DNA of 64,000 nt from Promethearchaeota archaeon Loki_b32 (GTDB lineage Archaea > Asgardarchaeota > Lokiarchaeia > Sigyniarchaeales > SOKP01). The position numbers were made by a program, and so were the translations under genes. Positions 1 through 64,000 of this stretch are shown one piece after another. How positions within the stretch are numbered: position 1 is the stretch's first letter; each line of letters begins with the position of its first letter. Below the pieces are notes generated by a model. That model was not told the DNA's origin. It did no database searches and worked only from the letters and a program-made list of their open reading frames with translations. The stretch is taken from assembly GCA_005223125.1 (NCBI GenBank), contig NJBH01000005.1, forward strand, positions 32,001-96,000, in the 5' to 3' direction.

Positions 1-1208
1 AAGATTGAAAGAATATTATTCCCAAATCCTCCAAAGTTGCATGTTATCCCCGTTTCAGCACCATCAACTTGTCTTTTTCCAGCTTCACCTCTTAATTGCC
101 AAACCAACTCTACAACTTGAGCTACACCCGTAGCGCCTAAAGGGTGACCCCGTGCTTTTAAGCCTCCAGAAGGATTTATTGGGATTTTACCTCCAATTTC
201 AGTTAAACCTTCATGAGCAGCTTTAGCACCTTCTCCTTTCTTAAAAAATCCAATGTCTTCTGATTGGACGGCTTCGAGAATTTCAAATGCATCATGTAAT
301 TCAGCAACATCTATGTCGTTTGGAGTTTTCTTCGCCATTTTATATGCTTGCTCTGAGCAAATTCTTAAAGCTTTAAGAATGGTAATATCTTCACGCTCAT
401 ATACTATGTGAGTATCTGTAGCCTGCCCAATACCTGAAATTAGGATGGGTGCTTCGCTGTATTCCTTCGCTTTATCAGCATTACATAAAATTAAAGCAGC
501 AGCTCCATCTGAAATTGGGCAAATATGAAAAAGTCTTAAAGGGTCTGCTATTATTGGATTGGTTTTATCATCCTTAAGGAAATCATAAACATCATCCCAA
601 TTCCCTTTACCTTTTTGAATGGCACTCTTCATAAAATCTTCAATAGTTCTTTGAAAATGCGCTTTTGGATTTAATGCTCCATTATAATGATTTTTAATCG
701 CAATGTCTGAAATCCATTTTAGTTTCGCATCATATTTTTCAAGATAAGCACGAGTAAGCAAGCCTGCTAATGATGGTAGTGAAACTCCATGGCGTCTTTC
801 TGCTTCTGGATGAGTTAAAGTAGCTACATTAGAAGTAACATAACCAGGTGTGGTAATATGAGTCATTTTTTCACCTCCGACAACTAATACTAAATCACTC
901 ATTCCAGAAGTAATTGCTTGAAACCCGGCTTTAACTGCTGATCCACCACTCGCAGGACCATTCTTAATATGATCAGCGGCAGCAGGTAATAAGCTTAATT
1001 TGTCTACAAGAGCACTAGCAATCCCCGAAAGTTGATTAAAAGCTCCTGGACTCATTGCTCCCACATAAACAGAATCGAAATCTTTATTAGTTGTATTAGA
1101 ATCTTCTATAGCTTCTAAAGATGCTTCACACAAGAGATCCATTAAGCCTTTATCGTTTAATCTACCAAATTTTGTATGACCCACTCCAACAATGGCTACT
1201 TTCTTCAT
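1..1208 (-). CDS. Thiolase-family (SCP2/archaeal type) protein, 3' end just outside the window
   Basis: Not in the ORF track. Manual translation from ATG 1208 gives MKKVAIVGVGHTKFG...GGEKMTH...AELHDAF...KARGHPLGATG...CNFGGFGNN. The usual CxS nucleophile position reads NGPASGG. Confidence 0.9.
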   Translation of the reverse strand, partial: MKKVAIVGVGHTKFGRLNDKGLMDLLCEASLEAIEDSNTTNKDFDSVYVGAMSPGAFNQLSGIASALVDKLSLLPAAADHIKNGPASGGSAVKAGFQAITSGMSDLVLVVGGEKMTHITTPGYVTSNVATLTHPEAERRHGVSLPSLAGLLTRAYLEKYDAKLKWISDIAIKNHYNGALNPKAHFQRTIEDFMKSAIQKGKGNWDDVYDFLKDDKTNPIIADPLRLFHICPISDGAAALILCNADKAKEYSEAPILISGIGQATDTHIVYEREDITILKALRICSEQAYKMAKKTPNDIDVAELHDAFEILEAVQSEDIGFFKKGEGAKAAHEGLTEIGGKIPINPSGGLKARGHPLGATGVAQVVELVWQLRGEAGKRQVDGAETGITCNFGGFGNNILSI

Positions 1209-1418
1209 TATAATCTCAATCTTTTATCAATAATAAAAAAAGAATAATAGTAATTTTGGATATTCAATCACTGATTCTTTTATGAATATTCTCTAATACT
1301 GTTTGTTTATAAAACCATATGTAATTTTACTAATTAATTTTATTTATAATTCTAATATGTACATATATGGAACAATTTAAAAATTAACAGAGAAATTAAA
1401 TTAGAGAGGAATAATATC

Positions 1419-2318
1419 TTGCTAAAGGGAATCCATTTTTTATTAACCTATGCCTGTAATTATACATGTGATCATTGTTTTTTATATTGTAACCCAAACT
1501 CAAAAGGAACGTTTACTCTGGCTCAAATAAGAAAGGTTCTTGATGAAGCGAAAAAGATTGGAACAGTTGAATGGATATTTTTTGAAGGAGGTGAACCTTT
1601 TCTCTATTATCCTATAATGGTAGAGGGGCTTAGATTAGCAAATGAATTAGGTTTTAAAACAGGTTTAGTCTCTAATTCATATTGGGCAACAAGTGTGGAA
1701 GATGCGGAAATTTGGCTTAAACCTATTTCTGAAATTGGAATTTCAGATTTTAGCATAAGTAATGATACTTTTCATTACGATGATGAACAATTAAATTTAG
1801 CTAAGAGAGCTGAGAAAGCAGCGAAAAATTTAGATTTGCCTTTATTCTCGATTTGCATTGAAGAGCCAAAGGTAAAAATTGATAAAAAGTATGAAAAGGG
1901 AGAACCCGTAATTGGAGGAGGAGTAAAGTTTAGAGGAAGAGCTGTTGCAACTTTAATTGAAGGTTTACCTCGAAGATCATGGGAGGAAATGAACGAGTGT
2001 CCATATGAAGATTTAGAAGATCTTGGAAGAGTTCATATAGATTCATTTGGGAACGTTCATATTTGCCAAGGATTAAGTCTTGGAAATATGCGGCAAACCC
2101 CTCTCTCAGATTTAATTAAGAAGTATGATGCAAATACTCACCCAATTTGTGGGCCTTTAATTCGAGGTGGGCCTGCTCAATTAATTAAAGAATATGGAGT
2201 AGAGCATGAGGATAAATATGTTGATGAGTGCCATCTTTGTTATCATGCAAGAATTAAGCTTTTAGATAAATTTCCACAATGTCTTGCTCCTAAGCAAGTT
2301 TATGGTTTAGAGGAATAA
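1419..2318 (+). CDS. Radical SAM protein with C-terminal Cys-rich SPASM/twitch-like region
   Basis: CNYTCDHC (CxxxCxxC), GGEPF, further Cys in ECPY/HICQG/ECHLC. Confidence 0.9.
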   Translation: MLKGIHFLLTYACNYTCDHCFLYCNPNSKGTFTLAQIRKVLDEAKKIGTVEWIFFEGGEPFLYYPIMVEGLRLANELGFKTGLVSNSYWATSVEDAEIWLKPISEIGISDFSISNDTFHYDDEQLNLAKRAEKAAKNLDLPLFSICIEEPKVKIDKKYEKGEPVIGGGVKFRGRAVATLIEGLPRRSWEEMNECPYEDLEDLGRVHIDSFGNVHICQGLSLGNMRQTPLSDLIKKYDANTHPICGPLIRGGPAQLIKEYGVEHEDKYVDECHLCYHARIKLLDKFPQCLAPKQVYGLEE

Positions 2319-2411
2319 ATAGGAATTATTTTCTAAATTATAGTTCATCCATAGGATATGTTAATATATTAATGGATTAATAGACCAATCATTAAATACA
2401 ACTTATTTTGT

Positions 2412-5400
2412 ATGTATAAATATAAGGGGAAGGCACAATCATATCTTCTCTCTTTTTATCTGAATTTTAAGTGGGTAAAAATGTTTGAGGTAGGGGTATT
2501 TACTGATCCTTTGGAAGAAAAATTTAAATTGATAACAGAAAATGTAAATGAACTAATTTCAATTGTAAATAAAGATTATATCATTGAATTCATAAACATG
2601 GTTCCTCATTTAAATGTGTTAGGTTATAATGAGGAAGATTTAAAAGGAAAATCTTGGTTAAAGTTAGTTCATCCTAAAGATCTTAAAAAAGTTAAAAATA
2701 ATTTGAAATTGGATTCTGAACATATGCATTTAATTAGAGAAATAAGGTTAATTGATAAAAAGGGAAATTTTAAAAAATTTAAATTTGATGTTAGAGCATT
2801 TGTAGATAATAGTAATACTAATAAATTTATAATAATCTTAAGTAATATCACTAAACTTATAGATAAAAGAGAAACAGAGCAACAGTTAAAAGAATCAGAA
2901 GAAAAGTTCAGAACTATTACAGAACAATCATTAATGGGTATTATAATCTTACAGAACAGTAAAATCCAATATATAAATAAAACAGCAGCTCATATGGTTG
3001 ATTATACACCTAATGAAATTTTAAATTTTCCTTCTAGAGGTTATATTAATTTAATATATCATGCAGATAGAAAAATGGTAATAAAACAAGCTAAAAAGAG
3101 GCAAAGGGGAATTAAAACCAAAATTACTGGATATGAATGTCGATGTCTAAAAAAGAATGGAGATCTTATTTGGCTTCAAATTTATTCAAAAACAATAACA
3201 TATCATGGAAAATTCGCAGATTTAATTACAGTAATTGATATTACTGATAAGAAAAAAGCAGAGATCAAATCAAAAGAGTCTGAGCAAACTTTAAGGTATC
3301 TACTTTCATCCAATCCAATTGTAATCTATACATCTCGGATTACTGAAGTTCGGGTGTTCACCTTTGTAAGCGAAAATGTTAGAGATATGACTGGTTACTC
3401 TCCAGAGGATTTCATAAAGAAATCACATTTTTGGAATTTAAAAATCCATCCAGAAGATAAGGATAGGATCCAATCACAATTAAGAAATTTATCTAAAAAA
3501 GATAATTTAGGTCTAGAATATCGATTTAGATTTAAGGATGGGATTTATCATTGGATTCAAGATGAGTTTAAAATTGTAAAAGATAAGAAAGGACTCCTCT
3601 TAGAAACAATTGGCTCTTGGGTAGATGTCTCTGTAAATAAAAATATTGAAGAAAAAGTGAAGTTTCAAGCTAAACTTGTTGAGACAATCTCAGATGCAAT
3701 AATTTCTACAGATTTAAAGTTTAATATTATTACATGGAATAAAGCAGCCGAATCAATTTATGGTTGGAAAGCAGAAGAAGTAAAGAGAAAAAATATTAGT
3801 GATGTTATTCCGATTGAATATCCATACGATGACCAAGATATTGTGTTAAAGGAGTTTTTTGAAATAGGAAAATGGAAAGGGGAGGTAATTCAACCACGGA
3901 AAAATGGTAATTTAATTAATATTTTAACTTCAATTTCCATGATTAAAGGCAATAATGGTAAACCCATTGGAGTTGTAGCAATTAATCGTAACATCACTGA
4001 ACGTAAGAAAGCTGAGCAAGAATTAAAAGAATCGGAAATGAAATATCGAGATTTATTTGAAAATTCTCCAATTGCATTATTTGAACAAGATTTTTCTGAA
4101 TTAAAAACTTATTTAGATGATTTGAGAGCTTCAGGAGTAAGTGATTTTGAAAAATATTTAGACGAGAATCCTGAAGAAATTATGAATTTCACCTCTATGA
4201 TCAAGTTAATTGATATAAATAGAAAAACAGTGGAGCTATACAATGTTAATAGTAAAGATGATTTCATTAAATGGAAATGCAAAATAGAAAAAAGATTATT
4301 TCAAGAAGACATGACTCCAGAAGTACTTTTAACAAATAAGCAAGAGTTATTATCTTTAATCCATGGAGAAACTACGTTCGAATCAGAAGTTGTCACTAAA
4401 ACCTTCACAGGTGAAAAAATTTATGTCTATATGAAAACATTGATTATTCCTGGATATGAAAAAACTTGGTCAAAAGTTATTGTGTCTCTCTTAAATATAA
4501 GCGATCGAATTAAAACGGAGCTAAAGTTAAAAGAATCAGAGGAAAAATTCAGAACAATTGCAGAACAATCTTCATTAGGGATGATTATTCAGCAAGATGG
4601 CTTTATTAAATTTGCGAATTCAGCTGTTTCAGATATTATTGAGTATCCATTGGAAGAAATTCATAAATGGACTGCAGAAGAGACTCTACAATTCGTATAT
4701 AAAGAAGATTTGCCACTAATAATTGATAAATTAAAACAAAGACAGGAGGGTGATTTTGAGTCTATAAATCAATATGAATGCAGAGCAATTACAAAATCAG
4801 GTAAAATTAAATGGATAAACGTCTATACAAAACCTATTATTTATCAAGGGAAGAATGCAGTTTTATCAACATTTATAGATATCACAGAGAAAAAGAAAGT
4901 AGAAGAAGAACTAAAAGATGTAAGTCGATTAAAATCAGATTTAATAAGTAGGACATCTCATGAATTAAAAACACCTTTGGTTTCAATAAAGGGATATGCT
5001 GATTTACTATTAAGCCAACATTATGAAGAACTCGACTTTTATACAATTTCGGTATTACATGAGATTAAACAAGGTTGTTATCGACTAGAATCATTAATAA
5101 AAGATCTTTTAGAGACCTCTGAATTAGAAACTGGAGAGGTAGAATTAAACAAGTTAAAGGATGATCTTGCATTTCTAATCAGGTTTTGTGTGAAAGATTT
5201 AAAGGGATTGATAGAAACGAGAAAACATAATTTAATTTTAGATATACCAGAGAATTTGGTTACATTATTTGAAAAAGAAAGAATCTATGAAGTTGTAATA
5301 AATCTATTAAGCAATGCGATTAAATATACACCGCCAAATGGACGAATCATAATTAACTCTGAAAGTAAGGATAATAACTATATTGTATCGATAAAAGATA

Positions 5401-5624
5401 ATGGAATCGATTTAACAGATGAAGAAAAAGAGAAGATCTTCAAAAAATTTGGAAAGATTGAACGATATGGTAAAGGTTTGGATGTTGTGTCCGAAGGTTC
5501 AGGTCTAGGTCTCTATATTTCAATGAAGATAATAGAACTCCACGGAGGTCATATATGGGTTGAATCAAAAGGGAGAGATAAAGGTGCTACATTTTCCTTC
5601 TCCTTACCAATTTTAAGTGAATGA
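2412..5624 (+). CDS. Cytoplasmic multi-PAS sensor histidine kinase (true start possibly ATG 2481)
   Basis: Repeated PAS/PAC units with LKESEEKFRTI linkers, H-box SHELKTP, N-box NLLSNAIKY, GSGLGL. G1 box reads DNGIDL. Confidence 0.93.
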   Translation: MYKYKGKAQSYLLSFYLNFKWVKMFEVGVFTDPLEEKFKLITENVNELISIVNKDYIIEFINMVPHLNVLGYNEEDLKGKSWLKLVHPKDLKKVKNNLKLDSEHMHLIREIRLIDKKGNFKKFKFDVRAFVDNSNTNKFIIILSNITKLIDKRETEQQLKESEEKFRTITEQSLMGIIILQNSKIQYINKTAAHMVDYTPNEILNFPSRGYINLIYHADRKMVIKQAKKRQRGIKTKITGYECRCLKKNGDLIWLQIYSKTITYHGKFADLITVIDITDKKKAEIKSKESEQTLRYLLSSNPIVIYTSRITEVRVFTFVSENVRDMTGYSPEDFIKKSHFWNLKIHPEDKDRIQSQLRNLSKKDNLGLEYRFRFKDGIYHWIQDEFKIVKDKKGLLLETIGSWVDVSVNKNIEEKVKFQAKLVETISDAIISTDLKFNIITWNKAAESIYGWKAEEVKRKNISDVIPIEYPYDDQDIVLKEFFEIGKWKGEVIQPRKNGNLINILTSISMIKGNNGKPIGVVAINRNITERKKAEQELKESEMKYRDLFENSPIALFEQDFSELKTYLDDLRASGVSDFEKYLDENPEEIMNFTSMIKLIDINRKTVELYNVNSKDDFIKWKCKIEKRLFQEDMTPEVLLTNKQELLSLIHGETTFESEVVTKTFTGEKIYVYMKTLIIPGYEKTWSKVIVSLLNISDRIKTELKLKESEEKFRTIAEQSSLGMIIQQDGFIKFANSAVSDIIEYPLEEIHKWTAEETLQFVYKEDLPLIIDKLKQRQEGDFESINQYECRAITKSGKIKWINVYTKPIIYQGKNAVLSTFIDITEKKKVEEELKDVSRLKSDLISRTSHELKTPLVSIKGYADLLLSQHYEELDFYTISVLHEIKQGCYRLESLIKDLLETSELETGEVELNKLKDDLAFLIRFCVKDLKGLIETRKHNLILDIPENLVTLFEKERIYEVVINLLSNAIKYTPPNGRIIINSESKDNNYIVSIKDNGIDLTDEEKEKIFKKFGKIERYGKGLDVVSEGSGLGLYISMKIIELHGGHIWVESKGRDKGATFSFSLPILSE

Positions 5625-5796
5625 ATTAGCTAATTCTTTATATTTTTTATTTAAGCTTTTTCATTTAAAAGAATTCAAATATTCGAACTTTATTCTTATA
5701 ATATAAATTATATAAATTTCATTTGTTCTCTTTTGAAGGTAGATTACAATTACATACATAGATAAGGAAAAATTACGGACTTTATTTAAATGGTAT

Positions 5797-6942
5797 ATGC
5801 AAGAAGTAGGTGATTCTTTAGTTTCAGTTCTTGTTGTAGATAGAGAGGGATTGGTTGTTGATATATTAACAATAGATTCTGATAAATCGGATGAAAAAAA
5901 GTTTATTGGAGCTTTTAGTTCTTTAGTTGAATTGGTACTAAAAAAATTGACTCAAGATTTTGATCTTGGAACTTTTGGTGCCGGGACATTTGATACAGAT
6001 AAATACCGATTTATTTTTTGTGAGTCTGGATCTAGCCATGTTTTAGTTTCCATTCTCAATCATACGACGTTAGTTGATGACGTATTTCCATATACTTATT
6101 TAACTGCTGACAAAGTAGCGAGGATTATAGATGGAGAATTACCAGTTAGCCCTGTGATTCCTAAAATAAAAAGAGATACTGAACTTGAAAAAGTAAAGAG
6201 AAAAATGGAATACTATCAAAGCAAACCTCATTCACAAGAATATGTTTATAAACTTTCTCTAATCGGAGATGGAGGCGTTGGTAAAACTAGCATGGCACAA
6301 AGATACGTTCATGGAATATTTAAAGCAGATTACAAAGCAACAATTGGTACATATATTTCTAAGAAAGAATGCAAATTTAAAGAATTGAATACTTTTGTAA
6401 GATTTATGATATGGGATTTAGCAGGACAAAGTCAATTTGAACGATTATGGCCAGATTATTTGACAGATTCCCGTGCAGGAATCATAGTTTTTGATATAAC
6501 AAACCAAGAATCATTTGACCATGTAAAGATGTGGTATGATATTATCAAACGAGTCGCATTACCTAATATTATATTAATTCTTGTAGGAAATAAAGTGGAT
6601 CTAAATACATCCAGAATTATTTCTACAGAACAAGCTTTAGAATTAGCTAAGGAATTAGGAATCTATTATATGGAGACCTCAACAAAAACAAATGAAAATA
6701 TTGATAACGTGTTTAAGTGGATTGCACTTCAAATCATTAATTTGAATATCGAAGAAGTAAAAGATACATTATTTGATAAACAAATCGAAGAGGGCTCAAA
6801 ATTTGTTATTTCAAGCCCACAATTAACAATTTTGAATCAATATTTCGCTAAGCAACTAGACTTCTGTATAGGAAAAAGTGATACTAAAGAAATCATTAAA
6901 TACTTAGACATTTTAAAAGCAATTGGAAAAAATAAATTATAA
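5797..6942 (+). CDS. Roadblock-domain / Rab-like small GTPase fusion (may start at ATT 5749)
   Basis: N-terminal roadblock-like SVLVVDREGLVV; G1 GDGGVGKT, YKATIG, G3 WDLAGQ, G4 GNKVD, G5 ETSTK; no CaaX. Confidence 0.9.
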   Translation: MQEVGDSLVSVLVVDREGLVVDILTIDSDKSDEKKFIGAFSSLVELVLKKLTQDFDLGTFGAGTFDTDKYRFIFCESGSSHVLVSILNHTTLVDDVFPYTYLTADKVARIIDGELPVSPVIPKIKRDTELEKVKRKMEYYQSKPHSQEYVYKLSLIGDGGVGKTSMAQRYVHGIFKADYKATIGTYISKKECKFKELNTFVRFMIWDLAGQSQFERLWPDYLTDSRAGIIVFDITNQESFDHVKMWYDIIKRVALPNIILILVGNKVDLNTSRIISTEQALELAKELGIYYMETSTKTNENIDNVFKWIALQIINLNIEEVKDTLFDKQIEEGSKFVISSPQLTILNQYFAKQLDFCIGKSDTKEIIKYLDILKAIGKNKL

Positions 6943-6959
6943 AAAATTCTGGAATTAAA

Positions 6960-9848
6960 TCAAACATCAATATAAAGAGCAGGTTTAAATGGTTTTGCTC
7001 TAATGGCCCTATGTTTGGGATCAAAATCAGAGTTTATTACAATAACAGATTTAACTCGCTTTTCTAGATACGATTTATAATGCTCTAGCAACTTTATCTC
7101 ATCAATTTGTGGTATTTTCTTCTCCCAAATCCGTTCTTTTAATTGAGTTTTAATAAAAGGAATAAGATCTTTATTAGATATTAACTCTATATCTTTTTTC
7201 AAATCAGACATTATTTCAGCAAAATTATCCTTTTTTGATATAATTAGATATGAAACTCGATATTTCCATTTAGGGGCTGTATATAAATGTATTTTATTAA
7301 ATTTCTCTGATTTTATTACTTTTTTTATATTGAAAACATCCTCGATGACATTTGAGATATATTCAAATTCAAGTTCAAGTTTGCTATTAATATATTGTTT
7401 ATTAAAATCTCCCCATACTTGAGTTGATATAAAACTCTCATTTCCAGCAATTTCCCATAATTCTTCACATAAATGTGGCATAGTTAGGGAAAGAATTTTC
7501 AACCAATCAGGATAAATTAGTTTAAAAACTGTTAGGAAATCATTTATATTATCTGTATCCCTTGAAAAATCCTGTATCAGATTAAACGCTTCATAAAAAG
7601 ACGTTTGGAGATATCTTCTTATATTAAATTCTTTTAATGCCGCTTCTGCCTCAACGAACTTCTTGATAATTTTTGATAGCATTGCTTTTGAATAATTAGA
7701 TTTAATATTTTCATATTTTGCTTTTTGTTCCCTTAATTGATTAACTTTATCAGAAAAAAATTCGAAGAACTTGAGGACATGGTTTCTAACGGTCTCAATT
7801 TCTTTCTTGCGGAAATCCATGTATGCACTGAAATCAGCATTGTGGGAGATATAAAATCTAAATAAATCAGCCCCGTAATTCTTTTGGATATCCGCAAGAG
7901 AAATTACATTCCCCTTTGACTTACCCATTTTCTGTCCTTCAATAATTACAGGTTCAATTAACGATATTAATTTTGGCCAATTTTTTTCTGGAAAAATTGC
8001 TACATGGTGGAAAATATAAAAACTTAAGTGGTTAGAGATATGCATTATTGCTGTATGACGATGGTCAACAGGGTACCAATAGAGAAACTCATTTCGTAAT
8101 TCATTAAGGATCTCTTTACTAATATTAATCTCTTTAGAGAATTTGCTTGTAACTCCTTTTTCTAAAAAGACATAATCGAAAAATTCTGGAGTCAATTGTT
8201 CTGGTTTGATTTGATAATCTTTTATTTTATATGAAATTGTATAGAAAGCCATATAAATTGTTGAATCACTCAAAGATTCTATTATCCAATCTTTATTAAA
8301 AGGTAGTTTAGTTCCTATTCCTCTTAATCTAGCACACGGTCTTTTTTCTAGCCAATTAAATATATTCTCAAAGTTTAATCGATATTTTTTTGGTACTATT
8401 TTCATCTTATTAAGGCATTTTAACGATTCTTCTTTCCAATCTCCTGCTTCAAAATTAAGAAACCATTGATCCTTTAGAATAGAAACGATAACTTCTGTAC
8501 CACATCTACATGTAAGATTTTTTGTAACAGGAATATATAATTTGTCTGCTTTATTTTCTTCAATCAAGTCATATGAAACTTGTCTAGCAGCATCACTCAC
8601 TTTCATTCCTTGATATTTTCCACATTTATCATTAAGTACACCATTATAATACTCATCTTTATAATTATCACTAGTTGCTAAATCGAGTTTTTCTGTGTCT
8701 TTTTGGGAATCGACTTCAAACTTGTCACAATAGATTTTTGCTGGAAAGTCTTTAAATCCTTTTAATTCAATTATTTTAATTGGATATATTAATTCTATTT
8801 GTCGTTCATTCAGATCATATCTCTTAATTAGATCTTTATTCTTTTGTAAATCGATTAGGGCAATATAATCATAAGGAGCGTGAGCGGGAACTGAATAAAC
8901 AACACCTGTAGCTGTTGAGGTTTCAACAAAATCTCCTGGTAAAATAGGAATTTCTTTAATCCCATAAAAATCTGCTGCATTTTTTCCAATAATTTCTTTT
9001 CCACTAATCTTATCCACGATCTTAACATCTTTCCCTTGATTCTCTAATAAGAATGTTGCTTCTTCAGAGATAAACCAAACTTCATTGTTCACAGAAGCTT
9101 TTATATAGTTTCCATTAGGATTTATCCAGATATTTGTAACTCCATAAATAGTTTCTGGTCTTAGTGTAGATGCAACAAGAAAACCATCTTCAAATGGGAA
9201 TTTAATACATATATATTCATTAATACTTAGATCCAACTCATCTCCCCGTGAAATATCATCTTCTCCAACGGCATTGTTGTCTTGAGGACAATAAAGAATT
9301 GGATATTCACCCTTTTCAATATAATCTCTCTCTTTTAAACGAAAATATTGCCATTCAATAAATTTATTATAAATTAAATCTCCAGTAGTAAATTCTCTCC
9401 TCCAATCTAAACTCATACCAATAGCCTTAAAATCAATTTTCATTGTTTTCGAAAAATAATTAACAACATTCCAAGGTTCTATAAAGCTTTCTACAATTTT
9501 TTTTACTTCTTGACGATCTTTAGTATGTAGACTAACATATTCTTTCATTCGTTCCTTTGTCAATTGATCCTTTCTTCCTATAGAAGAAGAAATTGCTAAA
9601 ACAGGTGTACCTGTAATATGAAATGCCATAGGATATAAAACCTTATATCCTTGTGCTCTATAATACCTTGCAAATATGTCTCCATTTATAAAACTCCTTC
9701 CATGGCCAATATGTAGAGGACCAGAAGCATATGGATAAGGTGATGTTATAAATATTTTCTCTTTGTTAGGATCTGGATTTGCTTCGAATATCCTTTCTTG
9801 CTCCCATCTATCTTGCCATTTCTTTTCAATTTGTTGTGGATCATACAT
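6960..9848 (-). CDS. leuS: Leucine--tRNA ligase, archaeal/eukaryotic type
   Basis: PYASGPLHIGH, STLRPETIYG, GVVYSVPAHAPYDY editing motif, ESLSDSTIY, KMGKS. Confidence 0.97.
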   Translation of the reverse strand: MYDPQQIEKKWQDRWEQERIFEANPDPNKEKIFITSPYPYASGPLHIGHGRSFINGDIFARYYRAQGYKVLYPMAFHITGTPVLAISSSIGRKDQLTKERMKEYVSLHTKDRQEVKKIVESFIEPWNVVNYFSKTMKIDFKAIGMSLDWRREFTTGDLIYNKFIEWQYFRLKERDYIEKGEYPILYCPQDNNAVGEDDISRGDELDLSINEYICIKFPFEDGFLVASTLRPETIYGVTNIWINPNGNYIKASVNNEVWFISEEATFLLENQGKDVKIVDKISGKEIIGKNAADFYGIKEIPILPGDFVETSTATGVVYSVPAHAPYDYIALIDLQKNKDLIKRYDLNERQIELIYPIKIIELKGFKDFPAKIYCDKFEVDSQKDTEKLDLATSDNYKDEYYNGVLNDKCGKYQGMKVSDAARQVSYDLIEENKADKLYIPVTKNLTCRCGTEVIVSILKDQWFLNFEAGDWKEESLKCLNKMKIVPKKYRLNFENIFNWLEKRPCARLRGIGTKLPFNKDWIIESLSDSTIYMAFYTISYKIKDYQIKPEQLTPEFFDYVFLEKGVTSKFSKEINISKEILNELRNEFLYWYPVDHRHTAIMHISNHLSFYIFHHVAIFPEKNWPKLISLIEPVIIEGQKMGKSKGNVISLADIQKNYGADLFRFYISHNADFSAYMDFRKKEIETVRNHVLKFFEFFSDKVNQLREQKAKYENIKSNYSKAMLSKIIKKFVEAEAALKEFNIRRYLQTSFYEAFNLIQDFSRDTDNINDFLTVFKLIYPDWLKILSLTMPHLCEELWEIAGNESFISTQVWGDFNKQYINSKLELEFEYISNVIEDVFNIKKVIKSEKFNKIHLYTAPKWKYRVSYLIISKKDNFAEIMSDLKKDIELISNKDLIPFIKTQLKERIWEKKIPQIDEIKLLEHYKSYLEKRVKSVIVINSDFDPKHRAIRAKPFKPALYIDV

Positions 9849-9949
9849 ATTATTTCACTCTTTTTTGGGTTTTCTCTTCTTTTCTATTTAATTTTTTTTG
9901 GAGTTAAAAACCACCTATAATCTCTTTCAATTAAATTTAAACGCTGAGC

Positions 9950-9998
9950 AAACAAATCCGTAGAAAAATTAAAAGAAAAAGAATATAAGGACTTGTTT
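9950..9998 (-). promoter_or_regulatory. Stem enclosing a U-rich tract in the leuS leader (candidate terminator/antiterminator element)
   Basis: Minus-strand AAACAAGUCC (9998-9989) pairs with GGAUUUGUUU (9959-9950), 10 bp with one G-U, enclosing UUCUUUUUCUUUUAAUUUUUC. Confidence 0.5.
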
Positions 9999-10001
9999 CA
10001 C

Positions 10002-10088
10002 TCAAGATAATAATAAAACTGCGAGTAAATTAACTAAGGATAGTACTTCCCTTACTTTCATCTTTGAAGCAGTTTTATTTGAAATCAT
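10002..10088 (-). CDS. Putative Leu-rich leader peptide (uORF) upstream of leuS: MISNKTASKMKVREVLSLVNLLAVLLLS
   Basis: Open frame from ATG 10088 (second in-frame ATG 10061) to TGA 10004-10002. Seven Leu codons in the last 13 sense codons, ending TTA TTA TTA TCT TGA. Co-oriented with leuS, 153 nt upstream of its start. Confidence 0.6.
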   Translation of the reverse strand: MISNKTASKMKVREVLSLVNLLAVLLLS

Positions 10089-10111
10089 TATAAAGAATAT
10101 ACATGTTTTTG

Positions 10112-10125
10112 TATTAAAATTTTTC
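10112..10125 (-). promoter_or_regulatory. Putative BRE/TATA promoter for the leuS leader transcript
   Basis: Minus strand GAAAAATTTTAATA lies about 24 nt before ATG 10088, the spacing expected for a leaderless archaeal transcript. Confidence 0.5.
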
Positions 10126-10294
10126 TAGATTCTTTATTATTCAAGCACTAAGATTATTGTTAAATTTAATTCTATCGCGATAACTCGTTTTTTTAAATTA
10201 GTGCAAATTGTTAAATATATCCTCTTATTTCATTTTTTAAACCTCTAATTGAAATATTATTAATTATTAAAGAGCATTTGGGGATAGGGATATC

Positions 10295-13200
10295 TTGAAG
10301 GAATCGAAAATAAATAAGGAAATTAACGTAGCAATAAAATCAGAAGAAAATTTTCTCGCAATTCTTAATTCTTTAACCGATCCTATGCATATTATTGATA
10401 GAGAATACAATATCCAATTTTTAAATTCAGCTATGGTACTATGGCTTAATAAATTGAACATAAATTCTGATCTTGTTGGTAAAACTCTTTTTGAAGAGTT
10501 TCCTCTCTTAGAATATGATAAAATCCATAACGAATATGACAAAGTCTTCAAAACTGGCGAACTTTTGATAACAAAAGAAGCAACTAAGCTAACTAAAGGT
10601 ATTATATTTACTGAGACTCTAAAAATTCCAGTTAAAAGTAATGGTAAAGTTGAGCAAGTTATAACGATTATGCGAGACATTACGGAACAAAAGAAAGCAG
10701 AAGAAAAATTAAAAGCATCTGAAGAGAAGTATAAGAATATTATCAGTAACCTTATGGATATAATAATAATATTAGATCTTAAAGGCAATTTCTTATATGT
10801 CAGTCCACAAATCTATGATATTTCTGGATTTAAACAAAAAGAGATAATCGGAAAAAATGGTTTCAAGTTGATGCACCCAGATGATATCAATAAGACTACT
10901 AGTGTATTAAAGGAGGCTATAGAACAGAAGAAGAGAATTTATATCGAATATCGCACATTACATAAGCAAGGTCATTATATAGAGGTATCTGCAAGTGGTA
11001 GGATTGTAAATATAGAAGGAGAAGATCGAATTTTCGCAGTAGTAAGAGACATTTCTGAGCATAAAATTTCTGAGCAAAAATTAAAAGAATCAGAAGAAAA
11101 ATATCGTCTAATTACTGAAAATGCAAATGATATGATTGCTATTTTAAATAACAAAATGGAGTATGAATATGTAAATGAAGCTGCTTTTCTAAATATTATG
11201 GGTAGAACTAAAGATGATTTAATTGGATATAATTCTTTACATTGGGCTCATCCTGATGATATTGAAAAATCTATAAATGCTTTTAAAGATGGTTGGGAGA
11301 AAGGAGAAGCATTTATCCAAGCAAGATTCAGAGATACACAAGAAAAATATCATTCGCTCGAAGTAAGAGGAAAATTAATTATTGATCATAAAGGAGAAAA
11401 AAAGGTTTTAATAGTCTCACGAGATATTTCAGAAAGAAAGGAGGCCGAACAGAAATTAAAAGATTCTGAAGAAAAATATCGATATTTAATTGAAAATTCT
11501 ATTGAGGGTGTTTGGGTAATAGATTCTGAAGCAAAAACAATCCTAGTTAATCCTAGTATGGCACATATTTTAGGTTATACGGTAGAAGAAATGATTGGAA
11601 AATCTTTATTCTCATTTACAAATGAAGAACAGGTAAAAATTACCAAAAATCATTTAGAGAAAAGAAAGAAAGGCATCTCTGAAGAAAGAGACGCCTACTT
11701 GCTTCATAAAGACGGAAATAAGGTTTATCTGAGAATAAGAGCAACCCCTATTTTCGACAGTGAAGGTAATTATGAAGGAACATATGCTTTTTTGGCAGAT
11801 ATAACCCAAAAAATGTTAGCGGAACAGAAATTGAAAGAATCGGAAGAAAGATTTAGAACATTATTTGAAATCGCTCCCGCTTCTATTTCTGTTTTAGATT
11901 TAGATGGGAATATTATCTTAAGCAACCAGAAATTTTGTAATCTTCATGGTGTGAAAAACCCAGAACTATTGGAAGGAAGGAAAATTTTAGAATTCATAGC
12001 AGAAAAAGATTGGTCAAAATTAAAGGAAGCTATGAAAAAGTCTTTTGAAGGATTACCCAGAGGACTTAATCAATATACAATGCTTAAAGATAATGGAACA
12101 GAATTTCCTGCCGAAGCAATTAGTTCAGGTATTAAAAATAAAAAAGGTGAAATTATAGGTCTTATAGGAGTTGCTCAGGATATTACAGAACGTAATATTG
12201 CTGAGCAAAAACTAAAGGAATCTGAAGAAAAATATTCACATCTTTTCAAGAGTTCTCCGTACTCAATCCTAATTGCTAATATGAATGGAAAAGTAATTGA
12301 TTGTAACTTTTTAGAAGATAAAATAACAGGATATTTAAAAGAGGAAATAATCGGTAAAAACATGCTTGATATACCAATGTTTCCGAAAGAGTATCTTCCT
12401 ATAGTGATTAAAGATTTCAAAACTCTACTAAAAGGAAGAATTCCCAAACCTAATGAAATACAGATTCGAAAGAAAAATGGAACTCTGGTGTGGGTACAGC
12501 CGACTGCTTCTATTTTTAAAATCGAAGGTGAATCTTACATGTAGATTATAATGCAAGAGATTACTGAAAGAAAGAATTCTGAAGAAAAATTAAAAGAATC
12601 CGAAGAAAAATTCAGAACTATTGCAGAACAATCTTTCTTAGGTATTGCTATTCTACAAAATGATACTGTTAGTTATGTTAATGAGCAACTTGCTTATAAA
12701 TTTGGTTATACCACAGAGGAAATTATGAAGTGGGGAGTAGGAGGTTTTATGAAAGTTATATATCCCGATGATAGAAAAATGGTTGCTGAGCAAGCTAAGA
12801 AAAAGCAATCGGGTGAACCAGATACTGTTAATCAATATCAATTCAGAGGAATAAAAAAGAATGGAAATATAATATGGTTAGAAATATTTTCAAAAACAAT
12901 TAATTATAAGGGAAAACCAGCTGATTTTGTTACAATTCACGATATAACTGAAGAGAAGCTAGCTGGACAAAAATTAAAAGAATCTGAAGAAAATTTCAGA
13001 ACTATTGCTGAACAAGCTTTTATGGGAACTTTAATAATTCAAAATGATCAAGTGACGTATGTGAATGATGCTTTGCTTCAAATCTTTGAGTTCTCGCAAG
13101 ATGAAGTTAATTATTGGAAGAAAGATAATCTACTCAAACTAATTCATCCTGAAGATTTACATTATCTAAGAGAATATCGCGAACAATTACGAAGTGGTGA

Positions 13201-14075
13201 ATCTGATATAAAGCCGTATTATTCTTATAGAGTTTTCACCAAATATGGTAAGATAAAATGGATCGATCAGTTCTCAAGACCTATTATTTATCGAGGGAAA
13301 CCAGCAGAATTAGTCACCATCATGGATATTACTGAGAAAAAAAAAAGCCGAACAAGAATTAGTAAAACTCAACAGCTTAAAATCGGAGCTTCTTAGAAGA
13401 ACTTCCCATGAGTTAAAAACACCTCTTGTCTCAATTAAGGGATTTTCTGATCTTTTATTAACTGTACATAAAGAAAAATTAGATGATTATGTGTTAGCTA
13501 CTATTCATGAAATAAGACTCGGATGTGAAAGGCTAGAAAGTCTTATCCAAGATATTTTAAAAACATCTGAATTAGAAGCTGAATCAGTTGAGTTAAAAAA
13601 ATCAGAAGAAGATTTATCATTTTTAATAAAATTGTGTATAAAGGAATTACAAGGCTTAATAAGGTTAAGAAATCATGAAACCAGCATAGATATACATGAT
13701 AAGTTAATAACTAGCTTTGAACCAGGCCAAATCCATCTTGTAATTAGCAATTTACTTAATAATGCAATAAAATATACTCCACCTAATGGTAAAATTGAAG
13801 TTAAATCTGCTATAACAGATAATTCTATTTTAATTTCGATCCATGATAATGGAATCGGAATAACCAATGAAGAAAAAAAAAGGTTATTCTCCCAATTTGG
13901 AAAAATTGAACGATACGGACAAGGGCTTGACATAATATCCGATGGTTCTGGTTTAGGATTATATATAACCAAAAGAATTGTAGAATTGCATGGTGGAAAG
14001 ATATGGGTTAAATCTAAAGGAAGAAACAAAGGTTCTACCTTCAATTTTACTCTTCCATTAATTATTGAGAAATAA
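10295..14075 (+). pseudogene. Multi-PAS histidine kinase interrupted by an in-frame TAG (12542-12544) and a +1 frameshift in an A10 run (13337-13346)
   Basis: ORFs 10295..12544 and 12551..13396 are in frame (ESYM*IIMQEITERK). Removing one A gives EKKKAEQELVKLNSLKSELLRRTSHELKTP, joining the HATPase ORF 13491..14075. Confidence 0.88.
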
Positions 14076-14181
14076 AATAAATAAACAAAATCTCAACATT
14101 TTTGTCTAGAACTCTTAAAACTTTTAAACCTTCCATTTACTATATAGAGTTAAATTATATTAATTATAATTGTGAATTCAT

Positions 14182-15636
14182 ATGGTCGAGTTTAATCCAC
14201 AAATTTTAAGTAGAGAGGAATTAAGGGCAATTTCTGCAGGTGTGAATAAAGAAGAATTACTCTTTTTTGATAAACATTGTATAAATGTCTATTATGAACA
14301 AAATGTATTAATTGAAGCGAAAGAACCAGGTTCTCCATGGGTTGTAGTAAGAGATTTTAAAACAGGAGAACAAACTGAAATTTTAGATTGTACATCTCAA
14401 AATTGGACGTTAGCATTAGGTTTTGCTAACCCTGATATTAATTATGCCGTGGCAGAACAGATGAAAAGATTGACTCATATTAAATCGGATGTAGTATCTC
14501 CATCCCGAGCTAAGTTTATAAATAAATTGTCTGAATTGTCTCCAGGTAGATTGAAGGGAGGAAGAGTTCATATAAATAATGAAGGGGGTAGTTTAGCAAT
14601 CGAAGCTGCCATAAAGCTTGCGTTAGTAGCATCTAGAGATGGAGATCATTTTTTAACTTTTAGAGGGGGATATCATGGGAATACATTAGCTATGTTAGCA
14701 GCTTCTCAACCTTTCCATCCAATAACAAGATTTAGAACTTTCGGGGTAGATTTTTTTACACGAGTTCCACAACCATATTGTTATCGATGTCTATGGAACT
14801 ATAAAAACGGTTTATATGGTCAAAAAGATCCTCAGTGCAATATGGAGTGTTTCGATTTAGTTAAAGAATATTTGATGAATTTGACAACAAGAAAGCTCGC
14901 GGGAGTAATTTTAGAACCTTATCAAGCAGCAGGCGGTCATATTCCCTTTCCACCCGATTTTCTTATAAAATTAAGAGAAACATGTGAAGAAGAAAAGATT
15001 TTTATTATATTTGATGAATCTCAGACAGCTGTTTGGAGAACTGGGAGATATTTTACTCTAACTGAAAAATATGAGAAAGAAAATGGATTAGATGTATCTC
15101 CTGATATGATGTGCTTTACTAAAGCTCTTGGGGGAGGTTTCCCATTGGGTGCGATGATAGCCTCTACCAAAATTAAGAAAAGATTTACAGCCGCAGAAGA
15201 TCACACAACCTTTTGTAATACACCGATTGGTTGTACAGCGGGTCTTGCTTCTTTTATGGTTATAGAAAAAGCAAAAATTGGAGAAAATTGCGAAGAAAGA
15301 GGGAAGCAGATAACTAGACGATTAAAAGAACTCCAAGAAAAATATGATATGATAGGTGATATTCGAGGTCCAGGCTTGTTTATAGGAATTGAGCTAGTAA
15401 AAGATCAAAAGTCAAGAGAACCTTTTACAGAACTTATGGAAGATATGCTTCATGAGGGTGTAAGACAGAATATATTCTTTGGACCTAGTATGCCTTATCT
15501 TAGTGGAACAGGTAAATTACTAATGCGAAATTTAATAAAAATAAAGCCCCCATTAAATATTACTGAAAAAGATGCTGAATTTATCTGTGATAAATTTGAA
15601 AGCGTACTAAAAGCATCGATTAATAATTTGAAATAG
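14182..15636 (+). CDS. Class III PLP-dependent aminotransferase (GabT/ArgD-like)
   Basis: GGYHGNT, ILEPYQAAGG, IFDESQT, FTKALGGGFP (PLP Lys), IRGPGLFIGIELV. Confidence 0.92.
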   Translation: MVEFNPQILSREELRAISAGVNKEELLFFDKHCINVYYEQNVLIEAKEPGSPWVVVRDFKTGEQTEILDCTSQNWTLALGFANPDINYAVAEQMKRLTHIKSDVVSPSRAKFINKLSELSPGRLKGGRVHINNEGGSLAIEAAIKLALVASRDGDHFLTFRGGYHGNTLAMLAASQPFHPITRFRTFGVDFFTRVPQPYCYRCLWNYKNGLYGQKDPQCNMECFDLVKEYLMNLTTRKLAGVILEPYQAAGGHIPFPPDFLIKLRETCEEEKIFIIFDESQTAVWRTGRYFTLTEKYEKENGLDVSPDMMCFTKALGGGFPLGAMIASTKIKKRFTAAEDHTTFCNTPIGCTAGLASFMVIEKAKIGENCEERGKQITRRLKELQEKYDMIGDIRGPGLFIGIELVKDQKSREPFTELMEDMLHEGVRQNIFFGPSMPYLSGTGKLLMRNLIKIKPPLNITEKDAEFICDKFESVLKASINNLK

Positions 15637-15904
15637 CTTGAATTAAGAAAATGAATTAAGGTTGCGATGTTTGAATTTAAGATTTTTCTTGTGATATAAA
15701 GCTTAAATACTGAATAGATTTTGGCTTAATGGAAACTTCATTTTTATTATATGGAATTTCAAGGGTCCAATTTTTATTTCTTTCAAATATAATTCTGTCA
15801 TTTCTTTTTCAAAAGGTATAAAAAAGCCAAAGTTTTTTATTTTTGGTCTCTTACCATTTATTAATTCTTTAGAAATTAAAGAATTTTGAAAAAAGTAATA
15901 AAAT

Positions 15905-16177
15905 TTGGTTTTAAAATTGGTAAAAGGAACAGTAAAATGGTTTAACAGCCGTAAAGGCTTCGGATTTATAAATTCTGACGAAGGAGGCGATGTTTTTGTT
16001 CATTACACCGCATTATCTGGCGGAGACGACGAATATAAAACTTTAAATGAAAATGACAAAGTTGAGTTTGATGTTGTCGACGGTCAAAAAGGACCGCAAG
16101 CTAGCAACGTTGTAGTGACTGAAAAAGCCCCTCCTAATCCATATAATAGAGGCAGAGGAAGAAATTTTCGCTTTTAA
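15905..16177 (+). CDS. Cold-shock domain protein with RG-rich tail
   Basis: [14 protein letters not shown] (RNP1), DVFVHY (RNP2), KGPQASNV; tail [10 protein letters not shown]. Confidence 0.95.
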
Positions 16178-16351
16178 ATTATAAGTCTTTGTAAATCTAC
16201 AAAAAGGGAAATATAATATAAGAAATAAATAATAATTAAAAAAAAGAAAAAAATCTGTTTTTGTAATTGTTATCGAATCTTATCTTTTTTTTTATTTTAT
16301 TTTTAATTGTCATTCTTAAATTGTATCTTCTATTTTATTGAAGAGAATATC

Positions 16352-16389
16352 ATAATAAAGGATATAAATATTATAATAAAGGATATAAA
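16352..16389. repeat. 17-bp direct repeat ATAATAAAGGATATAAA (two copies)
   Basis: Copies at 16352-16368 and 16373-16389, between convergent genes. Confidence 0.7.
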
Positions 16390-16412
16390 CAGTAAAGTAA
16401 AATAAAAATAAA

Positions 16413-18410
16413 TTATTGAAGCTTATCTTTCATCTCCAAGTAGAAATCTAGTGATTCTGGGTTTCTAAGAGCTCCACGGTTAGTCACTTCCATTCCGTGG
16501 ATAATTTTTGTAACGGCAATTTCGACTTTCTTGTTACTAAAGGTATAAGGTATGCCATCTGGGGGGGCTTGAAAGATTAGTTTAGGCACATGTCTTGGGG
16601 AGGTTTTTTTTCGTAGAGTTTGCTTTATTTTCACTTTTAAATCATCGTTTAGATCATATCCTTCATTTACCAATACGAACATTAATATTCTGATATCACC
16701 ACTGAACTTTTGACCAATCACTAAGGAATCTGCTATTTCTGGTAGTTGTTCAACGACATTATAGATTTCTGCAGTTCCTATTCTTACACCACTGGGCTTA
16801 AGTACGGCATCCGAACGTCCCCAAAATGTAATTCCACCAGTATCACTATGAATAACTATATAATCCCCATGCCTCCATATCATTTTTCCTACATCCTTAT
16901 AATAATCAAAATACGCGGCTTTATATTTTGTCATGTTATCATCATCACCCCAGAAATGAGTTGGCATTGAAGGAGCAGGTGCCTCACATACGAGTTCTGC
17001 TTGCTCGTCTTCAATGGGTTCTGCATTTTCGGAATAAGACTCAACTTTCATTGCTAAAGCTCGACCTTGTAATTCTCCAGAATATACCGGAAGAATAGGT
17101 ATTGCTCCCGCAAAACAACCATTTATATCAGTTCCCCCACTTATTGAATTAAAAAACAAGTCTTTCTTAATTTCTCTATATACATACTCGAATCCTTCTG
17201 GAGAAAGTGTAGATGCGGTTTGTGAGATTTCTCTTAGCGTACTTAAGTCATATTTTTCAGCTGGTTTAACCCCAAGACTCATGAGATAATGAATATAAGC
17301 TGCACTTGTACCGAAAATTGTTATTTTATGTTTTTCTATTAATTCAAAGAATCTAAGAGGATCGGGATAGAGGGGATTCCCATCATATAAAAAGATTGTT
17401 GCTCCCACTGCTAGTGCACTAATCAACCAATTCCACATCATCCAACTTGGAGCGGTAATATAATTTATAATATCGCTCCTTTTGCAGTCAGTAGAAAGGA
17501 TTAACTCTTTTAAATGATTGATAAGCACGCCTCCAGCACTCTGTACCATGCATTTTGGCTTCCCAGTTGTTCCCGAGGAAAACATTACATATAATGGATG
17601 ATCAAATGGTAATTGCTCAAATTCTAGTGGGGGATCAGTATCTTTAGAAATAAAATCCTCCCAGTTTACTGCTTTAGGAATACTACTTACATCACACTTT
17701 CCTTCAGTTACATAGGATACTACTATTACTTTTTCTATTGAAGGAATAGCCTCAACAACGGCTTTTACATTTTCTCTTATATCAAACACTTTATCTCTAT
17801 AAAAATATCCGTCCACAGTAAAGAGAATTTTAGGCTCAATTTGACTAAATCTATCGATCACCGCACTTGGTTGAAGTTCACCACCACAAGATGCCCATGT
17901 ACCACCTAAAGCTACAGCTGCGAGCATAGCAACAGGTGTTTCGATTAAGTTTGGAATAAAAGATACCACTCTATCTCCTACATTAACACCGGCTTCCTTT
18001 AGAGATTTAGCTAAGCGAGCCACAGTTTTATTCAATTCAGCATAAGTAATTTGCTTCGATACTTTGGTTTCACCTTGGAAGTCGAAGGCTAATTGATCAT
18101 CCTTATACTTCAAAAGGTTTTCAGCAAAGTTTAATTCCGCTCCAGGAAACCATTTTGTACCAGGAAAAACATTTAAGTCTTCTACTACTTTGTTAAAAGG
18201 TTTAGAAGCAATAATACCCGAAAATTTCCACATAGCATCCCAGAAATCTGGTATCTGTTCTACGGACCATTTGTATAGATCTTTCCCTCCTTTCAAATTC
18301 TGATCGTATTTTTTATTGACAAATTCAATAAAGCGGGTTGCTTCCGCGTTTTTAATCCACTTTTCAGATGGTTCCCATAGTTTTTTTCTTACATCACTCA
18401 TATTTTTCAC
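16413..18410 (-). CDS. Acetoacetate--CoA ligase
   Basis: WFPGAELNFAENLL, FSSGTTGKPKC, SWMMWNWL, SISGGTDI, GRSDAVLKPSGVRIGTAEIY. Confidence 0.93.
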   Translation of the reverse strand: MKNMSDVRKKLWEPSEKWIKNAEATRFIEFVNKKYDQNLKGGKDLYKWSVEQIPDFWDAMWKFSGIIASKPFNKVVEDLNVFPGTKWFPGAELNFAENLLKYKDDQLAFDFQGETKVSKQITYAELNKTVARLAKSLKEAGVNVGDRVVSFIPNLIETPVAMLAAVALGGTWASCGGELQPSAVIDRFSQIEPKILFTVDGYFYRDKVFDIRENVKAVVEAIPSIEKVIVVSYVTEGKCDVSSIPKAVNWEDFISKDTDPPLEFEQLPFDHPLYVMFSSGTTGKPKCMVQSAGGVLINHLKELILSTDCKRSDIINYITAPSWMMWNWLISALAVGATIFLYDGNPLYPDPLRFFELIEKHKITIFGTSAAYIHYLMSLGVKPAEKYDLSTLREISQTASTLSPEGFEYVYREIKKDLFFNSISGGTDINGCFAGAIPILPVYSGELQGRALAMKVESYSENAEPIEDEQAELVCEAPAPSMPTHFWGDDDNMTKYKAAYFDYYKDVGKMIWRHGDYIVIHSDTGGITFWGRSDAVLKPSGVRIGTAEIYNVVEQLPEIADSLVIGQKFSGDIRILMFVLVNEGYDLNDDLKVKIKQTLRKKTSPRHVPKLIFQAPPDGIPYTFSNKKVEIAVTKIIHGMEVTNRGALRNPESLDFYLEMKDKLQ

Positions 18411-18597
18411 AATATATATCTATTATATCATTTTATAAAATTGAATTAAATAATTATTGAATATTGTGTAATAATGTTATCACATAATAATCGATATAAT
18501 AAGAATTAAACGTTTAGAACTTAGATTATATTGAGATAATCAAAAATGAACTAACAAGAATCAGTCAGATAAATATATTAAACCAGATTGATGATTT

Positions 18598-19017
18598 TTA
18601 TGTTGCTGCTAAAATTTCTGGTGGCTTAATTACTCTGTCAATAATATGAATTATCCCGTTTGAAGTAAAGATATCAGCTATTATTACCTTTGCCTTATTT
18701 ATTATTAAATCCTCGTCAGATTTAATTTCTAAATCCGGACCTAATAAAGTTGTAAGATTTTTCTCTAAAGATAATATTTTCGAATCATGTTCACCAGGAA
18801 CAATATGATAGTGAATAACATCTCTCATGAATTTAGTATCTCCCATTATTTCTGTTAATTTTTCAGAAGGAATTTTACCAAAAGCATCATTATTAGGTAC
18901 AAAAATCGTAATTGGCCCCTTTCCCGATAATTCCTCAAAAACTCCTGTTAATTTTAGCATCTGAACAAATGTATAAAGATTTGTATCTTGCTTTAAAATC
19001 TCAATAATTTTATCCAT
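18598..19017 (-). CDS. Fasciclin (FAS1) domain protein, no signal peptide
   Basis: TIFVPNNDAF, YHIVPG, SNGIIHIIDRVI. Confidence 0.9.
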   Translation of the reverse strand: MDKIIEILKQDTNLYTFVQMLKLTGVFEELSGKGPITIFVPNNDAFGKIPSEKLTEIMGDTKFMRDVIHYHIVPGEHDSKILSLEKNLTTLLGPDLEIKSDEDLIINKAKVIIADIFTSNGIIHIIDRVIKPPEILAAT

Positions 19018-19138
19018 TTTAAATATACCTCCTCATTTCAATTTGCTATATATATGAATTTTTTAATGCCATAAATTCAGATCAAAGATTAATATTTAAA
19101 GATTTCTTTTTACCATTTTATCTATTTAGACTTAGCTA

Positions 19139-20632
19139 TTAGAGAACTTTGTCTAAAACTTTTTGCTTATATTCAACATATTTACAAACTTTTGCTAATG
19201 CATTTACAGGTCTATCCCATAATTTAAAAAGAATAACACCATTCTTTCGAAGTTTTTTAGACCATGGACTATTAAAATTCATAGGGTTAACATAGAAGAT
19301 AGGTACAGAATATTTTTTTGAGTTTTTCATTGTAGGATGGAGTAATTTCTGCGCTAATTTGTCTACAAATTCATCTGGTTGATGTTGAAATTCAGCATAT
19401 TTAGCAATTTGATCAAATTTTAGATATTCATCCAAGACTTCTTGGAATCCCACTACGCCATACTGAATTATCGCATCAATTTCTCCCGATTTCATCAACC
19501 TTTCAGGTAAAGTAATATAAAAATAAGGTAAATCCATATCAAAAGTACAATCTACAGGATTCTTAAAACTCGCAGTTGGGGGTAAATTATTTTTCAATTC
19601 TTTTTGAAGAGACTCTGAAAATTCTGGAACTATTAAACCATGATTTTCAGCGTTATTTGCAACCATTGCTCCCGGACCCCCCGAATTTGTTATAATACCA
19701 AGTCTTTTTCCTTTAGGTATTATTCCTTTTGAAAAAATAAGAGCAATATCTAAAAATTCTTGAACGTAATCAGTTTTTATTATACCTGTGTCTTTAAAGA
19801 CTCCTTCATATATTTTAGAATTTCCTGCGAGAGATCCCGTATGGCTTTGCAATGCTCGATTACCTGCTTTAGAACCACCAACATAAATTGCGATTACAGG
19901 CTTTTTTAGAGTAATTTCTTTTGCTATCGCTAAGAATTTTTTGCCTCTTTTAAGCTCTTCAATATATAAACCTATAATTTCTGTATATTTGTCGTCTTTG
20001 TAATACTCAAGGCAATCTACAATATCTACATTCGCTTCATTGCCTACAGATAAAGATCGACTTAACCCTAGATCTAAATTCTCAGGATCATACCATATAT
20101 GACAGGAAAGAGTACCAGATTGGGATGCAATTGAAAATCTACTCCTCTTGAGATTTTCCCAAATAAAGATATTAAAGGATTTATTTTCTTCTTCTGGGCC
20201 ATACCAATTATTGTAAACACCCAAACAATTTGGACCAATAAATCTTATTCCATATTCATCTGCAATATTTTTGATTTCTTTTGTTAGAGTATTTTTACGC
20301 TCCCCTATTAGTTCACGGAACCCTCCAGATATTAAAACTATTCTTTTCACACCTTTTATTCCGCATTCTCTAAAAATTTGAGGAACAGCTTTAGCAGGAA
20401 GAACAATGACAACAAGATCGGGGATCTCTGGAACCTCAGTAATTGATTTATAAGCTTTAAAACCCATTACCGAATCTAATTTAAGATGAATTGGATACAC
20501 ATTCCCATCGTAGCTTGATTTAATTAAATTCATAATCTGAAGGCCAGCTAAAGAATTGCCTTTATTATTCGCTCCATAAATAGCGACACTTTGGGGGTTC
20601 AAAAATCCATGTAAGAAGTGAGATTCATTCAT
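19139..20632 (-). CDS. ADP-forming acyl-CoA synthetase alpha subunit (CoA-binding)
   Basis: PQSVAIYGA, FIGPNCLG, SQSG, SHTGSLAG (phospho-His), TNSGGPG, NPVD. Confidence 0.9.
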   Translation of the reverse strand: MNESHFLHGFLNPQSVAIYGANNKGNSLAGLQIMNLIKSSYDGNVYPIHLKLDSVMGFKAYKSITEVPEIPDLVVIVLPAKAVPQIFRECGIKGVKRIVLISGGFRELIGERKNTLTKEIKNIADEYGIRFIGPNCLGVYNNWYGPEEENKSFNIFIWENLKRSRFSIASQSGTLSCHIWYDPENLDLGLSRSLSVGNEANVDIVDCLEYYKDDKYTEIIGLYIEELKRGKKFLAIAKEITLKKPVIAIYVGGSKAGNRALQSHTGSLAGNSKIYEGVFKDTGIIKTDYVQEFLDIALIFSKGIIPKGKRLGIITNSGGPGAMVANNAENHGLIVPEFSESLQKELKNNLPPTASFKNPVDCTFDMDLPYFYITLPERLMKSGEIDAIIQYGVVGFQEVLDEYLKFDQIAKYAEFQHQPDEFVDKLAQKLLHPTMKNSKKYSVPIFYVNPMNFNSPWSKKLRKNGVILFKLWDRPVNALAKVCKYVEYKQKVLDKVL

Positions 20633-20775
20633 TTATATTCCCTTATATCAAAAAATATTCCATGATTTTAAAACCTAAATTTTTATACCAAGAATAAAAC
20701 TAATAAGAAAACTGTTTTAATATTTTTTAATAAAAAAAAAATTAATTATTTAATAAGAGAAATATAATTAGGCAG

Positions 20776-21093
20776 TTATTCTTCTTCCGCTGCTTTTTTC
20801 GCTATTTTTTCTTTAATTTTATCCCATGCTTTATCAATTGCTTTTTCAACTGCCTTATCTGTTAATTTTTTTATGATATCATTATCAAGCTGAGGTTCAA
20901 TTTGTTCCATTACTTTCTCATGTATTTTTCCTTTAACCTCATCTTCAATGATTTCACCTAAAGATGCATCTTCATCTTCAGCCAAATGTCCAGCAATTGT
21001 ATCAATCAATTCCTTGACTTTTTCCAAGATTGCAGGATCTAATCCTTTTGGAATTTCAGGTTTCTTTATTTTCGGAACTTTAAACGGACTCAA
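20776..21093 (-). CDS. Hypothetical charged helical protein
   Basis: 105-aa ORF with plausible composition. Confidence 0.7.
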   Translation of the reverse strand: MSPFKVPKIKKPEIPKGLDPAILEKVKELIDTIAGHLAEDEDASLGEIIEDEVKGKIHEKVMEQIEPQLDNDIIKKLTDKAVEKAIDKAWDKIKEKIAKKAAEEE

Positions 21094-21166
21094 ATAAGCT
21101 CACTTATTATTGATTTTAATGATTTGAATTACGGTATAATAAACAAAATAGTAATCTTATTTAAAT

Positions 21167-21355
21167 TTAGATATCTCTAAATGGGGCGTTGAAAAAGCTA
21201 CGATCCCTAATCGTCTAATTAATTTTTCGGACACTAAAGGCTCTGTTGATGCATCGAGACCAGAATTCGGCACACATAATGAAGAAATTTACTGCAATTT
21301 ATTAGGTTATAGCCGAGATGAACTTAAGAATTGGAAGCGAAAAAAAATTATATGA
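21167..21355 (+). pseudogene. C-terminal remnant of a family III CoA-transferase (CaiB/BaiF)
   Basis: Manual translation LDISKWGVEKATIPNRLINFSDTKGSVDASRPEFGTHNEEIYCNLLGYSRDELKNWKRKKII*, resembling the PxLGEHxxEI..LGYS..E C-terminus. No start codon; in-frame TAA at 21152. Confidence 0.75.
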
Positions 21356-21444
21356 ACAGAATGAGTAAATAAGAAAAAGAAGTATGGATTTTAATATTTA
21401 GTAAAATTATTTTACATAATTTATTCAAAAAAAAGTGTTATATT

Positions 21445-21741
21445 ATGAGTGAAGAAGGAGAAGAAAAAGAAAATTTCGTAGAAAAATTGAATCAACAATT
21501 TACTGATTTCGTTGGAAGTGTTTTTGGCGAATCTGGAAAGGATTTTATTGAGGAAACTTCTGAAAAAATAAAAGAATTCAGTTCTGGTGCTATTGAAAAA
21601 TTTATGGAATTTAGCGATGATGTAATTGAAAAACTTAACTTAAATGAAAATGAACAAGTAATTAAAGCTCGAGATAGCGTAGAAGACTTGTTAAAACAAG
21701 CAGGACTCTTAAAAGAAAGCGAGGAAGAAGAGGAGTTCTAA
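21445..21741 (+). CDS. Hypothetical acidic amphipathic-helix protein
   Basis: 98-aa ORF, very E/K-rich. Confidence 0.75.
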   Translation: MSEEGEEKENFVEKLNQQFTDFVGSVFGESGKDFIEETSEKIKEFSSGAIEKFMEFSDDVIEKLNLNENEQVIKARDSVEDLLKQAGLLKESEEEEEF

Positions 21742-21818
21742 TAGAAATTTAGAATTTTGGATTTAAATTTTATTTATTTCTTTATTTTAATTTAAAAACT
21801 AATTTTAATTAAAATTAA

Positions 21819-22061
21819 TTACATAACATTAGCGTTTTTTAAGAAAGATTTAATTTCTTCTTGAGTTGCATTAAATAATTCTGATATAACCATTAAGGAT
21901 GTTACCTCATCCATTCCTAAACCAGTATAATCTTGATATAATTTTATCCAAGTTTCCTTTTGAGTATATTTTTCTGGATGCGTGCTCTGGATATGAGCCC
22001 AGTAAGGATGTTCTAGCGCGACACCACAATATGGGCAAAACCTAGACTCTTCTTCACTCAT
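21819..22061 (-). CDS. Small protein with C2H2-like zinc finger
   Basis: FCPYC-x10-HIQSTH followed by a helical region. Confidence 0.75.
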   Translation of the reverse strand: MSEEESRFCPYCGVALEHPYWAHIQSTHPEKYTQKETWIKLYQDYTGLGMDEVTSLMVISELFNATQEEIKSFLKNANVM

Positions 22062-22200
22062 AAAATTAATCCCTAACCTTATTAATCATTTATATTTTTT
22101 TTTTTTTTTTGAGTAATTGTAATAAACCAATATTAGTATAAAAAATTTTTAATTTCGAAAATTTAAAAAATACGCACTGAGAGTTTTTTGTCATAATCTT

Positions 22201-22716
22201 TTATTCCCATTTATTTTTCAAATCTTTTCTTGTAAGTTTTCTAACTTTAGCTATAGCCCAGACTACATAATGATAGCAATTCTTAGCCCATATTTTGTTT
22301 TTTTGATATTCTTTCATGCCTTCCGGTTTGCTAAAATCATAACCACAGAGTTCTGAGCAAATAACCGTATTAAATTCTTTTTCAAATTCAGTTGCAAATT
22401 TCGCTGCCTTCAGATATGACATTAACATAGTTCCGTTGTCCATCCTTTCGTGTCCTCCCATAATAACTCCTATTGCTGAACATGCCCCGCAAACAGCACC
22501 GCAGGCTCCTTGCCAGCCCTCTTTAGATTTGTAACCACCAAACCCCCCAGCTAGAGGGATTGCAAGGTTATGAAAAATATGGCTATCGATTCCCAAAATA
22601 TCTAGAACACTAGTCAATGTCAGTTCAGCACAATTGGCGCCCACTTTAAGTTTAGGTAATAATTCATTTAATTCTTTAATTTTTTCGTCAAATCTTTTAT
22701 CAATGTTTTGTAACAT
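22201..22716 (-). CDS. C_GCAxxG_C_C family putative redox-active protein
   Basis: NCAE, GFGG, ACGAVCG, VICSELCG, NC. Confidence 0.88.
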   Translation of the reverse strand: MLQNIDKRFDEKIKELNELLPKLKVGANCAELTLTSVLDILGIDSHIFHNLAIPLAGGFGGYKSKEGWQGACGAVCGACSAIGVIMGGHERMDNGTMLMSYLKAAKFATEFEKEFNTVICSELCGYDFSKPEGMKEYQKNKIWAKNCYHYVVWAIAKVRKLTRKDLKNKWE

Positions 22717-22849
22717 AATTATAACTTAATCTTAGTTTGTTGTTTTTAACGGTATAAATATATAGTCTAAAATTAAATATGAAAATAGCTATTAGTTTCT
22801 TAACAATAATTTTTAGTAATATAATTATAAATCATATTTTTCTGACTCT

Positions 22850-23299
22850 ATGAGGAAGGAACTTTACGAGATAGGTTTTGTATTCCGAGGATTTGTCCTA
22901 GTCAATCATACATTTAAAGAATTACCTGTTCAAAAAGACCATGGAATAAATAAGGATCTTAGAGGGGCATTTATTTCTGCTATTAATACATTTGTAGATA
23001 CCGCTTTTAATAAAAATTCTTTAGAATATTTAGAGTCGGGAAATATCTTATTTATCTTTAAAATATCTGAAGTTCAATCCGTAGACAATCATGTTAAAGA
23101 ACCAATAATATTATATGGGTTAGTCGATAAGAGTAAAAAGAAATCAGATAAACTCGTTAGGAAATTTTTCGAGAAAGTTGATCCCGTGTTACAATTATTT
23201 ATTCAAAGATACAATGGAGTCGATTTCACTCAATTAAACCAATTTGAGTATTTTAATGAAACATTACTGGAGTTTTTTATAAAAAAAACTCAAGAATAA
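22850..23299 (+). CDS. Putative stand-alone longin-like domain protein
   Basis: Beta-beta-alpha (DLRGAFISAINTFV)-beta-beta-beta-alpha-alpha pattern ending FIQRY...QFEYFNETL; family inferred by eye. Confidence 0.55.
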   Translation: MRKELYEIGFVFRGFVLVNHTFKELPVQKDHGINKDLRGAFISAINTFVDTAFNKNSLEYLESGNILFIFKISEVQSVDNHVKEPIILYGLVDKSKKKSDKLVRKFFEKVDPVLQLFIQRYNGVDFTQLNQFEYFNETLLEFFIKKTQE

Positions 23300-24970
23300 T
23301 TATTCAACTAAACTCCAGCCTTTGGGTTTAGCCCTTGAGTATTGAATTTTGCCTTGTTCTTTTAGTATTGCTATTTCTTTTTCAATTTGAGTATTAGAGA
23401 ATCCTTTTTCCTTGATATCACTAATAAATTGAGCTTTTGTAGCTACTACTTTTTGCTCTTTTAAATAAGCGTTAATGACATCTTCCAATGAACCCCCAGC
23501 ACTCACTTTTTCTTTTGGAACTGGCTTCTTAGGTTCACTTCCAAGAGCGGCACGTAATTTTACCTTTTTAGGCTCAACTGATTTTTCAATGACTAATGGT
23601 TGTACTTTAGGTTTTGGTTGCTCTTCAACTTTAACTTCAGCTTTAACCTCTTCAGGCATTTCTTTTTGGATTTCTTCATCAGGTAAACTCCAAACAGGGT
23701 AATTAACCTTTTCATAAACAACTGATTTTTGCGTCTTTAAAAGTGCGAATTCATCTAATATTTCATCTTCAGAATACCCTAATTCTGATAAATCTTTCAT
23801 CAAATCTTTTAGATGTCCCTTTTCTTGCAATATATTGAAAATATGTTCTCTTATATTTGAGGGGATATCCTTTATTTTGGCTATTTCCTTAATTAAATCT
23901 TCTCTTTTGCTTATCTGTATTTCAGGTATTCTTATTTTTTGAGGAATATCAAGTGATTGTTTTTGGCCCCATTCAAAATCAGTAACATTTCTAATTTTAC
24001 GATCATATCCACCAAATACAATCTGTTTTAAATTTTGTTCTTTAACTGTGCAATAGCATACTTTTTTAATTGATGTAGCCACTTTTGTCTTCCATTTTAA
24101 TTCAAAATCTTGAGAATTTAACGAAGGATTATGGAATACCTTTAATGAACCATCAGCGCATCCAGCAACAATTTCCTTAGCATTATCACCATCAATATCT
24201 TCAACTAATAATGAAATAGGGCGTCCTTCATTAGTATCAATCTCTGTTATTAGCTCTCCCTCACTGTTTAGAATTTTAATGGAAGAATCATCTGTACTAA
24301 GAATAACTTCATTAAAGCCATCATTTGTTACATCTCCGACTTTAATATCATTAATTTGAGAGCTAAAATTTTTCTGCCAAACAATATCAACCATGTTATC
24401 CTGAAATTGAATTAGTTGAACTAATCCATTTTTTGTGCCAACTAATAGTCCATAAATAGGATCTTCTACATCAGGTAATTTTAAGTAATTCAAAGTGCAA
24501 GTTGTGACCCAGGAGTCATAGTAAAGGATATATTTTGGCTCCTTAGCCTTTAATTCATCGAAAATTCTAAGGGTCTTATCTTCACTCCCAAATATCAGTT
24601 CAATATCCCCATCTCGAGTAAAATCTCCTGCGATACAGCAATTGATCCTCTTAGATGATTTGTAGCGCATTAATCCTACTAGTTTTTTCTTTTCTAAATT
24701 TAACTTTAAAACCATGAAATTTCCATCTCCAGCCCCAACTAGCACTTCATCACATCCATCTCCATCGAGATCAATAGGATAACAGCACCGACACCATCCA
24801 TCAAAAACCCTTTCATCGATAATATTCTTCTCTTCATCCATTAGATAAAGAGTTTTATCATGTCCACCAAAAATTAGAAAATTATTGTTTTTACAACTCA
24901 AAACTGAACATGTTAACACCGCATCCGGACATTCAAACATCCAATTCAGTTGATAACGTTTTCTTATCAT
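23300..24970 (-). CDS. FG-GAP/WD-like beta-propeller protein (BBS2/ITFG-like blades) with charged linker and C-terminal winged-helix-like domain
   Basis: Repeats DLDGDGCDEVLVG, DFTRDGDIELIFGSEDKTLRIF, DVTNDGFNEVIL, DIDGDNAKEIVAG; no signal peptide. Confidence 0.75.
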   Translation of the reverse strand: MIRKRYQLNWMFECPDAVLTCSVLSCKNNNFLIFGGHDKTLYLMDEEKNIIDERVFDGWCRCCYPIDLDGDGCDEVLVGAGDGNFMVLKLNLEKKKLVGLMRYKSSKRINCCIAGDFTRDGDIELIFGSEDKTLRIFDELKAKEPKYILYYDSWVTTCTLNYLKLPDVEDPIYGLLVGTKNGLVQLIQFQDNMVDIVWQKNFSSQINDIKVGDVTNDGFNEVILSTDDSSIKILNSEGELITEIDTNEGRPISLLVEDIDGDNAKEIVAGCADGSLKVFHNPSLNSQDFELKWKTKVATSIKKVCYCTVKEQNLKQIVFGGYDRKIRNVTDFEWGQKQSLDIPQKIRIPEIQISKREDLIKEIAKIKDIPSNIREHIFNILQEKGHLKDLMKDLSELGYSEDEILDEFALLKTQKSVVYEKVNYPVWSLPDEEIQKEMPEEVKAEVKVEEQPKPKVQPLVIEKSVEPKKVKLRAALGSEPKKPVPKEKVSAGGSLEDVINAYLKEQKVVATKAQFISDIKEKGFSNTQIEKEIAILKEQGKIQYSRAKPKGWSLVE

Positions 24971-25120
24971 GATTTCTCAAGATTATATATAATAATAGAA
25001 ATTAATGGTACTAATTAAAATAAATTTCATTGTTTATTCATTTAATACTTATCCCTAAGTTTATTAAAGTATTATTGAAAAATATAAAAAATAAAAAAAA
25101 TAAAAAATGTTATTTTAATT

Positions 25121-27304
25121 TTAGAGCGCTAATTGGGCATCAGAAGGACTATATTTACCAGTACCTGTTATTTCATAGGTTATTTCTAAGTGGTCTCCTA
25201 CTTCTAAAACATCAATATCCCATTTTAATGTATCTTGTCCCACTTCATCTGTAATTTCAGGAGTCATGGAATAGGTTCCATATTCAAATGAATCTGGAAC
25301 TTTATCGAGTAGTACAAGATGATGCAATTTAGATTCACCAATATTTTCAAGCGTTAATATAATTCTGTAGTTCCCGAGATCTCCAATAGGTACAACTTCC
25401 TTTCCAATCCTGAATTTTCGTCTGATGTGCATTGCCTCGATTACAGGAACCTCTGGTTTGAATTCTAACTCTTGACTTACTGGAAAAGTATTAGCGAGAT
25501 AAGTAATTTCAGATTCAAAGGTAGATTCACGTGCAGGATTTACGCAATGAATAGGATATTCAAACTCCATTGTTGATTCAGGCTTAAACATACCAGTGCT
25601 ACTGTCTTTTAGATCTCTAAGATCAATTTTGAATTCATTATTCTCAAAACTTACGGCAACATCAGCTACTTCAACTTCTTCTCCATCCCATACTAGTTTA
25701 ATCTCATCTGCTTTTGGTGGTTGATATTCTTCTGAAAAACTCTGCTGAACAAGTGTTACCTCATTTAGAGGAGCCGAACCATTATTGACTAATTTAAGTG
25801 TAGCGACAACATCTTTAGTTCGATAAGTAGGAACTTCAGTCAAGTTATAGGACATTACTCCAGTAATACTACCAATCTCTAAGATAACATCTGAAAGAGC
25901 AATTGTTCCATTTACGATGGTTTGAAAATCAGGCATTACCCTAAATTCTAATTTTTTCCTGAAAGTAGGATATTCTTCACTCTCAAATTCCCATTTCGTT
26001 GAGTGCCATTGTGCGCCACTAGGAAGTAAGGGTACATCATTTGGGTCAATATCTACAAATTTTTTTGACTCATCTTCAGGAGAATATACATCCGCATTGA
26101 AAAGTTGAATAATAAATTCCGAAGAATTATCAAATACAAGTTTACAGTCGAATATTCCTGGTTCTTCATCTCTTTCAACTGTATCTATATAAAATTTATT
26201 TCTTGTATACGCATCAAACTTACCTATATCTAAACCTTCAGCAAAAGAAGATGCGCTTTGGTATGTGACTTCAATTGTTCCTGTTCGTCTTTTAGTTATA
26301 TCATTAACCATGATGTTACAGGTGAATTTCAACATCACAGTGTACTCTGGGGCCAATTTATCAATAGTCCAGACTATTTGATTTCCTTCAATATTAGCTC
26401 TTCCTTCAGTAGTATCTTTGATCATCGGGTTTGTAAAATCATCTGGAATATTTTTTACAACTTTAATATTGGAAACAGGTTTATCAAACATACTTCTAAG
26501 GGCTATAGCGAAGTGAACCACATTTTCTTTATCAATTGAGATTCCGAAAGATTCTAGGCCACTTTCAACAAGAGTTCCTCCATCTCCCCAAGTCTCGCCC
26601 GTTATTGTTTCCTCTTCTTCCTCTTCTTCTTCCTCCTCTTCGGCTTCAGGTTCTTTTGGAGATTTAGCAGGTTTAGCAGGTTTAGCAGGTTTAGAGGGCA
26701 CACCACTTTTTTTATCCTTTAATTTTAATAACTCTTTCTCAATATCATTTATGTTTAATGCATCATCCGCGTTTGGATTTGTATTAATAAACTCTTTCAC
26801 AAGAAGGAGATTTTTAATATCCTTTGTTATTTTAAATTCTCTTGAGTCTACATTATCAGGAGATTCAGTACCTAATTCTCTTATTGATATATCTTTTGAT
26901 TTCAAATCTGTACTTCCAATATTTTCAAGTGAAACATCAATATCCCATAATCTATCAACTTTACTAGAATTCTCAATGTTAAATTTTCCACTATGGGCAA
27001 ACGATTTAATATTAACATCATGATCTTGTTCTACATCAACAGTTTCAATTATTTTCACTAAGGCTAATAGTCCCTCCCTATTACCATTTTTCAAAACGAT
27101 ACTACCTTCGAGTTCTCCAGTGTCTTCATCATATGTTTCAATAATAGGTGTAGATGTATCTCTATCAATTAATTCAACTAGTCCTGTGTCCATGTCTTTT
27201 CTTTTTAATGCCTCAGCAATAATCTCTTCTTCAGCTTCTGTCGCATCATAGCCCATTCGTGTCGATGGTCTCGTTACTTTCTTTTTCTTATCTTTTTTAG
27301 CCAT
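25121..27304 (-). CDS. Large acidic beta-sandwich repeat protein
   Basis: Repeated units (VKNIPDDF...IVWTIDKL; LDKVPDSF...LKWDIDVL), PAK x3 and poly-E linker, basic N-terminus, no signal peptide. Confidence 0.7.
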   Translation of the reverse strand: MAKKDKKKKVTRPSTRMGYDATEAEEEIIAEALKRKDMDTGLVELIDRDTSTPIIETYDEDTGELEGSIVLKNGNREGLLALVKIIETVDVEQDHDVNIKSFAHSGKFNIENSSKVDRLWDIDVSLENIGSTDLKSKDISIRELGTESPDNVDSREFKITKDIKNLLLVKEFINTNPNADDALNINDIEKELLKLKDKKSGVPSKPAKPAKPAKSPKEPEAEEEEEEEEEEETITGETWGDGGTLVESGLESFGISIDKENVVHFAIALRSMFDKPVSNIKVVKNIPDDFTNPMIKDTTEGRANIEGNQIVWTIDKLAPEYTVMLKFTCNIMVNDITKRRTGTIEVTYQSASSFAEGLDIGKFDAYTRNKFYIDTVERDEEPGIFDCKLVFDNSSEFIIQLFNADVYSPEDESKKFVDIDPNDVPLLPSGAQWHSTKWEFESEEYPTFRKKLEFRVMPDFQTIVNGTIALSDVILEIGSITGVMSYNLTEVPTYRTKDVVATLKLVNNGSAPLNEVTLVQQSFSEEYQPPKADEIKLVWDGEEVEVADVAVSFENNEFKIDLRDLKDSSTGMFKPESTMEFEYPIHCVNPARESTFESEITYLANTFPVSQELEFKPEVPVIEAMHIRRKFRIGKEVVPIGDLGNYRIILTLENIGESKLHHLVLLDKVPDSFEYGTYSMTPEITDEVGQDTLKWDIDVLEVGDHLEITYEITGTGKYSPSDAQLAL
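26663..26694. repeat. 9-bp tandem repeat TTTAGCAGG x3.5 (encodes PAK repeats on the minus strand)
   Basis: Directly visible in the sequence. Confidence 0.9.
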
Positions 27305-27634
27305 TGTTTTTTACCAAGACTTTATTTTGATTTAATTTGAAAACTATTTACCAATTAATATAAATTAATCGATAAAATAAATTCATCGGCAAACTTTAAA
27401 AAATTTATCAATATAAGAGGTCAGAGAGTTGTGTGTAACAGAAATGAAGTTTTATCCCATTTTACACAAATTTCTTATCATTTTTTTTTGGATAAAATGG
27501 TTTTATGTTAGGATCATTAAATTCATGACCACACATGGGACATTTACTCTTAATATTTCTTGTTTTAATATCTAAATGAAAGCTGAAACCACATAAAGGA
27601 CAAATTATTACTTCACTCATTATTATCACTTTTA

Positions 27635-29086
27635 TTAAGAGCTTTGTATTTTAATTTTTCGTGAAAGGAGAATCAAGATTATATCATTAACATTACATCC
27701 TGTAGGACCTGTAATTAGTTCAACACCTAATTTCTGGAAAAATCTATTTGAATCATTATTTTCTAAGAATTTCTCTGGATCAATTTTCTTAAGAACCATT
27801 TGTTCCAATACGTAATTATCGACAAGAGCCCCCATTGCTTTACTGTTTCCTTCAATACCATCAAGATTCGCACCAATGATTAAAAAATTGTTATCAAAAT
27901 TCTTATTTTTTACATTATTTAGGAAACTTAATAACATCTCTTGATTCCTTCCCCCAATACCAGTTCCTTTAATTGTAACTGTCAATTCACCAGTTCCAAT
28001 TAGCGCAATCTTTTCAATTTTATTCCTATCTAAACTTTCTATTCCATCTTGAGTAGTTATGTTATATACAGTTTTTCCAAATTCTTTAGCTTCACCAATT
28101 ATATTATTAGAGAAAAATTTGACTTCAAATCCCTGTTCAATTAAGAATATTTTAACTTTCTGAGCTGCAAGGGACACACTTCCAATTAAATAATTATGAA
28201 TATTTGTAAAACAAACATCATCGGGTTTTGGATTTTCTAATGTTTTATCTAATAATCCCTTTTCTAAATATTCTTTTACTGAATTTGGGATTTCTTTTAA
28301 GAGCTCATATTTCTTTATTATTTCAAGAGCATCCTCATAAGTACTTCTATCAGGTACGGTAGGTCCAGAAGCAATCGAATCTAAATTATCCCCGACAACA
28401 TCTGAAATGATCAATGAAATCATGGTGGCCCCACTTGAATTATATAATTGCTTTGCTAAATTACCTCCCTTAAAATCGGATAAATGTTTTCTAATAGTAT
28501 TAATTTCGTGAATTGATGCCCCAGAAGATATTAGTAAGGAATTAACTTTTTGTAATTCTTCAAGTTTTATACCTTGTTTTGGCAAAGGAAGTAAAGCAGA
28601 ACCCCCTCCAGAAATTAAACAGAAGAAAAGATCTTTTTCAGTCGAATTCTTAACAATGTCTATCATGGATTTAGTTCCGCTAAGTCCTTTTTCATTTGGG
28701 ATAGGATGTGAAGCAAAATTAATGATTATTTTACTTTCTTTAATATTTTCTGGGATTTCTGAATTCTCTGGTATATTTATAATACCCTCATAATCAATAT
28801 CTTTCATATTTACTAACATTCTTTCAAGTGCCAATGACATTTCTGCTGTTGCCTTTCCCCCACCAATAACATATATCTTTTTAAATTTGTGTAAATCGTA
28901 CTCATCATTTTGAATGAATAATTTACCATTTTGGAATTTAAGTGATTTTTCTATTATGTTTTTAGGTTTTACTGCAGATATTGATATTTCAAGAGCATTT
29001 AGCCCAATTTCTCTTAGAGTTAATATATTGCTGTTTAAACCATCGAAAAGAAGTTGTGAAGCATTTTTAATATACAAAAGCAACAC
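27635..29086 (-). CDS. Glycerate 2-kinase (MOFRL family)
   Basis: GGGKA, ASHPIP, LISGGGSAL, SDVVGD, IASGPT, GGRNQE, TGPTGCNVND. Confidence 0.93.
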   Translation of the reverse strand: MLLLYIKNASQLLFDGLNSNILTLREIGLNALEISISAVKPKNIIEKSLKFQNGKLFIQNDEYDLHKFKKIYVIGGGKATAEMSLALERMLVNMKDIDYEGIINIPENSEIPENIKESKIIINFASHPIPNEKGLSGTKSMIDIVKNSTEKDLFFCLISGGGSALLPLPKQGIKLEELQKVNSLLISSGASIHEINTIRKHLSDFKGGNLAKQLYNSSGATMISLIISDVVGDNLDSIASGPTVPDRSTYEDALEIIKKYELLKEIPNSVKEYLEKGLLDKTLENPKPDDVCFTNIHNYLIGSVSLAAQKVKIFLIEQGFEVKFFSNNIIGEAKEFGKTVYNITTQDGIESLDRNKIEKIALIGTGELTVTIKGTGIGGRNQEMLLSFLNNVKNKNFDNNFLIIGANLDGIEGNSKAMGALVDNYVLEQMVLKKIDPEKFLENNDSNRFFQKLGVELITGPTGCNVNDIILILLSRKIKIQSS

Positions 29087-29640
29087 TTCAATATTTAGAT
29101 TGATAATCTTGTTAATTTTCTGTTATATAATCCTTTCCAATTTAATAAATTATTTATAGAAAAAGGTAGGTATCCATTCTTAAAAAAACAAACTAAAAAG
29201 AGATTAAAAAAATTGAAAATAGCGATATCTTAAACCAGCTTCATAAGCTAAATGGTTGCCAATTTTTCCGTTGCTATATTCAATCTTGGCACTATAACTC
29301 ACCGTTTTTATCACCAGTTTAAAAATTTAAAATATCTCACGGTTTTATGATAATCATGCGTTTCATACCATACTATATTAGGCGCATCGGCTTGGTTTAT
29401 AGAGACATTGATGATTATCTGTGCCTTTATGAACGGTGATGGTTGCATATCTATTTCTCTTTGGAGAAGTGGGTAACCTGCCAATAAATATTTATTCTAG
29501 TGTCAATCTCCTATATCAAATAAAAAATATAACATTGAATAAAGAGAATTTAGAAGTTTAGAAAATAATCAAGCAATTTCGGTTAGGATGCTTATAATTT
29601 ACCATCCATAATCCAACAGAAATAAGGTTCTTTACTCTCT

Positions 29641-29787
29641 TTAAAACGGTAACACGAACAGTATAAGATAGAAAAATACAGAAATAACAATAAAAGCTGC
29701 TAGCCATGAATGAATACTATCTAACCGTTTATTTATCTTCATTAATTCATTAACAATATTATCCTTTGAATCTTGAATTTCACCCAT
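29641..29787 (-). CDS. 48-aa tail-anchored small membrane protein
   Basis: MGEIQDSKDNIVNELMKINKRLDSIHSWLAAFIVISVFFYLILFVLPF*, preceded by SD-like AGGAGGGA; below the ORF-track size cutoff. Confidence 0.65.
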   Translation of the reverse strand: MGEIQDSKDNIVNELMKINKRLDSIHSWLAAFIVISVFFYLILFVLPF

Positions 29788-29941
29788 TTCAATCCCTCCT
29801 ATCAATTTAATTTATAATTATTATATTTTAGGAAACAAGCTCTTATAAATCTTTTTTTAAAACAATAACACGAAAATAATAAAAAAATTTGTAATATTAG
29901 GAATCCAAACACACATTTATATAAAATTTACTACTTATTGA

Positions 29942-31061
<1,120 letters not shown>

Positions 31062-31166
31062 GTGTTAATTTTATTTAATTTCTAGGAGTTTATCTTCAAA
31101 ATATACTGGAAATGATTAATAATTTCAGTTTTTATTAATAGGAGTTAATGAGAAAAAAATCTAAAC

Positions 31167-33218
31167 TTAACGATTAATATACTTCACTTTAAAGGAACTT
31201 AATTTTCCATCTTTTACTATTATTTCTCTATACCCTCCTGCAGTCTCGGGATGTCTATAACTACCTAATCCTAATGCAGGGGTCTGAACGACAAAAGGTC
31301 CATTCTCCCTAATCTGCTTTGCATTAGTAAACATTTCAGAATATTCATCATAGTATATAGCAGCAGGATTTTCGATTTTTTTTAGTCTAAATGGAGGTGC
31401 ATCATAAACACTGGATTTTGTCTCAGTATCTTCTAATCTAAACTCTTTTGAATCGTGTGTATGACCCGCAAGGGTGAGAATACAATAATTTTTACAGAAT
31501 TCAACAAGTTTTTCCCAATTTGATGAAACTGATCCATATTTCATATTAAATACACCATCAATACGTGCTGCTGATACTGGCTTCCCTAATTTTTTAATTA
31601 ATGATTCTTTAAACTCACTCATCCTTTGTTTAATAAATCGACTTCCTTTTTTTTCAAATATATTAATACTAAATTTTGAGCCTCCTGTGTTTAAAGGTGG
31701 TCCATGTAAAAAAAGGTAAGTGTTAATGTCGTCTTTAATTACGTTATTTATTAGATTTTCTAAATATTTGATTTGTTTATATGAAACACCTGTCACAGAG
31801 GGATGTCCAGTTAACAAATCCCTTAGATTTTTAAAGGAATCCGATCCTGTGTTTAGAATAATAAATAAGTTATCACCTAACATTATAGAGAAATCTAATG
31901 ACGGATTTACTTCTGATAAATACCCTTTTAAGGCAAGTGAAGTTTTAGTTAAAGCAGTAATTGGTGAAGCGGAAAATAATTTATTTAATGCTATTGCTTC
32001 TGAAGCATTTAGCCCAATCTTCTTGTACATCTCAGCCCATGTGAGATCATAATGAAAAGGTCGATAATCATGATTTCCTAAGGTTGTGAAAATTGGACAA
32101 TTTAACTCTTCACCTCTGACAACTCCTTTATATTTTTCTGTGGAGGGAACGTTTAAGATTAAATTTTTAAACGTTTTCCAATTACTATCATCGTAATTAA
32201 ATTCATTTAGTTTACGAAGTTTCTTAGACAATCTACTTAATATTGTATAGTCAACAATATCTCCTGTTAGTACAATGAGATCTAATTCATTTCTAAGTAC
32301 TTTCCTATTCATTAATTTAATAAATCTTCTAAATTGATTATTCGGATTAATCAGACGCTTCCTCAATGGAATTTTAATTTCAGATAAAATTCCTTCTTCT
32401 TTTGTTTTTTGCTTTTTAATCTTCAATTTTTTTTTTACTGTCTCAAAAAAATCTTCAACGCTTTCCTTAATAGAAGATTCTGCCCATTTTTTAACTATTC
32501 CATAAATATTATCATTTCTTTCCGCTAAATGCAGATCAGTGGCATGGACAAATGTAAAATTTTCCCATTTTTGCTTTGAAATTACGAGTGAGTGATAATT
32601 TATTTGGTCATTAGCACAAAGGATATCAAACATTACAAAATTTCGTTCCTTTAGAAATTTAAGAACTTCTTTACTCAGAGTAAACTTAATAGTTACTTTA
32701 TAAAATTTGTCTAATTCGCCAAATACTTGATTTTTTATTAAAACTTCTTGGGGACTCAAATCTTCTGTATTAGAGATATTCTGAATTGGGATTATGGAAG
32801 AATTTTCAACATTTAATACTTTTGGAAAAATAGTTTCTCCTCTATGTAGTCGTGATTTTAATTGCTTTAATCGTTCTAAATTTAAATCTAAATCCTTTCC
32901 ACTTTCCAATAAATCTTCAATGAATTTTTTTCTCTTTTTTCTAGCTCTTTTTTCTCTCCATTTAGAGAACAATCCTTTTGGTTTTTTCACGAAAATAAGT
33001 TTATAAGACCATTTATAGTCATATAAAGGCACTAAGGTTATATGATTTTGAATGGATTTAGTAAAAGCCTCTAAATCAATATTATCGGTAATAAGAAGCA
33101 AATTAGCTTGAAAATCTTTGTTCTTCAATTTATGATCTATTTTTAAAATTGATGGACAGCCCAAATTCGGACTTATAAGAATAATTTTTCCCGTTTTCTC
33201 TACTTCTGTCGAATTCAC
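31167..33218 (-). CDS. Calcineurin-like metallophosphoesterase with long N-terminal region
   Basis: TDLH, GDIVD, GNHD, LHGPP, GHTH. Confidence 0.85.
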   Translation of the reverse strand: MNSTEVEKTGKIILISPNLGCPSILKIDHKLKNKDFQANLLLITDNIDLEAFTKSIQNHITLVPLYDYKWSYKLIFVKKPKGLFSKWREKRARKKRKKFIEDLLESGKDLDLNLERLKQLKSRLHRGETIFPKVLNVENSSIIPIQNISNTEDLSPQEVLIKNQVFGELDKFYKVTIKFTLSKEVLKFLKERNFVMFDILCANDQINYHSLVISKQKWENFTFVHATDLHLAERNDNIYGIVKKWAESSIKESVEDFFETVKKKLKIKKQKTKEEGILSEIKIPLRKRLINPNNQFRRFIKLMNRKVLRNELDLIVLTGDIVDYTILSRLSKKLRKLNEFNYDDSNWKTFKNLILNVPSTEKYKGVVRGEELNCPIFTTLGNHDYRPFHYDLTWAEMYKKIGLNASEAIALNKLFSASPITALTKTSLALKGYLSEVNPSLDFSIMLGDNLFIILNTGSDSFKNLRDLLTGHPSVTGVSYKQIKYLENLINNVIKDDINTYLFLHGPPLNTGGSKFSINIFEKKGSRFIKQRMSEFKESLIKKLGKPVSAARIDGVFNMKYGSVSSNWEKLVEFCKNYCILTLAGHTHDSKEFRLEDTETKSSVYDAPPFRLKKIENPAAIYYDEYSEMFTNAKQIRENGPFVVQTPALGLGSYRHPETAGGYREIIVKDGKLSSFKVKYINR

Positions 33219-33423
33219 TTTTAAAAAAGTACTCTGTTTATGAAACTAATTATTGCATTTATTTCAAATATATAATCTTACTAGATAATCGTAATTTAAA
33301 AATGTAATCAAGTTATTACTTCGTAGTTATGATTGTAAGAATAAAGCTATGACTTATTATCATTAAAAATGGAATAACCTAATCGAGACTGTATTCTATC
33401 GTTATGTACATGAAAATATATCG

Positions 33424-33669
33424 TTAAATCGAAATAAATATTACATTATCTCCTCGAACAACAATATCTCCAAGTGTCTCGTGTTCTTCACGAATGTTAC
33501 CCTCGTCATCTTGATATTCAAAAAGCTGGGTGGTTTCTTCTAAATATAGGTTTAGGTGCTCGTCGAAGCCAATTAATATTCCCCTAAAAAGACGGTTACG
33601 CTTAACCTTAATGAGAATGACTTTATTAATTGAAGATTTCAAATAATCGATAGGTCTGTTATGTTGCAT
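33424..33669 (-). CDS. Sm-like archaeal protein (Lsm/SmAP)
   Basis: RGILIGFDEHLNLYL (Sm1), VVRGDNVIFI (Sm2). Confidence 0.95.
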   Translation of the reverse strand: MQHNRPIDYLKSSINKVILIKVKRNRLFRGILIGFDEHLNLYLEETTQLFEYQDDEGNIREEHETLGDIVVRGDNVIFISI

Positions 33670-33884
33670 CTTTTATAAACTCGAAAAAACAATTATTGAT
33701 AAAAAAATATTTATAATAACAAGTAAATACACAGCTAATTAAAACCTTTTGATTCAACCGATTCTTATTTTTATAGTTCCCTATATAAAAACTCACATAT
33801 AAACAAATGATAAATTTGTCTAAGGAAGAATAAGATGATAAGGAAAAAGAATTGTATTCATTCAACTTTTTATTATATTAGGTG

Positions 33885-33892
33885 TTTATATA
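33885..33892 (+). promoter_or_regulatory. Putative TATA box of the tRNA gene
   Basis: TTTATATA about 25 nt upstream of the tRNA 5' end. Confidence 0.4.
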
Positions 33893-33916
33893 ATCATACA
33901 ATTACCTTTTAATATT

Positions 33917-34024
33917 AGGCCTGTGGCCCAGTTTGGATAAGGCGGCAGCCTCCTAAGCTGCAAATCGGGGGTTCAATGTGAAATGTACTTCACATTTCAT
34001 GAACAAATCCCCTCAGGCCTGCCA
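33917..34024 (+). tRNA. tRNA-Arg(CCT) with a 30-nt intron (33977-34006) at position 58/59; CCA encoded
   Basis: Acceptor stem AGGCCTG/CAGGCCT, anticodon arm GCAGC-CTCCTAA-GCTGC. The T arm GGGGG-TTCAA|AT-CCCCT is restored after intron removal. A BHB motif spans the junctions. Confidence 0.93.
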
Positions 34025-34071
34025 TTTTTAATTTTTGAAACTTTATAAGGTATTGAATTTTTTTCAAGATA

Positions 34072-36030
34072 ATGAAACAAAAGTATGTTACTAACTTATC
34101 ATATCTAAAAGTAATAGTTAGACCCAGGTTTCCTAAATTCATTCGAAGATTAAACAAAATTATCATGAGGCATGGTATTGTTCCTTTAGTGAGGATTTTA
34201 GGAAAGTTATTAGGAATGGGATTTAGCAAGAATGGTGTCAAAAGATATCCTGAATATTTCATAACCTTAAAAGATGGCACAAAATTAGCTACGGACGTGT
34301 ATGTTCCAAAGAAGGTTTTTAAGAAAAAAAGCAAGTGTCCTACGATTTTAGTAAGATTACCATATTGGAAAGACAGTATGAGTATATTAGGGTATGTGTA
34401 TGCTGCTTATGGATTTGTGACAATCATCCAAGATATTAGAGGAACAGGTCATTCAAGTGGTTTTAACTATTACTTATTTACAGAAAGAGATGACGGTTTA
34501 GAAACTTTAGAATGGATTTCTAGACAATATTGGTATAATGGTAAAATAGGAATGGCAGGAGCAAGTTATTTTGGGATAACCCAGCTTGCTTTATCTTGGG
34601 ATAATGAATACTTAACTTGTATTGCCCCAGCTATTACATCTACATTGAATCTGTGGATAAATAATGGAGGTTTACAAATTCATGCTCTTACAACTTCGAT
34701 TTATAGAATAATGGTTAATATTGTATCACACCGAGATATTCCTCCGGTAGATACATTAACAAAATTAATGTATGAGAGATATCTAAATCCTAAATATGCT
34801 TTATTCAATGATTCAGTTAAAAAGAAGGGTGGAATAAGATTATCTCAATTAAAAGGCAAATCTATTAAAGAAGTTCAAGATCTCTTAGTATCATTTTATA
34901 ATATCAATAATTTTGACTCCTCTAAGCGAAATCTCAATATCTATTTTAAATTTCTAAATGATTTCTTAATAACACGAGTTTTGGATAAGGATTCATATAA
35001 GATGTCTGGATTTTTAGAAATGGATGCAAGTAAATTCTCTCAACCTGCTTTCATGTTAGCTGGTTGGCAAGATATGTTTTTTGAACAACAACTAAATGAT
35101 TTTCTCGAGATCAAAACGAGTGCTCATGGAGATGCTAAAATATATTCTAAAATGATAATAGGAAGTTGGGCTCATGCTGCGAAGGGTCACCCAGAAAGTC
35201 GGATTAGAAATGCAGGAATGCCACGATTTTTCAGAGAGTTATTGAAGATAGATTGGAACCGCTATTGGCTACTGAATGACAAGAATGCATTTCCCGATAT
35301 TAATAAACCTTCGATAAAATATTGGGTTATGGGAAAAAATATCTGGAGATACACGGAAAATTGGCCGCCTGAGAATATTGAATATAAAAAGGTCCATATT
35401 CATTCTGTCCAAGGGGCAAATAGCATAAAAGGGGATGGTATATTAAATTCCGAAGAACCAAGTAATGAGCCAGAGGATAAGTACATTTTTAATCCGATAA
35501 ATCCAGTGATTACTAAAGGAGGAAGAAACCTAGGTATTTTAAAAGGAGCTCGAAATCAAAAAGATGCTGAAAAGCGAAAAGATGTTTTGATATATTCTAC
35601 CAAACCATTAGAAAAAGGGATTGAAATTACGGGCTCTGTGAAGATGGTACTTTATGCTTCCTCTTCAGCGAAAGATACTGATTTCATGGTTAAGTTAGTA
35701 GATGTATATCCTCGAGGAAGAGCGATAAATATATTAGATGCGGGAATTCGAGCTCGATTTAGAAATGGCGATGATAATCCCTCTCTTATAGAACCAAGAA
35801 AAGTGTATAAGTATGAAATAAAATTAGGAAATGCGTCGAATTACTTTAGGAAAGGTCATCAAATAAGAATAGAAATATCTTCAAGTAATTTTCCCAGATT
35901 TGATATCAACTCAAATTTAGGCGGAGAGGGTCAACCAGCAGATTTTGTCATAGCTGAACAAGAAATATTTCATACAAAGGAGTTTCCTAGTCACCTTATA
36001 ATCCCCGTTTTTGAAAGTAAAGAACTTTAA
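34072..36030 (+). CDS. CocE/NonD family serine hydrolase
   Basis: DGTKLATDVY, RLPY, QDIRGTGHS, GASYFG, GWQD, GSWAH, SSSNFPRFDIN. Confidence 0.92.
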   Translation: MKQKYVTNLSYLKVIVRPRFPKFIRRLNKIIMRHGIVPLVRILGKLLGMGFSKNGVKRYPEYFITLKDGTKLATDVYVPKKVFKKKSKCPTILVRLPYWKDSMSILGYVYAAYGFVTIIQDIRGTGHSSGFNYYLFTERDDGLETLEWISRQYWYNGKIGMAGASYFGITQLALSWDNEYLTCIAPAITSTLNLWINNGGLQIHALTTSIYRIMVNIVSHRDIPPVDTLTKLMYERYLNPKYALFNDSVKKKGGIRLSQLKGKSIKEVQDLLVSFYNINNFDSSKRNLNIYFKFLNDFLITRVLDKDSYKMSGFLEMDASKFSQPAFMLAGWQDMFFEQQLNDFLEIKTSAHGDAKIYSKMIIGSWAHAAKGHPESRIRNAGMPRFFRELLKIDWNRYWLLNDKNAFPDINKPSIKYWVMGKNIWRYTENWPPENIEYKKVHIHSVQGANSIKGDGILNSEEPSNEPEDKYIFNPINPVITKGGRNLGILKGARNQKDAEKRKDVLIYSTKPLEKGIEITGSVKMVLYASSSAKDTDFMVKLVDVYPRGRAINILDAGIRARFRNGDDNPSLIEPRKVYKYEIKLGNASNYFRKGHQIRIEISSSNFPRFDINSNLGGEGQPADFVIAEQEIFHTKEFPSHLIIPVFESKEL

Positions 36031-36039
36031 GTTTGTAAG

Positions 36040-36318
36040 TTAGAACACTTTCTCACAATATAATTTTAATTTTCTACCAAATTTATTGATAATTCCTTCT
36101 AAAGATAAGCCCAAATCGGGAATTCCTATCATCTTTCCCTCATCATTACTAAGGAAAATATCTTTTTGTTTCAACTTCAATTCTTTTAATAAGGAGAGAT
36201 ATATCTCATGAAATTTTTTTCTCAAATTCGTTTGGCTTAATGAGATTTTTATTATTTCTCCACTCTGAATAATCTTAAAGGATAGAAACTCATCACTCTG
36301 CATATTTGAACGACTCAT
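36040..36318 (-). CDS. Small protein, possible ubiquitin-like beta-grasp fold without diglycine
   Basis: Beta-beta-alpha-beta-beta pattern with IFLSNDEGKMI...LSLEGII...KLKLY; fold inferred by eye. Confidence 0.5.
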   Translation of the reverse strand: MSRSNMQSDEFLSFKIIQSGEIIKISLSQTNLRKKFHEIYLSLLKELKLKQKDIFLSNDEGKMIGIPDLGLSLEGIINKFGRKLKLYCEKVF

Positions 36319-36476
36319 ATTTCTTAAAAAGAAATAAGGCTAGACTTTAATTAAAGCTATTCCATTTTTACAAAATTATCAATAATTCAATGTTGAGTCG
36401 TCTTGGATGACAATACATAACGAGCTGTTTAAATAAAATTGAAACACTATTATAACTCGCCTAAAAAAAAATAGAG

Positions 36477-38216
36477 GTGAAAAATTTGCCAAAAAGAATA
36501 TTAAGAGTAAATATGACCAATCTTGAGAGTCAATTCGAAGATTTACCAGCGGATTATGCTGCTTTAGGTGGCAGAGGGATGACTTCTACTATTGTAGCAA
36601 AAGAAGTACCCCCAACCTGTAATCCATTAGGAATACATAATAAGTTAGTATTTGCTCCGGGGATCGTAACTGGTACTAAAGCACCCACAAGTGGGAGGCT
36701 TTCTGTCGGCGGAAAGTCTCCTTTAACAGGAGGCATTAAAGAAGCTAATGCAGGCACTCCTTTCGCCCAAATGTTAGCGAGAATGCGGATAGGTGCAATA
36801 ATAATTGAGGGTAAACATGCGGGAGATGATTATTATCTTTTAAAAATAACCATGGATGGAACTGAATTTATAAAAGCTAATAAATGGGTTGGAAAGGGAT
36901 TATATGGTGTATATAAGGATCTTTTTAAAGAATATGGTGACAAAGTAGGGATAAGTGGTGTGGGAATAGCTGCTGAGCTTCTTGGAGCTATGTCAGGAGT
37001 TTGTTTTAACGATCCTGAGGGTTTACCCAGCAGATATGCAGGACGAGGCGGATTAGGTGCTGTTATGGCATCTAAAGGGTTAAAATTCATTATAGTTGAC
37101 GATACAGGTGCTCCAGGAGTGGAAATTGCGAATGAAGAGGTCTTCTCGCAAGGGATTAAAAAATTAAGAGACGCCCTTACATCTCATGATGTAACTAAGC
37201 CAGGTGGAGCCCTTAATTCATATGGTACCGCCGTATTAGTGAATATAATAAACGAAGCAGGCGGTCTCCCTCAAAGAAACTTTTCTTCGGGTCAAGATGA
37301 GGGGGCAGAAAAAGTATCTGGTGAAGCTAAAGCTGAGGAAATAAAGAAGAGAGGAGGAACACGCCCTCATTTCTGTAATCCAGGATGTATTATTCAATGT
37401 TCTGAAGTTTGGGTAAAACCAAATGGAAAAGACCCAGTTGGTGTTCTTGAATATGAAAGTGTTTGGGCACTTGGACCTAATTGTGCGATCTATAATTTAG
37501 ATGATATAGGTGAACTAAATCGAGCGTGTAATGATTTAGGAACAGATACAATCGAAGCAGGTGATACGATCGCCGTAGCAATGGAAGGTGGTTTAATTGA
37601 GTTTGGTGATGGAAAGGGAGCTATAAAACTAATGGATGAAATTCGCAAAAAAACACCAATAGGTAAAATATTAGCTCAAGGCACTGAAATTACTGGTAAA
37701 GTTTTTGGAGTAACAAGGATTCCTACTGTTAAAGGGCAAGGACTACCAGCATATGATCCAAGAGCAATTAAGGGAATAGGCGTTACATTCGCAACAACTC
37801 CTATGGGAGCTGACCATACTGCTGGTTATGCTATTGCTCCAGAAATCTTAGGTGTTGGTGGAAAGTTAGATCCCCTGAGTCCTGAAAAAGCAGAAGTATC
37901 TCGAAACCTACAATTTGCTACAGCAGCTATTGATGCATCAGGATATTGTCTTTTCATTGCATTTGCGATTCTTGACATTCCTGAAGGATTGCAAGGTGTT
38001 GTCGAATCTTTAAGCGGTGTATTAGGAGCTAATCTAACTGTTGATGATGTTGGACCAATTGGAAAGTCAATTATTGACACAGAACTTGAATTCAATAAAA
38101 AAGCAGGATTTACAAAAATCCATGATAGACTTCCAGAGTTTTTTCTTGAAGAAAAACTCCCACCGCATAATACGGTATTCGATGTGCCAGATGATGATTT
38201 AGATAGTGTGTTTTAA
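36477..38216 (+). CDS. Tungsten aldehyde:ferredoxin oxidoreductase family protein
   Basis: LGGRG, KSPLTGGIKEANAG, AGRGGLGAVMASKGLK, CNPGCIIQC, EYES, AYDPR, GADH. Confidence 0.93.
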   Translation: MKNLPKRILRVNMTNLESQFEDLPADYAALGGRGMTSTIVAKEVPPTCNPLGIHNKLVFAPGIVTGTKAPTSGRLSVGGKSPLTGGIKEANAGTPFAQMLARMRIGAIIIEGKHAGDDYYLLKITMDGTEFIKANKWVGKGLYGVYKDLFKEYGDKVGISGVGIAAELLGAMSGVCFNDPEGLPSRYAGRGGLGAVMASKGLKFIIVDDTGAPGVEIANEEVFSQGIKKLRDALTSHDVTKPGGALNSYGTAVLVNIINEAGGLPQRNFSSGQDEGAEKVSGEAKAEEIKKRGGTRPHFCNPGCIIQCSEVWVKPNGKDPVGVLEYESVWALGPNCAIYNLDDIGELNRACNDLGTDTIEAGDTIAVAMEGGLIEFGDGKGAIKLMDEIRKKTPIGKILAQGTEITGKVFGVTRIPTVKGQGLPAYDPRAIKGIGVTFATTPMGADHTAGYAIAPEILGVGGKLDPLSPEKAEVSRNLQFATAAIDASGYCLFIAFAILDIPEGLQGVVESLSGVLGANLTVDDVGPIGKSIIDTELEFNKKAGFTKIHDRLPEFFLEEKLPPHNTVFDVPDDDLDSVF

Positions 38217-38226
38217 GCAAAATTGA

Positions 38227-38517
38227 TTGAAAATGCCAATTGCTTTAAAATTATTCGGAGATTTAAGAAAAAAAGTGGATCCAAAAGTATCAGGAACCTT
38301 ACCATTACGATTAAAGATTGATGATCCAGAAATAACATGGGTATCAGATATACTTAGAAAGTTCATGATTGAAGAAAATGAGGTTAGCCATATTTTTGTA
38401 AATGGTCGATTTGCTGGATTTAGAAAGAAAGTGAGTAGAGGAGATACTGTAGCATTATTCCCTAAAAACATGGGATTATTATATAAATGGTATTTTAAGC
38501 GAGAAGAAGATGAATAA
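38227..38517 (+). CDS. MoaD/ThiS-like protein lacking C-terminal GG
   Basis: LKLFGDLR...IFVNGR...GDTVALFP, then extension KNMGLLYKWYFKREEDE. Confidence 0.8.
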   Translation: MKMPIALKLFGDLRKKVDPKVSGTLPLRLKIDDPEITWVSDILRKFMIEENEVSHIFVNGRFAGFRKKVSRGDTVALFPKNMGLLYKWYFKREEDE

Positions 38518-38755
38518 CAACTCAATCTCAGTTACTGTTAAGTTTTTTGCTACATTAAGGCAATATGGACCAGATAAGGATGTCTTAATAATTCCAGAAA
38601 ACAGTAAGGTTAAATTACTATTCGATAAATATAGTATTCCAAAGGAAGAACGAAGAGCAATTATATTAGTCAATGGACGACCTCATAAGGACCTTAACAC
38701 TGTTATCAAAGATGGAGATTTAATTTCAATTTTTCCTCCAATTGGGGGCGGATAA
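38510..38755 (+). CDS. MoaD/ThiS/SAMP sulfur-carrier protein
   Basis: VKFFATLR, ILVNGR, KDGDLISIFPPIGGG. Confidence 0.93.
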   Translation: MNNNSISVTVKFFATLRQYGPDKDVLIIPENSKVKLLFDKYSIPKEERRAIILVNGRPHKDLNTVIKDGDLISIFPPIGGG

Positions 38756-39047
38756 TTCTCTACAAAATCTAAATATCTTTTTTTTATTTTTATTTCTAAA
38801 TTATTAGAAATTCAAATTTTATCAATTTCTTGTATTTAATTATATGGGAGAATTATTTAACATTCTATTGAAATATATAACAAATTTAACTGTAATTTTT
38901 TATTTGTACGGGACATCGGAACGTAAATTATCAATATCTTATAGAATATTACATGAAACATAAAATAATGTTTGTGATATTATCTATTAAATTAGATATT
39001 TTTGCGATTATACTTAATATATAAGAAATTAGAAGGAATCCTTAATC

Positions 39048-41957
39048 ATGAAATCAACAGAAAAGAAACTTAGAGAATCTGAGGAAAGATTCAAAGCATT
39101 ATTTAAGATAAGTCCAGTTCCGACTTATGCTTGGCAAAAAGTAGGAGTATCGTTTAAATTGATTGATTATAATAATGCTGCTGATATTATTACGCAAGGA
39201 AACGTGCAAAATTATTTAGGAATTAAAGCTTCTGAAATGTACAGAGAACGTTTGGATATTTTAGAAGATATTAATAGTTGTTTTGATAAAAAAACTACTG
39301 TTGTTCGAGAAATGAAATATTTTTTTTCAAGTTTAAAAGAAGAAAAAGAGCTATTAGTGAAATATGCTTTTTTACCTCCAGATTTAGTCTTAGTTCATAC
39401 AGAAGATATCACAGCCCGAAAGAGAGCGGAGGAAAAAATTCAATATCAAGCTAAACTTGTTGAAGACGTTTCAGATGCAATTGTTTCCAGTGATTTAGAC
39501 TTTAACATTGTATCTTGGAATAAAGCAGCAGAATCTATATATGGATGGAAAGCTGAAGAAGTAATTGGGAAAAATATTAAGGATACAATTCCCGTAGAAT
39601 ACCCCTATGATGATCAAGAAGCTGTTCTAAAACAATTTTTTGAAGAAGGATTTTGGAAAGGAGAAGTAATTCAACCACAGAAAGATGGTACACCTATTAA
39701 TATCTTAACCTCAGTTTCATTAATTAAAGATATCAAAGGAAATCAAGTAGGTGCTGTAGCAATTAACCGAGACATTTCTGAGCGCAAATTAGTAGAGCAA
39801 AAATTAAAAGAATCTGAATCTAAGTTTAGAAGTATCTTTGAAGCTATTCCAGATTTATATTTTTTACTATCTGAAGATACAACAATATTAGATTTTCGGG
39901 GGAAGAAACAAAATTTATATGTTCAACCCGAAGAGTTTATGTGGAAAAAAGTTGTAGACCTCTTACCACCTCATATCGGAGAACAGACAATGAATTTGAT
40001 CAAGAAAACCATTATGACGAAGCAACCACAAAATTTAGAATATGAATTACTTATACAAAATAAAATTCATTATTTTGAAGGAAGATATTTTTATCTTTCT
40101 AAGAATAGAGTTTCTTGTTTTGTTCGAGATATTACGGAAAGAAAAAAGATAGAAAAAGAAATTTCTGATTTAGCAAAGTTCCCTTCAGAAAATCCAAATC
40201 CCGTATTGAGAGTGGATAAAAAAAAGATTCTTTATATCAATCAGTCGGGTAGAAATTTGTTTGATACAACTGAAGGTAGTAAGATTCCAATTCTATTAGA
40301 AGAAATAATTGTTGAAGCATTTGACGATAATACTACTAAAGTTTTTGAAATTGAAGTTGATGATAAAATATATTCATTTGATATAGCACCGATACAACAA
40401 GAAGGATATGCTAATATTTATGGACAGGATATAACAGAGAGAAAGAAATCAGAGATCGGCCTCAATATCGAGAAACAATTTACAGAAGATATATTAAATT
40501 CTTCACTGGATACTATCTTCGTTTTTGAACCAGAAACAGGTAAAGCACTTAGATGGAATAAAGTTTTTAATGAAATGACTGGTTATTCTGATGAAGAAAT
40601 TTCTTCAATGAAAGCCCCAGATTCATATTATAATGAAGAAGATTTAAAAGTTTCTTCAGAAGCAATAAAAAGATTAAAAGAGGAAGGAAAAACTACACTT
40701 GAAATTTCATTAATTACTAAGGATGGCAGGAGAATTCCATATGAGTATAAGGCAACGGTACTTAAAGACCCCCACGGGAAATTTTCAATTGTTTCTATTG
40801 GAAGAGATATGACTGAAAGAAAGGAAGTAGAGCAAAAATTAAAAGAATCTGAAATTATATTTAGAGACTTATATGAAGAAGCGCCTAATGCGTATTTCTC
40901 AATAGGGCCAGAAAAGTCAATAATTCGAACCAATAAAGCAGCGGAAAGACTTTTAGGCTATACAAAAGAAGAATTTTCAAAGTTGAAAGTCTATGAATTA
41001 TATACTGATACAAAATATGGATTAGAGAAAGCTGAAAAAGTGTTTAAACAATTCATGAATGGAGAGGCTATTAAAGATATTGAACTTCAAATGAAACACA
41101 AAAATGGAAACACCGTGTGGGTAAGCTTATCTGTTAAACCCATTTTCGATTCAGATGGAAGAGTTATTGAATCTCGTTCTATGGTTTTAGACATTACAGA
41201 ACGTAAAAATACAGAGGAAGCTTTAAAAAAATCAGAAAAGAAATATAAGGAGGCCTATGACAAGGCTAATTTCTATAAAGATCTTTTTACTCACGATATG
41301 AATAACATCCTACAAATTATAAATTCTTCAGCAGAAATAATTGGATTCCAGCTAGGTGATTCTGAAATGTCAATGTATATTGAAAATATGACTAAAATGA
41401 TTAAAAACCAAGTTGATAGAGGTTCCAAATTAATTTCCAACGTTCGCACTTTAACCGAACTTGATGAACAGGAGGAAATTTCAACAAAACAAGTAAATAT
41501 CTCCAAATTCTTAAATTCTTCAATAAATTTTGTTAAAAAAGCATATATTGGTAAAAATATATCCATTTTTGCAGAAAAACTTGATCAAAAATATTACACT
41601 AATGCTAATGAACTTCTTCAAGACGTCTTTGACAACATTTTAATAAATAGTATAAAGTATAATGAAAACTTAGAAATAGAAATATCTATAAAAATTTCTA
41701 AGCAAATTATGGATGGGAAAAATTATTTCAAATTAGAATTGAGTGATAATGGGATCGGTGTTTCTGATGATAGAAAAGATGTTATATTTCAACGGGGTAA
41801 TAGAGAACTTAAAGGAACTAAGGGAATGGGAATTGGTCTCTCCTTAGTAAAAAAAATTCTTGAAATTTTTGAAGGTAAAATTTGGGTTGAAGATAAAATT
41901 AAAGGAGACTATACAAAAGGGAGTAATTTTATTGTATTATTGCCCGAAGTAAACTGA
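39048..41957 (+). CDS. Multi-PAS sensor histidine kinase
   Basis: Multiple PAS units, H-box THDMNN, NILINSIKY, DNGIG, GMGIGL. Confidence 0.93.
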   Translation: MKSTEKKLRESEERFKALFKISPVPTYAWQKVGVSFKLIDYNNAADIITQGNVQNYLGIKASEMYRERLDILEDINSCFDKKTTVVREMKYFFSSLKEEKELLVKYAFLPPDLVLVHTEDITARKRAEEKIQYQAKLVEDVSDAIVSSDLDFNIVSWNKAAESIYGWKAEEVIGKNIKDTIPVEYPYDDQEAVLKQFFEEGFWKGEVIQPQKDGTPINILTSVSLIKDIKGNQVGAVAINRDISERKLVEQKLKESESKFRSIFEAIPDLYFLLSEDTTILDFRGKKQNLYVQPEEFMWKKVVDLLPPHIGEQTMNLIKKTIMTKQPQNLEYELLIQNKIHYFEGRYFYLSKNRVSCFVRDITERKKIEKEISDLAKFPSENPNPVLRVDKKKILYINQSGRNLFDTTEGSKIPILLEEIIVEAFDDNTTKVFEIEVDDKIYSFDIAPIQQEGYANIYGQDITERKKSEIGLNIEKQFTEDILNSSLDTIFVFEPETGKALRWNKVFNEMTGYSDEEISSMKAPDSYYNEEDLKVSSEAIKRLKEEGKTTLEISLITKDGRRIPYEYKATVLKDPHGKFSIVSIGRDMTERKEVEQKLKESEIIFRDLYEEAPNAYFSIGPEKSIIRTNKAAERLLGYTKEEFSKLKVYELYTDTKYGLEKAEKVFKQFMNGEAIKDIELQMKHKNGNTVWVSLSVKPIFDSDGRVIESRSMVLDITERKNTEEALKKSEKKYKEAYDKANFYKDLFTHDMNNILQIINSSAEIIGFQLGDSEMSMYIENMTKMIKNQVDRGSKLISNVRTLTELDEQEEISTKQVNISKFLNSSINFVKKAYIGKNISIFAEKLDQKYYTNANELLQDVFDNILINSIKYNENLEIEISIKISKQIMDGKNYFKLELSDNGIGVSDDRKDVIFQRGNRELKGTKGMGIGLSLVKKILEIFEGKIWVEDKIKGDYTKGSNFIVLLPEVN

Positions 41958-42011
41958 ATAATTCTACCAGAAGATATCTAGATTTTTAAGGATAATTTTT
42001 TATTTCTCCTT

Positions 42012-42581
42012 TTATCCTATCCAATCTTTTCTATAAATAGCAAATTGATGCATATCAACATATTCTCCATCAACATATAGATGATCTTTAAAATGTGCTT
42101 CTTGTTTGAATCCTAATTTTTCGGCAGCTCGAAGTGATCTTTTGTTAGGAATGTAAACCCCCGCATAAATTTTATGGAAATTTAATTCTTTAAATCCATA
42201 ATTTATTAATAATTTTGCAGCTTCACCAACAATTCCCTTACCCCAATAATCTGGTTCTCCTATCGTCGCGGAAATAAAAGCATTACGATTTAGCCAATCG
42301 ATACTAAAAAAGCCAATACTGCCTATTGGGCATTTATCTTCTTTATGGTAAATTGTAAAGAATATATATTCCTTAAGACCTCGTCCCGGAGATGGTTCAA
42401 ACCATTTTTTTATCTGTTCGGGAGTGCTAGGCATTGTGTGTCTAGCATAATGGCGTACTTGTGGGTTATTATTCCATTTGCAATATAAAGGAATCCATTT
42501 AGAATTTTGAGCAACTAAATCTATCCTTTCTCCCTCAATAAAGGGAAAAACTTCAATTTTTTCTTGTTCTTCTTCTGGCAA
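42012..42581 (-). CDS. RimJ/RimL GNAT N-acetyltransferase (array copy 5)
   Basis: YWGKGIV, ELNFHKI, NKRSLRAAEKLGF. Confidence 0.9.
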   Translation of the reverse strand: MPEEEQEKIEVFPFIEGERIDLVAQNSKWIPLYCKWNNNPQVRHYARHTMPSTPEQIKKWFEPSPGRGLKEYIFFTIYHKEDKCPIGSIGFFSIDWLNRNAFISATIGEPDYWGKGIVGEAAKLLINYGFKELNFHKIYAGVYIPNKRSLRAAEKLGFKQEAHFKDHLYVDGEYVDMHQFAIYRKDWIG

Positions 42582-42718
42582 CTTGATACATCTAGGGTTT
42601 TTATGTAAAATATTAGAATTGCTATGTTTATTTAATTAAAATACAAGATTAAATTTTACTTTTTGTTCATGGTCGAGTTAATAATATGGCAAGAATAATA
42701 AAGAGAATTTTATTGATC

Positions 42719-43288
42719 CTAGTCGATTTCTTTCTTTCTTTTCATCCAATCCTCCTTTAAAATCCCATAGGTTTTAACATTATAATATTTTCCATCAACA
42801 TACATCTCATCTTTTCGGATTCCATTAAACTTAAAACCTACTTTTTCTGCAACACTCCATGAGCCAATATTTTCAACAGCAGCTCCACCTTGCAATTTGT
42901 GAAGATTTAATTCGTTAAAAGCATATTCAACAAGCATTTCAGTAGTTTCAGTTGCGATATTTTGCCCCCAATATTCAGGTTCTCCAATAGAAAGAAAGGC
43001 ATTTGCCCATCCACTAACCCAATCTATCCATGCTAATCCACATGAACCAATTGGTTTATTATCTTTATTATGCCAAATCTCAAAAACTATAAAATTATGC
43101 ACTCTTCCTTTTCGAGGTTCAAACCATCTCTTAATATCTTCAAGTCTTATAGGCATCTCCCATCGAGCAAACACACGCACTTTTGGATTATTCATCCACT
43201 TCGCATACAAATCGATGTGCTCTGAATTTTGAACAGCCAAACAAATGGTCTCTCCCTCAATAAAAACTGGAACGTCTTTATCTTTCAT
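42719..43288 (-). CDS. RimJ/RimL GNAT N-acetyltransferase (array copy 4)
   Basis: YWGQNIA, ELNLHKL, NIGSWSVAEKVGF. Confidence 0.9.
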   Translation of the reverse strand: MKDKDVPVFIEGETICLAVQNSEHIDLYAKWMNNPKVRVFARWEMPIRLEDIKRWFEPRKGRVHNFIVFEIWHNKDNKPIGSCGLAWIDWVSGWANAFLSIGEPEYWGQNIATETTEMLVEYAFNELNLHKLQGGAAVENIGSWSVAEKVGFKFNGIRKDEMYVDGKYYNVKTYGILKEDWMKRKKEID

Positions 43289-43324
43289 TTAATTAATTAA
43301 AACCCCATTATATAGATTATTTTA

Positions 43325-43897
43325 CTAAATTTTTTTAGAATTGAGCCAATCTTTTTTAAATATTGCAAGCTTCACTTCATCAACATACTCTCCTTCAATA
43401 TATACCTGTTCTTTCAAGGTTGCTTCAAACTTTAAGCCAACCTTTTCCGCAGTCCTTAAAGATCTTTTATTTGGTGCATTTATACATGCATGAATCTTAT
43501 GGAAATTTAGTTCTTCAAATCCATAATCCACTAATAATTTGGCAGCTTCTGGTCCTATACCTTGCCCCCAATATTCAGGTTCTCCAATACTCGTAAAAAT
43601 ATTTGCATTTCGGTCTAACCAATTAATACTATCAAAGCCTGCTGTCCCAATAGGTTTTTTATCCTTTTTATGCCAGATTTCAAAAGTTACATCTCTTTTT
43701 CCACTTTCTTTCTGTTGCTCAAACCATTTTTTCACCTCTTCAAGATTCCACGGAAACATATTTCTAGCATATCGGCGTACTTCAGGATCATTACCCCACT
43801 TAGTATACAGATTCACATGTTCTAAGTTAATTGGACCCAAATCAATAATTTCTCCTTCAATGAAAGGCATGACTTTTTTTGTTTCCTTATCTTCCAA
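43325..43897 (-). CDS. RimJ/RimL GNAT N-acetyltransferase (array copy 3)
   Basis: YWGQGIG, ELNFHKI, NKRSLRTAEKVGL. Confidence 0.9.
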   Translation of the reverse strand: MEDKETKKVMPFIEGEIIDLGPINLEHVNLYTKWGNDPEVRRYARNMFPWNLEEVKKWFEQQKESGKRDVTFEIWHKKDKKPIGTAGFDSINWLDRNANIFTSIGEPEYWGQGIGPEAAKLLVDYGFEELNFHKIHACINAPNKRSLRTAEKVGLKFEATLKEQVYIEGEYVDEVKLAIFKKDWLNSKKI

Positions 43898-43946
43898 TTT
43901 TATCTATTCCACCTTTTTACATTAAAATTCCATAAATTAATAAAAT

Positions 43947-44549
43947 TCACATAGAGTTTTTTCTTTTTAGCCAATCTTCCTTTAATAAGCTATGTGTCTT
44001 GACATCTACATATTTTCCATCAACATACATCTCATCTTTTCGGATTCCATTAAACTTAAAACCCATTTTCTCAGCTACAGTCCAGGAACCAATATTCTCT
44101 ACAGCAGCTCCCCCCTGTAATTTATTTAGATTCAATTCATTAAATGCATATTCAATAAGCAATTCAGTAGCTTCAGTGGCTATATTTTTATTCCAATATT
44201 CAGGTTCTCCAATGAAAAGAAATGCATTTGCCCACCCATTAATCCAATCTATATGTCCTAATCCTAAATTTCCAATAGCTTTTTTATCTTTCTTATGCCA
44301 AATATCTAAAGATATATGATCCTTGAATTCTTCAACTTTAGATTCAAACCGTTGCTTTTGATCTTCAAGGGTTCTTGGTACCACATTTCTGGCATATTTT
44401 CTTACACGAGGATGATTTTTCCAACGAACATATTGTTTAAGCAATTTAGAATTTCGCACGCATAGATCAATATTCTTCCCTTTAATAAAAGGAAAAGGTT
44501 CAATTTCTTCAGTTTCTGGATTTTCTTCTGATTTTTCTTCTTGTCCCAT
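43947..44549 (-). CDS. RimJ/RimL GNAT N-acetyltransferase (array copy 2)
   Basis: YWNKNIA, ELNLNKL, NIGSWTVAEKMGF. Confidence 0.9.
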   Translation of the reverse strand: MGQEEKSEENPETEEIEPFPFIKGKNIDLCVRNSKLLKQYVRWKNHPRVRKYARNVVPRTLEDQKQRFESKVEEFKDHISLDIWHKKDKKAIGNLGLGHIDWINGWANAFLFIGEPEYWNKNIATEATELLIEYAFNELNLNKLQGGAAVENIGSWTVAEKMGFKFNGIRKDEMYVDGKYVDVKTHSLLKEDWLKRKNSM

Positions 44550-44581
44550 GAATCAAACCTCTTCTTCAGGATTTATAATCT

Positions 44582-45145
44582 TCATTGTAATTTCATCCAA
44601 TCTTCTTTAAAAATTGAATACTCTAAAGCATCAATGTGTTCACCATCAATGTAGACTTCTTGTTTAAGTGTTATTTCATGTGTAAGCCCGATTTTTTCTG
44701 CCACTCTTAAAGAAGCTTTATTTGGAGAAAACATTCTAGCGGTAATTTTATGTAAATTCAACTCTTTGAAACTATATTCTAAAACCAGTTTGCCTGCCTC
44801 AGTTCCGTTGTTTTGACCCCAATAATTCGGTTCGATAAGATAAAATATATGTGCATTACGAGTAAGCCATTGAATCCGAATAAGCCCAACAAATCCTATT
44901 GGTTTCTCATCCTTTTTATGCCATATTTCAAAAAAAATTTCATTTTTTACAGGTTCTTCTTTTGGTTCAAATAATTTTTTAACTTCTTCAATAGTTTGAG
45001 GCATATTGTATCTGGCGTATTTTCGTAATTGTGGATCATTCATCCATTTAGTATAAAGATGAATGTGATCCATATTTACTGGACAAAGTGAAACGTTTTC
45101 TCCTTCTATAAATGGAAAAACTTTATCTTCTTTAACTTCAGACAT
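44582..45145 (-). CDS. RimJ/RimL GNAT N-acetyltransferase (array copy 1)
   Basis: YWGQNNG, ELNLHKI, NKASLRVAEKIGL. Confidence 0.9.
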   Translation of the reverse strand: MSEVKEDKVFPFIEGENVSLCPVNMDHIHLYTKWMNDPQLRKYARYNMPQTIEEVKKLFEPKEEPVKNEIFFEIWHKKDEKPIGFVGLIRIQWLTRNAHIFYLIEPNYWGQNNGTEAGKLVLEYSFKELNLHKITARMFSPNKASLRVAEKIGLTHEITLKQEVYIDGEHIDALEYSIFKEDWMKLQ

Positions 45146-45261
45146 TTTTATGATAACGATATATTTGATTTTGTAATTAATTGTTGAAATACGCCGTCCA
45201 ATATTAAATTTAGCAAATTATGGGAATACTTGGAGCTAATACCAAAAGAATGTTAAATTTT

Positions 45262-46470
45262 TTAGAGATATTCACTTTTTACTCGAGTAAATAGGGTGAG
45301 TATCAATATTAGTATTCCTATTATAATAAATACAGCATAAAGATTCCACATTACAATAAGTCCTACAAATGGGTAAATAATTGCCATTATTAAACTACCA
45401 ATCATGTTAATCGTACTAAGAACTGTTGCTCTATCATCAGATTCGATTTGATTATTAATTCCATTCACATATATTAAAAATCGAGGATATCCAAATCCAA
45501 CAATTATTAAAATCAATATAGTGCCTAAAATTTGGTTCATAGTAAACCCTAGAAGAATAAATGCAATTCCATTTATTATATCAATTATTACTAGTAATAA
45601 GATTTTCTTTTTAACGTGTTTAAATAATTTTGGGTAAATATTCATAAAAGCAGCATTCATAATATTCATTAAAGATGTTATTATACCGATCCAAAAATAA
45701 GTGGTGTTAAATGATAGTAGAAAAGGTTGGTATGTCCAGAATAGAAAAAAAATTAATACACCGATAAAGACCCTATCAAAACATAAAATCCTTAGTACTT
45801 TATTTTTTTTCAATTCTTTAAATCCTTCTTTTAGAGTGGATACATAACTCTTTGAATACCTTTCATTTCGATATGGAGGTTCTTTTAGTGTAAATGTCAT
45901 TAGAAAAGCGGCAAAATATACTACCGCTAAACAGTTCATAGTAGATTGTAAAGAAAATACATCCGCTATTATTGCCCCGAGAGGAGCGGATAAAGTTAAG
46001 GCAACTAAATTCAGTGTTTGAACCCTTCCTAAAATTTTAGAGAGTTCTTTCTCCTCTCCATACACTTTTAATGTACTATACAAGAATGCTTCCTGTGTGC
46101 CAGAACTTAAAGCCAAACTAAATGCCCAGAATGTTTCTGCAATAAAAAACAAGAAAATGCTCGGATAAATGCTATAGAATGTTGCTGCCAACACCAAAGT
46201 AATACCTGCCAAAGAAAGTGCCTTTTTTCTTCCTAAATAATCTGCTATTGCACCTGAGGGTATTTCAAAAATAAAAATCATGAACATAAAATAACTTTGT
46301 AAGATCATTATTCCAAAAAAGGTAAGTCCGCCCCATACGGTGCTAAATGCGTAATAAACTGCTCTAACTGTATGAATCCCTAGAATAAAATATAAAATAT
46401 ACGATTTGTATATATTTAACTTATAGTTTTTAGGCTTTTCTTCTAAAACTAGGTTATTTGTTACTTCCAT
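45262..46470 (-). CDS. MFS transporter
   Basis: About 12 hydrophobic segments; EIPSGAIADYLGRK motif A; RATVLS. Confidence 0.92.
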   Translation of the reverse strand: MEVTNNLVLEEKPKNYKLNIYKSYILYFILGIHTVRAVYYAFSTVWGGLTFFGIMILQSYFMFMIFIFEIPSGAIADYLGRKKALSLAGITLVLAATFYSIYPSIFLFFIAETFWAFSLALSSGTQEAFLYSTLKVYGEEKELSKILGRVQTLNLVALTLSAPLGAIIADVFSLQSTMNCLAVVYFAAFLMTFTLKEPPYRNERYSKSYVSTLKEGFKELKKNKVLRILCFDRVFIGVLIFFLFWTYQPFLLSFNTTYFWIGIITSLMNIMNAAFMNIYPKLFKHVKKKILLLVIIDIINGIAFILLGFTMNQILGTILILIIVGFGYPRFLIYVNGINNQIESDDRATVLSTINMIGSLIMAIIYPFVGLIVMWNLYAVFIIIGILILILTLFTRVKSEYL

Positions 46471-46890
46471 ATCTATAATTTTAAGTGTTTATATTATTAA
46501 TAGAGTTCTAGTCCGAACTTTTTGTGAACTTTTAATAGAAATTAGAATAATTTTTATTAGAATTTTTAAGGTAATTTTATTATTTAGAATTAATCTTATC
46601 TAATGAAAAATCTAGTGAAGGATTTTTCACTATTTTATATGGTATTTCTAAAGCTTTTAATACTAACTCAGCTGCATATAGTCTTCCTTTAATTTCTGAA
46701 GAGATTTCTATTGTTGGAGTCTCTTTATAACAGATTGTCAGTACCTTATCACTTTTTTATATTTTTTTGTGGTAAAAATAAGATTATTCCTACTAAAAAA
46801 ATAAAAGAATTTATATTTATATTTTTCTTTTTGTAAACAGAAAATAGTTTGTGGTAAAAAAAACCTTTAAGGAAAAATTCTAATTTATTT

Positions 46891-47970
46891 TTAAAATAAT
46901 TTTTTAATGAATTCAGCGATTTTAATTATTGCCTCTTTTGCTTCTGGAAGGTCATGTAATCCAAACCCTTGAAAAACATGAATAGTATCTTTCCATTCTT
47001 GTAATGTAACGTCTACACCAGCAGCTTTAGCTTTCTCCGCAAAACGTGTTGAATGATCATATAACATTTCACTTGTACTTACTTGTAGTAGAATTGGAGG
47101 TAATCCTTTTAAATCTGCATTTAAGGGTGATATTAATGGATTCTCTGGATCTTCTCCTGCTAAAAAAGCTGTTAGCCACCAAAATACACCAATATCCGCT
47201 AAAATTGGGTCAGTCTTGGCGTTTTTATAGAAAGTTTCACTATTATCTGTATAATCAGTAGCGGGTGATAATGCTACAGCCCCAGCAGGTAATGGAATTC
47301 CATCATCTTGTAGTTTAATCATACTTGTTAGTGTTAAATTTCCTCCTGCAGAATCTCCAGCAATTACTATATTTTCTGCTTTAAATCCTTGTGTAAGAAG
47401 CCATCTGTAAACATTAACACAGTCTTCTAATTGAGCAGGGAAAGGATGCTCGGGTGCAAGGCGGTAATCAACGCTTAATACACGCATCTTCGTAAGCTGT
47501 GCAATTTCTATAGTTAACGCTCTATGTGTCTTTGGTGACATTAAAACCATACCACCACCATGTAAGTATAAAATCACCTTATCATCAACTGCCCCGGGTA
47601 CTATTTGCCATTCCGCAGGAACTCCTCCAGCGTCTATTTCTTTTATTTTCACATCTTCAGAAATTGGATATTTCTCTAATTCAGTTTTGATGTAGTAATC
47701 TACAGCAAACCGAAAAAATTTCGCAAGCATCCGCATTTCTTCATCAGTAAAGAATCCATATAGATCTTCTATAGTTCCTTCTTTATTAGATAACATTTGA
47801 AAAAATTTCTCGTTTGCTTCTGCTATTTTTTGCAAATAACCTTGCAGGTTAAACCCTTTATTTTCTTCAAATTTAAGATATTCTAATGCACCTTTTAATT
47901 GAAGCTTCTGAGTCTCATCTATTGATTTAAGAACCTCAGGACGAATTTTTGATCTATCTAATATAGTCAT
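46891..47970 (-). CDS. HSL-family alpha/beta hydrolase (esterase)
   Basis: HGGG, DYRLAPEHPFPA, GDSAGG, HVFQ. Confidence 0.93.
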   Translation of the reverse strand: MTILDRSKIRPEVLKSIDETQKLQLKGALEYLKFEENKGFNLQGYLQKIAEANEKFFQMLSNKEGTIEDLYGFFTDEEMRMLAKFFRFAVDYYIKTELEKYPISEDVKIKEIDAGGVPAEWQIVPGAVDDKVILYLHGGGMVLMSPKTHRALTIEIAQLTKMRVLSVDYRLAPEHPFPAQLEDCVNVYRWLLTQGFKAENIVIAGDSAGGNLTLTSMIKLQDDGIPLPAGAVALSPATDYTDNSETFYKNAKTDPILADIGVFWWLTAFLAGEDPENPLISPLNADLKGLPPILLQVSTSEMLYDHSTRFAEKAKAAGVDVTLQEWKDTIHVFQGFGLHDLPEAKEAIIKIAEFIKKLF

Positions 47971-48110
47971 GTTATTATCCCCTAATAACTAAAATTAAAA
48001 TTATAATATCTTAATTATTCTTTCCTTTTGAGTTTTGCATTTAGAGAATTGAACTATTTAAAATAAAGTAAAAAAAAAAAGGGGTATTAAAATATATTAG
48101 ATAAGATAAA

Positions 48111-48323
48111 TTAGAGTATTTTCATTGCCAAGTCCATATCATTGAGAGTTAATTTCTTCCTTCCGGCGTGTCGTGTCATTTCAAGAGCTTTATTTGTCAT
48201 GACTTTAGCTAATTTTTCTAAATAATCAATTAAGGCATCAACAGCATCTCGAGCCACCATCTCAGCGCCATTGTCTTTCATTAACTTTCGTACAGGAGAC
48301 CAGGCAAAAACTTTTTTGGCCAT
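48111..48323 (-). CDS. Archaeal histone (70 aa)
   Basis: MAKKVFAWSPVRKLMK...VARDA...HAGRKKL...D. SD GGAGG precedes ATG 48323, so the 22-aa N-terminal extension in the ORF track is probably not real. Confidence 0.93.
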   Translation of the reverse strand: MAKKVFAWSPVRKLMKDNGAEMVARDAVDALIDYLEKLAKVMTNKALEMTRHAGRKKLTLNDMDLAMKIL

Positions 48324-48667
48324 TTTATTATTCCTCCACTTTTTAATTGTTTTGGTTAATTTGCTCGTTTTAAGAGGTTCATCAACCAATATTTTTTTTC
48401 TGAAGTTTTTAAAATTTAACTTTAAACTTCTTTAACTAATATACATTAGCCAAATATATAAAGATTACGGTAAATTTTCGGTAGAGTATGTTTCGGTTAA
48501 TAAATTCATTAATAATTTCATTGCGATGTCTGAGAAGAACACCGTCAGATATGGATCTGAGCTTTTAGATCTAAGATTTTTTTTGATTTTAAATTTTTTA
48601 ATCGAAGAAGGTTAAATGGTTTAAATTTTATACCATTATTATAATTCAAATAGGTTTATTATTAATT

Positions 48668-49228
48668 TCAAAGTTCTTTACGCATTACATAATAATCTTT
48701 AAATTCTTTATATATAGAAAATCTTTCAGAGAGATATAATGAAATTGGCCCTCGATAACTATGGGCATCTGATAAGATTTCTCCTTTCCGGGGGTAAGCT
48801 TCAATTAGATCATAACCATTATTTTGAGACGAAGAACATGCAAATCTCAACATTTTTCTTGCGATACCTTGTTTTCTGTGTGAAGGGGCAACTACAAAAC
48901 AAATAAGGGAAGCAATTTTAGCTTTTGATTTTTTTTCATAAGGGATTTTTGCATAATTATCCTTAGAATTAACGTTACACCATCCAACTGGTTTTTCATC
49001 TAAATATGCAATCAAACCATTCATCTTTCCAGTAAGAATTAATTCCTTTGAAGCATTTCTATTCTCTTCAGCAGTTCTTTTAAAAAAATTTTTATTTTTT
49101 CCAGCAAAATGATAAAAATGACAATAGCAGGTAGCCCAATCAGGATTATCAGAAAAACCAACATTTTCAAAAAAGTAGAGAAAGTCTTCGAGAATATCGG
49201 GAGTTAAAGACTTAATCTTGATATCCAT
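48668..49228 (-). CDS. GNAT acetyltransferase
   Basis: CYCHFYH, PVGWC, CFVVAPSHRKQGIA, IEAYP. Confidence 0.88.
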   Translation of the reverse strand: MDIKIKSLTPDILEDFLYFFENVGFSDNPDWATCYCHFYHFAGKNKNFFKRTAEENRNASKELILTGKMNGLIAYLDEKPVGWCNVNSKDNYAKIPYEKKSKAKIASLICFVVAPSHRKQGIARKMLRFACSSSQNNGYDLIEAYPRKGEILSDAHSYRGPISLYLSERFSIYKEFKDYYVMRKEL

Positions 49229-49267
49229 TATAGTATTCTCCTTACATAAAGAAATAAAAATTGAGGA

Positions 49268-50836
49268 TCAATATTTATCATCTATATGGGATAGCATCAC
49301 TTTCAATTGATCGAATATATCCAGCCTGAAATCAGTCCCAATTCTAAAGAATAAGAGATCAACTAATTTTTTGTCAAGGTGATCATCAACATTTAGTTGT
49401 TCAATTATCTCTGACCAATTACTACTCTCAGATACCCTGATTCCAATTAAAAGTACAGTATTTTCCTTTGCATTTTCAATCATTTTAATAATCATTTCTT
49501 TCCAGTTTGATACTACTTTCAGTTGGCCATGTGTATCGAAAATACAAAATATTCCGTCAGTACTGGAAATATCCTCAATAGCAGAATATTCATGTTGTTT
49601 GACAATCATCCCATTTGTATACTGATAGACTTGTTCATCGTCATAATCTCTAATCATTGATTTCTCTCCTAACTTCCTCATATTAGTTATGATCTGTAAT
49701 CCAGGACTCCATTGTGAACTTTCTGTTATAAAAGATAATGTGAAAACTATCTTTTTTTCTAAGATAGATTTAATAAGTTCTAATAAAACGTCACTACGTC
49801 TTTTGTCTTCAATTTCCTTACTCCTCATGACATAATGATATGAAATTAGATTAAATGCATCCTCTACATTGCTCCCATTTAACGCACTAGTCTCAATATA
49901 ACTTAATTTAATTTTCTCGCGTTCTGATAACATGTTAGCTAATTTAGCACCTTCCTGATAAAAAACTCTTCTCTCTTCAACTAAATCAGTTTTATTCCCG
50001 ACGATTATAATTGGAATATCTTCTCCGGGTGTAAAAAGTTTTAATTCCTCATACCAATTGGTAATATTATCGAATGATTCACGTTTAGTTAAATCAAATA
50101 CAATAAATCCCGCTTGGGTTCCTGAATAATAGACTTTTCTAAATCTTTTAAAATATTTTTGAGCTCCCAAGTCGTATAAAGTGACGCCAATCTGGTTTCC
50201 AAAAAACTCAAATTCATGAGATAAGATATTGATTCCAATTGTTGCTCTATAGTCAGTATTGTATCTTTTTTCTACGAATCGTCGAATTATTGAAGTCTTT
50301 CCAACTTCATGATCTCCCAAAATAACGAATTTAAATCTGTATTCACCTTTAATACCCATAGGCATCTGATACAACTGATTTTTTAATCGTTCGACGTTCC
50401 CTGCTTCATATTCAAAGTTTGGAATTGATACTTGAATTAAAGCATCTTCATCAGCAGTGAGAATTTGAGCTGTCTTTTCTGTTAAAAAAAAACCATAAGG
50501 CGTAATTTTTTCAATTGAAGCCATGCTTTCTAAAACCAAACTCAGGATTCGTTCCTCATCAACAGAGATGAATAAAAGGCGATGATCCTCTGTATCAAAA
50601 CTCGCATTCCCAAATTTCTGAAAGTCAAATTCACTTCGCATTCTTTCTAAGATTGGATTGATAATTGATGTCAAAACTGAAACGAGTTCTATATCAATAT
50701 CTTTCCTTTTCTCTCCCGCAATGACTAATCCTTCAGAATCAGAAACAATTACTGATTCTACTTCTTGGTTAGCCTCTAAAAACTTGTTGAAAAGTTCTCT
50801 AAAGAGTTTATTTTTTTGGATAGGCAAATATTTCAC
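49268..50836 (-). CDS. Roadblock - Rab-like GTPase - degenerate GTPase-like domain protein (paralog B)
   Basis: VIVSDSEGLVIA; GDHEVGKTS, YRATIG, YDLGAQ, GNKTD, ETSAL; C-terminal TDGIFCIFD...VLLIGIRV. Confidence 0.88.
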   Translation of the reverse strand: MKYLPIQKNKLFRELFNKFLEANQEVESVIVSDSEGLVIAGEKRKDIDIELVSVLTSIINPILERMRSEFDFQKFGNASFDTEDHRLLFISVDEERILSLVLESMASIEKITPYGFFLTEKTAQILTADEDALIQVSIPNFEYEAGNVERLKNQLYQMPMGIKGEYRFKFVILGDHEVGKTSIIRRFVEKRYNTDYRATIGINILSHEFEFFGNQIGVTLYDLGAQKYFKRFRKVYYSGTQAGFIVFDLTKRESFDNITNWYEELKLFTPGEDIPIIIVGNKTDLVEERRVFYQEGAKLANMLSEREKIKLSYIETSALNGSNVEDAFNLISYHYVMRSKEIEDKRRSDVLLELIKSILEKKIVFTLSFITESSQWSPGLQIITNMRKLGEKSMIRDYDDEQVYQYTNGMIVKQHEYSAIEDISSTDGIFCIFDTHGQLKVVSNWKEMIIKMIENAKENTVLLIGIRVSESSNWSEIIEQLNVDDHLDKKLVDLLFFRIGTDFRLDIFDQLKVMLSHIDDKY

Positions 50837-50977
50837 TCCACGTAATAATAATTATAATTTGATCTATTTCTTATCAAATATCTTATTTATTTTTGAGATT
50901 TTTATTATTATTGATTATTAACTATAAATGATAATCTTTTGACCAATTGTTTTCATGATTTGTAATAGTAGAAGATC

Positions 50978-52564
50978 TTAAAGATACTTAATGGTATTTA
51001 GCATAACTTTGAGTTGATCATATATTTCTAATCGATATTCGAGTCCTAATTTGAAAAACAATAGTGATACCATTTTTTGTTCAAGTAGTTCATTTACATC
51101 AAATTCCTCCATTATCGCCGACCAATCGCTTTTATCTGAAACTCTAATACCAATCAATACAACCTTATTCTCATTGATTTCACTGATAATTTTAATAACA
51201 ACATCTTTCCACTTTGGGTCAATATGTTCTTTTTGACGGGCATCAAAAATGCAAAATACTCCATCAGAACCACCAACATCAAAATTATTGTAGAGAAAAC
51301 TTTTTAATTCCACGCCGTTTGAAAATTTATATAATTTTTCTTCTCTATCATCTTTGACTTTTTCACATTCACTTAAATTATTGATCTCTGAAAGAATTTG
51401 CAATCCAGGACTCCAGAATTCATTTTCAGAGATGATTGTCAGAGTTAATAACGAATCAAATTCTTCACCAATTACTTTCCTTTCCTTCAAAATTGAATTG
51501 AGTTCCTCTATTAAATCATTTTTAACAATTTCCTCTTCGTCTGCTTTGCTTTTTGATATATAATGATATGCTATCAAAGTAAAGGCATCCTCAACATTTT
51601 CGCCTGAAAGGGCTGATGTTTCGATGTATGATATCTTAATATTAGGGTTCTGGGATAATTCATTTACCATATTTACTCCATCTTGGTATTCAATTACTCT
51701 TTGATCGCTCAAATCTGTTTTATTTCCAATAACTATAATTGGAATTTCTCTTCCGCCAATGAAATTTTCTAATTCTCCATACCATTCCTTTACGTTTTCA
51801 AATGATTCTCTATTCGTTAGGTCAAAAACTATAAAAGCTGCTTGGCTTCCCAAATAGTACGTTTGACGGAAGCGTTTGAAGTATTTTTGAGCCCCTACAT
51901 CCCACAAACTATAAATGATGCTATTTCCAAAGAATTCAATAGAATGTGCTAAAATATTAAGCCCAATTGTTGCTCTATAGTCATGAGAAAATTTACTTTC
52001 CACAAACCTTCTCACTAATGAAGTCTTACCCACTTCATGATTCCCAATAATTACGAATTTAAATCGATATACTCCACCCTCATCTAATCTCATTTGATAA
52101 ATTTGATTTTTTACTCGATCAAAATGAGCAGTTTCATCCGTTTCATATTCGAAATTAGGGATTGTAAGTTGAATCATATCACCTTCTTCAGCATGTAAGA
52201 TTTGTACAGATTTTTCTGCTAAAAGATAGGCATATGGACTAGCTTTGTCAACAGATGCTAAACTATTTAATACAACACTAAGAGTTCTGCTTTCGTCCAA
52301 AGAAATAAACAGCAGTCTATATATCTCGGTATCGAAACTAGCAGTCCCGAATTTTTTGAACATAAATTCATCACGAATTCTTTTAACAATAGGATTAATT
52401 ATTGAAGTTAATACTGAGACAATTTCCATATCAACTTCACTTCTCTTTTCACCGGCCATAACTAAACCTTGTTTATCGCTTACTATTACTGCTTCTACAT
52501 CAGGATTAATTTCTAGGAATTGGTTGAATAACTCGGTAAAAAGCTTTTGTCTATTTATTGACAT
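50978..52564 (-). CDS. Roadblock - Rab-like GTPase - degenerate GTPase-like domain protein (paralog A)
   Basis: VIVSDKQGLVMA; GNHEVGKTS, YRATIG, WDVGAQ, GNKTD, ETSAL; C-terminal SDGVFCIFD...VVLIGIRV. Confidence 0.88.
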   Translation of the reverse strand: MSINRQKLFTELFNQFLEINPDVEAVIVSDKQGLVMAGEKRSEVDMEIVSVLTSIINPIVKRIRDEFMFKKFGTASFDTEIYRLLFISLDESRTLSVVLNSLASVDKASPYAYLLAEKSVQILHAEEGDMIQLTIPNFEYETDETAHFDRVKNQIYQMRLDEGGVYRFKFVIIGNHEVGKTSLVRRFVESKFSHDYRATIGLNILAHSIEFFGNSIIYSLWDVGAQKYFKRFRQTYYLGSQAAFIVFDLTNRESFENVKEWYGELENFIGGREIPIIVIGNKTDLSDQRVIEYQDGVNMVNELSQNPNIKISYIETSALSGENVEDAFTLIAYHYISKSKADEEEIVKNDLIEELNSILKERKVIGEEFDSLLTLTIISENEFWSPGLQILSEINNLSECEKVKDDREEKLYKFSNGVELKSFLYNNFDVGGSDGVFCIFDARQKEHIDPKWKDVVIKIISEINENKVVLIGIRVSDKSDWSAIMEEFDVNELLEQKMVSLLFFKLGLEYRLEIYDQLKVMLNTIKYL

Positions 52565-52749
52565 GAATTTTTCTACCCTTGTTCATTTTAATATTAATTA
52601 GATCTTATCCTTATAATCAAAATATGTCTTTTTAATATTTATTAAATCGTTGTTTTGAAATACATATTTTTATAAGGTTCTAGTTTTTTCTTTTTACTAT
52701 ATTACACGTTGAGTACTTTAATAAACTCAAAAAACCAAGATAGACTATT

Positions 52750-53334
52750 ATGCCCTCTTGTATAGTATGCCATTTAAATATTGATGAGAACACAGATTCT
52801 CTTTTTAAATGTAATAATGACCATCCTGTTCACAAATACTGCCTCGCGGAATGGTTGATGCATTCTCAGAACTGTCCTTTATGCAGTGATCCTTATCCTC
52901 AAAATGTAATTAATCAATTTAAAGATTATATGGAAAAAAAAGAACAAGAGAAACAAGCAGCACTAGATAAAGAACTACAAAAAGAATCAATGAAAAAAAT
53001 GGAAGAGGTCGCTGGAAAGGCAGTATTTCTTAAATTTATTGAATATATTGAACAAATAATAGAAGAAGAAAAGTATAATGAAGCAATTGATAAACTCTTA
53101 GATTCTTACGATGAAAGTTCCGTTGATGACAGAAATCTCAATATTCTTTTTTTGTTAGGGAAAGCAAATTATCTAAAGGGGCGATTTGATTTAACAATTA
53201 GCTTTTTATTTAAATTAGTTAAAATTAAATTTGATTATCCTGAAGGATTCTTATATTTAGGTAAAGCGTATGAAAAATTAGGTCTTAAAGATAAAGCCCA
53301 ATGGGCTTATGATCGAATCAAAGAAGGAAAATAG
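52750..53334 (+). CDS. RING-H2 finger + coiled coil + TPR protein (putative E3 ligase)
   Basis: CIVC...CNNDHPVHKYC..EW....CPLC; TPR-like LLGKANY.KG and YLGKAYEKLG..DKA. Confidence 0.85.
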   Translation: MPSCIVCHLNIDENTDSLFKCNNDHPVHKYCLAEWLMHSQNCPLCSDPYPQNVINQFKDYMEKKEQEKQAALDKELQKESMKKMEEVAGKAVFLKFIEYIEQIIEEEKYNEAIDKLLDSYDESSVDDRNLNILFLLGKANYLKGRFDLTISFLFKLVKIKFDYPEGFLYLGKAYEKLGLKDKAQWAYDRIKEGK

Positions 53335-53362
53335 ATTTATTTTTATCTTACCTATAAATATT

Positions 53363-54769
53363 ATGAAACCCATTTGTTTAACAATAGCAGGATCAGATCC
53401 TACTTCTGGAGCTGGAATTCAAGCAGATATTAGAACTTTTGATAGATGTGGTGTTCATCCTTTTTCTGTGATCACAGCGATTACTTATCAAACCGTTACT
53501 GAATTTCTTGGATATAAATCTCTTTCAGATGAATTGAATCAACAATTAGATGCTATACTAAAAACATATCCTGTAAAATATGTTAAGATTGGAATGATAC
53601 CAGATGTTAAAGCATTAGATATAATTATAGAAAAGATAAAGAAATATGATTTGAAGGCTGTTCTTGATCCGATATTTATGGCGAGTGTAGGAGAAAGACT
53701 TTCTAGTGAAGGATTAGAACTAGAGATAGAGAGAACTCTATTTCCTTATGTGAAAATAATTACACCAAATATATCAGAAGCGAACTTTTATTCAAACAGG
53801 GTTATACCTAAAATAACTAACAAAAAATTTGATGAGGTTGAAGAAGTTGCTGAAATTTTACTTAATAAATTATATATTAATGAAAATTCGAAAAATATGG
53901 AAAAAGCAGTAATAATCAAAAGCGTGGAAACTGATCTTGATGAAATTTATGATATTGCTTTGATAAACAAAAAAGTTCATGATAAAATGGAATCTGAACT
54001 TCTGTCATTTAAGAAGAAGAAAGTTCTATTTGAAGGAAATATTCATGGAACGGGGTGTGTATTTTCTTCCGCCATTACTGCTTTTTTAGCCAATGGATTT
54101 TCTATAAAAGAAACTATTGTTAAAGCAGAAGAATTTTTTGATAAGAAATTCCAATCCTTTATTGAATTACCAGATAGAGGTAAAATAATCGATTTAACAA
54201 TATCTGATGAAGAATTAAAAGTAATAGAACAGATAAAAAAAATTTATAATTTTATTTCTCAATCAAAAGAATTTAGTAAATTAATTCCTGAAGTTAGAAT
54301 GAATATATCTGGTTCACTTCCAAATGCCACAAAAATAAAGGAGATCGCCAGTATTGAAGGGAGAATTACAATTATTAATGGATACCCAAAAGCTTCTGGG
54401 GAAATTAAATTTGGGGTTTCTGATCATACTGCGAGATTAATTCTTTCAGCTAAGAAGTTTGATAATTCTATCAATTTCGTAATGAATTTAAAGTATAATC
54501 CAAACTGGATTATTTTAATTAAAGAAAACACGGGTTTAGAATTAAAAGAGATTATTAGAGAAGATCAGCCAGAATTTATTAAAGAAAAAGAGTTTTCCAC
54601 TATGCAGTGGTTAATAAAAGAAAGTGTAGAAAAAATTGGAAAAATACCCGATATTATTTGGGATATTGGATCTCAAGGGAAAGAGCCAATGATGAGATTG
54701 TTCGGGAAAAATTCTAAGGAAATGATTGAAAAGCTCGAGAAAATTAGGAGAGCAATTAATAATGAGTAA
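53363..54769 (+). CDS. thiDN: Bifunctional HMP(-P) kinase / thiamine-phosphate synthase ThiDN
   Basis: TIAGSDPTSGAGIQAD, HGTGC; ThiN domain LIPEVRMN, FGVSDHTAR, GKEPM. Start taken at ATG 53363. Confidence 0.93.
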   Translation: MKPICLTIAGSDPTSGAGIQADIRTFDRCGVHPFSVITAITYQTVTEFLGYKSLSDELNQQLDAILKTYPVKYVKIGMIPDVKALDIIIEKIKKYDLKAVLDPIFMASVGERLSSEGLELEIERTLFPYVKIITPNISEANFYSNRVIPKITNKKFDEVEEVAEILLNKLYINENSKNMEKAVIIKSVETDLDEIYDIALINKKVHDKMESELLSFKKKKVLFEGNIHGTGCVFSSAITAFLANGFSIKETIVKAEEFFDKKFQSFIELPDRGKIIDLTISDEELKVIEQIKKIYNFISQSKEFSKLIPEVRMNISGSLPNATKIKEIASIEGRITIINGYPKASGEIKFGVSDHTARLILSAKKFDNSINFVMNLKYNPNWIILIKENTGLELKEIIREDQPEFIKEKEFSTMQWLIKESVEKIGKIPDIIWDIGSQGKEPMMRLFGKNSKEMIEKLEKIRRAINNE

Positions 54770-54770
54770 A

Positions 54771-56090
54771 TCATTGTTTTTTAGATTTTTTCTTACTTTC
54801 TAAAGCATCTTTTAATAGTTTAATGGCACAGAATTCTCCACACATACTACAAACATCATTATCAATAGAATTACCATTTCTATAATGAATCTCCCTTGCT
54901 AAATCAGGATCAATGGAATGTTTTATCATTCCCTCCCAATCTAAATTTTTCCGAGCGATATCCATCTTATAATCCCAATCTGACGCTCTTCTTCCATATT
55001 TAGCAATATTGACGGAATGAGCTGCAATCTTAGATGCTATAACTCCTCTTTTAACTTCTTCTTTAGTTGGTAATCCTAAATGCTCTGAGGGAGTTACATA
55101 GCATAAATAATCTGCTCCAGCTAATCCAGCAATGGTTCCTCCAATTGCACTTACTAAATCATCATATCCAGGAGCAATATCAGTAACTAAGGGCCCTAAA
55201 ACATAAAAAGGAGCTTCATCGCATAAAGATTTTTGCAGCTTAACATTTCGCTCAATTTCATTGGCAGGAATATGACCAGGACCTTCAACCATTACTTGGA
55301 CGTCTACTTTCCATGCTCTTTTTACTAACTTTGAAATTTCAAGTAATTCTTGTACTTGGGCATAATCTGTTGAGTCGAATATGCATCCAGGTCTAAATCC
55401 ATCTCCTAAAGATAATGTAAAGTCGTATTCTTGAGCCATTTCAAGTAAATAATCATATCTACGATTGTAGGGATTTTCCATCTCATTTTCTAATATCCAA
55501 GAAGCTAAAAAAGTTCCCCCTCTTGAGACGACTCCCATTGTACGTGGATGTTGAACCAAATAATCAACTATTTCTTTTGTCACTCCAACATGGATGGTAA
55601 AGAAATCAACACCTTCTTTTGCTTGTTCCTCTATTACATTGAACATATCATCTTCATCCATGTGGATAATAGCACCTTTAGTTTCAATAGCTCTTAAAGC
55701 AGATTGATAAATTGGAACTGTCCCAACTGGAACTTTAAGCTCTCGTAATATTTGCTTTCTAATTGTTTGAACATTAGGCTCAGTTATACCTGTACTTAAA
55801 TCCATAACTGTGTCTGCGCCAAATTTAACCGCTATCTTTGCCTTTTCTAATTCTTCTTCAATATTACATATAGTTTTTGAAGAGCCAACATTTGCGTTTA
55901 TTTTTACTAATAAACCTTTTCCAATTCCAATTGGAGGATCTAGCTCTCTTCTATTTGATTTAGGGATAATTATTCTGCCTTTTTCAATCCCTCTTCTTAT
56001 GAATTCAACATCTATTTGTTCGTTTTTGGCAACAATTTCCATTTCTCTGGTGAGATTTCCATTTCTAGCAGTTTTCATCAATGTAGACAA
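54771..56090 (-). CDS. thiC: Phosphomethylpyrimidine synthase
   Basis: KINANVG, GADTVMDLSTG, GTVPIYQ, VSRGG, EGPGH, CYVTPSEHL, CSMCGEFC. Confidence 0.97.
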   Translation of the reverse strand: MSTLMKTARNGNLTREMEIVAKNEQIDVEFIRRGIEKGRIIIPKSNRRELDPPIGIGKGLLVKINANVGSSKTICNIEEELEKAKIAVKFGADTVMDLSTGITEPNVQTIRKQILRELKVPVGTVPIYQSALRAIETKGAIIHMDEDDMFNVIEEQAKEGVDFFTIHVGVTKEIVDYLVQHPRTMGVVSRGGTFLASWILENEMENPYNRRYDYLLEMAQEYDFTLSLGDGFRPGCIFDSTDYAQVQELLEISKLVKRAWKVDVQVMVEGPGHIPANEIERNVKLQKSLCDEAPFYVLGPLVTDIAPGYDDLVSAIGGTIAGLAGADYLCYVTPSEHLGLPTKEEVKRGVIASKIAAHSVNIAKYGRRASDWDYKMDIARKNLDWEGMIKHSIDPDLAREIHYRNGNSIDNDVCSMCGEFCAIKLLKDALESKKKSKKQ

Positions 56091-56355
56091 ATTTTAAAAC
56101 CTTCACATAATTTCTTTTTCATATTTCATGAAATCATACTCTATTACAAAATAATAATGATAAAATTATATTCTTTTGTCTTATGATTTAGAAAAATAAT
56201 ACTACATTATTTTTTTTTTACTAAATCAAACTAATATGGATACTTTTCTAATTTTATGATTTTATAGAAATCTATATCCAGGATATAGTCTGATTATGTT
56301 TCTCCCTCTATTTGCTATTATCACATTAATAGTTCTTCGAACGAAATGTAAATCA

Positions 56356-56823
56356 TCAAAAACCAATTTTTAATTGTTTTAGTAATTCAATTAAAGATTC
56401 AGTTAATTTATATTTTTTAAGTTGGTCAAAGGGGACAAATTTAGCATCCTGAGCGTCATCAGCTGCCTTGGGAGGTTGATTAGGATATCCTTCTATTTGC
56501 TCTACAAAATAATTGATGAGAACATAGTGATATTCTATTCTTCCTGTATTATCGTACATGATTTTATCTATAATAACTGCTAATCTTGAAACCTTAACTT
56601 TAAAACCTGTCTCTTCATAAGCCTCTCTCACTGCGGCTTTTTCTACTCTTTCTCCAAGATCTAGATGTCCTCCAGGAATACTCCAGTAACCCGCATCAGG
56701 ATTGTATTTCCTTTTTATTAATAATAGATGGTTACCTCGGATTAACAGAACACCTACCCCTATATGTGGTCTCACAGGGTATTTTCGTGTATCAAAAGCA
56801 CTAAGTTCATATCTATCAACCAT
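56356..56823 (-). CDS. NUDIX hydrolase
   Basis: PGGHLDLGERVEKAAVREAYEETG Nudix box. Confidence 0.93.
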   Translation of the reverse strand: MVDRYELSAFDTRKYPVRPHIGVGVLLIRGNHLLLIKRKYNPDAGYWSIPGGHLDLGERVEKAAVREAYEETGFKVKVSRLAVIIDKIMYDNTGRIEYHYVLINYFVEQIEGYPNQPPKAADDAQDAKFVPFDQLKKYKLTESLIELLKQLKIGF

Positions 56824-56954
56824 AATTCCAAACTATAATATATTTGTTAAATACTAGTACAATTAGAAAATATTAAATTTAAGTTCTATTATCAAATTTA
56901 TGTAATATAATTTTTATAGCATCATTGAACTATTCAAAAATGAAAGTGATTTAA

Positions 56955-57224
56955 ATGATCCAAGAAAATGAGTTAATAACATTCATGATTTGTATTGGTG
57001 TACTTATTTTTTTTATTTTGAATTATCAAAAATTAAAAAAACTTTCAGGATATAATTTATTTTTAACATCATTTATTTTATACACATGTGCCTGGTGTTT
57101 TACTGTAATTGAAGGTATTATTTTTGAAGAAGTTTTTAATCTCATTGAACACATATGTTATATAAGTAGTTCGGGAATTATGGTTGCTTGGATTTTAATT
57201 GCTTTTTGGAAGAGAAAAGAATGA
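56955..57224 (+). CDS. Small 3-TM membrane protein
   Basis: Three hydrophobic segments; stop overlaps the next start (ATGA). Confidence 0.8.
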   Translation: MIQENELITFMICIGVLIFFILNYQKLKKLSGYNLFLTSFILYTCAWCFTVIEGIIFEEVFNLIEHICYISSSGIMVAWILIAFWKRKE

Positions 57225-58612
57225 ATCTGATAGGAATTCTTGATTTATTTACCCTTTTGTTTACTATTTTAGTGTTTTCGATTATTTTAATAAGATGGAA
57301 ACATCAATTTTCTTTACATTCCAAAGTATTTTTAATTTTTTCATTAAGTGCAATTTTATTTTATTATTTGAGTAATTTTTTAGAATGGTCAGGTATAAGT
57401 GATATTCTTATTGATATTGAAGATTATATAGCAATTTTAGTTCCATTATTATGGTTTTTCTTTTTATATTCGTTCTTCCAAATGTTATCAGGACAAGAAT
57501 TAAAAGCTTCGGAGAAAAAATTTAGGGTTATAGCTGTACAATCTTCAATGGGCATAATTATTATACAAAATAGAAAATTTAAATACCTGAATCCAGCTAT
57601 ATCAAAAATTATTGGTTATTCTATTGAAGAATTGTTAAATTGGAACGAAATGGACATCGCTAGTGTCATTCCCAAAGAAGATTTAATATTTATGATGGAG
57701 TTGTTTAAAAAAGGGAAGGAAGGAGAAATAAATTTTACTCCTAACTCATCATTTAGAACTATTAATAAGAAAGGGGAAGTAAAATGGTTAGAAAACCTTG
57801 TGAGTATTATCTCGTACGAGAATAAACCTGCAAATTTAGTTTGCGTAATTGATATTACAGATAAGAAAAGAGCTGAAGAACTTATTGTTGAAGAAAATAA
57901 GAGGTTATTGGAACTCAGCAAAATGAGAGAGGATATCATTACACGAGTTTCACATGAACTTAAGACACCTATTACAGCTATGTATGGAGCTACTCAAATG
58001 TTACTGAACCAATTTAGAGAGGAAATGAATACAGAAATTTTGGAATTCACAGAGATTTCTCATAGAGGAGCTCTCCGTTTAAAAAAATTAGTAGACAATT
58101 TAGTGGATGCTACAAAGTTACAAACTGGTAAACTTGAACTAAACTTACAAAATGAAGATATTGTTAATTCAATAAAAGAATGTATAGAAGAGATGAGTTA
58201 TCTAGTCAATAATCGTAATCTAACTTTAACATTCGAACCTTCAAATGATATATTTCTTTTAATAGATAAATATAGAATACAACAAGTAATCACTAATATT
58301 CTTTCCAATGCAATTAAAAATACCCCAAAAGGAGGGAAAATTAATATTGTTGTATTTGATAAGAACAAGCATATTGATATCCTGATAAAAGACACAGGAG
58401 TTGGGTTGACAGTTAAAGAACAAGAATTGTTATTTGAGAAATTTGGAAAAATTGAAAGATATGGCATGGATTTAGGCGTAGATATTGAAGGATCTGGTCT
58501 GGGTTTATATATATCTAAAGAGATTGTCGATTTGCATGGTGGACAAATTCTTGTTGAGTCTGAAGGAAGACATAAAGGAGCTACTTTTACAATCAGGTTA
58601 CAAAAAAATTAG
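57221..58612 (+). CDS. Membrane-anchored PAS histidine kinase
   Basis: Three N-terminal TMs, one PAS, SHELKTP, NILSNAIK, DTGVG, GSGLGL. Start taken at ATG 57221. Confidence 0.92.
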   Translation: MNLIGILDLFTLLFTILVFSIILIRWKHQFSLHSKVFLIFSLSAILFYYLSNFLEWSGISDILIDIEDYIAILVPLLWFFFLYSFFQMLSGQELKASEKKFRVIAVQSSMGIIIIQNRKFKYLNPAISKIIGYSIEELLNWNEMDIASVIPKEDLIFMMELFKKGKEGEINFTPNSSFRTINKKGEVKWLENLVSIISYENKPANLVCVIDITDKKRAEELIVEENKRLLELSKMREDIITRVSHELKTPITAMYGATQMLLNQFREEMNTEILEFTEISHRGALRLKKLVDNLVDATKLQTGKLELNLQNEDIVNSIKECIEEMSYLVNNRNLTLTFEPSNDIFLLIDKYRIQQVITNILSNAIKNTPKGGKINIVVFDKNKHIDILIKDTGVGLTVKEQELLFEKFGKIERYGMDLGVDIEGSGLGLYISKEIVDLHGGQILVESEGRHKGATFTIRLQKN

Positions 58613-58695
58613 TAATAAGTCAAATAATTAATTGGATATATTAATTTTTATAATTAGGAAGAAAAAATAATCAAATTAGAATTACTTTAATTATT

Positions 58696-58827
58696 ATGAA
58701 ATTAACTGTTATTTATTTTTCAGCAACAGGGAATACTGAAAAAATTGCTAAAGTTGCTAAGGAGCAATTTATTGAATTAAACAATGTTGGTGATGATATA
58801 AATATTACAAATAAGATCTTATTATAA
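58696..58827 (+). pseudogene. N-terminal remnant of a flavodoxin-like protein
   Basis: MKLTVIYFSATGNTEKIAKVAKEQF... (FMN-binding loop) stops after 43 aa. Confidence 0.75.
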
Positions 58828-58960
58828 ATTATATAATTATTTGTTGATCCTATGGTTCGCCCATCGTATTGGCCTAAAGAATAACCCAAAAGATATTTTC
58901 TCAGTTCCATTCACTATTACATAAACATAATTAGATAAAGTTCAAGTCACTGCTTCTATA

Positions 58961-60115
58961 TTAATCTATCATATGAAGGATATCTCTTAATATATGGTTA
59001 ATAGTTTGCTTTTTAGATTTGATAAGTTTTTGCATTCTTAGGAACTCAACAAGATCTGTTCTATTTAGCCACCACCTCAGGCTTAATAGATGACAAAAAA
59101 GTCCAAATTTCTTTCGACGTTCAGAAAATAACTGCTTTGATTCAAATTTTGCATCTCTGATTAATTCAAATTTTTGAATACTAAATTTTATATTTGGATT
59201 CGAAATAGATTGTGGATTCGATGACCATTCAAGGCATCCCCAAACTTCGCCAGTTCGGGAAAGTACGCTACAGGGATAAAACATTTTTTCTTTAGTAATT
59301 AAAACAGGACTCTTCCAAATCTTTTTTTCCATTGAAAGACCTTTATTAGTGTGCTGGAATTGAGTTTGAGATCGGATTTTACAAAGTGTACTATATATAA
59401 TATCTTCTTTATTTAAAGAATCCGGTAATAATCCTTCAATTGGATAATAAATCTGATTTTCATTCAAAAAATTATATTCAAGAATTTTATCGATCTTTTG
59501 TATAATTTCAGACATGTCTATTCCTAGATATTTCTTATTTTCGACAACAATTTTTCTTGCCTCGTCAAATTCCTTTCTTTTTTCGAATGACTGTTTAGAA
59601 TATAATAAAATAGCTAGATCTAAATTTTTTTTTTTTTTTAAGGCATACTGATAATCCCTATAATACTTAAATGTATTACGAAATTCTATATAACAAGGAT
59701 TTCCCCCCAATTCTAATTTATTTAAATTTTCAAAATTTTCAAAATTCCCAATTTCTTCTATAAGGTTACTTCTGAGATCCAATACTTCAAGCTGTGTGAG
59801 TTTTTCAAGTCCTTCAATTTTTTTTATATTATTTTTTTGCATCTGTAAAGTCTTAAGATTAGTACATCTTTCTAACCCTTTAATTTGTGTAATTTTATTT
59901 TGGGTTAAGTTAAGTTCCTGTAAATTCAGCAAATTTTCTAGACCTTTTATCTCAGATATTTGATTATTGTAAAGGTTTAATGATTGGAGATCAGTTAAGT
60001 TGTCGAGATTCTTGATTTCATCAATTTCTTTTATTTGTTTTGATTGCAATTTAAGCTTTAAAGAACCTTTTTTCCCTTTAACTTTATAATTTTTCCCCCT
60101 TATGTCTACAAACAT
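58961..60115 (-). CDS. SDS22-like leucine-rich repeat protein
   Basis: LxxLxLxxNxIxxIxGLE repeats with LGGNP cap, then an unknown domain. Confidence 0.88.
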   Translation of the reverse strand: MFVDIRGKNYKVKGKKGSLKLKLQSKQIKEIDEIKNLDNLTDLQSLNLYNNQISEIKGLENLLNLQELNLTQNKITQIKGLERCTNLKTLQMQKNNIKKIEGLEKLTQLEVLDLRSNLIEEIGNFENFENLNKLELGGNPCYIEFRNTFKYYRDYQYALKKKKNLDLAILLYSKQSFEKRKEFDEARKIVVENKKYLGIDMSEIIQKIDKILEYNFLNENQIYYPIEGLLPDSLNKEDIIYSTLCKIRSQTQFQHTNKGLSMEKKIWKSPVLITKEKMFYPCSVLSRTGEVWGCLEWSSNPQSISNPNIKFSIQKFELIRDAKFESKQLFSERRKKFGLFCHLLSLRWWLNRTDLVEFLRMQKLIKSKKQTINHILRDILHMID

Positions 60116-60184
60116 AATTTATCAACTCTCAAATTTTATTTTTTTTGTAATACTTTATATTTTTTGAACTGATACTATGAAATA

Positions 60185-60427
60185 CTAAATTTTCTTACCA
60201 CAAGTGGGACATTCGGTGATATCTATATTTATAGTTGTCATACATGCTGGACAAACTCTTTTCTCTAACATTGTCTCGTTAACTTTTATTTGAGACTTAT
60301 TTTTTTTCATTCCTCGAACAATAAGAATTATGATTCCAATAATTATCATTAAAAAACCTATTAATGCAGGTGTTAGGCTCTGAAGACTAAAACTATATCC
60401 AAAAATCCCTCCTACTGCTAAAAACAA
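60185..60427 (-). CDS. Small membrane protein with C-terminal zinc ribbon
   Basis: Hydrophobic segments, then CPAC...CPTC. Confidence 0.75.
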   Translation of the reverse strand: MFLAVGGIFGYSFSLQSLTPALIGFLMIIIGIIILIVRGMKKNKSQIKVNETMLEKRVCPACMTTINIDITECPTCGKKI

Positions 60428-61346
60428 TATTCCTGTACAAATTAGATAATATGGATTGGAATATTTATTGTATGATATAATGCAACACCTTGTATCTAAA
60501 TTTTAAATGTTTATCTTTTTTATGGCTAATTTTGACTCAAATATAAATTTTATCCTAATTATGATTTTTTCTTTAATTTGCTATACCCTTCTCATCTCAA
60601 ACAAACTATATTTCACCGCTCCAGACACGCCTCACTAACCCTCATGCCCTAAGCCTGAACTTCCCGTAATCAAGGCAATCGCGAAAAATATGTTCAAATC
60701 CTTAATAGGAATTAAGGAAAATTTTCATTAGAAAAACCAAAATTTTTCACTAAAATTCCTTCGAAATCAGACTCTGAATTTACCTTTTGTATATAACAGC
60801 AAGAATTTTAAAAATTTCAATTAAAAATTTTATTTTATAAACCTCGAATCGAAGTAAATTATTAATATTTTTCTCTGCGTTCTTGGAAAAATTCTTCAAA
60901 CTCTCTAAATTGTCCGTTTCTAGTATTCATTCTATGTTTTTTAAGCACTACCAATAAGACTTTTTCAATAAATCTTGTAAGTAATATTTTTTTTGGCTTA
61001 ATTGAAGGTTATTATGTTTTCAAATAAGATTATAAAAGTGTTGTACACACTTTTTTCATACATCTCATGTTTGTATTTTTCATAGGTACAGTTCCAGAGG
61101 GTGTCCATTTATGTTTTTAGGCTTCAGTCGACCTTGAGCTGTGCGAAAGGGAAAAACTTAAATAGGATATCTCTCTGACTCTATTTTTGAAAAATACATA
61201 ACAAAGGGGTGGTAAAAAGTGAAAAGCAACGGAATCAAAACCAAGAAAACAATTCAAAACAACCATATTGGATATATATGATCTGCGAAAAATCATTAAG
61301 AAAATATATAGTATGAAAAATTATATTTCAAAAATAAAAAAGAAAT

Positions 61347-61367
61347 AACGAGACACGAAATCTCGTT
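61347..61367 (+). terminator. Short perfect hairpin (possible terminator or processing stem)
   Basis: AACGAGA-cacgaaa-TCTCGTT. Confidence 0.35.
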
Positions 61368-61396
61368 TGTATCTTTGTAACTTTTAAACGAAACTC

Positions 61397-61849
61397 ATGA
61401 AAAATAATTCTGAGCCTTTTACTTGGATTGTTAAAAATAAAATGGCTGCTTCTTGGTGGCCAGATGCATCAGAAATTGAGATTTACAAAAGAGAAAAGAT
61501 TAAAATTATAATTAATTGTTCTGAATTTGATAATCGGAAAGAACTTTCAAAGGATTTTGAATATTTTCATATAAATATACCCGATTTTGGAACACCAACA
61601 AAATCTCAATTAGATAAATTCTTGGAAATTACTAGTAAGTATGGAGCTAATGGAGATCCTATAGTAGTCCACTGTGTAGCAGGTTGTGGAAGAACTGGTA
61701 TAATGATTGTTGTATGGGCTGCGTATAATGGATATATTCCAAAAGGGCTGGATCCAGTAAAATGGATTCGAAAACTTAGACCATGTTGCTTAGAAACAAA
61801 AGAACAAATGGATTTGGCACGCCAAATAGCTAGAAAGTATCAAAAATAA
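61397..61849 (+). CDS. Dual-specificity protein phosphatase (CDC14/DUSP23-like)
   Basis: IPDFGTP acid loop, VHCVAGCGRTG (CX5R), ETKEQ. Confidence 0.93.
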   Translation: MKNNSEPFTWIVKNKMAASWWPDASEIEIYKREKIKIIINCSEFDNRKELSKDFEYFHINIPDFGTPTKSQLDKFLEITSKYGANGDPIVVHCVAGCGRTGIMIVVWAAYNGYIPKGLDPVKWIRKLRPCCLETKEQMDLARQIARKYQK

Positions 61850-61927
61850 CGATAATGTAAAGTATTTAAGATTGAAATATATTTTATTATTAGGAATATG
61901 ATTTTTTGATTGTAAAATTACTTTGAA

Positions 61928-63103
61928 GTGTGGATGCTTATGCAAAAAATTGACTATATTTATATGATTACAGATAATATCTTGGTATATCAAATTAGTT
62001 TACCCGCGGAACTTAGAGGAAATCAAATGCAACAGCATCTAGATAAATATGATGAGAAATTTCTTAAAATTATTGCTGGTTTTGATAAGAATTTCTTAGA
62101 GCATTTCCTTATTATATCAAAGGGGAGAAATCCAGAAGAATTTACTGATATTCTTAAGAAAATGGAAAAGATATCTTTTATGATTGGTCCTACAGGGAAC
62201 TTAAATTATCTTACAACTAATCAAATACAGTATATCCTCACTAAATTAGGATCTCTAAATTTAAATGAAATTAAAGAAAAGATAATTAGCAAAATTGCAG
62301 ATGAACAGATTGAAAAGGAATTTGGAACATCACATAGTGCTACATCGGCTTTAGAACGACAACTCTCAAGTGCCGCATTTTATTTACAATCAATTGGATA
62401 TTCGAATCAAGAGATACAAGAAAAGTTTAATGAAGTAAGACAAGATCCTTCAAAATTGGATACCTTATTTACCTTACAATCTAAAGAAATTTATAGTATA
62501 CCTGCAGAAATCCAACCAAGAAGCACTCCACCCTCAAGATCTCAACAAAACTCAACTGCTCAATCTACCTCTATTGAGAGTGGTCCAGAAACTCAAAATG
62601 CGATTGAGCAACATGTCCGTTCAATTGAACATGAAATAACTGGAGAAAGAGCAAAGAAAGTACACGAAATTATGGAACTGATAAAAGCTCACGTTCGAGA
62701 AATCATGGATGATAGTTATGAGAGAGTCTTTAGGCAAATACATCCCGATAGGCTTAATAAAGCTTATAAAATGTTAAAAAATACAAAGAGAAAATCAAAA
62801 AGAATGAAACTTTATATGGAATGGTTTTTCTGCTCAGCTCTCTTATCTAAAATTGAACTAAAAGTAGAACATTGGCAAGTATCATCCCAAGCAGGTCATG
62901 GACAGACAGGAGTATACACTGCTGGGATCAGTTTTTCTCGATATGACAATATTATAAGAGATTTCCCAGATCCTAAATTGACTAAAGTCATAAATATAGA
63001 AAGAAGGATTCTCCAAAACCCAACTAAAACAGCGATTCAAAAGCTAGCAACAGATTTGGTAGCCGAAACAGGTTTTGACGAGCACCTTTATTTTACAGAT
63101 TGA
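61928..63103 (+). CDS. Hypothetical protein with S/T/Q-rich linker
   Basis: 391-aa ORF; start uncertain. Confidence 0.75.
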   Translation: MWMLMQKIDYIYMITDNILVYQISLPAELRGNQMQQHLDKYDEKFLKIIAGFDKNFLEHFLIISKGRNPEEFTDILKKMEKISFMIGPTGNLNYLTTNQIQYILTKLGSLNLNEIKEKIISKIADEQIEKEFGTSHSATSALERQLSSAAFYLQSIGYSNQEIQEKFNEVRQDPSKLDTLFTLQSKEIYSIPAEIQPRSTPPSRSQQNSTAQSTSIESGPETQNAIEQHVRSIEHEITGERAKKVHEIMELIKAHVREIMDDSYERVFRQIHPDRLNKAYKMLKNTKRKSKRMKLYMEWFFCSALLSKIELKVEHWQVSSQAGHGQTGVYTAGISFSRYDNIIRDFPDPKLTKVINIERRILQNPTKTAIQKLATDLVAETGFDEHLYFTD

Positions 63104-63208
63104 AATCTATATTTTATGACAAATAAAGCCTATTTTTAATTATGCTAACTTAATTAATTAGATTTCAAATTTTCATAACAGATGAGATGAGCGAAAATTC
63201 CTGATTTT

Positions 63209-64000
63209 ATGTATGATGATGTTGAATTATATTATATAAAGGAAGGAGAAGGTCAACCACTTGTATTAATTAGTGGATTAGGAAGTAAAATGAGTTGGAT
63301 TTTCCAAATTCCATTTTTCAAGGAAAAAATGATGGTGATAGCGCCACATAATCGTGGAGTTGGAAAGAGCTCACGACCTAATTATCTCTATACAATGGGT
63401 ATGTATTTAAGAGATATTAAAGAATTATTTGAACATTTAAACTTAAGAGAAAAAATTCACCTATGCGGACTTAGTATGGGGGGATAATTGCTCAAAATTA
63501 CGTTCTAAAATACCCTGATACCGTCAAAACATTGATATTATGTGCGACAACCTCTTACCATCCTGAAACTTCCGTGAAAGCGATTATTGAATCACAACAA
63601 CTTATGGAAAATTTCAACTTAGAACAAAAGTTAAGAGTAAGAATTGGTGTTCTATATTCAAGACCATTCCAGAAGAAATTAAGATCTGATAAAGAGTTGT
63701 ATCAAAAAATCAGACATAACTTTATTGAGGACCCTACAAGGTTACAAGATTGGATAAATCAATGTGCTGGAATAAAAAATCATGATACAAGAGATTCATT
63801 GCATAAAATTCAGCAACCAACATTAATTTTGGCAGGTGATGAGGATAAAATTATGGTTGGATTGGAACATTCAGAATTAATGCATGAGAAAATTCCCAAT
63901 TCAAAACTTGAAATTATTAAAAATGTCGGTCATAGATTTGTAGATGAAGAGCCAGAAAAAGTAAATAATCTAATCTGGGATTTCATTAAAGAAAATATGG
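63209..64000 (+). pseudogene. Alpha/beta hydrolase, frameshifted in a G6 run (63478-63483), running off the window
   Basis: GLSMGG, then one added G restores IIAQNYVLKYPDTVKTLILCAT...PTLILAGDED...VGH. Confidence 0.85.

Follow-up and report, generated by a model that had tools for sequence, protein, structure and literature searches.

A probable leucine-responsive leader with a conserved short reading frame and RNA fold precedes an archaeal-type leuS in a family of Asgard archaea

The archaeal-type leucyl-tRNA synthetase gene (leuS) of Promethearchaeota archaeon Loki_b32 is preceded by a leader that we interpret, from sequence comparison, as a leucine-responsive, ribosome-mediated cis-regulatory element. 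We consider this reading probable, at roughly 65%. The leader lies on the minus strand of the window, the 64,000-nucleotide stretch of DNA that was analysed, and combines a promoter, a short upstream open reading frame (uORF) ending in a run of leucine codons, and four conserved helices (P1 to P4). An earlier note on this DNA had described a BRE/TATA-like stretch, an ATG (10088) at leaderless distance from it, a 28-codon ORF and leuS, and all of these are present on the minus strand where it had placed them. In the direction of transcription, the features are:

10112-10125, minus strand: promoter, BRE-like purines and a TATA 8-mer at 10119-10112; nearly invariant in 19 orthologs
10002-10088, minus strand: uORF (P0001), 28 codons in leaderless geometry, ending Leu-Leu-Ala-Val-Leu-Leu-Leu-Ser-stop
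10069-10079, minus strand: P1 5' arm, codons 4-7, pairing with 10022-10012; all 11 pairs supported
10035-10054, minus strand: P2 inner hairpin formed by 10054-10049 and 10040-10035, with compensatory replacement of GC by UA/AU
10008-10028, minus strand: regulatory codon run, Leu codons 21-22 (10028-10023, unpaired) and 25-27 (10016-10008)
10012-10022, minus strand: P1 3' arm, Ala-Val-Leu-Leu codons
9989-10004, minus strand: P3 5' arm, beginning with the third base of the Ser codon and continuing through the adjacent stop codon
9971-9984, minus strand: pyrimidine tract in the P3 loop, with T5CT4 at 9980-9971; nearly invariant in 19 orthologs
9975-9984, minus strand: P4 5' arm, within the pyrimidine tract of the P3 loop
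9945-9959, minus strand: P3 3' arm, partner of 10004-9989
9919-9928, minus strand: P4 3' arm, pairing with the pyrimidine tract and forming a pseudoknot with P3
9849-9918, minus strand: spacer before leuS, poorly conserved; conservation decays here
6960-9848, minus strand: leuS, encoding a 962-aa leucyl-tRNA synthetase of archaeal type; TIGR00395 score 932 bits (cut-off 648.5)

Leucine accounts for 7 of the last 13 sense codons of the uORF, which ends TTA TTA TTA TCT TGA, exactly as the earlier note had reported. The Ala-Val codons of P1 separate Leu codons 21-22 from codons 25-27. The source genome has a GC content of 30%, TTA makes up half of its Leu codons, and Leu contributes 13% of the residues of random uORFs. 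Ranked by Leu enrichment among the 2371 intergenic uORFs of the whole source genome, the tail comes 93rd; the leuS uORF is the sole member of this set with at least seven Leu in its last 13 codons. The minimum free energy of the source sequence alone has a z-score of -0.97, and 36 of 200 shuffles fold as well. The earlier note had cautioned that TTA is common in AT-rich DNA. The single-genome statistics are weak, and it is the family-wide comparison that shows the element to be real.

The leuS uORF is found at the same distance upstream in all 19 genus orthologs (66-88% protein identity), where it has 27-44 codons, is located at -240 to -150 and carries the same Leu-rich end. Conservation extends from the TATA box until some 70 nt short of leuS, where it decays. 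A covariance model of the leader (~185 nt), trained on the 19 genus sequences, matches 47 of 54 genus genomes and 87 of 121 family genomes, in 10 of 13 genera; the compared groups are relatives, so these counts represent few independent events. Among 19 genomes from three sister families of the order, the model has no match. A genome normally has one copy, always on the same strand as its gene and directly upstream of it.

The reading frame itself is conserved. The ATG position is kept in 64 of the 65 family leaders, and in 64 of 64 the frame is open up to a stop codon that always stands directly before the P3 5' arm. The other two frames are open in 0/64 and 6/64 copies, and shuffled sequences of equal composition have an open frame with a probability of about 0.10. 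The conserved frame is 26-30 codons long. The copy without the ATG (locus L118, from another genus of the family, before an FrhB-TrmB gene) is a degenerate outlier that has kept its helices. The TATA 8-mer starts 31 nt before the uORF ATG, which lies 23 nt after the box, and this start falls at -31 to -34 in 51 of the 65 family leaders. Genome-wide, TATA-like 8-mers before start codons peak at -33 to -29, a peak that we read as the leaderless gene class. The TATA boxes of these leaders lie on this peak or slightly upstream of it, which supports a leaderless geometry for the uORF.

The two unpaired Leu positions use all six codons (TTA, TTG, CTT, CTC, CTA and CTG) across the 39 archaeal-type LeuRS leaders. 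This synonymous variation at unpaired positions indicates selection on the amino acid or its tRNAs, and not on pairing. Two of the five tail Leu codons lie within P1 and could be kept for pairing alone. Outside the codon run the peptide varies freely, and its residues change whenever P1 covaries. A small membrane protein was rejected as a reading on account of this change of residues, and of the Leu-type tail, which is short and has a charged residue. The uORF is evidently a conserved frame held open by selection, with a Leu run that is tied to LeuRS genes.

The conserved part of the leader is also structured. The 15-bp helix P3 contains a bulge of one base, and 12 of its 13 core pairs are doubly changed among the 65 leaders. 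The 8 contiguous pairs of P4 are retained at about 99% within the genus, the end pair covarying between GC, AU and GU; P4 lay outside the search model, yet it covaries family-wide, and other genera show, for instance, the arms ACCUUUUUC and GAAAAAGGU. Covariation is strongest in P3 and P4. Paired cells amount to 92.7% in the genus alignment, compared with 37-52% in slid-partner controls. Across the 65 family leaders, in an alignment that was fitted to P1-P3 and hence leans towards these three helices, double (compensatory) changes occur in 33 of 42 base pairs; the doubly changed cells number 188 against 58 +/- 9 in shuffles, and none of 500 shuffles reaches any of five measures. No Rfam model matches the leader at threshold (the best is Phe_leader, 17.4 bits vs 55, E = 6.3), and T-box and Leu_leader are unlisted in the Rfam search even at E up to 10.

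These helices only partly coincide with the stems that the earlier note had drawn, in which P1 and P4 were missed. Its 10-bp stem looping out the U-tract is present and is really the core of P3. The 7-bp stem UUUACUC/GAGUGAA can form in the source sequence but is not conserved: the central pair is broken in 15 of 19 leaders, and the stem does no better than shuffles. Similarly, UAAGGG and two copies of UCCUUA (10040-10035 and 9991-9986) exist, but the alternative pairing that they would offer is not conserved; the pairing with the downstream copy is lost exactly where the inner hairpin covaries and again does no better than shuffles. The switch between alternative pairings that the note proposed is therefore not borne out, since a systematic search covering every conserved helix revealed no mutually exclusive pairing that is conserved. 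The search yielded a register slip of P3, pairings of an A-rich loop to the U-tract, and 5-6 bp between the 5' arm of P1 and the 3' arm of P3, all of them too weak to count as a switch. No conserved hairpin precedes the U-tract, which lies inside the 29-nt P3 loop, 6-8 nt after the 5' arm. There is likewise no conserved pairing with the leuS start or ribosome-binding region, which is itself poorly conserved. Two candidate elements were discarded: in the MFE fold the beginning of the uORF pairs with the SD region of leuS, but this pairing is not conserved, and a GGTGG motif after P4 is represented by GGTG in just 22 of the 65 leaders.

The codon run varies with the gene downstream. The composition of the last 10 codons differs between leaders as follows:

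LeuRS leaders (43): Leu 5.5-6, Val 1-1.7, Ile about 0
leaders of the small ORF and of acyl-CoA dehydrogenase: Leu 3-3.75, Val 4.6-6, Ile about 0
FrhB-TrmB leaders: Leu 2.4, Val 2.0, Ile 4.1

Leu tails precede three types of LeuRS, namely the 962-aa archaeal-type enzyme, a 950-aa archaeal-type paralog and, in another genus, a bacterial-type enzyme. Together with the uORF in 19/19 orthologs and the frame open in 64/64 leaders, this lends good support to the core of the earlier note, a leucine-sensing leader peptide. Val-run leaders precede a short SD-led ORF (loci L110-L115, L117, L119, L120, L122, L125 and L070), which is convergent with an aminotransferase related to LL-diaminopimelate aminotransferase (DapL-like), and in one genus a Val-run leader stands before acyl-CoA dehydrogenase and EtfB (L123). 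In relatives from the genus of the source genome, leaders with Ile/Val/Leu tails are found before a gene for an FrhB-like and TrmB HTH fusion (L061-L064, L066, L068 and L072). The FrhB-TrmB gene and the short ORF have no clear amino-acid link. In one locus checked, the FrhB-TrmB gene is followed by a MeaB GTPase gene, and a link of the pair to branched-chain acyl-CoA metabolism is possible.

Where the codon run is switched, the P1 5' arm switches too, with Asn/Lys codons opposite Leu and Thr codons opposite Val. As both arms of P1 change together with the run, the helix and the codon identity are maintained, and the peptide sequence as such is not. The bacterial-type LeuRS leader of the other genus has its own Leu-type P1 arms, and it is about equally similar to the Val-type leaders of its own genus and to archaeal-type LeuRS leaders. 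It groups with the Val-type leaders in a weak tree of leaders that omits the tail columns and was interpreted without support values (about 220 columns, many with numerous gaps), a hint that this leader was retuned to Leu independently.

The source genome has two LeuRS genes, the second on another contig (C11:12081-14855, locus L083), whose product joins a bacterial-type core (TIGR00396, 957 bits) to an archaeal-type C-terminal domain. No leader of this family precedes the second gene. A 251-aa ORF near it (C11:19530-20285, L080) matches solely the C-terminal part of bacterial LeuRS. In the leader-linked LeuRS, KMGKS replaces the canonical KMSKS (window 7896-7910, residues about 640-644), and the 950-aa paralog of relatives has KMSKR at this position. 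The closest relatives of the 962-aa enzyme outside the family are labelled Aenigmarchaeota (47-53% identity; loci L154, L155 and L201), and other Asgard groups score lower, at 41-44% identity; this affinity may reflect a transfer. The divergent neighbour at 10295-12544 on the plus strand encodes a 749-aa protein with about five PAS domains, and among its Pfam matches no output domain was recognised. The spacer between the leader and leuS contains a weak SD-like GAGTGA, and in or near it are two TATA-like stretches, ATTAAATA at 9892-9885 and TTTAATTG at 9935-9928, the latter overlapping P4. Because these stretches lie downstream of the leader, leuS may have a separate promoter in the variable spacer.

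The earlier note had also suggested looking for a conserved Leu-rich uORF with covarying stems in leuS orthologs, which the comparisons above revealed (19/19 uORFs; 33/42 pairs doubly changed), and for cognate uORFs before other genes. When all intergenic uORFs of the source genome were ranked for codon runs, two further cognate leaders were found. A 24-codon uORF ending in an Ile run (C49:49099-49174; L079:265-339) stands before a 953-aa IleRS (C49:49335-52196) and is kept in 14 of 14 orthologs of this enzyme; it is absent before the canonical 1048-aa IleRS of relatives. The 5' segment of this ileS leader, GUGGAUGUGGA, can pair either with the part of the uORF that immediately precedes the Ile run or with a downstream hairpin loop, and the matching loop has no conserved T-run of at least 5. 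The start of IleRS-953, 7 nt after GGTG, appears to be ATT or ATA in many orthologs and ATG in few (L079:501-512; L084-L097), which makes a non-AUG start codon possible. The second leader is a 16-codon uORF with four Trp at alternating positions (C61:57501-57551; L077:300-350) before TrpB2 (C61:57702-59117). It is kept, with 4-5 Trp, in 15 of 15 genus orthologs, and T-runs lie about 35 nt after its stop codon. Other top-ranked uORFs were set aside as non-cognate: a poly-Phe uORF before an ABC ATPase, which is a T-run, a His-rich one before a SerB-like gene and a Gly-rich one before a LeuRS fragment. Since three unrelated leaders each carry the cognate amino acid, a ribosome-based sensor is the economical reading. 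The archaeal-type LeuRS and the second IleRS would then be regulated paralogs, and this hints at a starvation-inducible set of synthetases.

The sensing principle is well known from bacterial leader-peptide attenuators such as leuL, trpL and ilvL of E. coli, and pheM before pheST. Like these, the Asgard leader has a short ORF with a cognate codon run directly upstream of its gene and a U-tract after it; as in pheM-pheST the target is a synthetase gene, and as in the ilv leaders paralogous copies carry mixes of Val, Ile and Leu. It differs in being archaeal, in its apparently leaderless ORF, and in a codon run at the end of the ORF that forms one arm of P1. Instead of a GC-rich hairpin followed by a U-run, it has a pseudoknotted U-tract in a hairpin loop; it has no conserved terminator/antiterminator alternative, and the Rfam leader models fail on it. 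T-box leaders of Firmicutes, for instance those of the second copies thrZ and tyrZ, read uncharged tRNA directly, without a ribosome. The analogy with them is functional, a synthetase paralog under control of the charging state of its own tRNA, but the Asgard leader has a conserved ORF and no T-box match. The model that we propose below also resembles tnaC and other Rho-dependent attenuators, where a ribosome stalled near the end of the leader ORF keeps a termination factor off the nascent RNA; unlike in tnaC, the factor here would be aCPSF1/FttA at the U-tract, which is a matter of pure inference.

How the leader might act is a more tentative matter, and the specific mechanism that follows, a gating of termination, is possible but doubtful in both its steps and its direction. 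Transcription would begin no more than 3 nt from the AUG, and the leaderless 5' end would take up a ribosome before synthesis of the RNA is complete. With plentiful Leu-tRNA, the ribosome would finish and leave, and the naked U-tract 22-33 nt past the stop codon would let RNA polymerase terminate, either intrinsically or with aCPSF1/FttA. With scarce Leu-tRNA, the ribosome would stall on the last Leu codons and cover the start of P3. Its front would then be about 10-17 nt behind a polymerase at the U-tract, where it could hinder termination or exclude the factor and so permit read-through into leuS. P3 and P4 would fold in the read-through RNA and sequester the U-tract; P1, for its part, would shut off the 5' end behind the first ribosome. 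The assumed direction of the response follows pheM-pheST and T-box-controlled synthetases as analogues. T5CT4 is a candidate terminator of the archaeal kind, in which U-tracts act together with aCPSF1/FttA (PMC8716108, PMC11616081). The source genome is enriched in oligo-T runs after genes, and T-runs of 5, common in AT-rich DNA, are present in about half of its 80-nt intergenic stretches. Transcription reaches the 3' arms of P3 and P4 only after the U-tract, so they cannot decide termination there, and the model leaves their strong conservation unexplained.

The late synthesis of these arms, the lack of an alternative pairing and the possible leuS promoter together make a serious rival of a sensor with another output, in which stalling remodels P1, P3 and P4 and alters leuS translation, or mRNA stability or processing, instead of termination. 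We regard this as unlikely but worth keeping in view. It would account for the strongest covariation of the leader falling in helices that form only once the U-tract has been made, and it would suit the ileS leader of the same genome, given the T-run missing from its loop. The closest experimental analogue, the leaderless polycysteine sORFs of mycobacteria, works at the level of translation, where it blocks a duplex (Canestrari et al., bioRxiv 10.1101/834739). There, as is predicted for the Asgard leader, a leaderless short ORF is the first cistron, a codon run for a single amino acid is the sensor and several loci share the design; the domain, the amino acids and the RNA fold are different. 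A translational output at leuS is opposed by the absence of any conserved pairing that would hide its start or ribosome-binding region, unlike in the mycobacterial case, and by the roughly 70 variable nt that separate P4 from the leuS start codon.

The leader could instead be an independent unit, a short RNA or small-peptide gene that ends at the U-tract and is a mere neighbour of a leuS with a promoter of its own. A transcript ending at the U-tract would measure roughly 110-120 nt, TATA-like stretches follow at 9935-9928 and 9892-9885, and related copies precede unrelated genes. A free-standing gene is nevertheless hard to reconcile with a leader that is invariably same-strand and directly upstream, is linked to three types of LeuRS and has tail codons that track the downstream gene. 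A peptide product fits poorly with residues that are free to vary outside the codon run and that change with P1 covariation, and the conservation of P4 beyond the U-tract implies that read-through RNA is under selection. We consider this explanation improbable. Very improbable, in our estimate, is a structured RNA that binds a protein, a tRNA or a small ligand (riboswitch-like, T-box-like or through LeuRS autoregulation) and in which the frame is incidental. The strong covariation in four helices, including a pseudoknot with conserved loops, is what such an RNA would present. An incidental frame would hardly stay open in 64 of 64 deeply diverged copies, keep its ATG invariant at leaderless distance and always have its stop codon at the base of P3, nor would it show synonymous Leu codons at unpaired positions; the tails are homopolymeric codon runs and not arbitrary complementary sequence, and the RNA has no Rfam match. 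A chance ORF in AT-rich DNA, for which the abundance of TTA, the 13% Leu of random uORFs and the fold z-score of -0.97 could speak, has a negligible probability and is refuted by conservation, covariation and gene linkage across 87 family genomes.

Returning to a leucine-responsive leader read by the ribosome, its sensing principle is bacterial textbook knowledge; what is new is that the host is an archaeon, that the start is predicted to be leaderless, that P1 locks up the codon run and that the U-tract is part of a pseudoknot. Full-text literature searches found reports of leader-peptide attenuation for bacteria only, and none for archaea. The 190-nt leader is a defined test object from the closest prokaryotic relatives of eukaryotes, and it comes with natural variants (tails of Leu, Val or Ile, each with P1 arms that compensate) and with sister systems at ileS and trpB2. 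As its architecture has no terminator hairpin of the bacterial kind, it may shed light on the regulation of archaeal termination. At its widest, the leader family might represent a modular archaeal amino-acid sensor, in which a leaderless uORF keeps its swappable codons locked in the P1 helix together with its own 5' end, physical ribosome-polymerase coupling gates U-tract/FttA termination, and co-varying P1 arms retune the device between Leu, Val and Ile. We put this forward as a speculative possibility. If true, it would provide natural, testable evidence for functional transcription-translation coupling and attenuation in Asgard archaea.

Follow-up and report, generated by a model that had tools for sequence, protein, structure and literature searches.

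Paired Lokiarchaeia genes encoding a roadblock domain, a Rab-like GTPase domain and a predicted pseudoGTPase domain

Do two neighbouring, related G-protein genes of a Lokiarchaeia genome encode the halves of an obligate, Rag-like heterodimer, or can the product of one such gene suffice? The question is raised by contig NJBH01000005.1 of Promethearchaeota archaeon Loki_b32, of which a 64,000 nt stretch was analysed (the window, whose positions are our coordinates). The original prediction for this locus was that two neighbouring co-oriented open reading frames share a roadblock, a GTPase and a pseudoGTPase domain, and that their products pair through their roadblocks. Both frames are present, on the minus strand and 141 bp apart (Table 1; upstream copy A, downstream copy B), and the shared architecture is borne out by Pfam, profile searches and an AF2 model. 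The two proteins are 55% identical over their full length in a protein alignment. B probably starts at the TTG at 50827, which has GGAGTGA upstream of it and gives a 519-aa protein that matches most orthologues.

Table 1. Features of the A/B locus in window coordinates
Feature	Position	Strand	Remark
Gene A: roadblock - Rab-like GTPase - pseudoGTPase, 528 aa	50978..52564	-	large Lokiarchaeia family
A roadblock domain (aa 5-123)	52196..52552	-	AF2 model, profile match
A linker (aa 124-164), low-confidence helix	52073..52195	-	AF2 model
A Rab-like G domain (aa 165-340)	51545..52072	-	G1, G2, G4, G5 intact
A variant G3 DVGAQ	51887..51901	-	Ala at Ras Gly60 position
A continuous 41-residue helix (aa 324-364) joining G and pseudo-G domains	51473..51595	-	AF2 model
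A predicted pseudoGTPase domain (aa 371-528)	50981..51454	-
A W-S-P replacing G-K-T	51407-51415	-
A-B gap, 141 bp	50837..50977	-	AT-rich
Gene B: same architecture as A, 522 aa from GTG	49268..50836	-
B roadblock domain (aa 8-126)	50459..50815	-
B Rab-like G domain (aa 165-340)	49817..50344	-
B variant G3 DLGAQ	50159..50173	-
B predicted pseudoGTPase domain (aa 363-522)	49271..49750	-	fold from alignment to A
B W-S-P	49703-49711	-
Divergent RING-TPR gene	52750..53334	+	context, outside system; constant neighbour within family

A and B are not translationally coupled, and the gap between them holds 4.8-kb insertions in two related genomes. A promoter and terminator scan, of bacterial type for an archaeal host, stayed at chance level. 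Metatranscriptome contigs from one study span both genes and one crosses the gap; such contigs cannot prove transcription or a shared transcript. The RING-TPR gene accompanies the family hardly more constantly than thiD and thiC do, so its adjacency is probably a matter of regional gene order; a functional link to it was set aside for this reason and because the link is missing in two families (f2 and f4).

A predicted pseudoGTPase domain behind a Rab-like domain

The C-terminal domain had been described as keeping the strand order of a small GTPase while lacking GKT and NKxD, and all of the motifs quoted for it were found. Structure prediction and structural searching agree on a small-GTPase fold: the model of the A domain (pLDDT 91.9) has the G-domain strand order, 50 of the 50 matches listed by Foldseek are GTPase-containing entries (Rab3B, E 2.6e-6), and Z is 13.7-13.9 to Arf-GDP structures (13.9 for Arl1, rmsd 2.9, 160 aligned) versus 10.7 for the best non-GTPase. 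There is also a profile match to Rnd1 (E 2e-4), while no Pfam or NCBIfam family matched; the nearest named ESM Atlas cluster, CENP-M (0.89), is a lead only. The P-loop site reads S/T-x4-W-S-P, with the proline in 233/233 homologues, and across the same 233 sequences GKT of G1 is replaced by W/F-S/N-P, the G3 Asp mostly by N or Q, NKxD of G4 by I-R-V/A-S and G5 by F-F-K/R. From these motifs and the model we predict a class i pseudoGTPase, in which G1, G3, G4 and G5 are lost. Its dN/dS of 0.04-0.16 in both copies indicates purifying selection. It is at the same time the most diverged folded domain between A and B (44% identity), with 77% and 69% identity within the two clades and 45% between them. 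A profile-profile comparison gave no support for the domain having arisen by duplication of the G domain within the same protein (probability <1%), and a search of 1.84 billion representatives returned 50 matches, none a relative with an intact P-loop; every full-length match inspected has the same architecture, and one match is spurious.

The middle domain matches Pfam Ras at E about 1e-42, and for neither protein was there a match to Pfam Gtr1_RagA at E<=1. Its nearest solved relatives are Rab14, Rab1 and a Thorarchaeota Rab, and its structural Z is 28.6 for Rab3C versus 19.4 for LokiRagO and 18.4 for RagD. G174, G179, K180, T199, N281, K282, D284, S317 and A318 are invariant (233/233), and A and B, 65% identical here, have the same G motifs. 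The C-terminal prenylation cysteines that are a trait of eukaryotic Rabs are absent (A ends IKYL, B ends DDKY). The domain had been called a Rab-like GTPase and placed in a four-G-domain switch. The Rab type with its G1, G2, G4 and G5 stands, but the DxGAQ form of G3 had been overlooked: the glycine position is Ala in 223 homologues, Gly in 7 and Ser in 3, whereas Gly is kept in 43/46 scored GTPases of the source genome. Since the domain is without the switch II glycine, the label "switch" needs a caveat. Judged by its motifs the domain should bind GTP and Mg, and by analogy with H-Ras G60A the variant switch II is likely either to slow switching or hydrolysis or to make them depend on a partner. 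The distal half of the helix joining the two G folds aligns with the N-terminal helix of Arf-GDP.

Roadblock domains and the possible association of A with B

Evidence for the N-terminal roadblock comes from a match of B to Pfam Robl_LC7 (E 0.001, short of the curated cut-off), a match of the family profile to the solved roadblock/LC7 protein 7yh1 (E 0.004) and the complete order a1-b1-b2-a2-b3-b4-b5-a3 in the AF2 model of A. The roadblocks of A and B are 65% identical, and among A, B and the single copies of other genomes the best-conserved segments are strand b3 (75%) and helix a2 (48%, with a3 level with it). In the monomer model a2 and b3 are the lowest-confidence parts of the domain (pLDDT 57-70) and yet highly conserved, which would fit an interface that lacks its partner in the model. 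A and B share 74% of the residues in the predicted dimer segment (aa 46-80), and none of the changes there is diagnostic; only four A/B-diagnostic positions were found in all, none of them in a2 or b3 and none in the G domain.

Our preferred reading, which we hold tentatively and put at somewhat less than an even chance, is that a self-compatible roadblock dimer was tandemly duplicated to give non-obligate mixed dimers with diverged pseudoGTPase scaffolds. The three-domain G protein would dimerise with itself via its N-terminal roadblock, and the fused roadblock dimer might be the platform on which the Rab-like domain is regulated, in the way that MglB serves MglA. The long single helix would couple the Rab-like domain to a pseudoGTPase with a predicted Arf-GDP-like shape, presumably nucleotide-free and acting as a binding surface. 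One gene would suffice; after tandem duplication A and B would have kept the dimer surface and the G motifs while the pseudoGTPase domain diverged, so that AA, AB and BB could form a non-obligate mixture with different outputs. The solved Asgard roadblocks are homodimers (PMC10933270), in agreement with a homodimer reading.

Could the protein not associate with itself at all? The roadblock might fold back on its own G domain, for which the 40-residue linker could permit the cis contacts, or pair with another roadblock protein, of which this genome encodes many, four shorter roadblock-GTPases among them. The title of entry 9m28, a monomeric Lokiarchaeota Rag-like GTPase, suggests that roadblock-GTPase fusions need not oligomerise. 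Against this stand the homodimeric Asgard roadblocks and the conserved, low-confidence a2 and b3, and we consider it distinctly improbable. In single-copy genomes the protein could also pair with one of the shorter roadblock-GTPases, which would count against the preferred reading.

Co-folding of A(1-345) with B(4-345) gave 0.55 against 0.00 for the best control. The co-folding mark is reached by 58/80 solved complexes and 2/110 mismatches, but among those that reach it only 7 of the 80 complexes and both mismatches do so at 0.60 or under. At least 57% of contacts agree between runs and partner pLDDT is at least 69; no interface was reported. This is weak, model-based support for association, and the mark may have been reached because the domains resemble roadblock dimers of known structure. 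A homodimer-capable family would also give this A+B result.

Distribution, copy number and the proposed obligate pair

The three-domain family is Lokiarchaeia-specific and is found in only part of that class. Members occur in three Lokiarchaeia families and in one 9%-contaminated bin of another class (G233), whose pair is probably a binning error; a further family, f3, has none in 14 genomes with either query. Outside the class there were four weak matches (E 3-9e-4), probably to ordinary GTPases; one was inspected and is Arf-like with intact motifs. An apparent 958-aa A-B fusion in genome G090 is due to a run of Ns at an assembly gap. One of the genome surveys scored only 8 candidates per genome. 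Single copies lie at the thiC-thiD-RING/TPR locus in 8-9 other genera (g2, g4-g8, g10, g11, g13) and are also found in families f2 and f4.

These distributions bear directly on the proposed pairing. Twelve genomes, 91-100% complete, have one match in total, and four of them (94-99% complete, genus g1) carry only the B-clade gene, directly beside RING-TPR, A having been lost; for the family as a whole this contradicts an obligate heterodimer. What survives of the heterodimer proposal is that association through the roadblocks is possible; the pair is kept in most B-bearing genomes of g1 and most genomes of g12, with a single copy at this locus in the other genera listed. With many relatives carrying one gene, A and B are probably optional partners and not a Rag-style obligatory pair.

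Within g1 and g12 themselves, A and B might still form a preferred or obligate heterodimer, Rag-like with reversed domain order. The pair is kept in 42/47 B-bearing g1 genomes and directly adjacent in 37/42, most g12 genomes carry it in the same order, no near-complete g1 genome with A alone was seen, and the upstream copies and the downstream copies of the two genera each group in a clade of their own (92/84 and 96/96); the weak co-folding result points the same way. There is a precedent in MK-D1, where, according to Tran et al. 2024 (PMC10933270), 26/74 small GTPases are roadblock or longin fusions and one operonic Rag-like pair is a predicted heterodimer. Against a Rag-like pair are the four B-only genomes, the multi-gene insertions that part A from B in several genomes, and frequent duplication (1-5 copies, with separate tandem pairs in g2, g6, g11 and g13). 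A single shared duplication behind A and B is favoured, but independent duplications were not rejected (AU p 0.16 and 0.25, reduced LG+G4). In addition, the absence of A/B-specific residues from a2, b3 and the G domain gives no hint that the surfaces complement each other or that the two proteins take up opposite nucleotide states. We regard this stricter partnership as unlikely. Retention of the pair in g1 and g12 fits it equally well.

At the other extreme A and B would never mix, separate homodimers being kept for dosage, for different pseudoGTPase partners or for different conditions. The divergence of the pseudoGTPase domain between the clades and its conservation within them would fit, as would the dispersed paralogues of other genera and the probable presence of a promoter of B's own where opposite-strand genes split it from A. 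The dimer segment with its lack of diagnostic changes tells against it, since nothing obvious there would separate co-expressed copies, and we give such strict separation little credence.

Comparison with known systems

Like the Rag/Gtr proteins (PMC8416955), A and B combine a G domain with a roadblock in two paralogues, which in their case may pair through it. They differ in having an N-terminal roadblock, a Rab-type G domain, a predicted pseudoGTPase domain, mutual identity above one half and the same G motifs, and in that single-copy genomes are common. The Rag analogy, with its reversed domain order and Rab-type G domain, is thus weak; A/B is not a Rag/Gtr member, and the likeness is at most convergent. 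Nearer at hand are the fused GTPases of Asgard archaea (PMC10933270; LokiRagO, 8yl2; LokiRagM, 9m28), which join a roadblock and a small GTPase in Lokiarchaeia, roadblock-first order included. In the available text of PMC10933270 these are mainly Rag-like, unlike the Rab-like A and B, and neither an extra C-terminal pseudoGTPase nor a DxGAQ G3 is mentioned there.

For the C-terminal domain a likeness is found in p190RhoGAP, in which pseudo-G domains, with the fold and degraded G motifs, stand behind a GTP-binding G domain as in A and B. p190RhoGAP and CENP-M are eukaryotic and were tested for lost binding, whereas the predicted A/B pseudoGTPase is archaeal and showed no relation to them other than the shared fold. 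In MglA-MglB of Myxococcus and Thermus a roadblock dimer is the platform for a small GTPase, which is the likeness drawn here; MglA and MglB are separate proteins whereas A and B are fused, and a GAP or GEF role could be suggested only by analogy. EhRabX3 of Entamoeba has two tandem G domains. It includes a GTPase domain without several of the G motifs (PMC5593906). It is eukaryotic and has no roadblock, whereas A/B has one and is archaeal. Our literature search found no paper on a pseudoGTPase in Asgard or other archaea and none on the A/B three-domain family; the Ras-type pseudoGTPases that we found described are eukaryotic, and the Lokiarchaeia domain is apparently undescribed.

Restriction of the family to three Lokiarchaeia families points to parallel invention and not to a eukaryotic ancestor, and a conserved Lokiarchaeia pseudoGTPase would show that archaea, too, have turned inactive G domains into scaffolds. 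A bolder version is that the tandem duplicates evolved, independently of Rag, into a heterodimer that is preferred, is linked through the roadblocks and contains four G folds, each pseudoGTPase being locked in an Arf-GDP-like form and coupled by one helix to a Rab-like domain of naturally altered switch II. This seems to us doubtful; if it were true, the single-copy, paired and B-only lineages would record the passage from homodimer to heterodimer and back. One copy, a tandem pair and B only in any case make a natural series for the step from roadblock homodimer to heterodimer that has been proposed for Rag and Ragulator.

Architecture of the paired genes A and B

The upstream gene A and the downstream gene B are 55% identical over their full length, are separated by a 141 bp gap, and agree with the original prediction of two adjacent, co-oriented ORFs whose products have a roadblock, a GTPase and a pseudoGTPase domain in that order. 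The first two domains have Pfam and PDB profile matches, and all three appear in this order in an AlphaFold2 model of A (built from 74 sequences; pLDDT 80.6, pTM 0.71). Translation of B probably starts at TTG 50827, because a GGAGTGA element lies upstream and most orthologues are 519 aa long. Named relatives are mostly Promethearchaeota/Lokiarchaeota proteins annotated as "GTP-binding proteins".

Locations of A, B and other features discussed (window positions unless a locus or contig is named)
Feature	Position	Strand	Remark
A	50978-52564	minus	ORF, 528 aa
B	49268-50836	minus	ORF, 522 aa counted from GTG
Divergent RING-TPR gene	52750-53334	plus	185 bp from A
822-896-aa paralogues (genomes G048, G082)	L058:3687-6152, L058:11526-14213, L077:5600-8284		
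Third roadblock-Rab-like protein	5797-6942	plus	381 aa
231-aa ORF, host genome	C49:110153-110848	minus	
Archaeal histone gene	48111-48389	minus	two genes downstream of B
Five tandem GNAT-like acetyltransferase paralogues	42012-45145	minus	187-200 aa
Several multi-PAS proteins and histidine kinases	2412-5624, 10295-12544, 39048-41957, 57188-58612		

In the model, residues 5-123 of A have a complete roadblock topology and are followed by a linker, a G domain (165-340), a single unbroken helix (324-364) and a second alpha/beta domain. Sequence evidence for the roadblock is weak yet consistent (Pfam Robl_LC7, E 0.001; PDB 7yh1, E 0.004). The middle domain matches Pfam Ras (E about 1e-42) and is of Rab-like type: its PDB list is headed by Rab14, Rab1 and a Thorarchaeota Rab, and its structural Z is 28.6 to Rab3C versus 18-19 to Rag-type chains. 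Its G1, G2, G4 and G5 motifs are invariant among 233 homologues and its G3 is D-x-G-A-Q, with alanine at the position matching Ras Gly60 in 223 of the 233. Among the GTPases scored in the host genome, 43 of 46 retain this glycine; judged by these motifs, the middle domain is a non-canonical small GTPase. Since the distant family f4 retains DFGGQ, the Gly-to-Ala change probably came later than the gain of the pseudo-G domain, a dating that depends on the root. In H-Ras, G60A makes inactive state 1 predominate and strongly impairs intrinsic hydrolysis (PMC4867591), from which we infer by analogy that this domain is likely a damped or partner-dependent switch; glycine at the neighbouring Ala59 position may offset the substitution.

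The third roadblock-Rab-like protein in the window has a related roadblock (E 4e-17), a normal G3 (DLAGQ) and a short C-terminal tail without a pseudo-G domain. In the 231-aa ORF the two parts of the G-domain profile are exchanged (51-168 comes first, then 2-57), as would be expected of a circularly permuted small GTPase.

The C-terminal domain and its distribution

The C-terminal domain had been proposed to be a dead G-like domain, and its predicted fold and directly observed loss of GKT and NKxD support this. Pfam has no family for it, and its family profile matches Rnd1 (E 2e-4). Modelled alone (pLDDT 91.9), it has G-domain strand order, a shortened switch II and no helix 2. Structure prediction plus Foldseek, the check suggested originally, gave a G-domain fold, and 50 of the 50 matches listed were GTPase-containing entries. 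The top five chains in an exhaustive structure search were of the Arf family (Z 12.2-13.7; best non-GTPase 10.7), and a second comparison gave Z 13.9 to both Arl1 and Asgard HodArfR1-GDP, an Arf-GDP preference that arises partly because the preceding helix aligns with the Arf N-terminal helix. Among ESM Atlas clusters that carry a name, CENP-M comes nearest (0.89), which is no more than a lead.

In the 233 homologues the GKT positions are W/F-S/N-P with invariant proline, the G3 aspartate is lost, NKxD has become I-R-V/A-S and G5 has become F-F-K/R. The most distant relatives are degraded in the same way, so the domain, as read from these motifs, was degenerate before the family spread. Its dN/dS is 0.04-0.16 in both copies, with dS often close to saturation. 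By the sequence and fold definition of PMC5593906 it is a well supported predicted pseudoGTPase.

Within the host's family 124 of 134 genomes have the domain, and it is also present in the Lokiarchaeia families f2 (1/1) and f4 (4/4); it was found in none of 14 f3 genomes nor, credibly, among 239 genomes of other classes, one contaminated bin aside. An ESM Atlas shape search gave two Promethearchaeota clusters (TM 0.87-0.93) and nothing further above 0.65. The pseudo-G domain is a Lokiarchaeia invention, not a trait of all Asgard archaea. Four two-domain roadblock-Rab paralogues with related roadblocks are encoded by the host genome, and the family may have originated by addition of a pseudo-G domain to a roadblock-Rab protein. 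The 822-896-aa paralogues consist of the three-domain protein plus a coiled region and TPR-like repeats, with a Ser/Asp-rich insert within the G domain.

Copy number and gene order

At the home locus, thiC-thiD-RING/TPR is followed by one or two family copies: a tandem pair with one shared gene order in genera g1 (the host's) and g12, and one copy in g2, g4-g8, g10, g11 and g13 (beside a truncated duplicate in the g13 genome G156). Families f2 and f4 have one copy away from this locus, second copies in g2, g4, g5, g7 and g8 belong to a distinct lineage that is dispersed, and g2, g6, g11 and g13 have additional tandem duplications. In the tree, upstream and downstream copies of g1 and g12 cluster by position (92/84; 96/96), but independent duplications in the two genera are not rejected (AU p 0.16, 0.25).

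The original prediction was a possible Rag-like heterodimer; are A and B obligate partners, as eukaryotic Rag GTPases are? In g1, B is present in 47 genomes and A in 42 of these, directly adjacent to B in 37. Four g1 genomes (G056, G060, G081 and G086; 94-99% complete) have a single, B-clade match immediately next to RING-TPR, and the tree makes these genes the sister group of the paired B copies (100/100), so A was lost there. With these four, 12 genomes (91-100% complete, spread over five genera) have a single match. An obligate Rag-like heterodimer is not supported by this pattern, and a Rag-like heterodimer of either a preferred or an obligate kind is unlikely. Nor is A-B co-transcription required, since a 4.8-kb, four-gene insertion with opposite-strand genes separates A from B in G084 (L044:2480-6003) and G061 (L045). 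An apparent 958-aa A-B fusion in G090 (L103:2016-4889) was rejected as an artefact (a run of Ns).

The RING-TPR gene adjoins a family copy at every home locus examined, with thiD and thiC almost as regularly present. Just 4 of 41 stretches have the histone gene (Pfam CBFD_NFYB_HMF, E 9e-11) close to the locus. The GNAT-like array, labelled from sequence appearance and not by family scan, varies in copy number in relatives.

Dimerization and relation to known systems

Solved roadblocks dimerise through a surface made by strand b3 and helix a2. When A, B and single-copy proteins are compared, these are the best conserved parts of the roadblock (b3 75%, a2 48%; a3 47%, the rest 13-39%), and of only four A/B-diagnostic positions protein-wide in both genera, none is within a2, b3 or the G domain. 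A/B identity is 65% in the roadblock and G domains, 44% in the pseudo-G domain and 29-50% in connecting segments. Co-folding of A(1-345) with B(4-345) scored 0.55, weak support (best control 0.00), with contact agreement of at least 57% and partner pLDDT of at least 69 among runs. In the benchmark the mark was reached by 58 of 80 solved complexes, against 2 of 110 pairs that were mismatched, and among these passes just 7 of the 80 complexes and both mismatches scored at or below 0.60. The score cannot separate heterodimer from homodimer, because likeness to solved roadblock dimers could yield it and near relatives of a real partner also reach the mark. Separate homodimers of A and of B are quite improbable, and monomers, or pairing with a foreign roadblock partner, equally so. 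The reading we lean towards, with slightly less than even confidence, is that the roadblock domains would self-dimerise into a platform regulating the G domain, that a predicted rigid helix (324-364) would join the latter to a pseudo-G domain serving as scaffold, and that A and B could mix as non-obligate AB dimers.

Roadblock-GTPase fusions and an operonic Rag-like pair predicted to be heterodimeric are already published for MK-D1 (PMC10933270), and lineage-specific domain shuffling of roadblock-GTPase proteins is known (10.1101/2020.10.19.343400). A literature search that reached only a minority of subscription journals turned up no description of an archaeal pseudoGTPase like that of A and B. 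Under the Rag definition of PMC8416955, A and B differ from Rag GTPases in domain order and G-domain type and so are not Rag members; they represent a genuine three-domain variant that has apparently not been described before, with a well supported predicted pseudoGTPase fold and an odd switch II.
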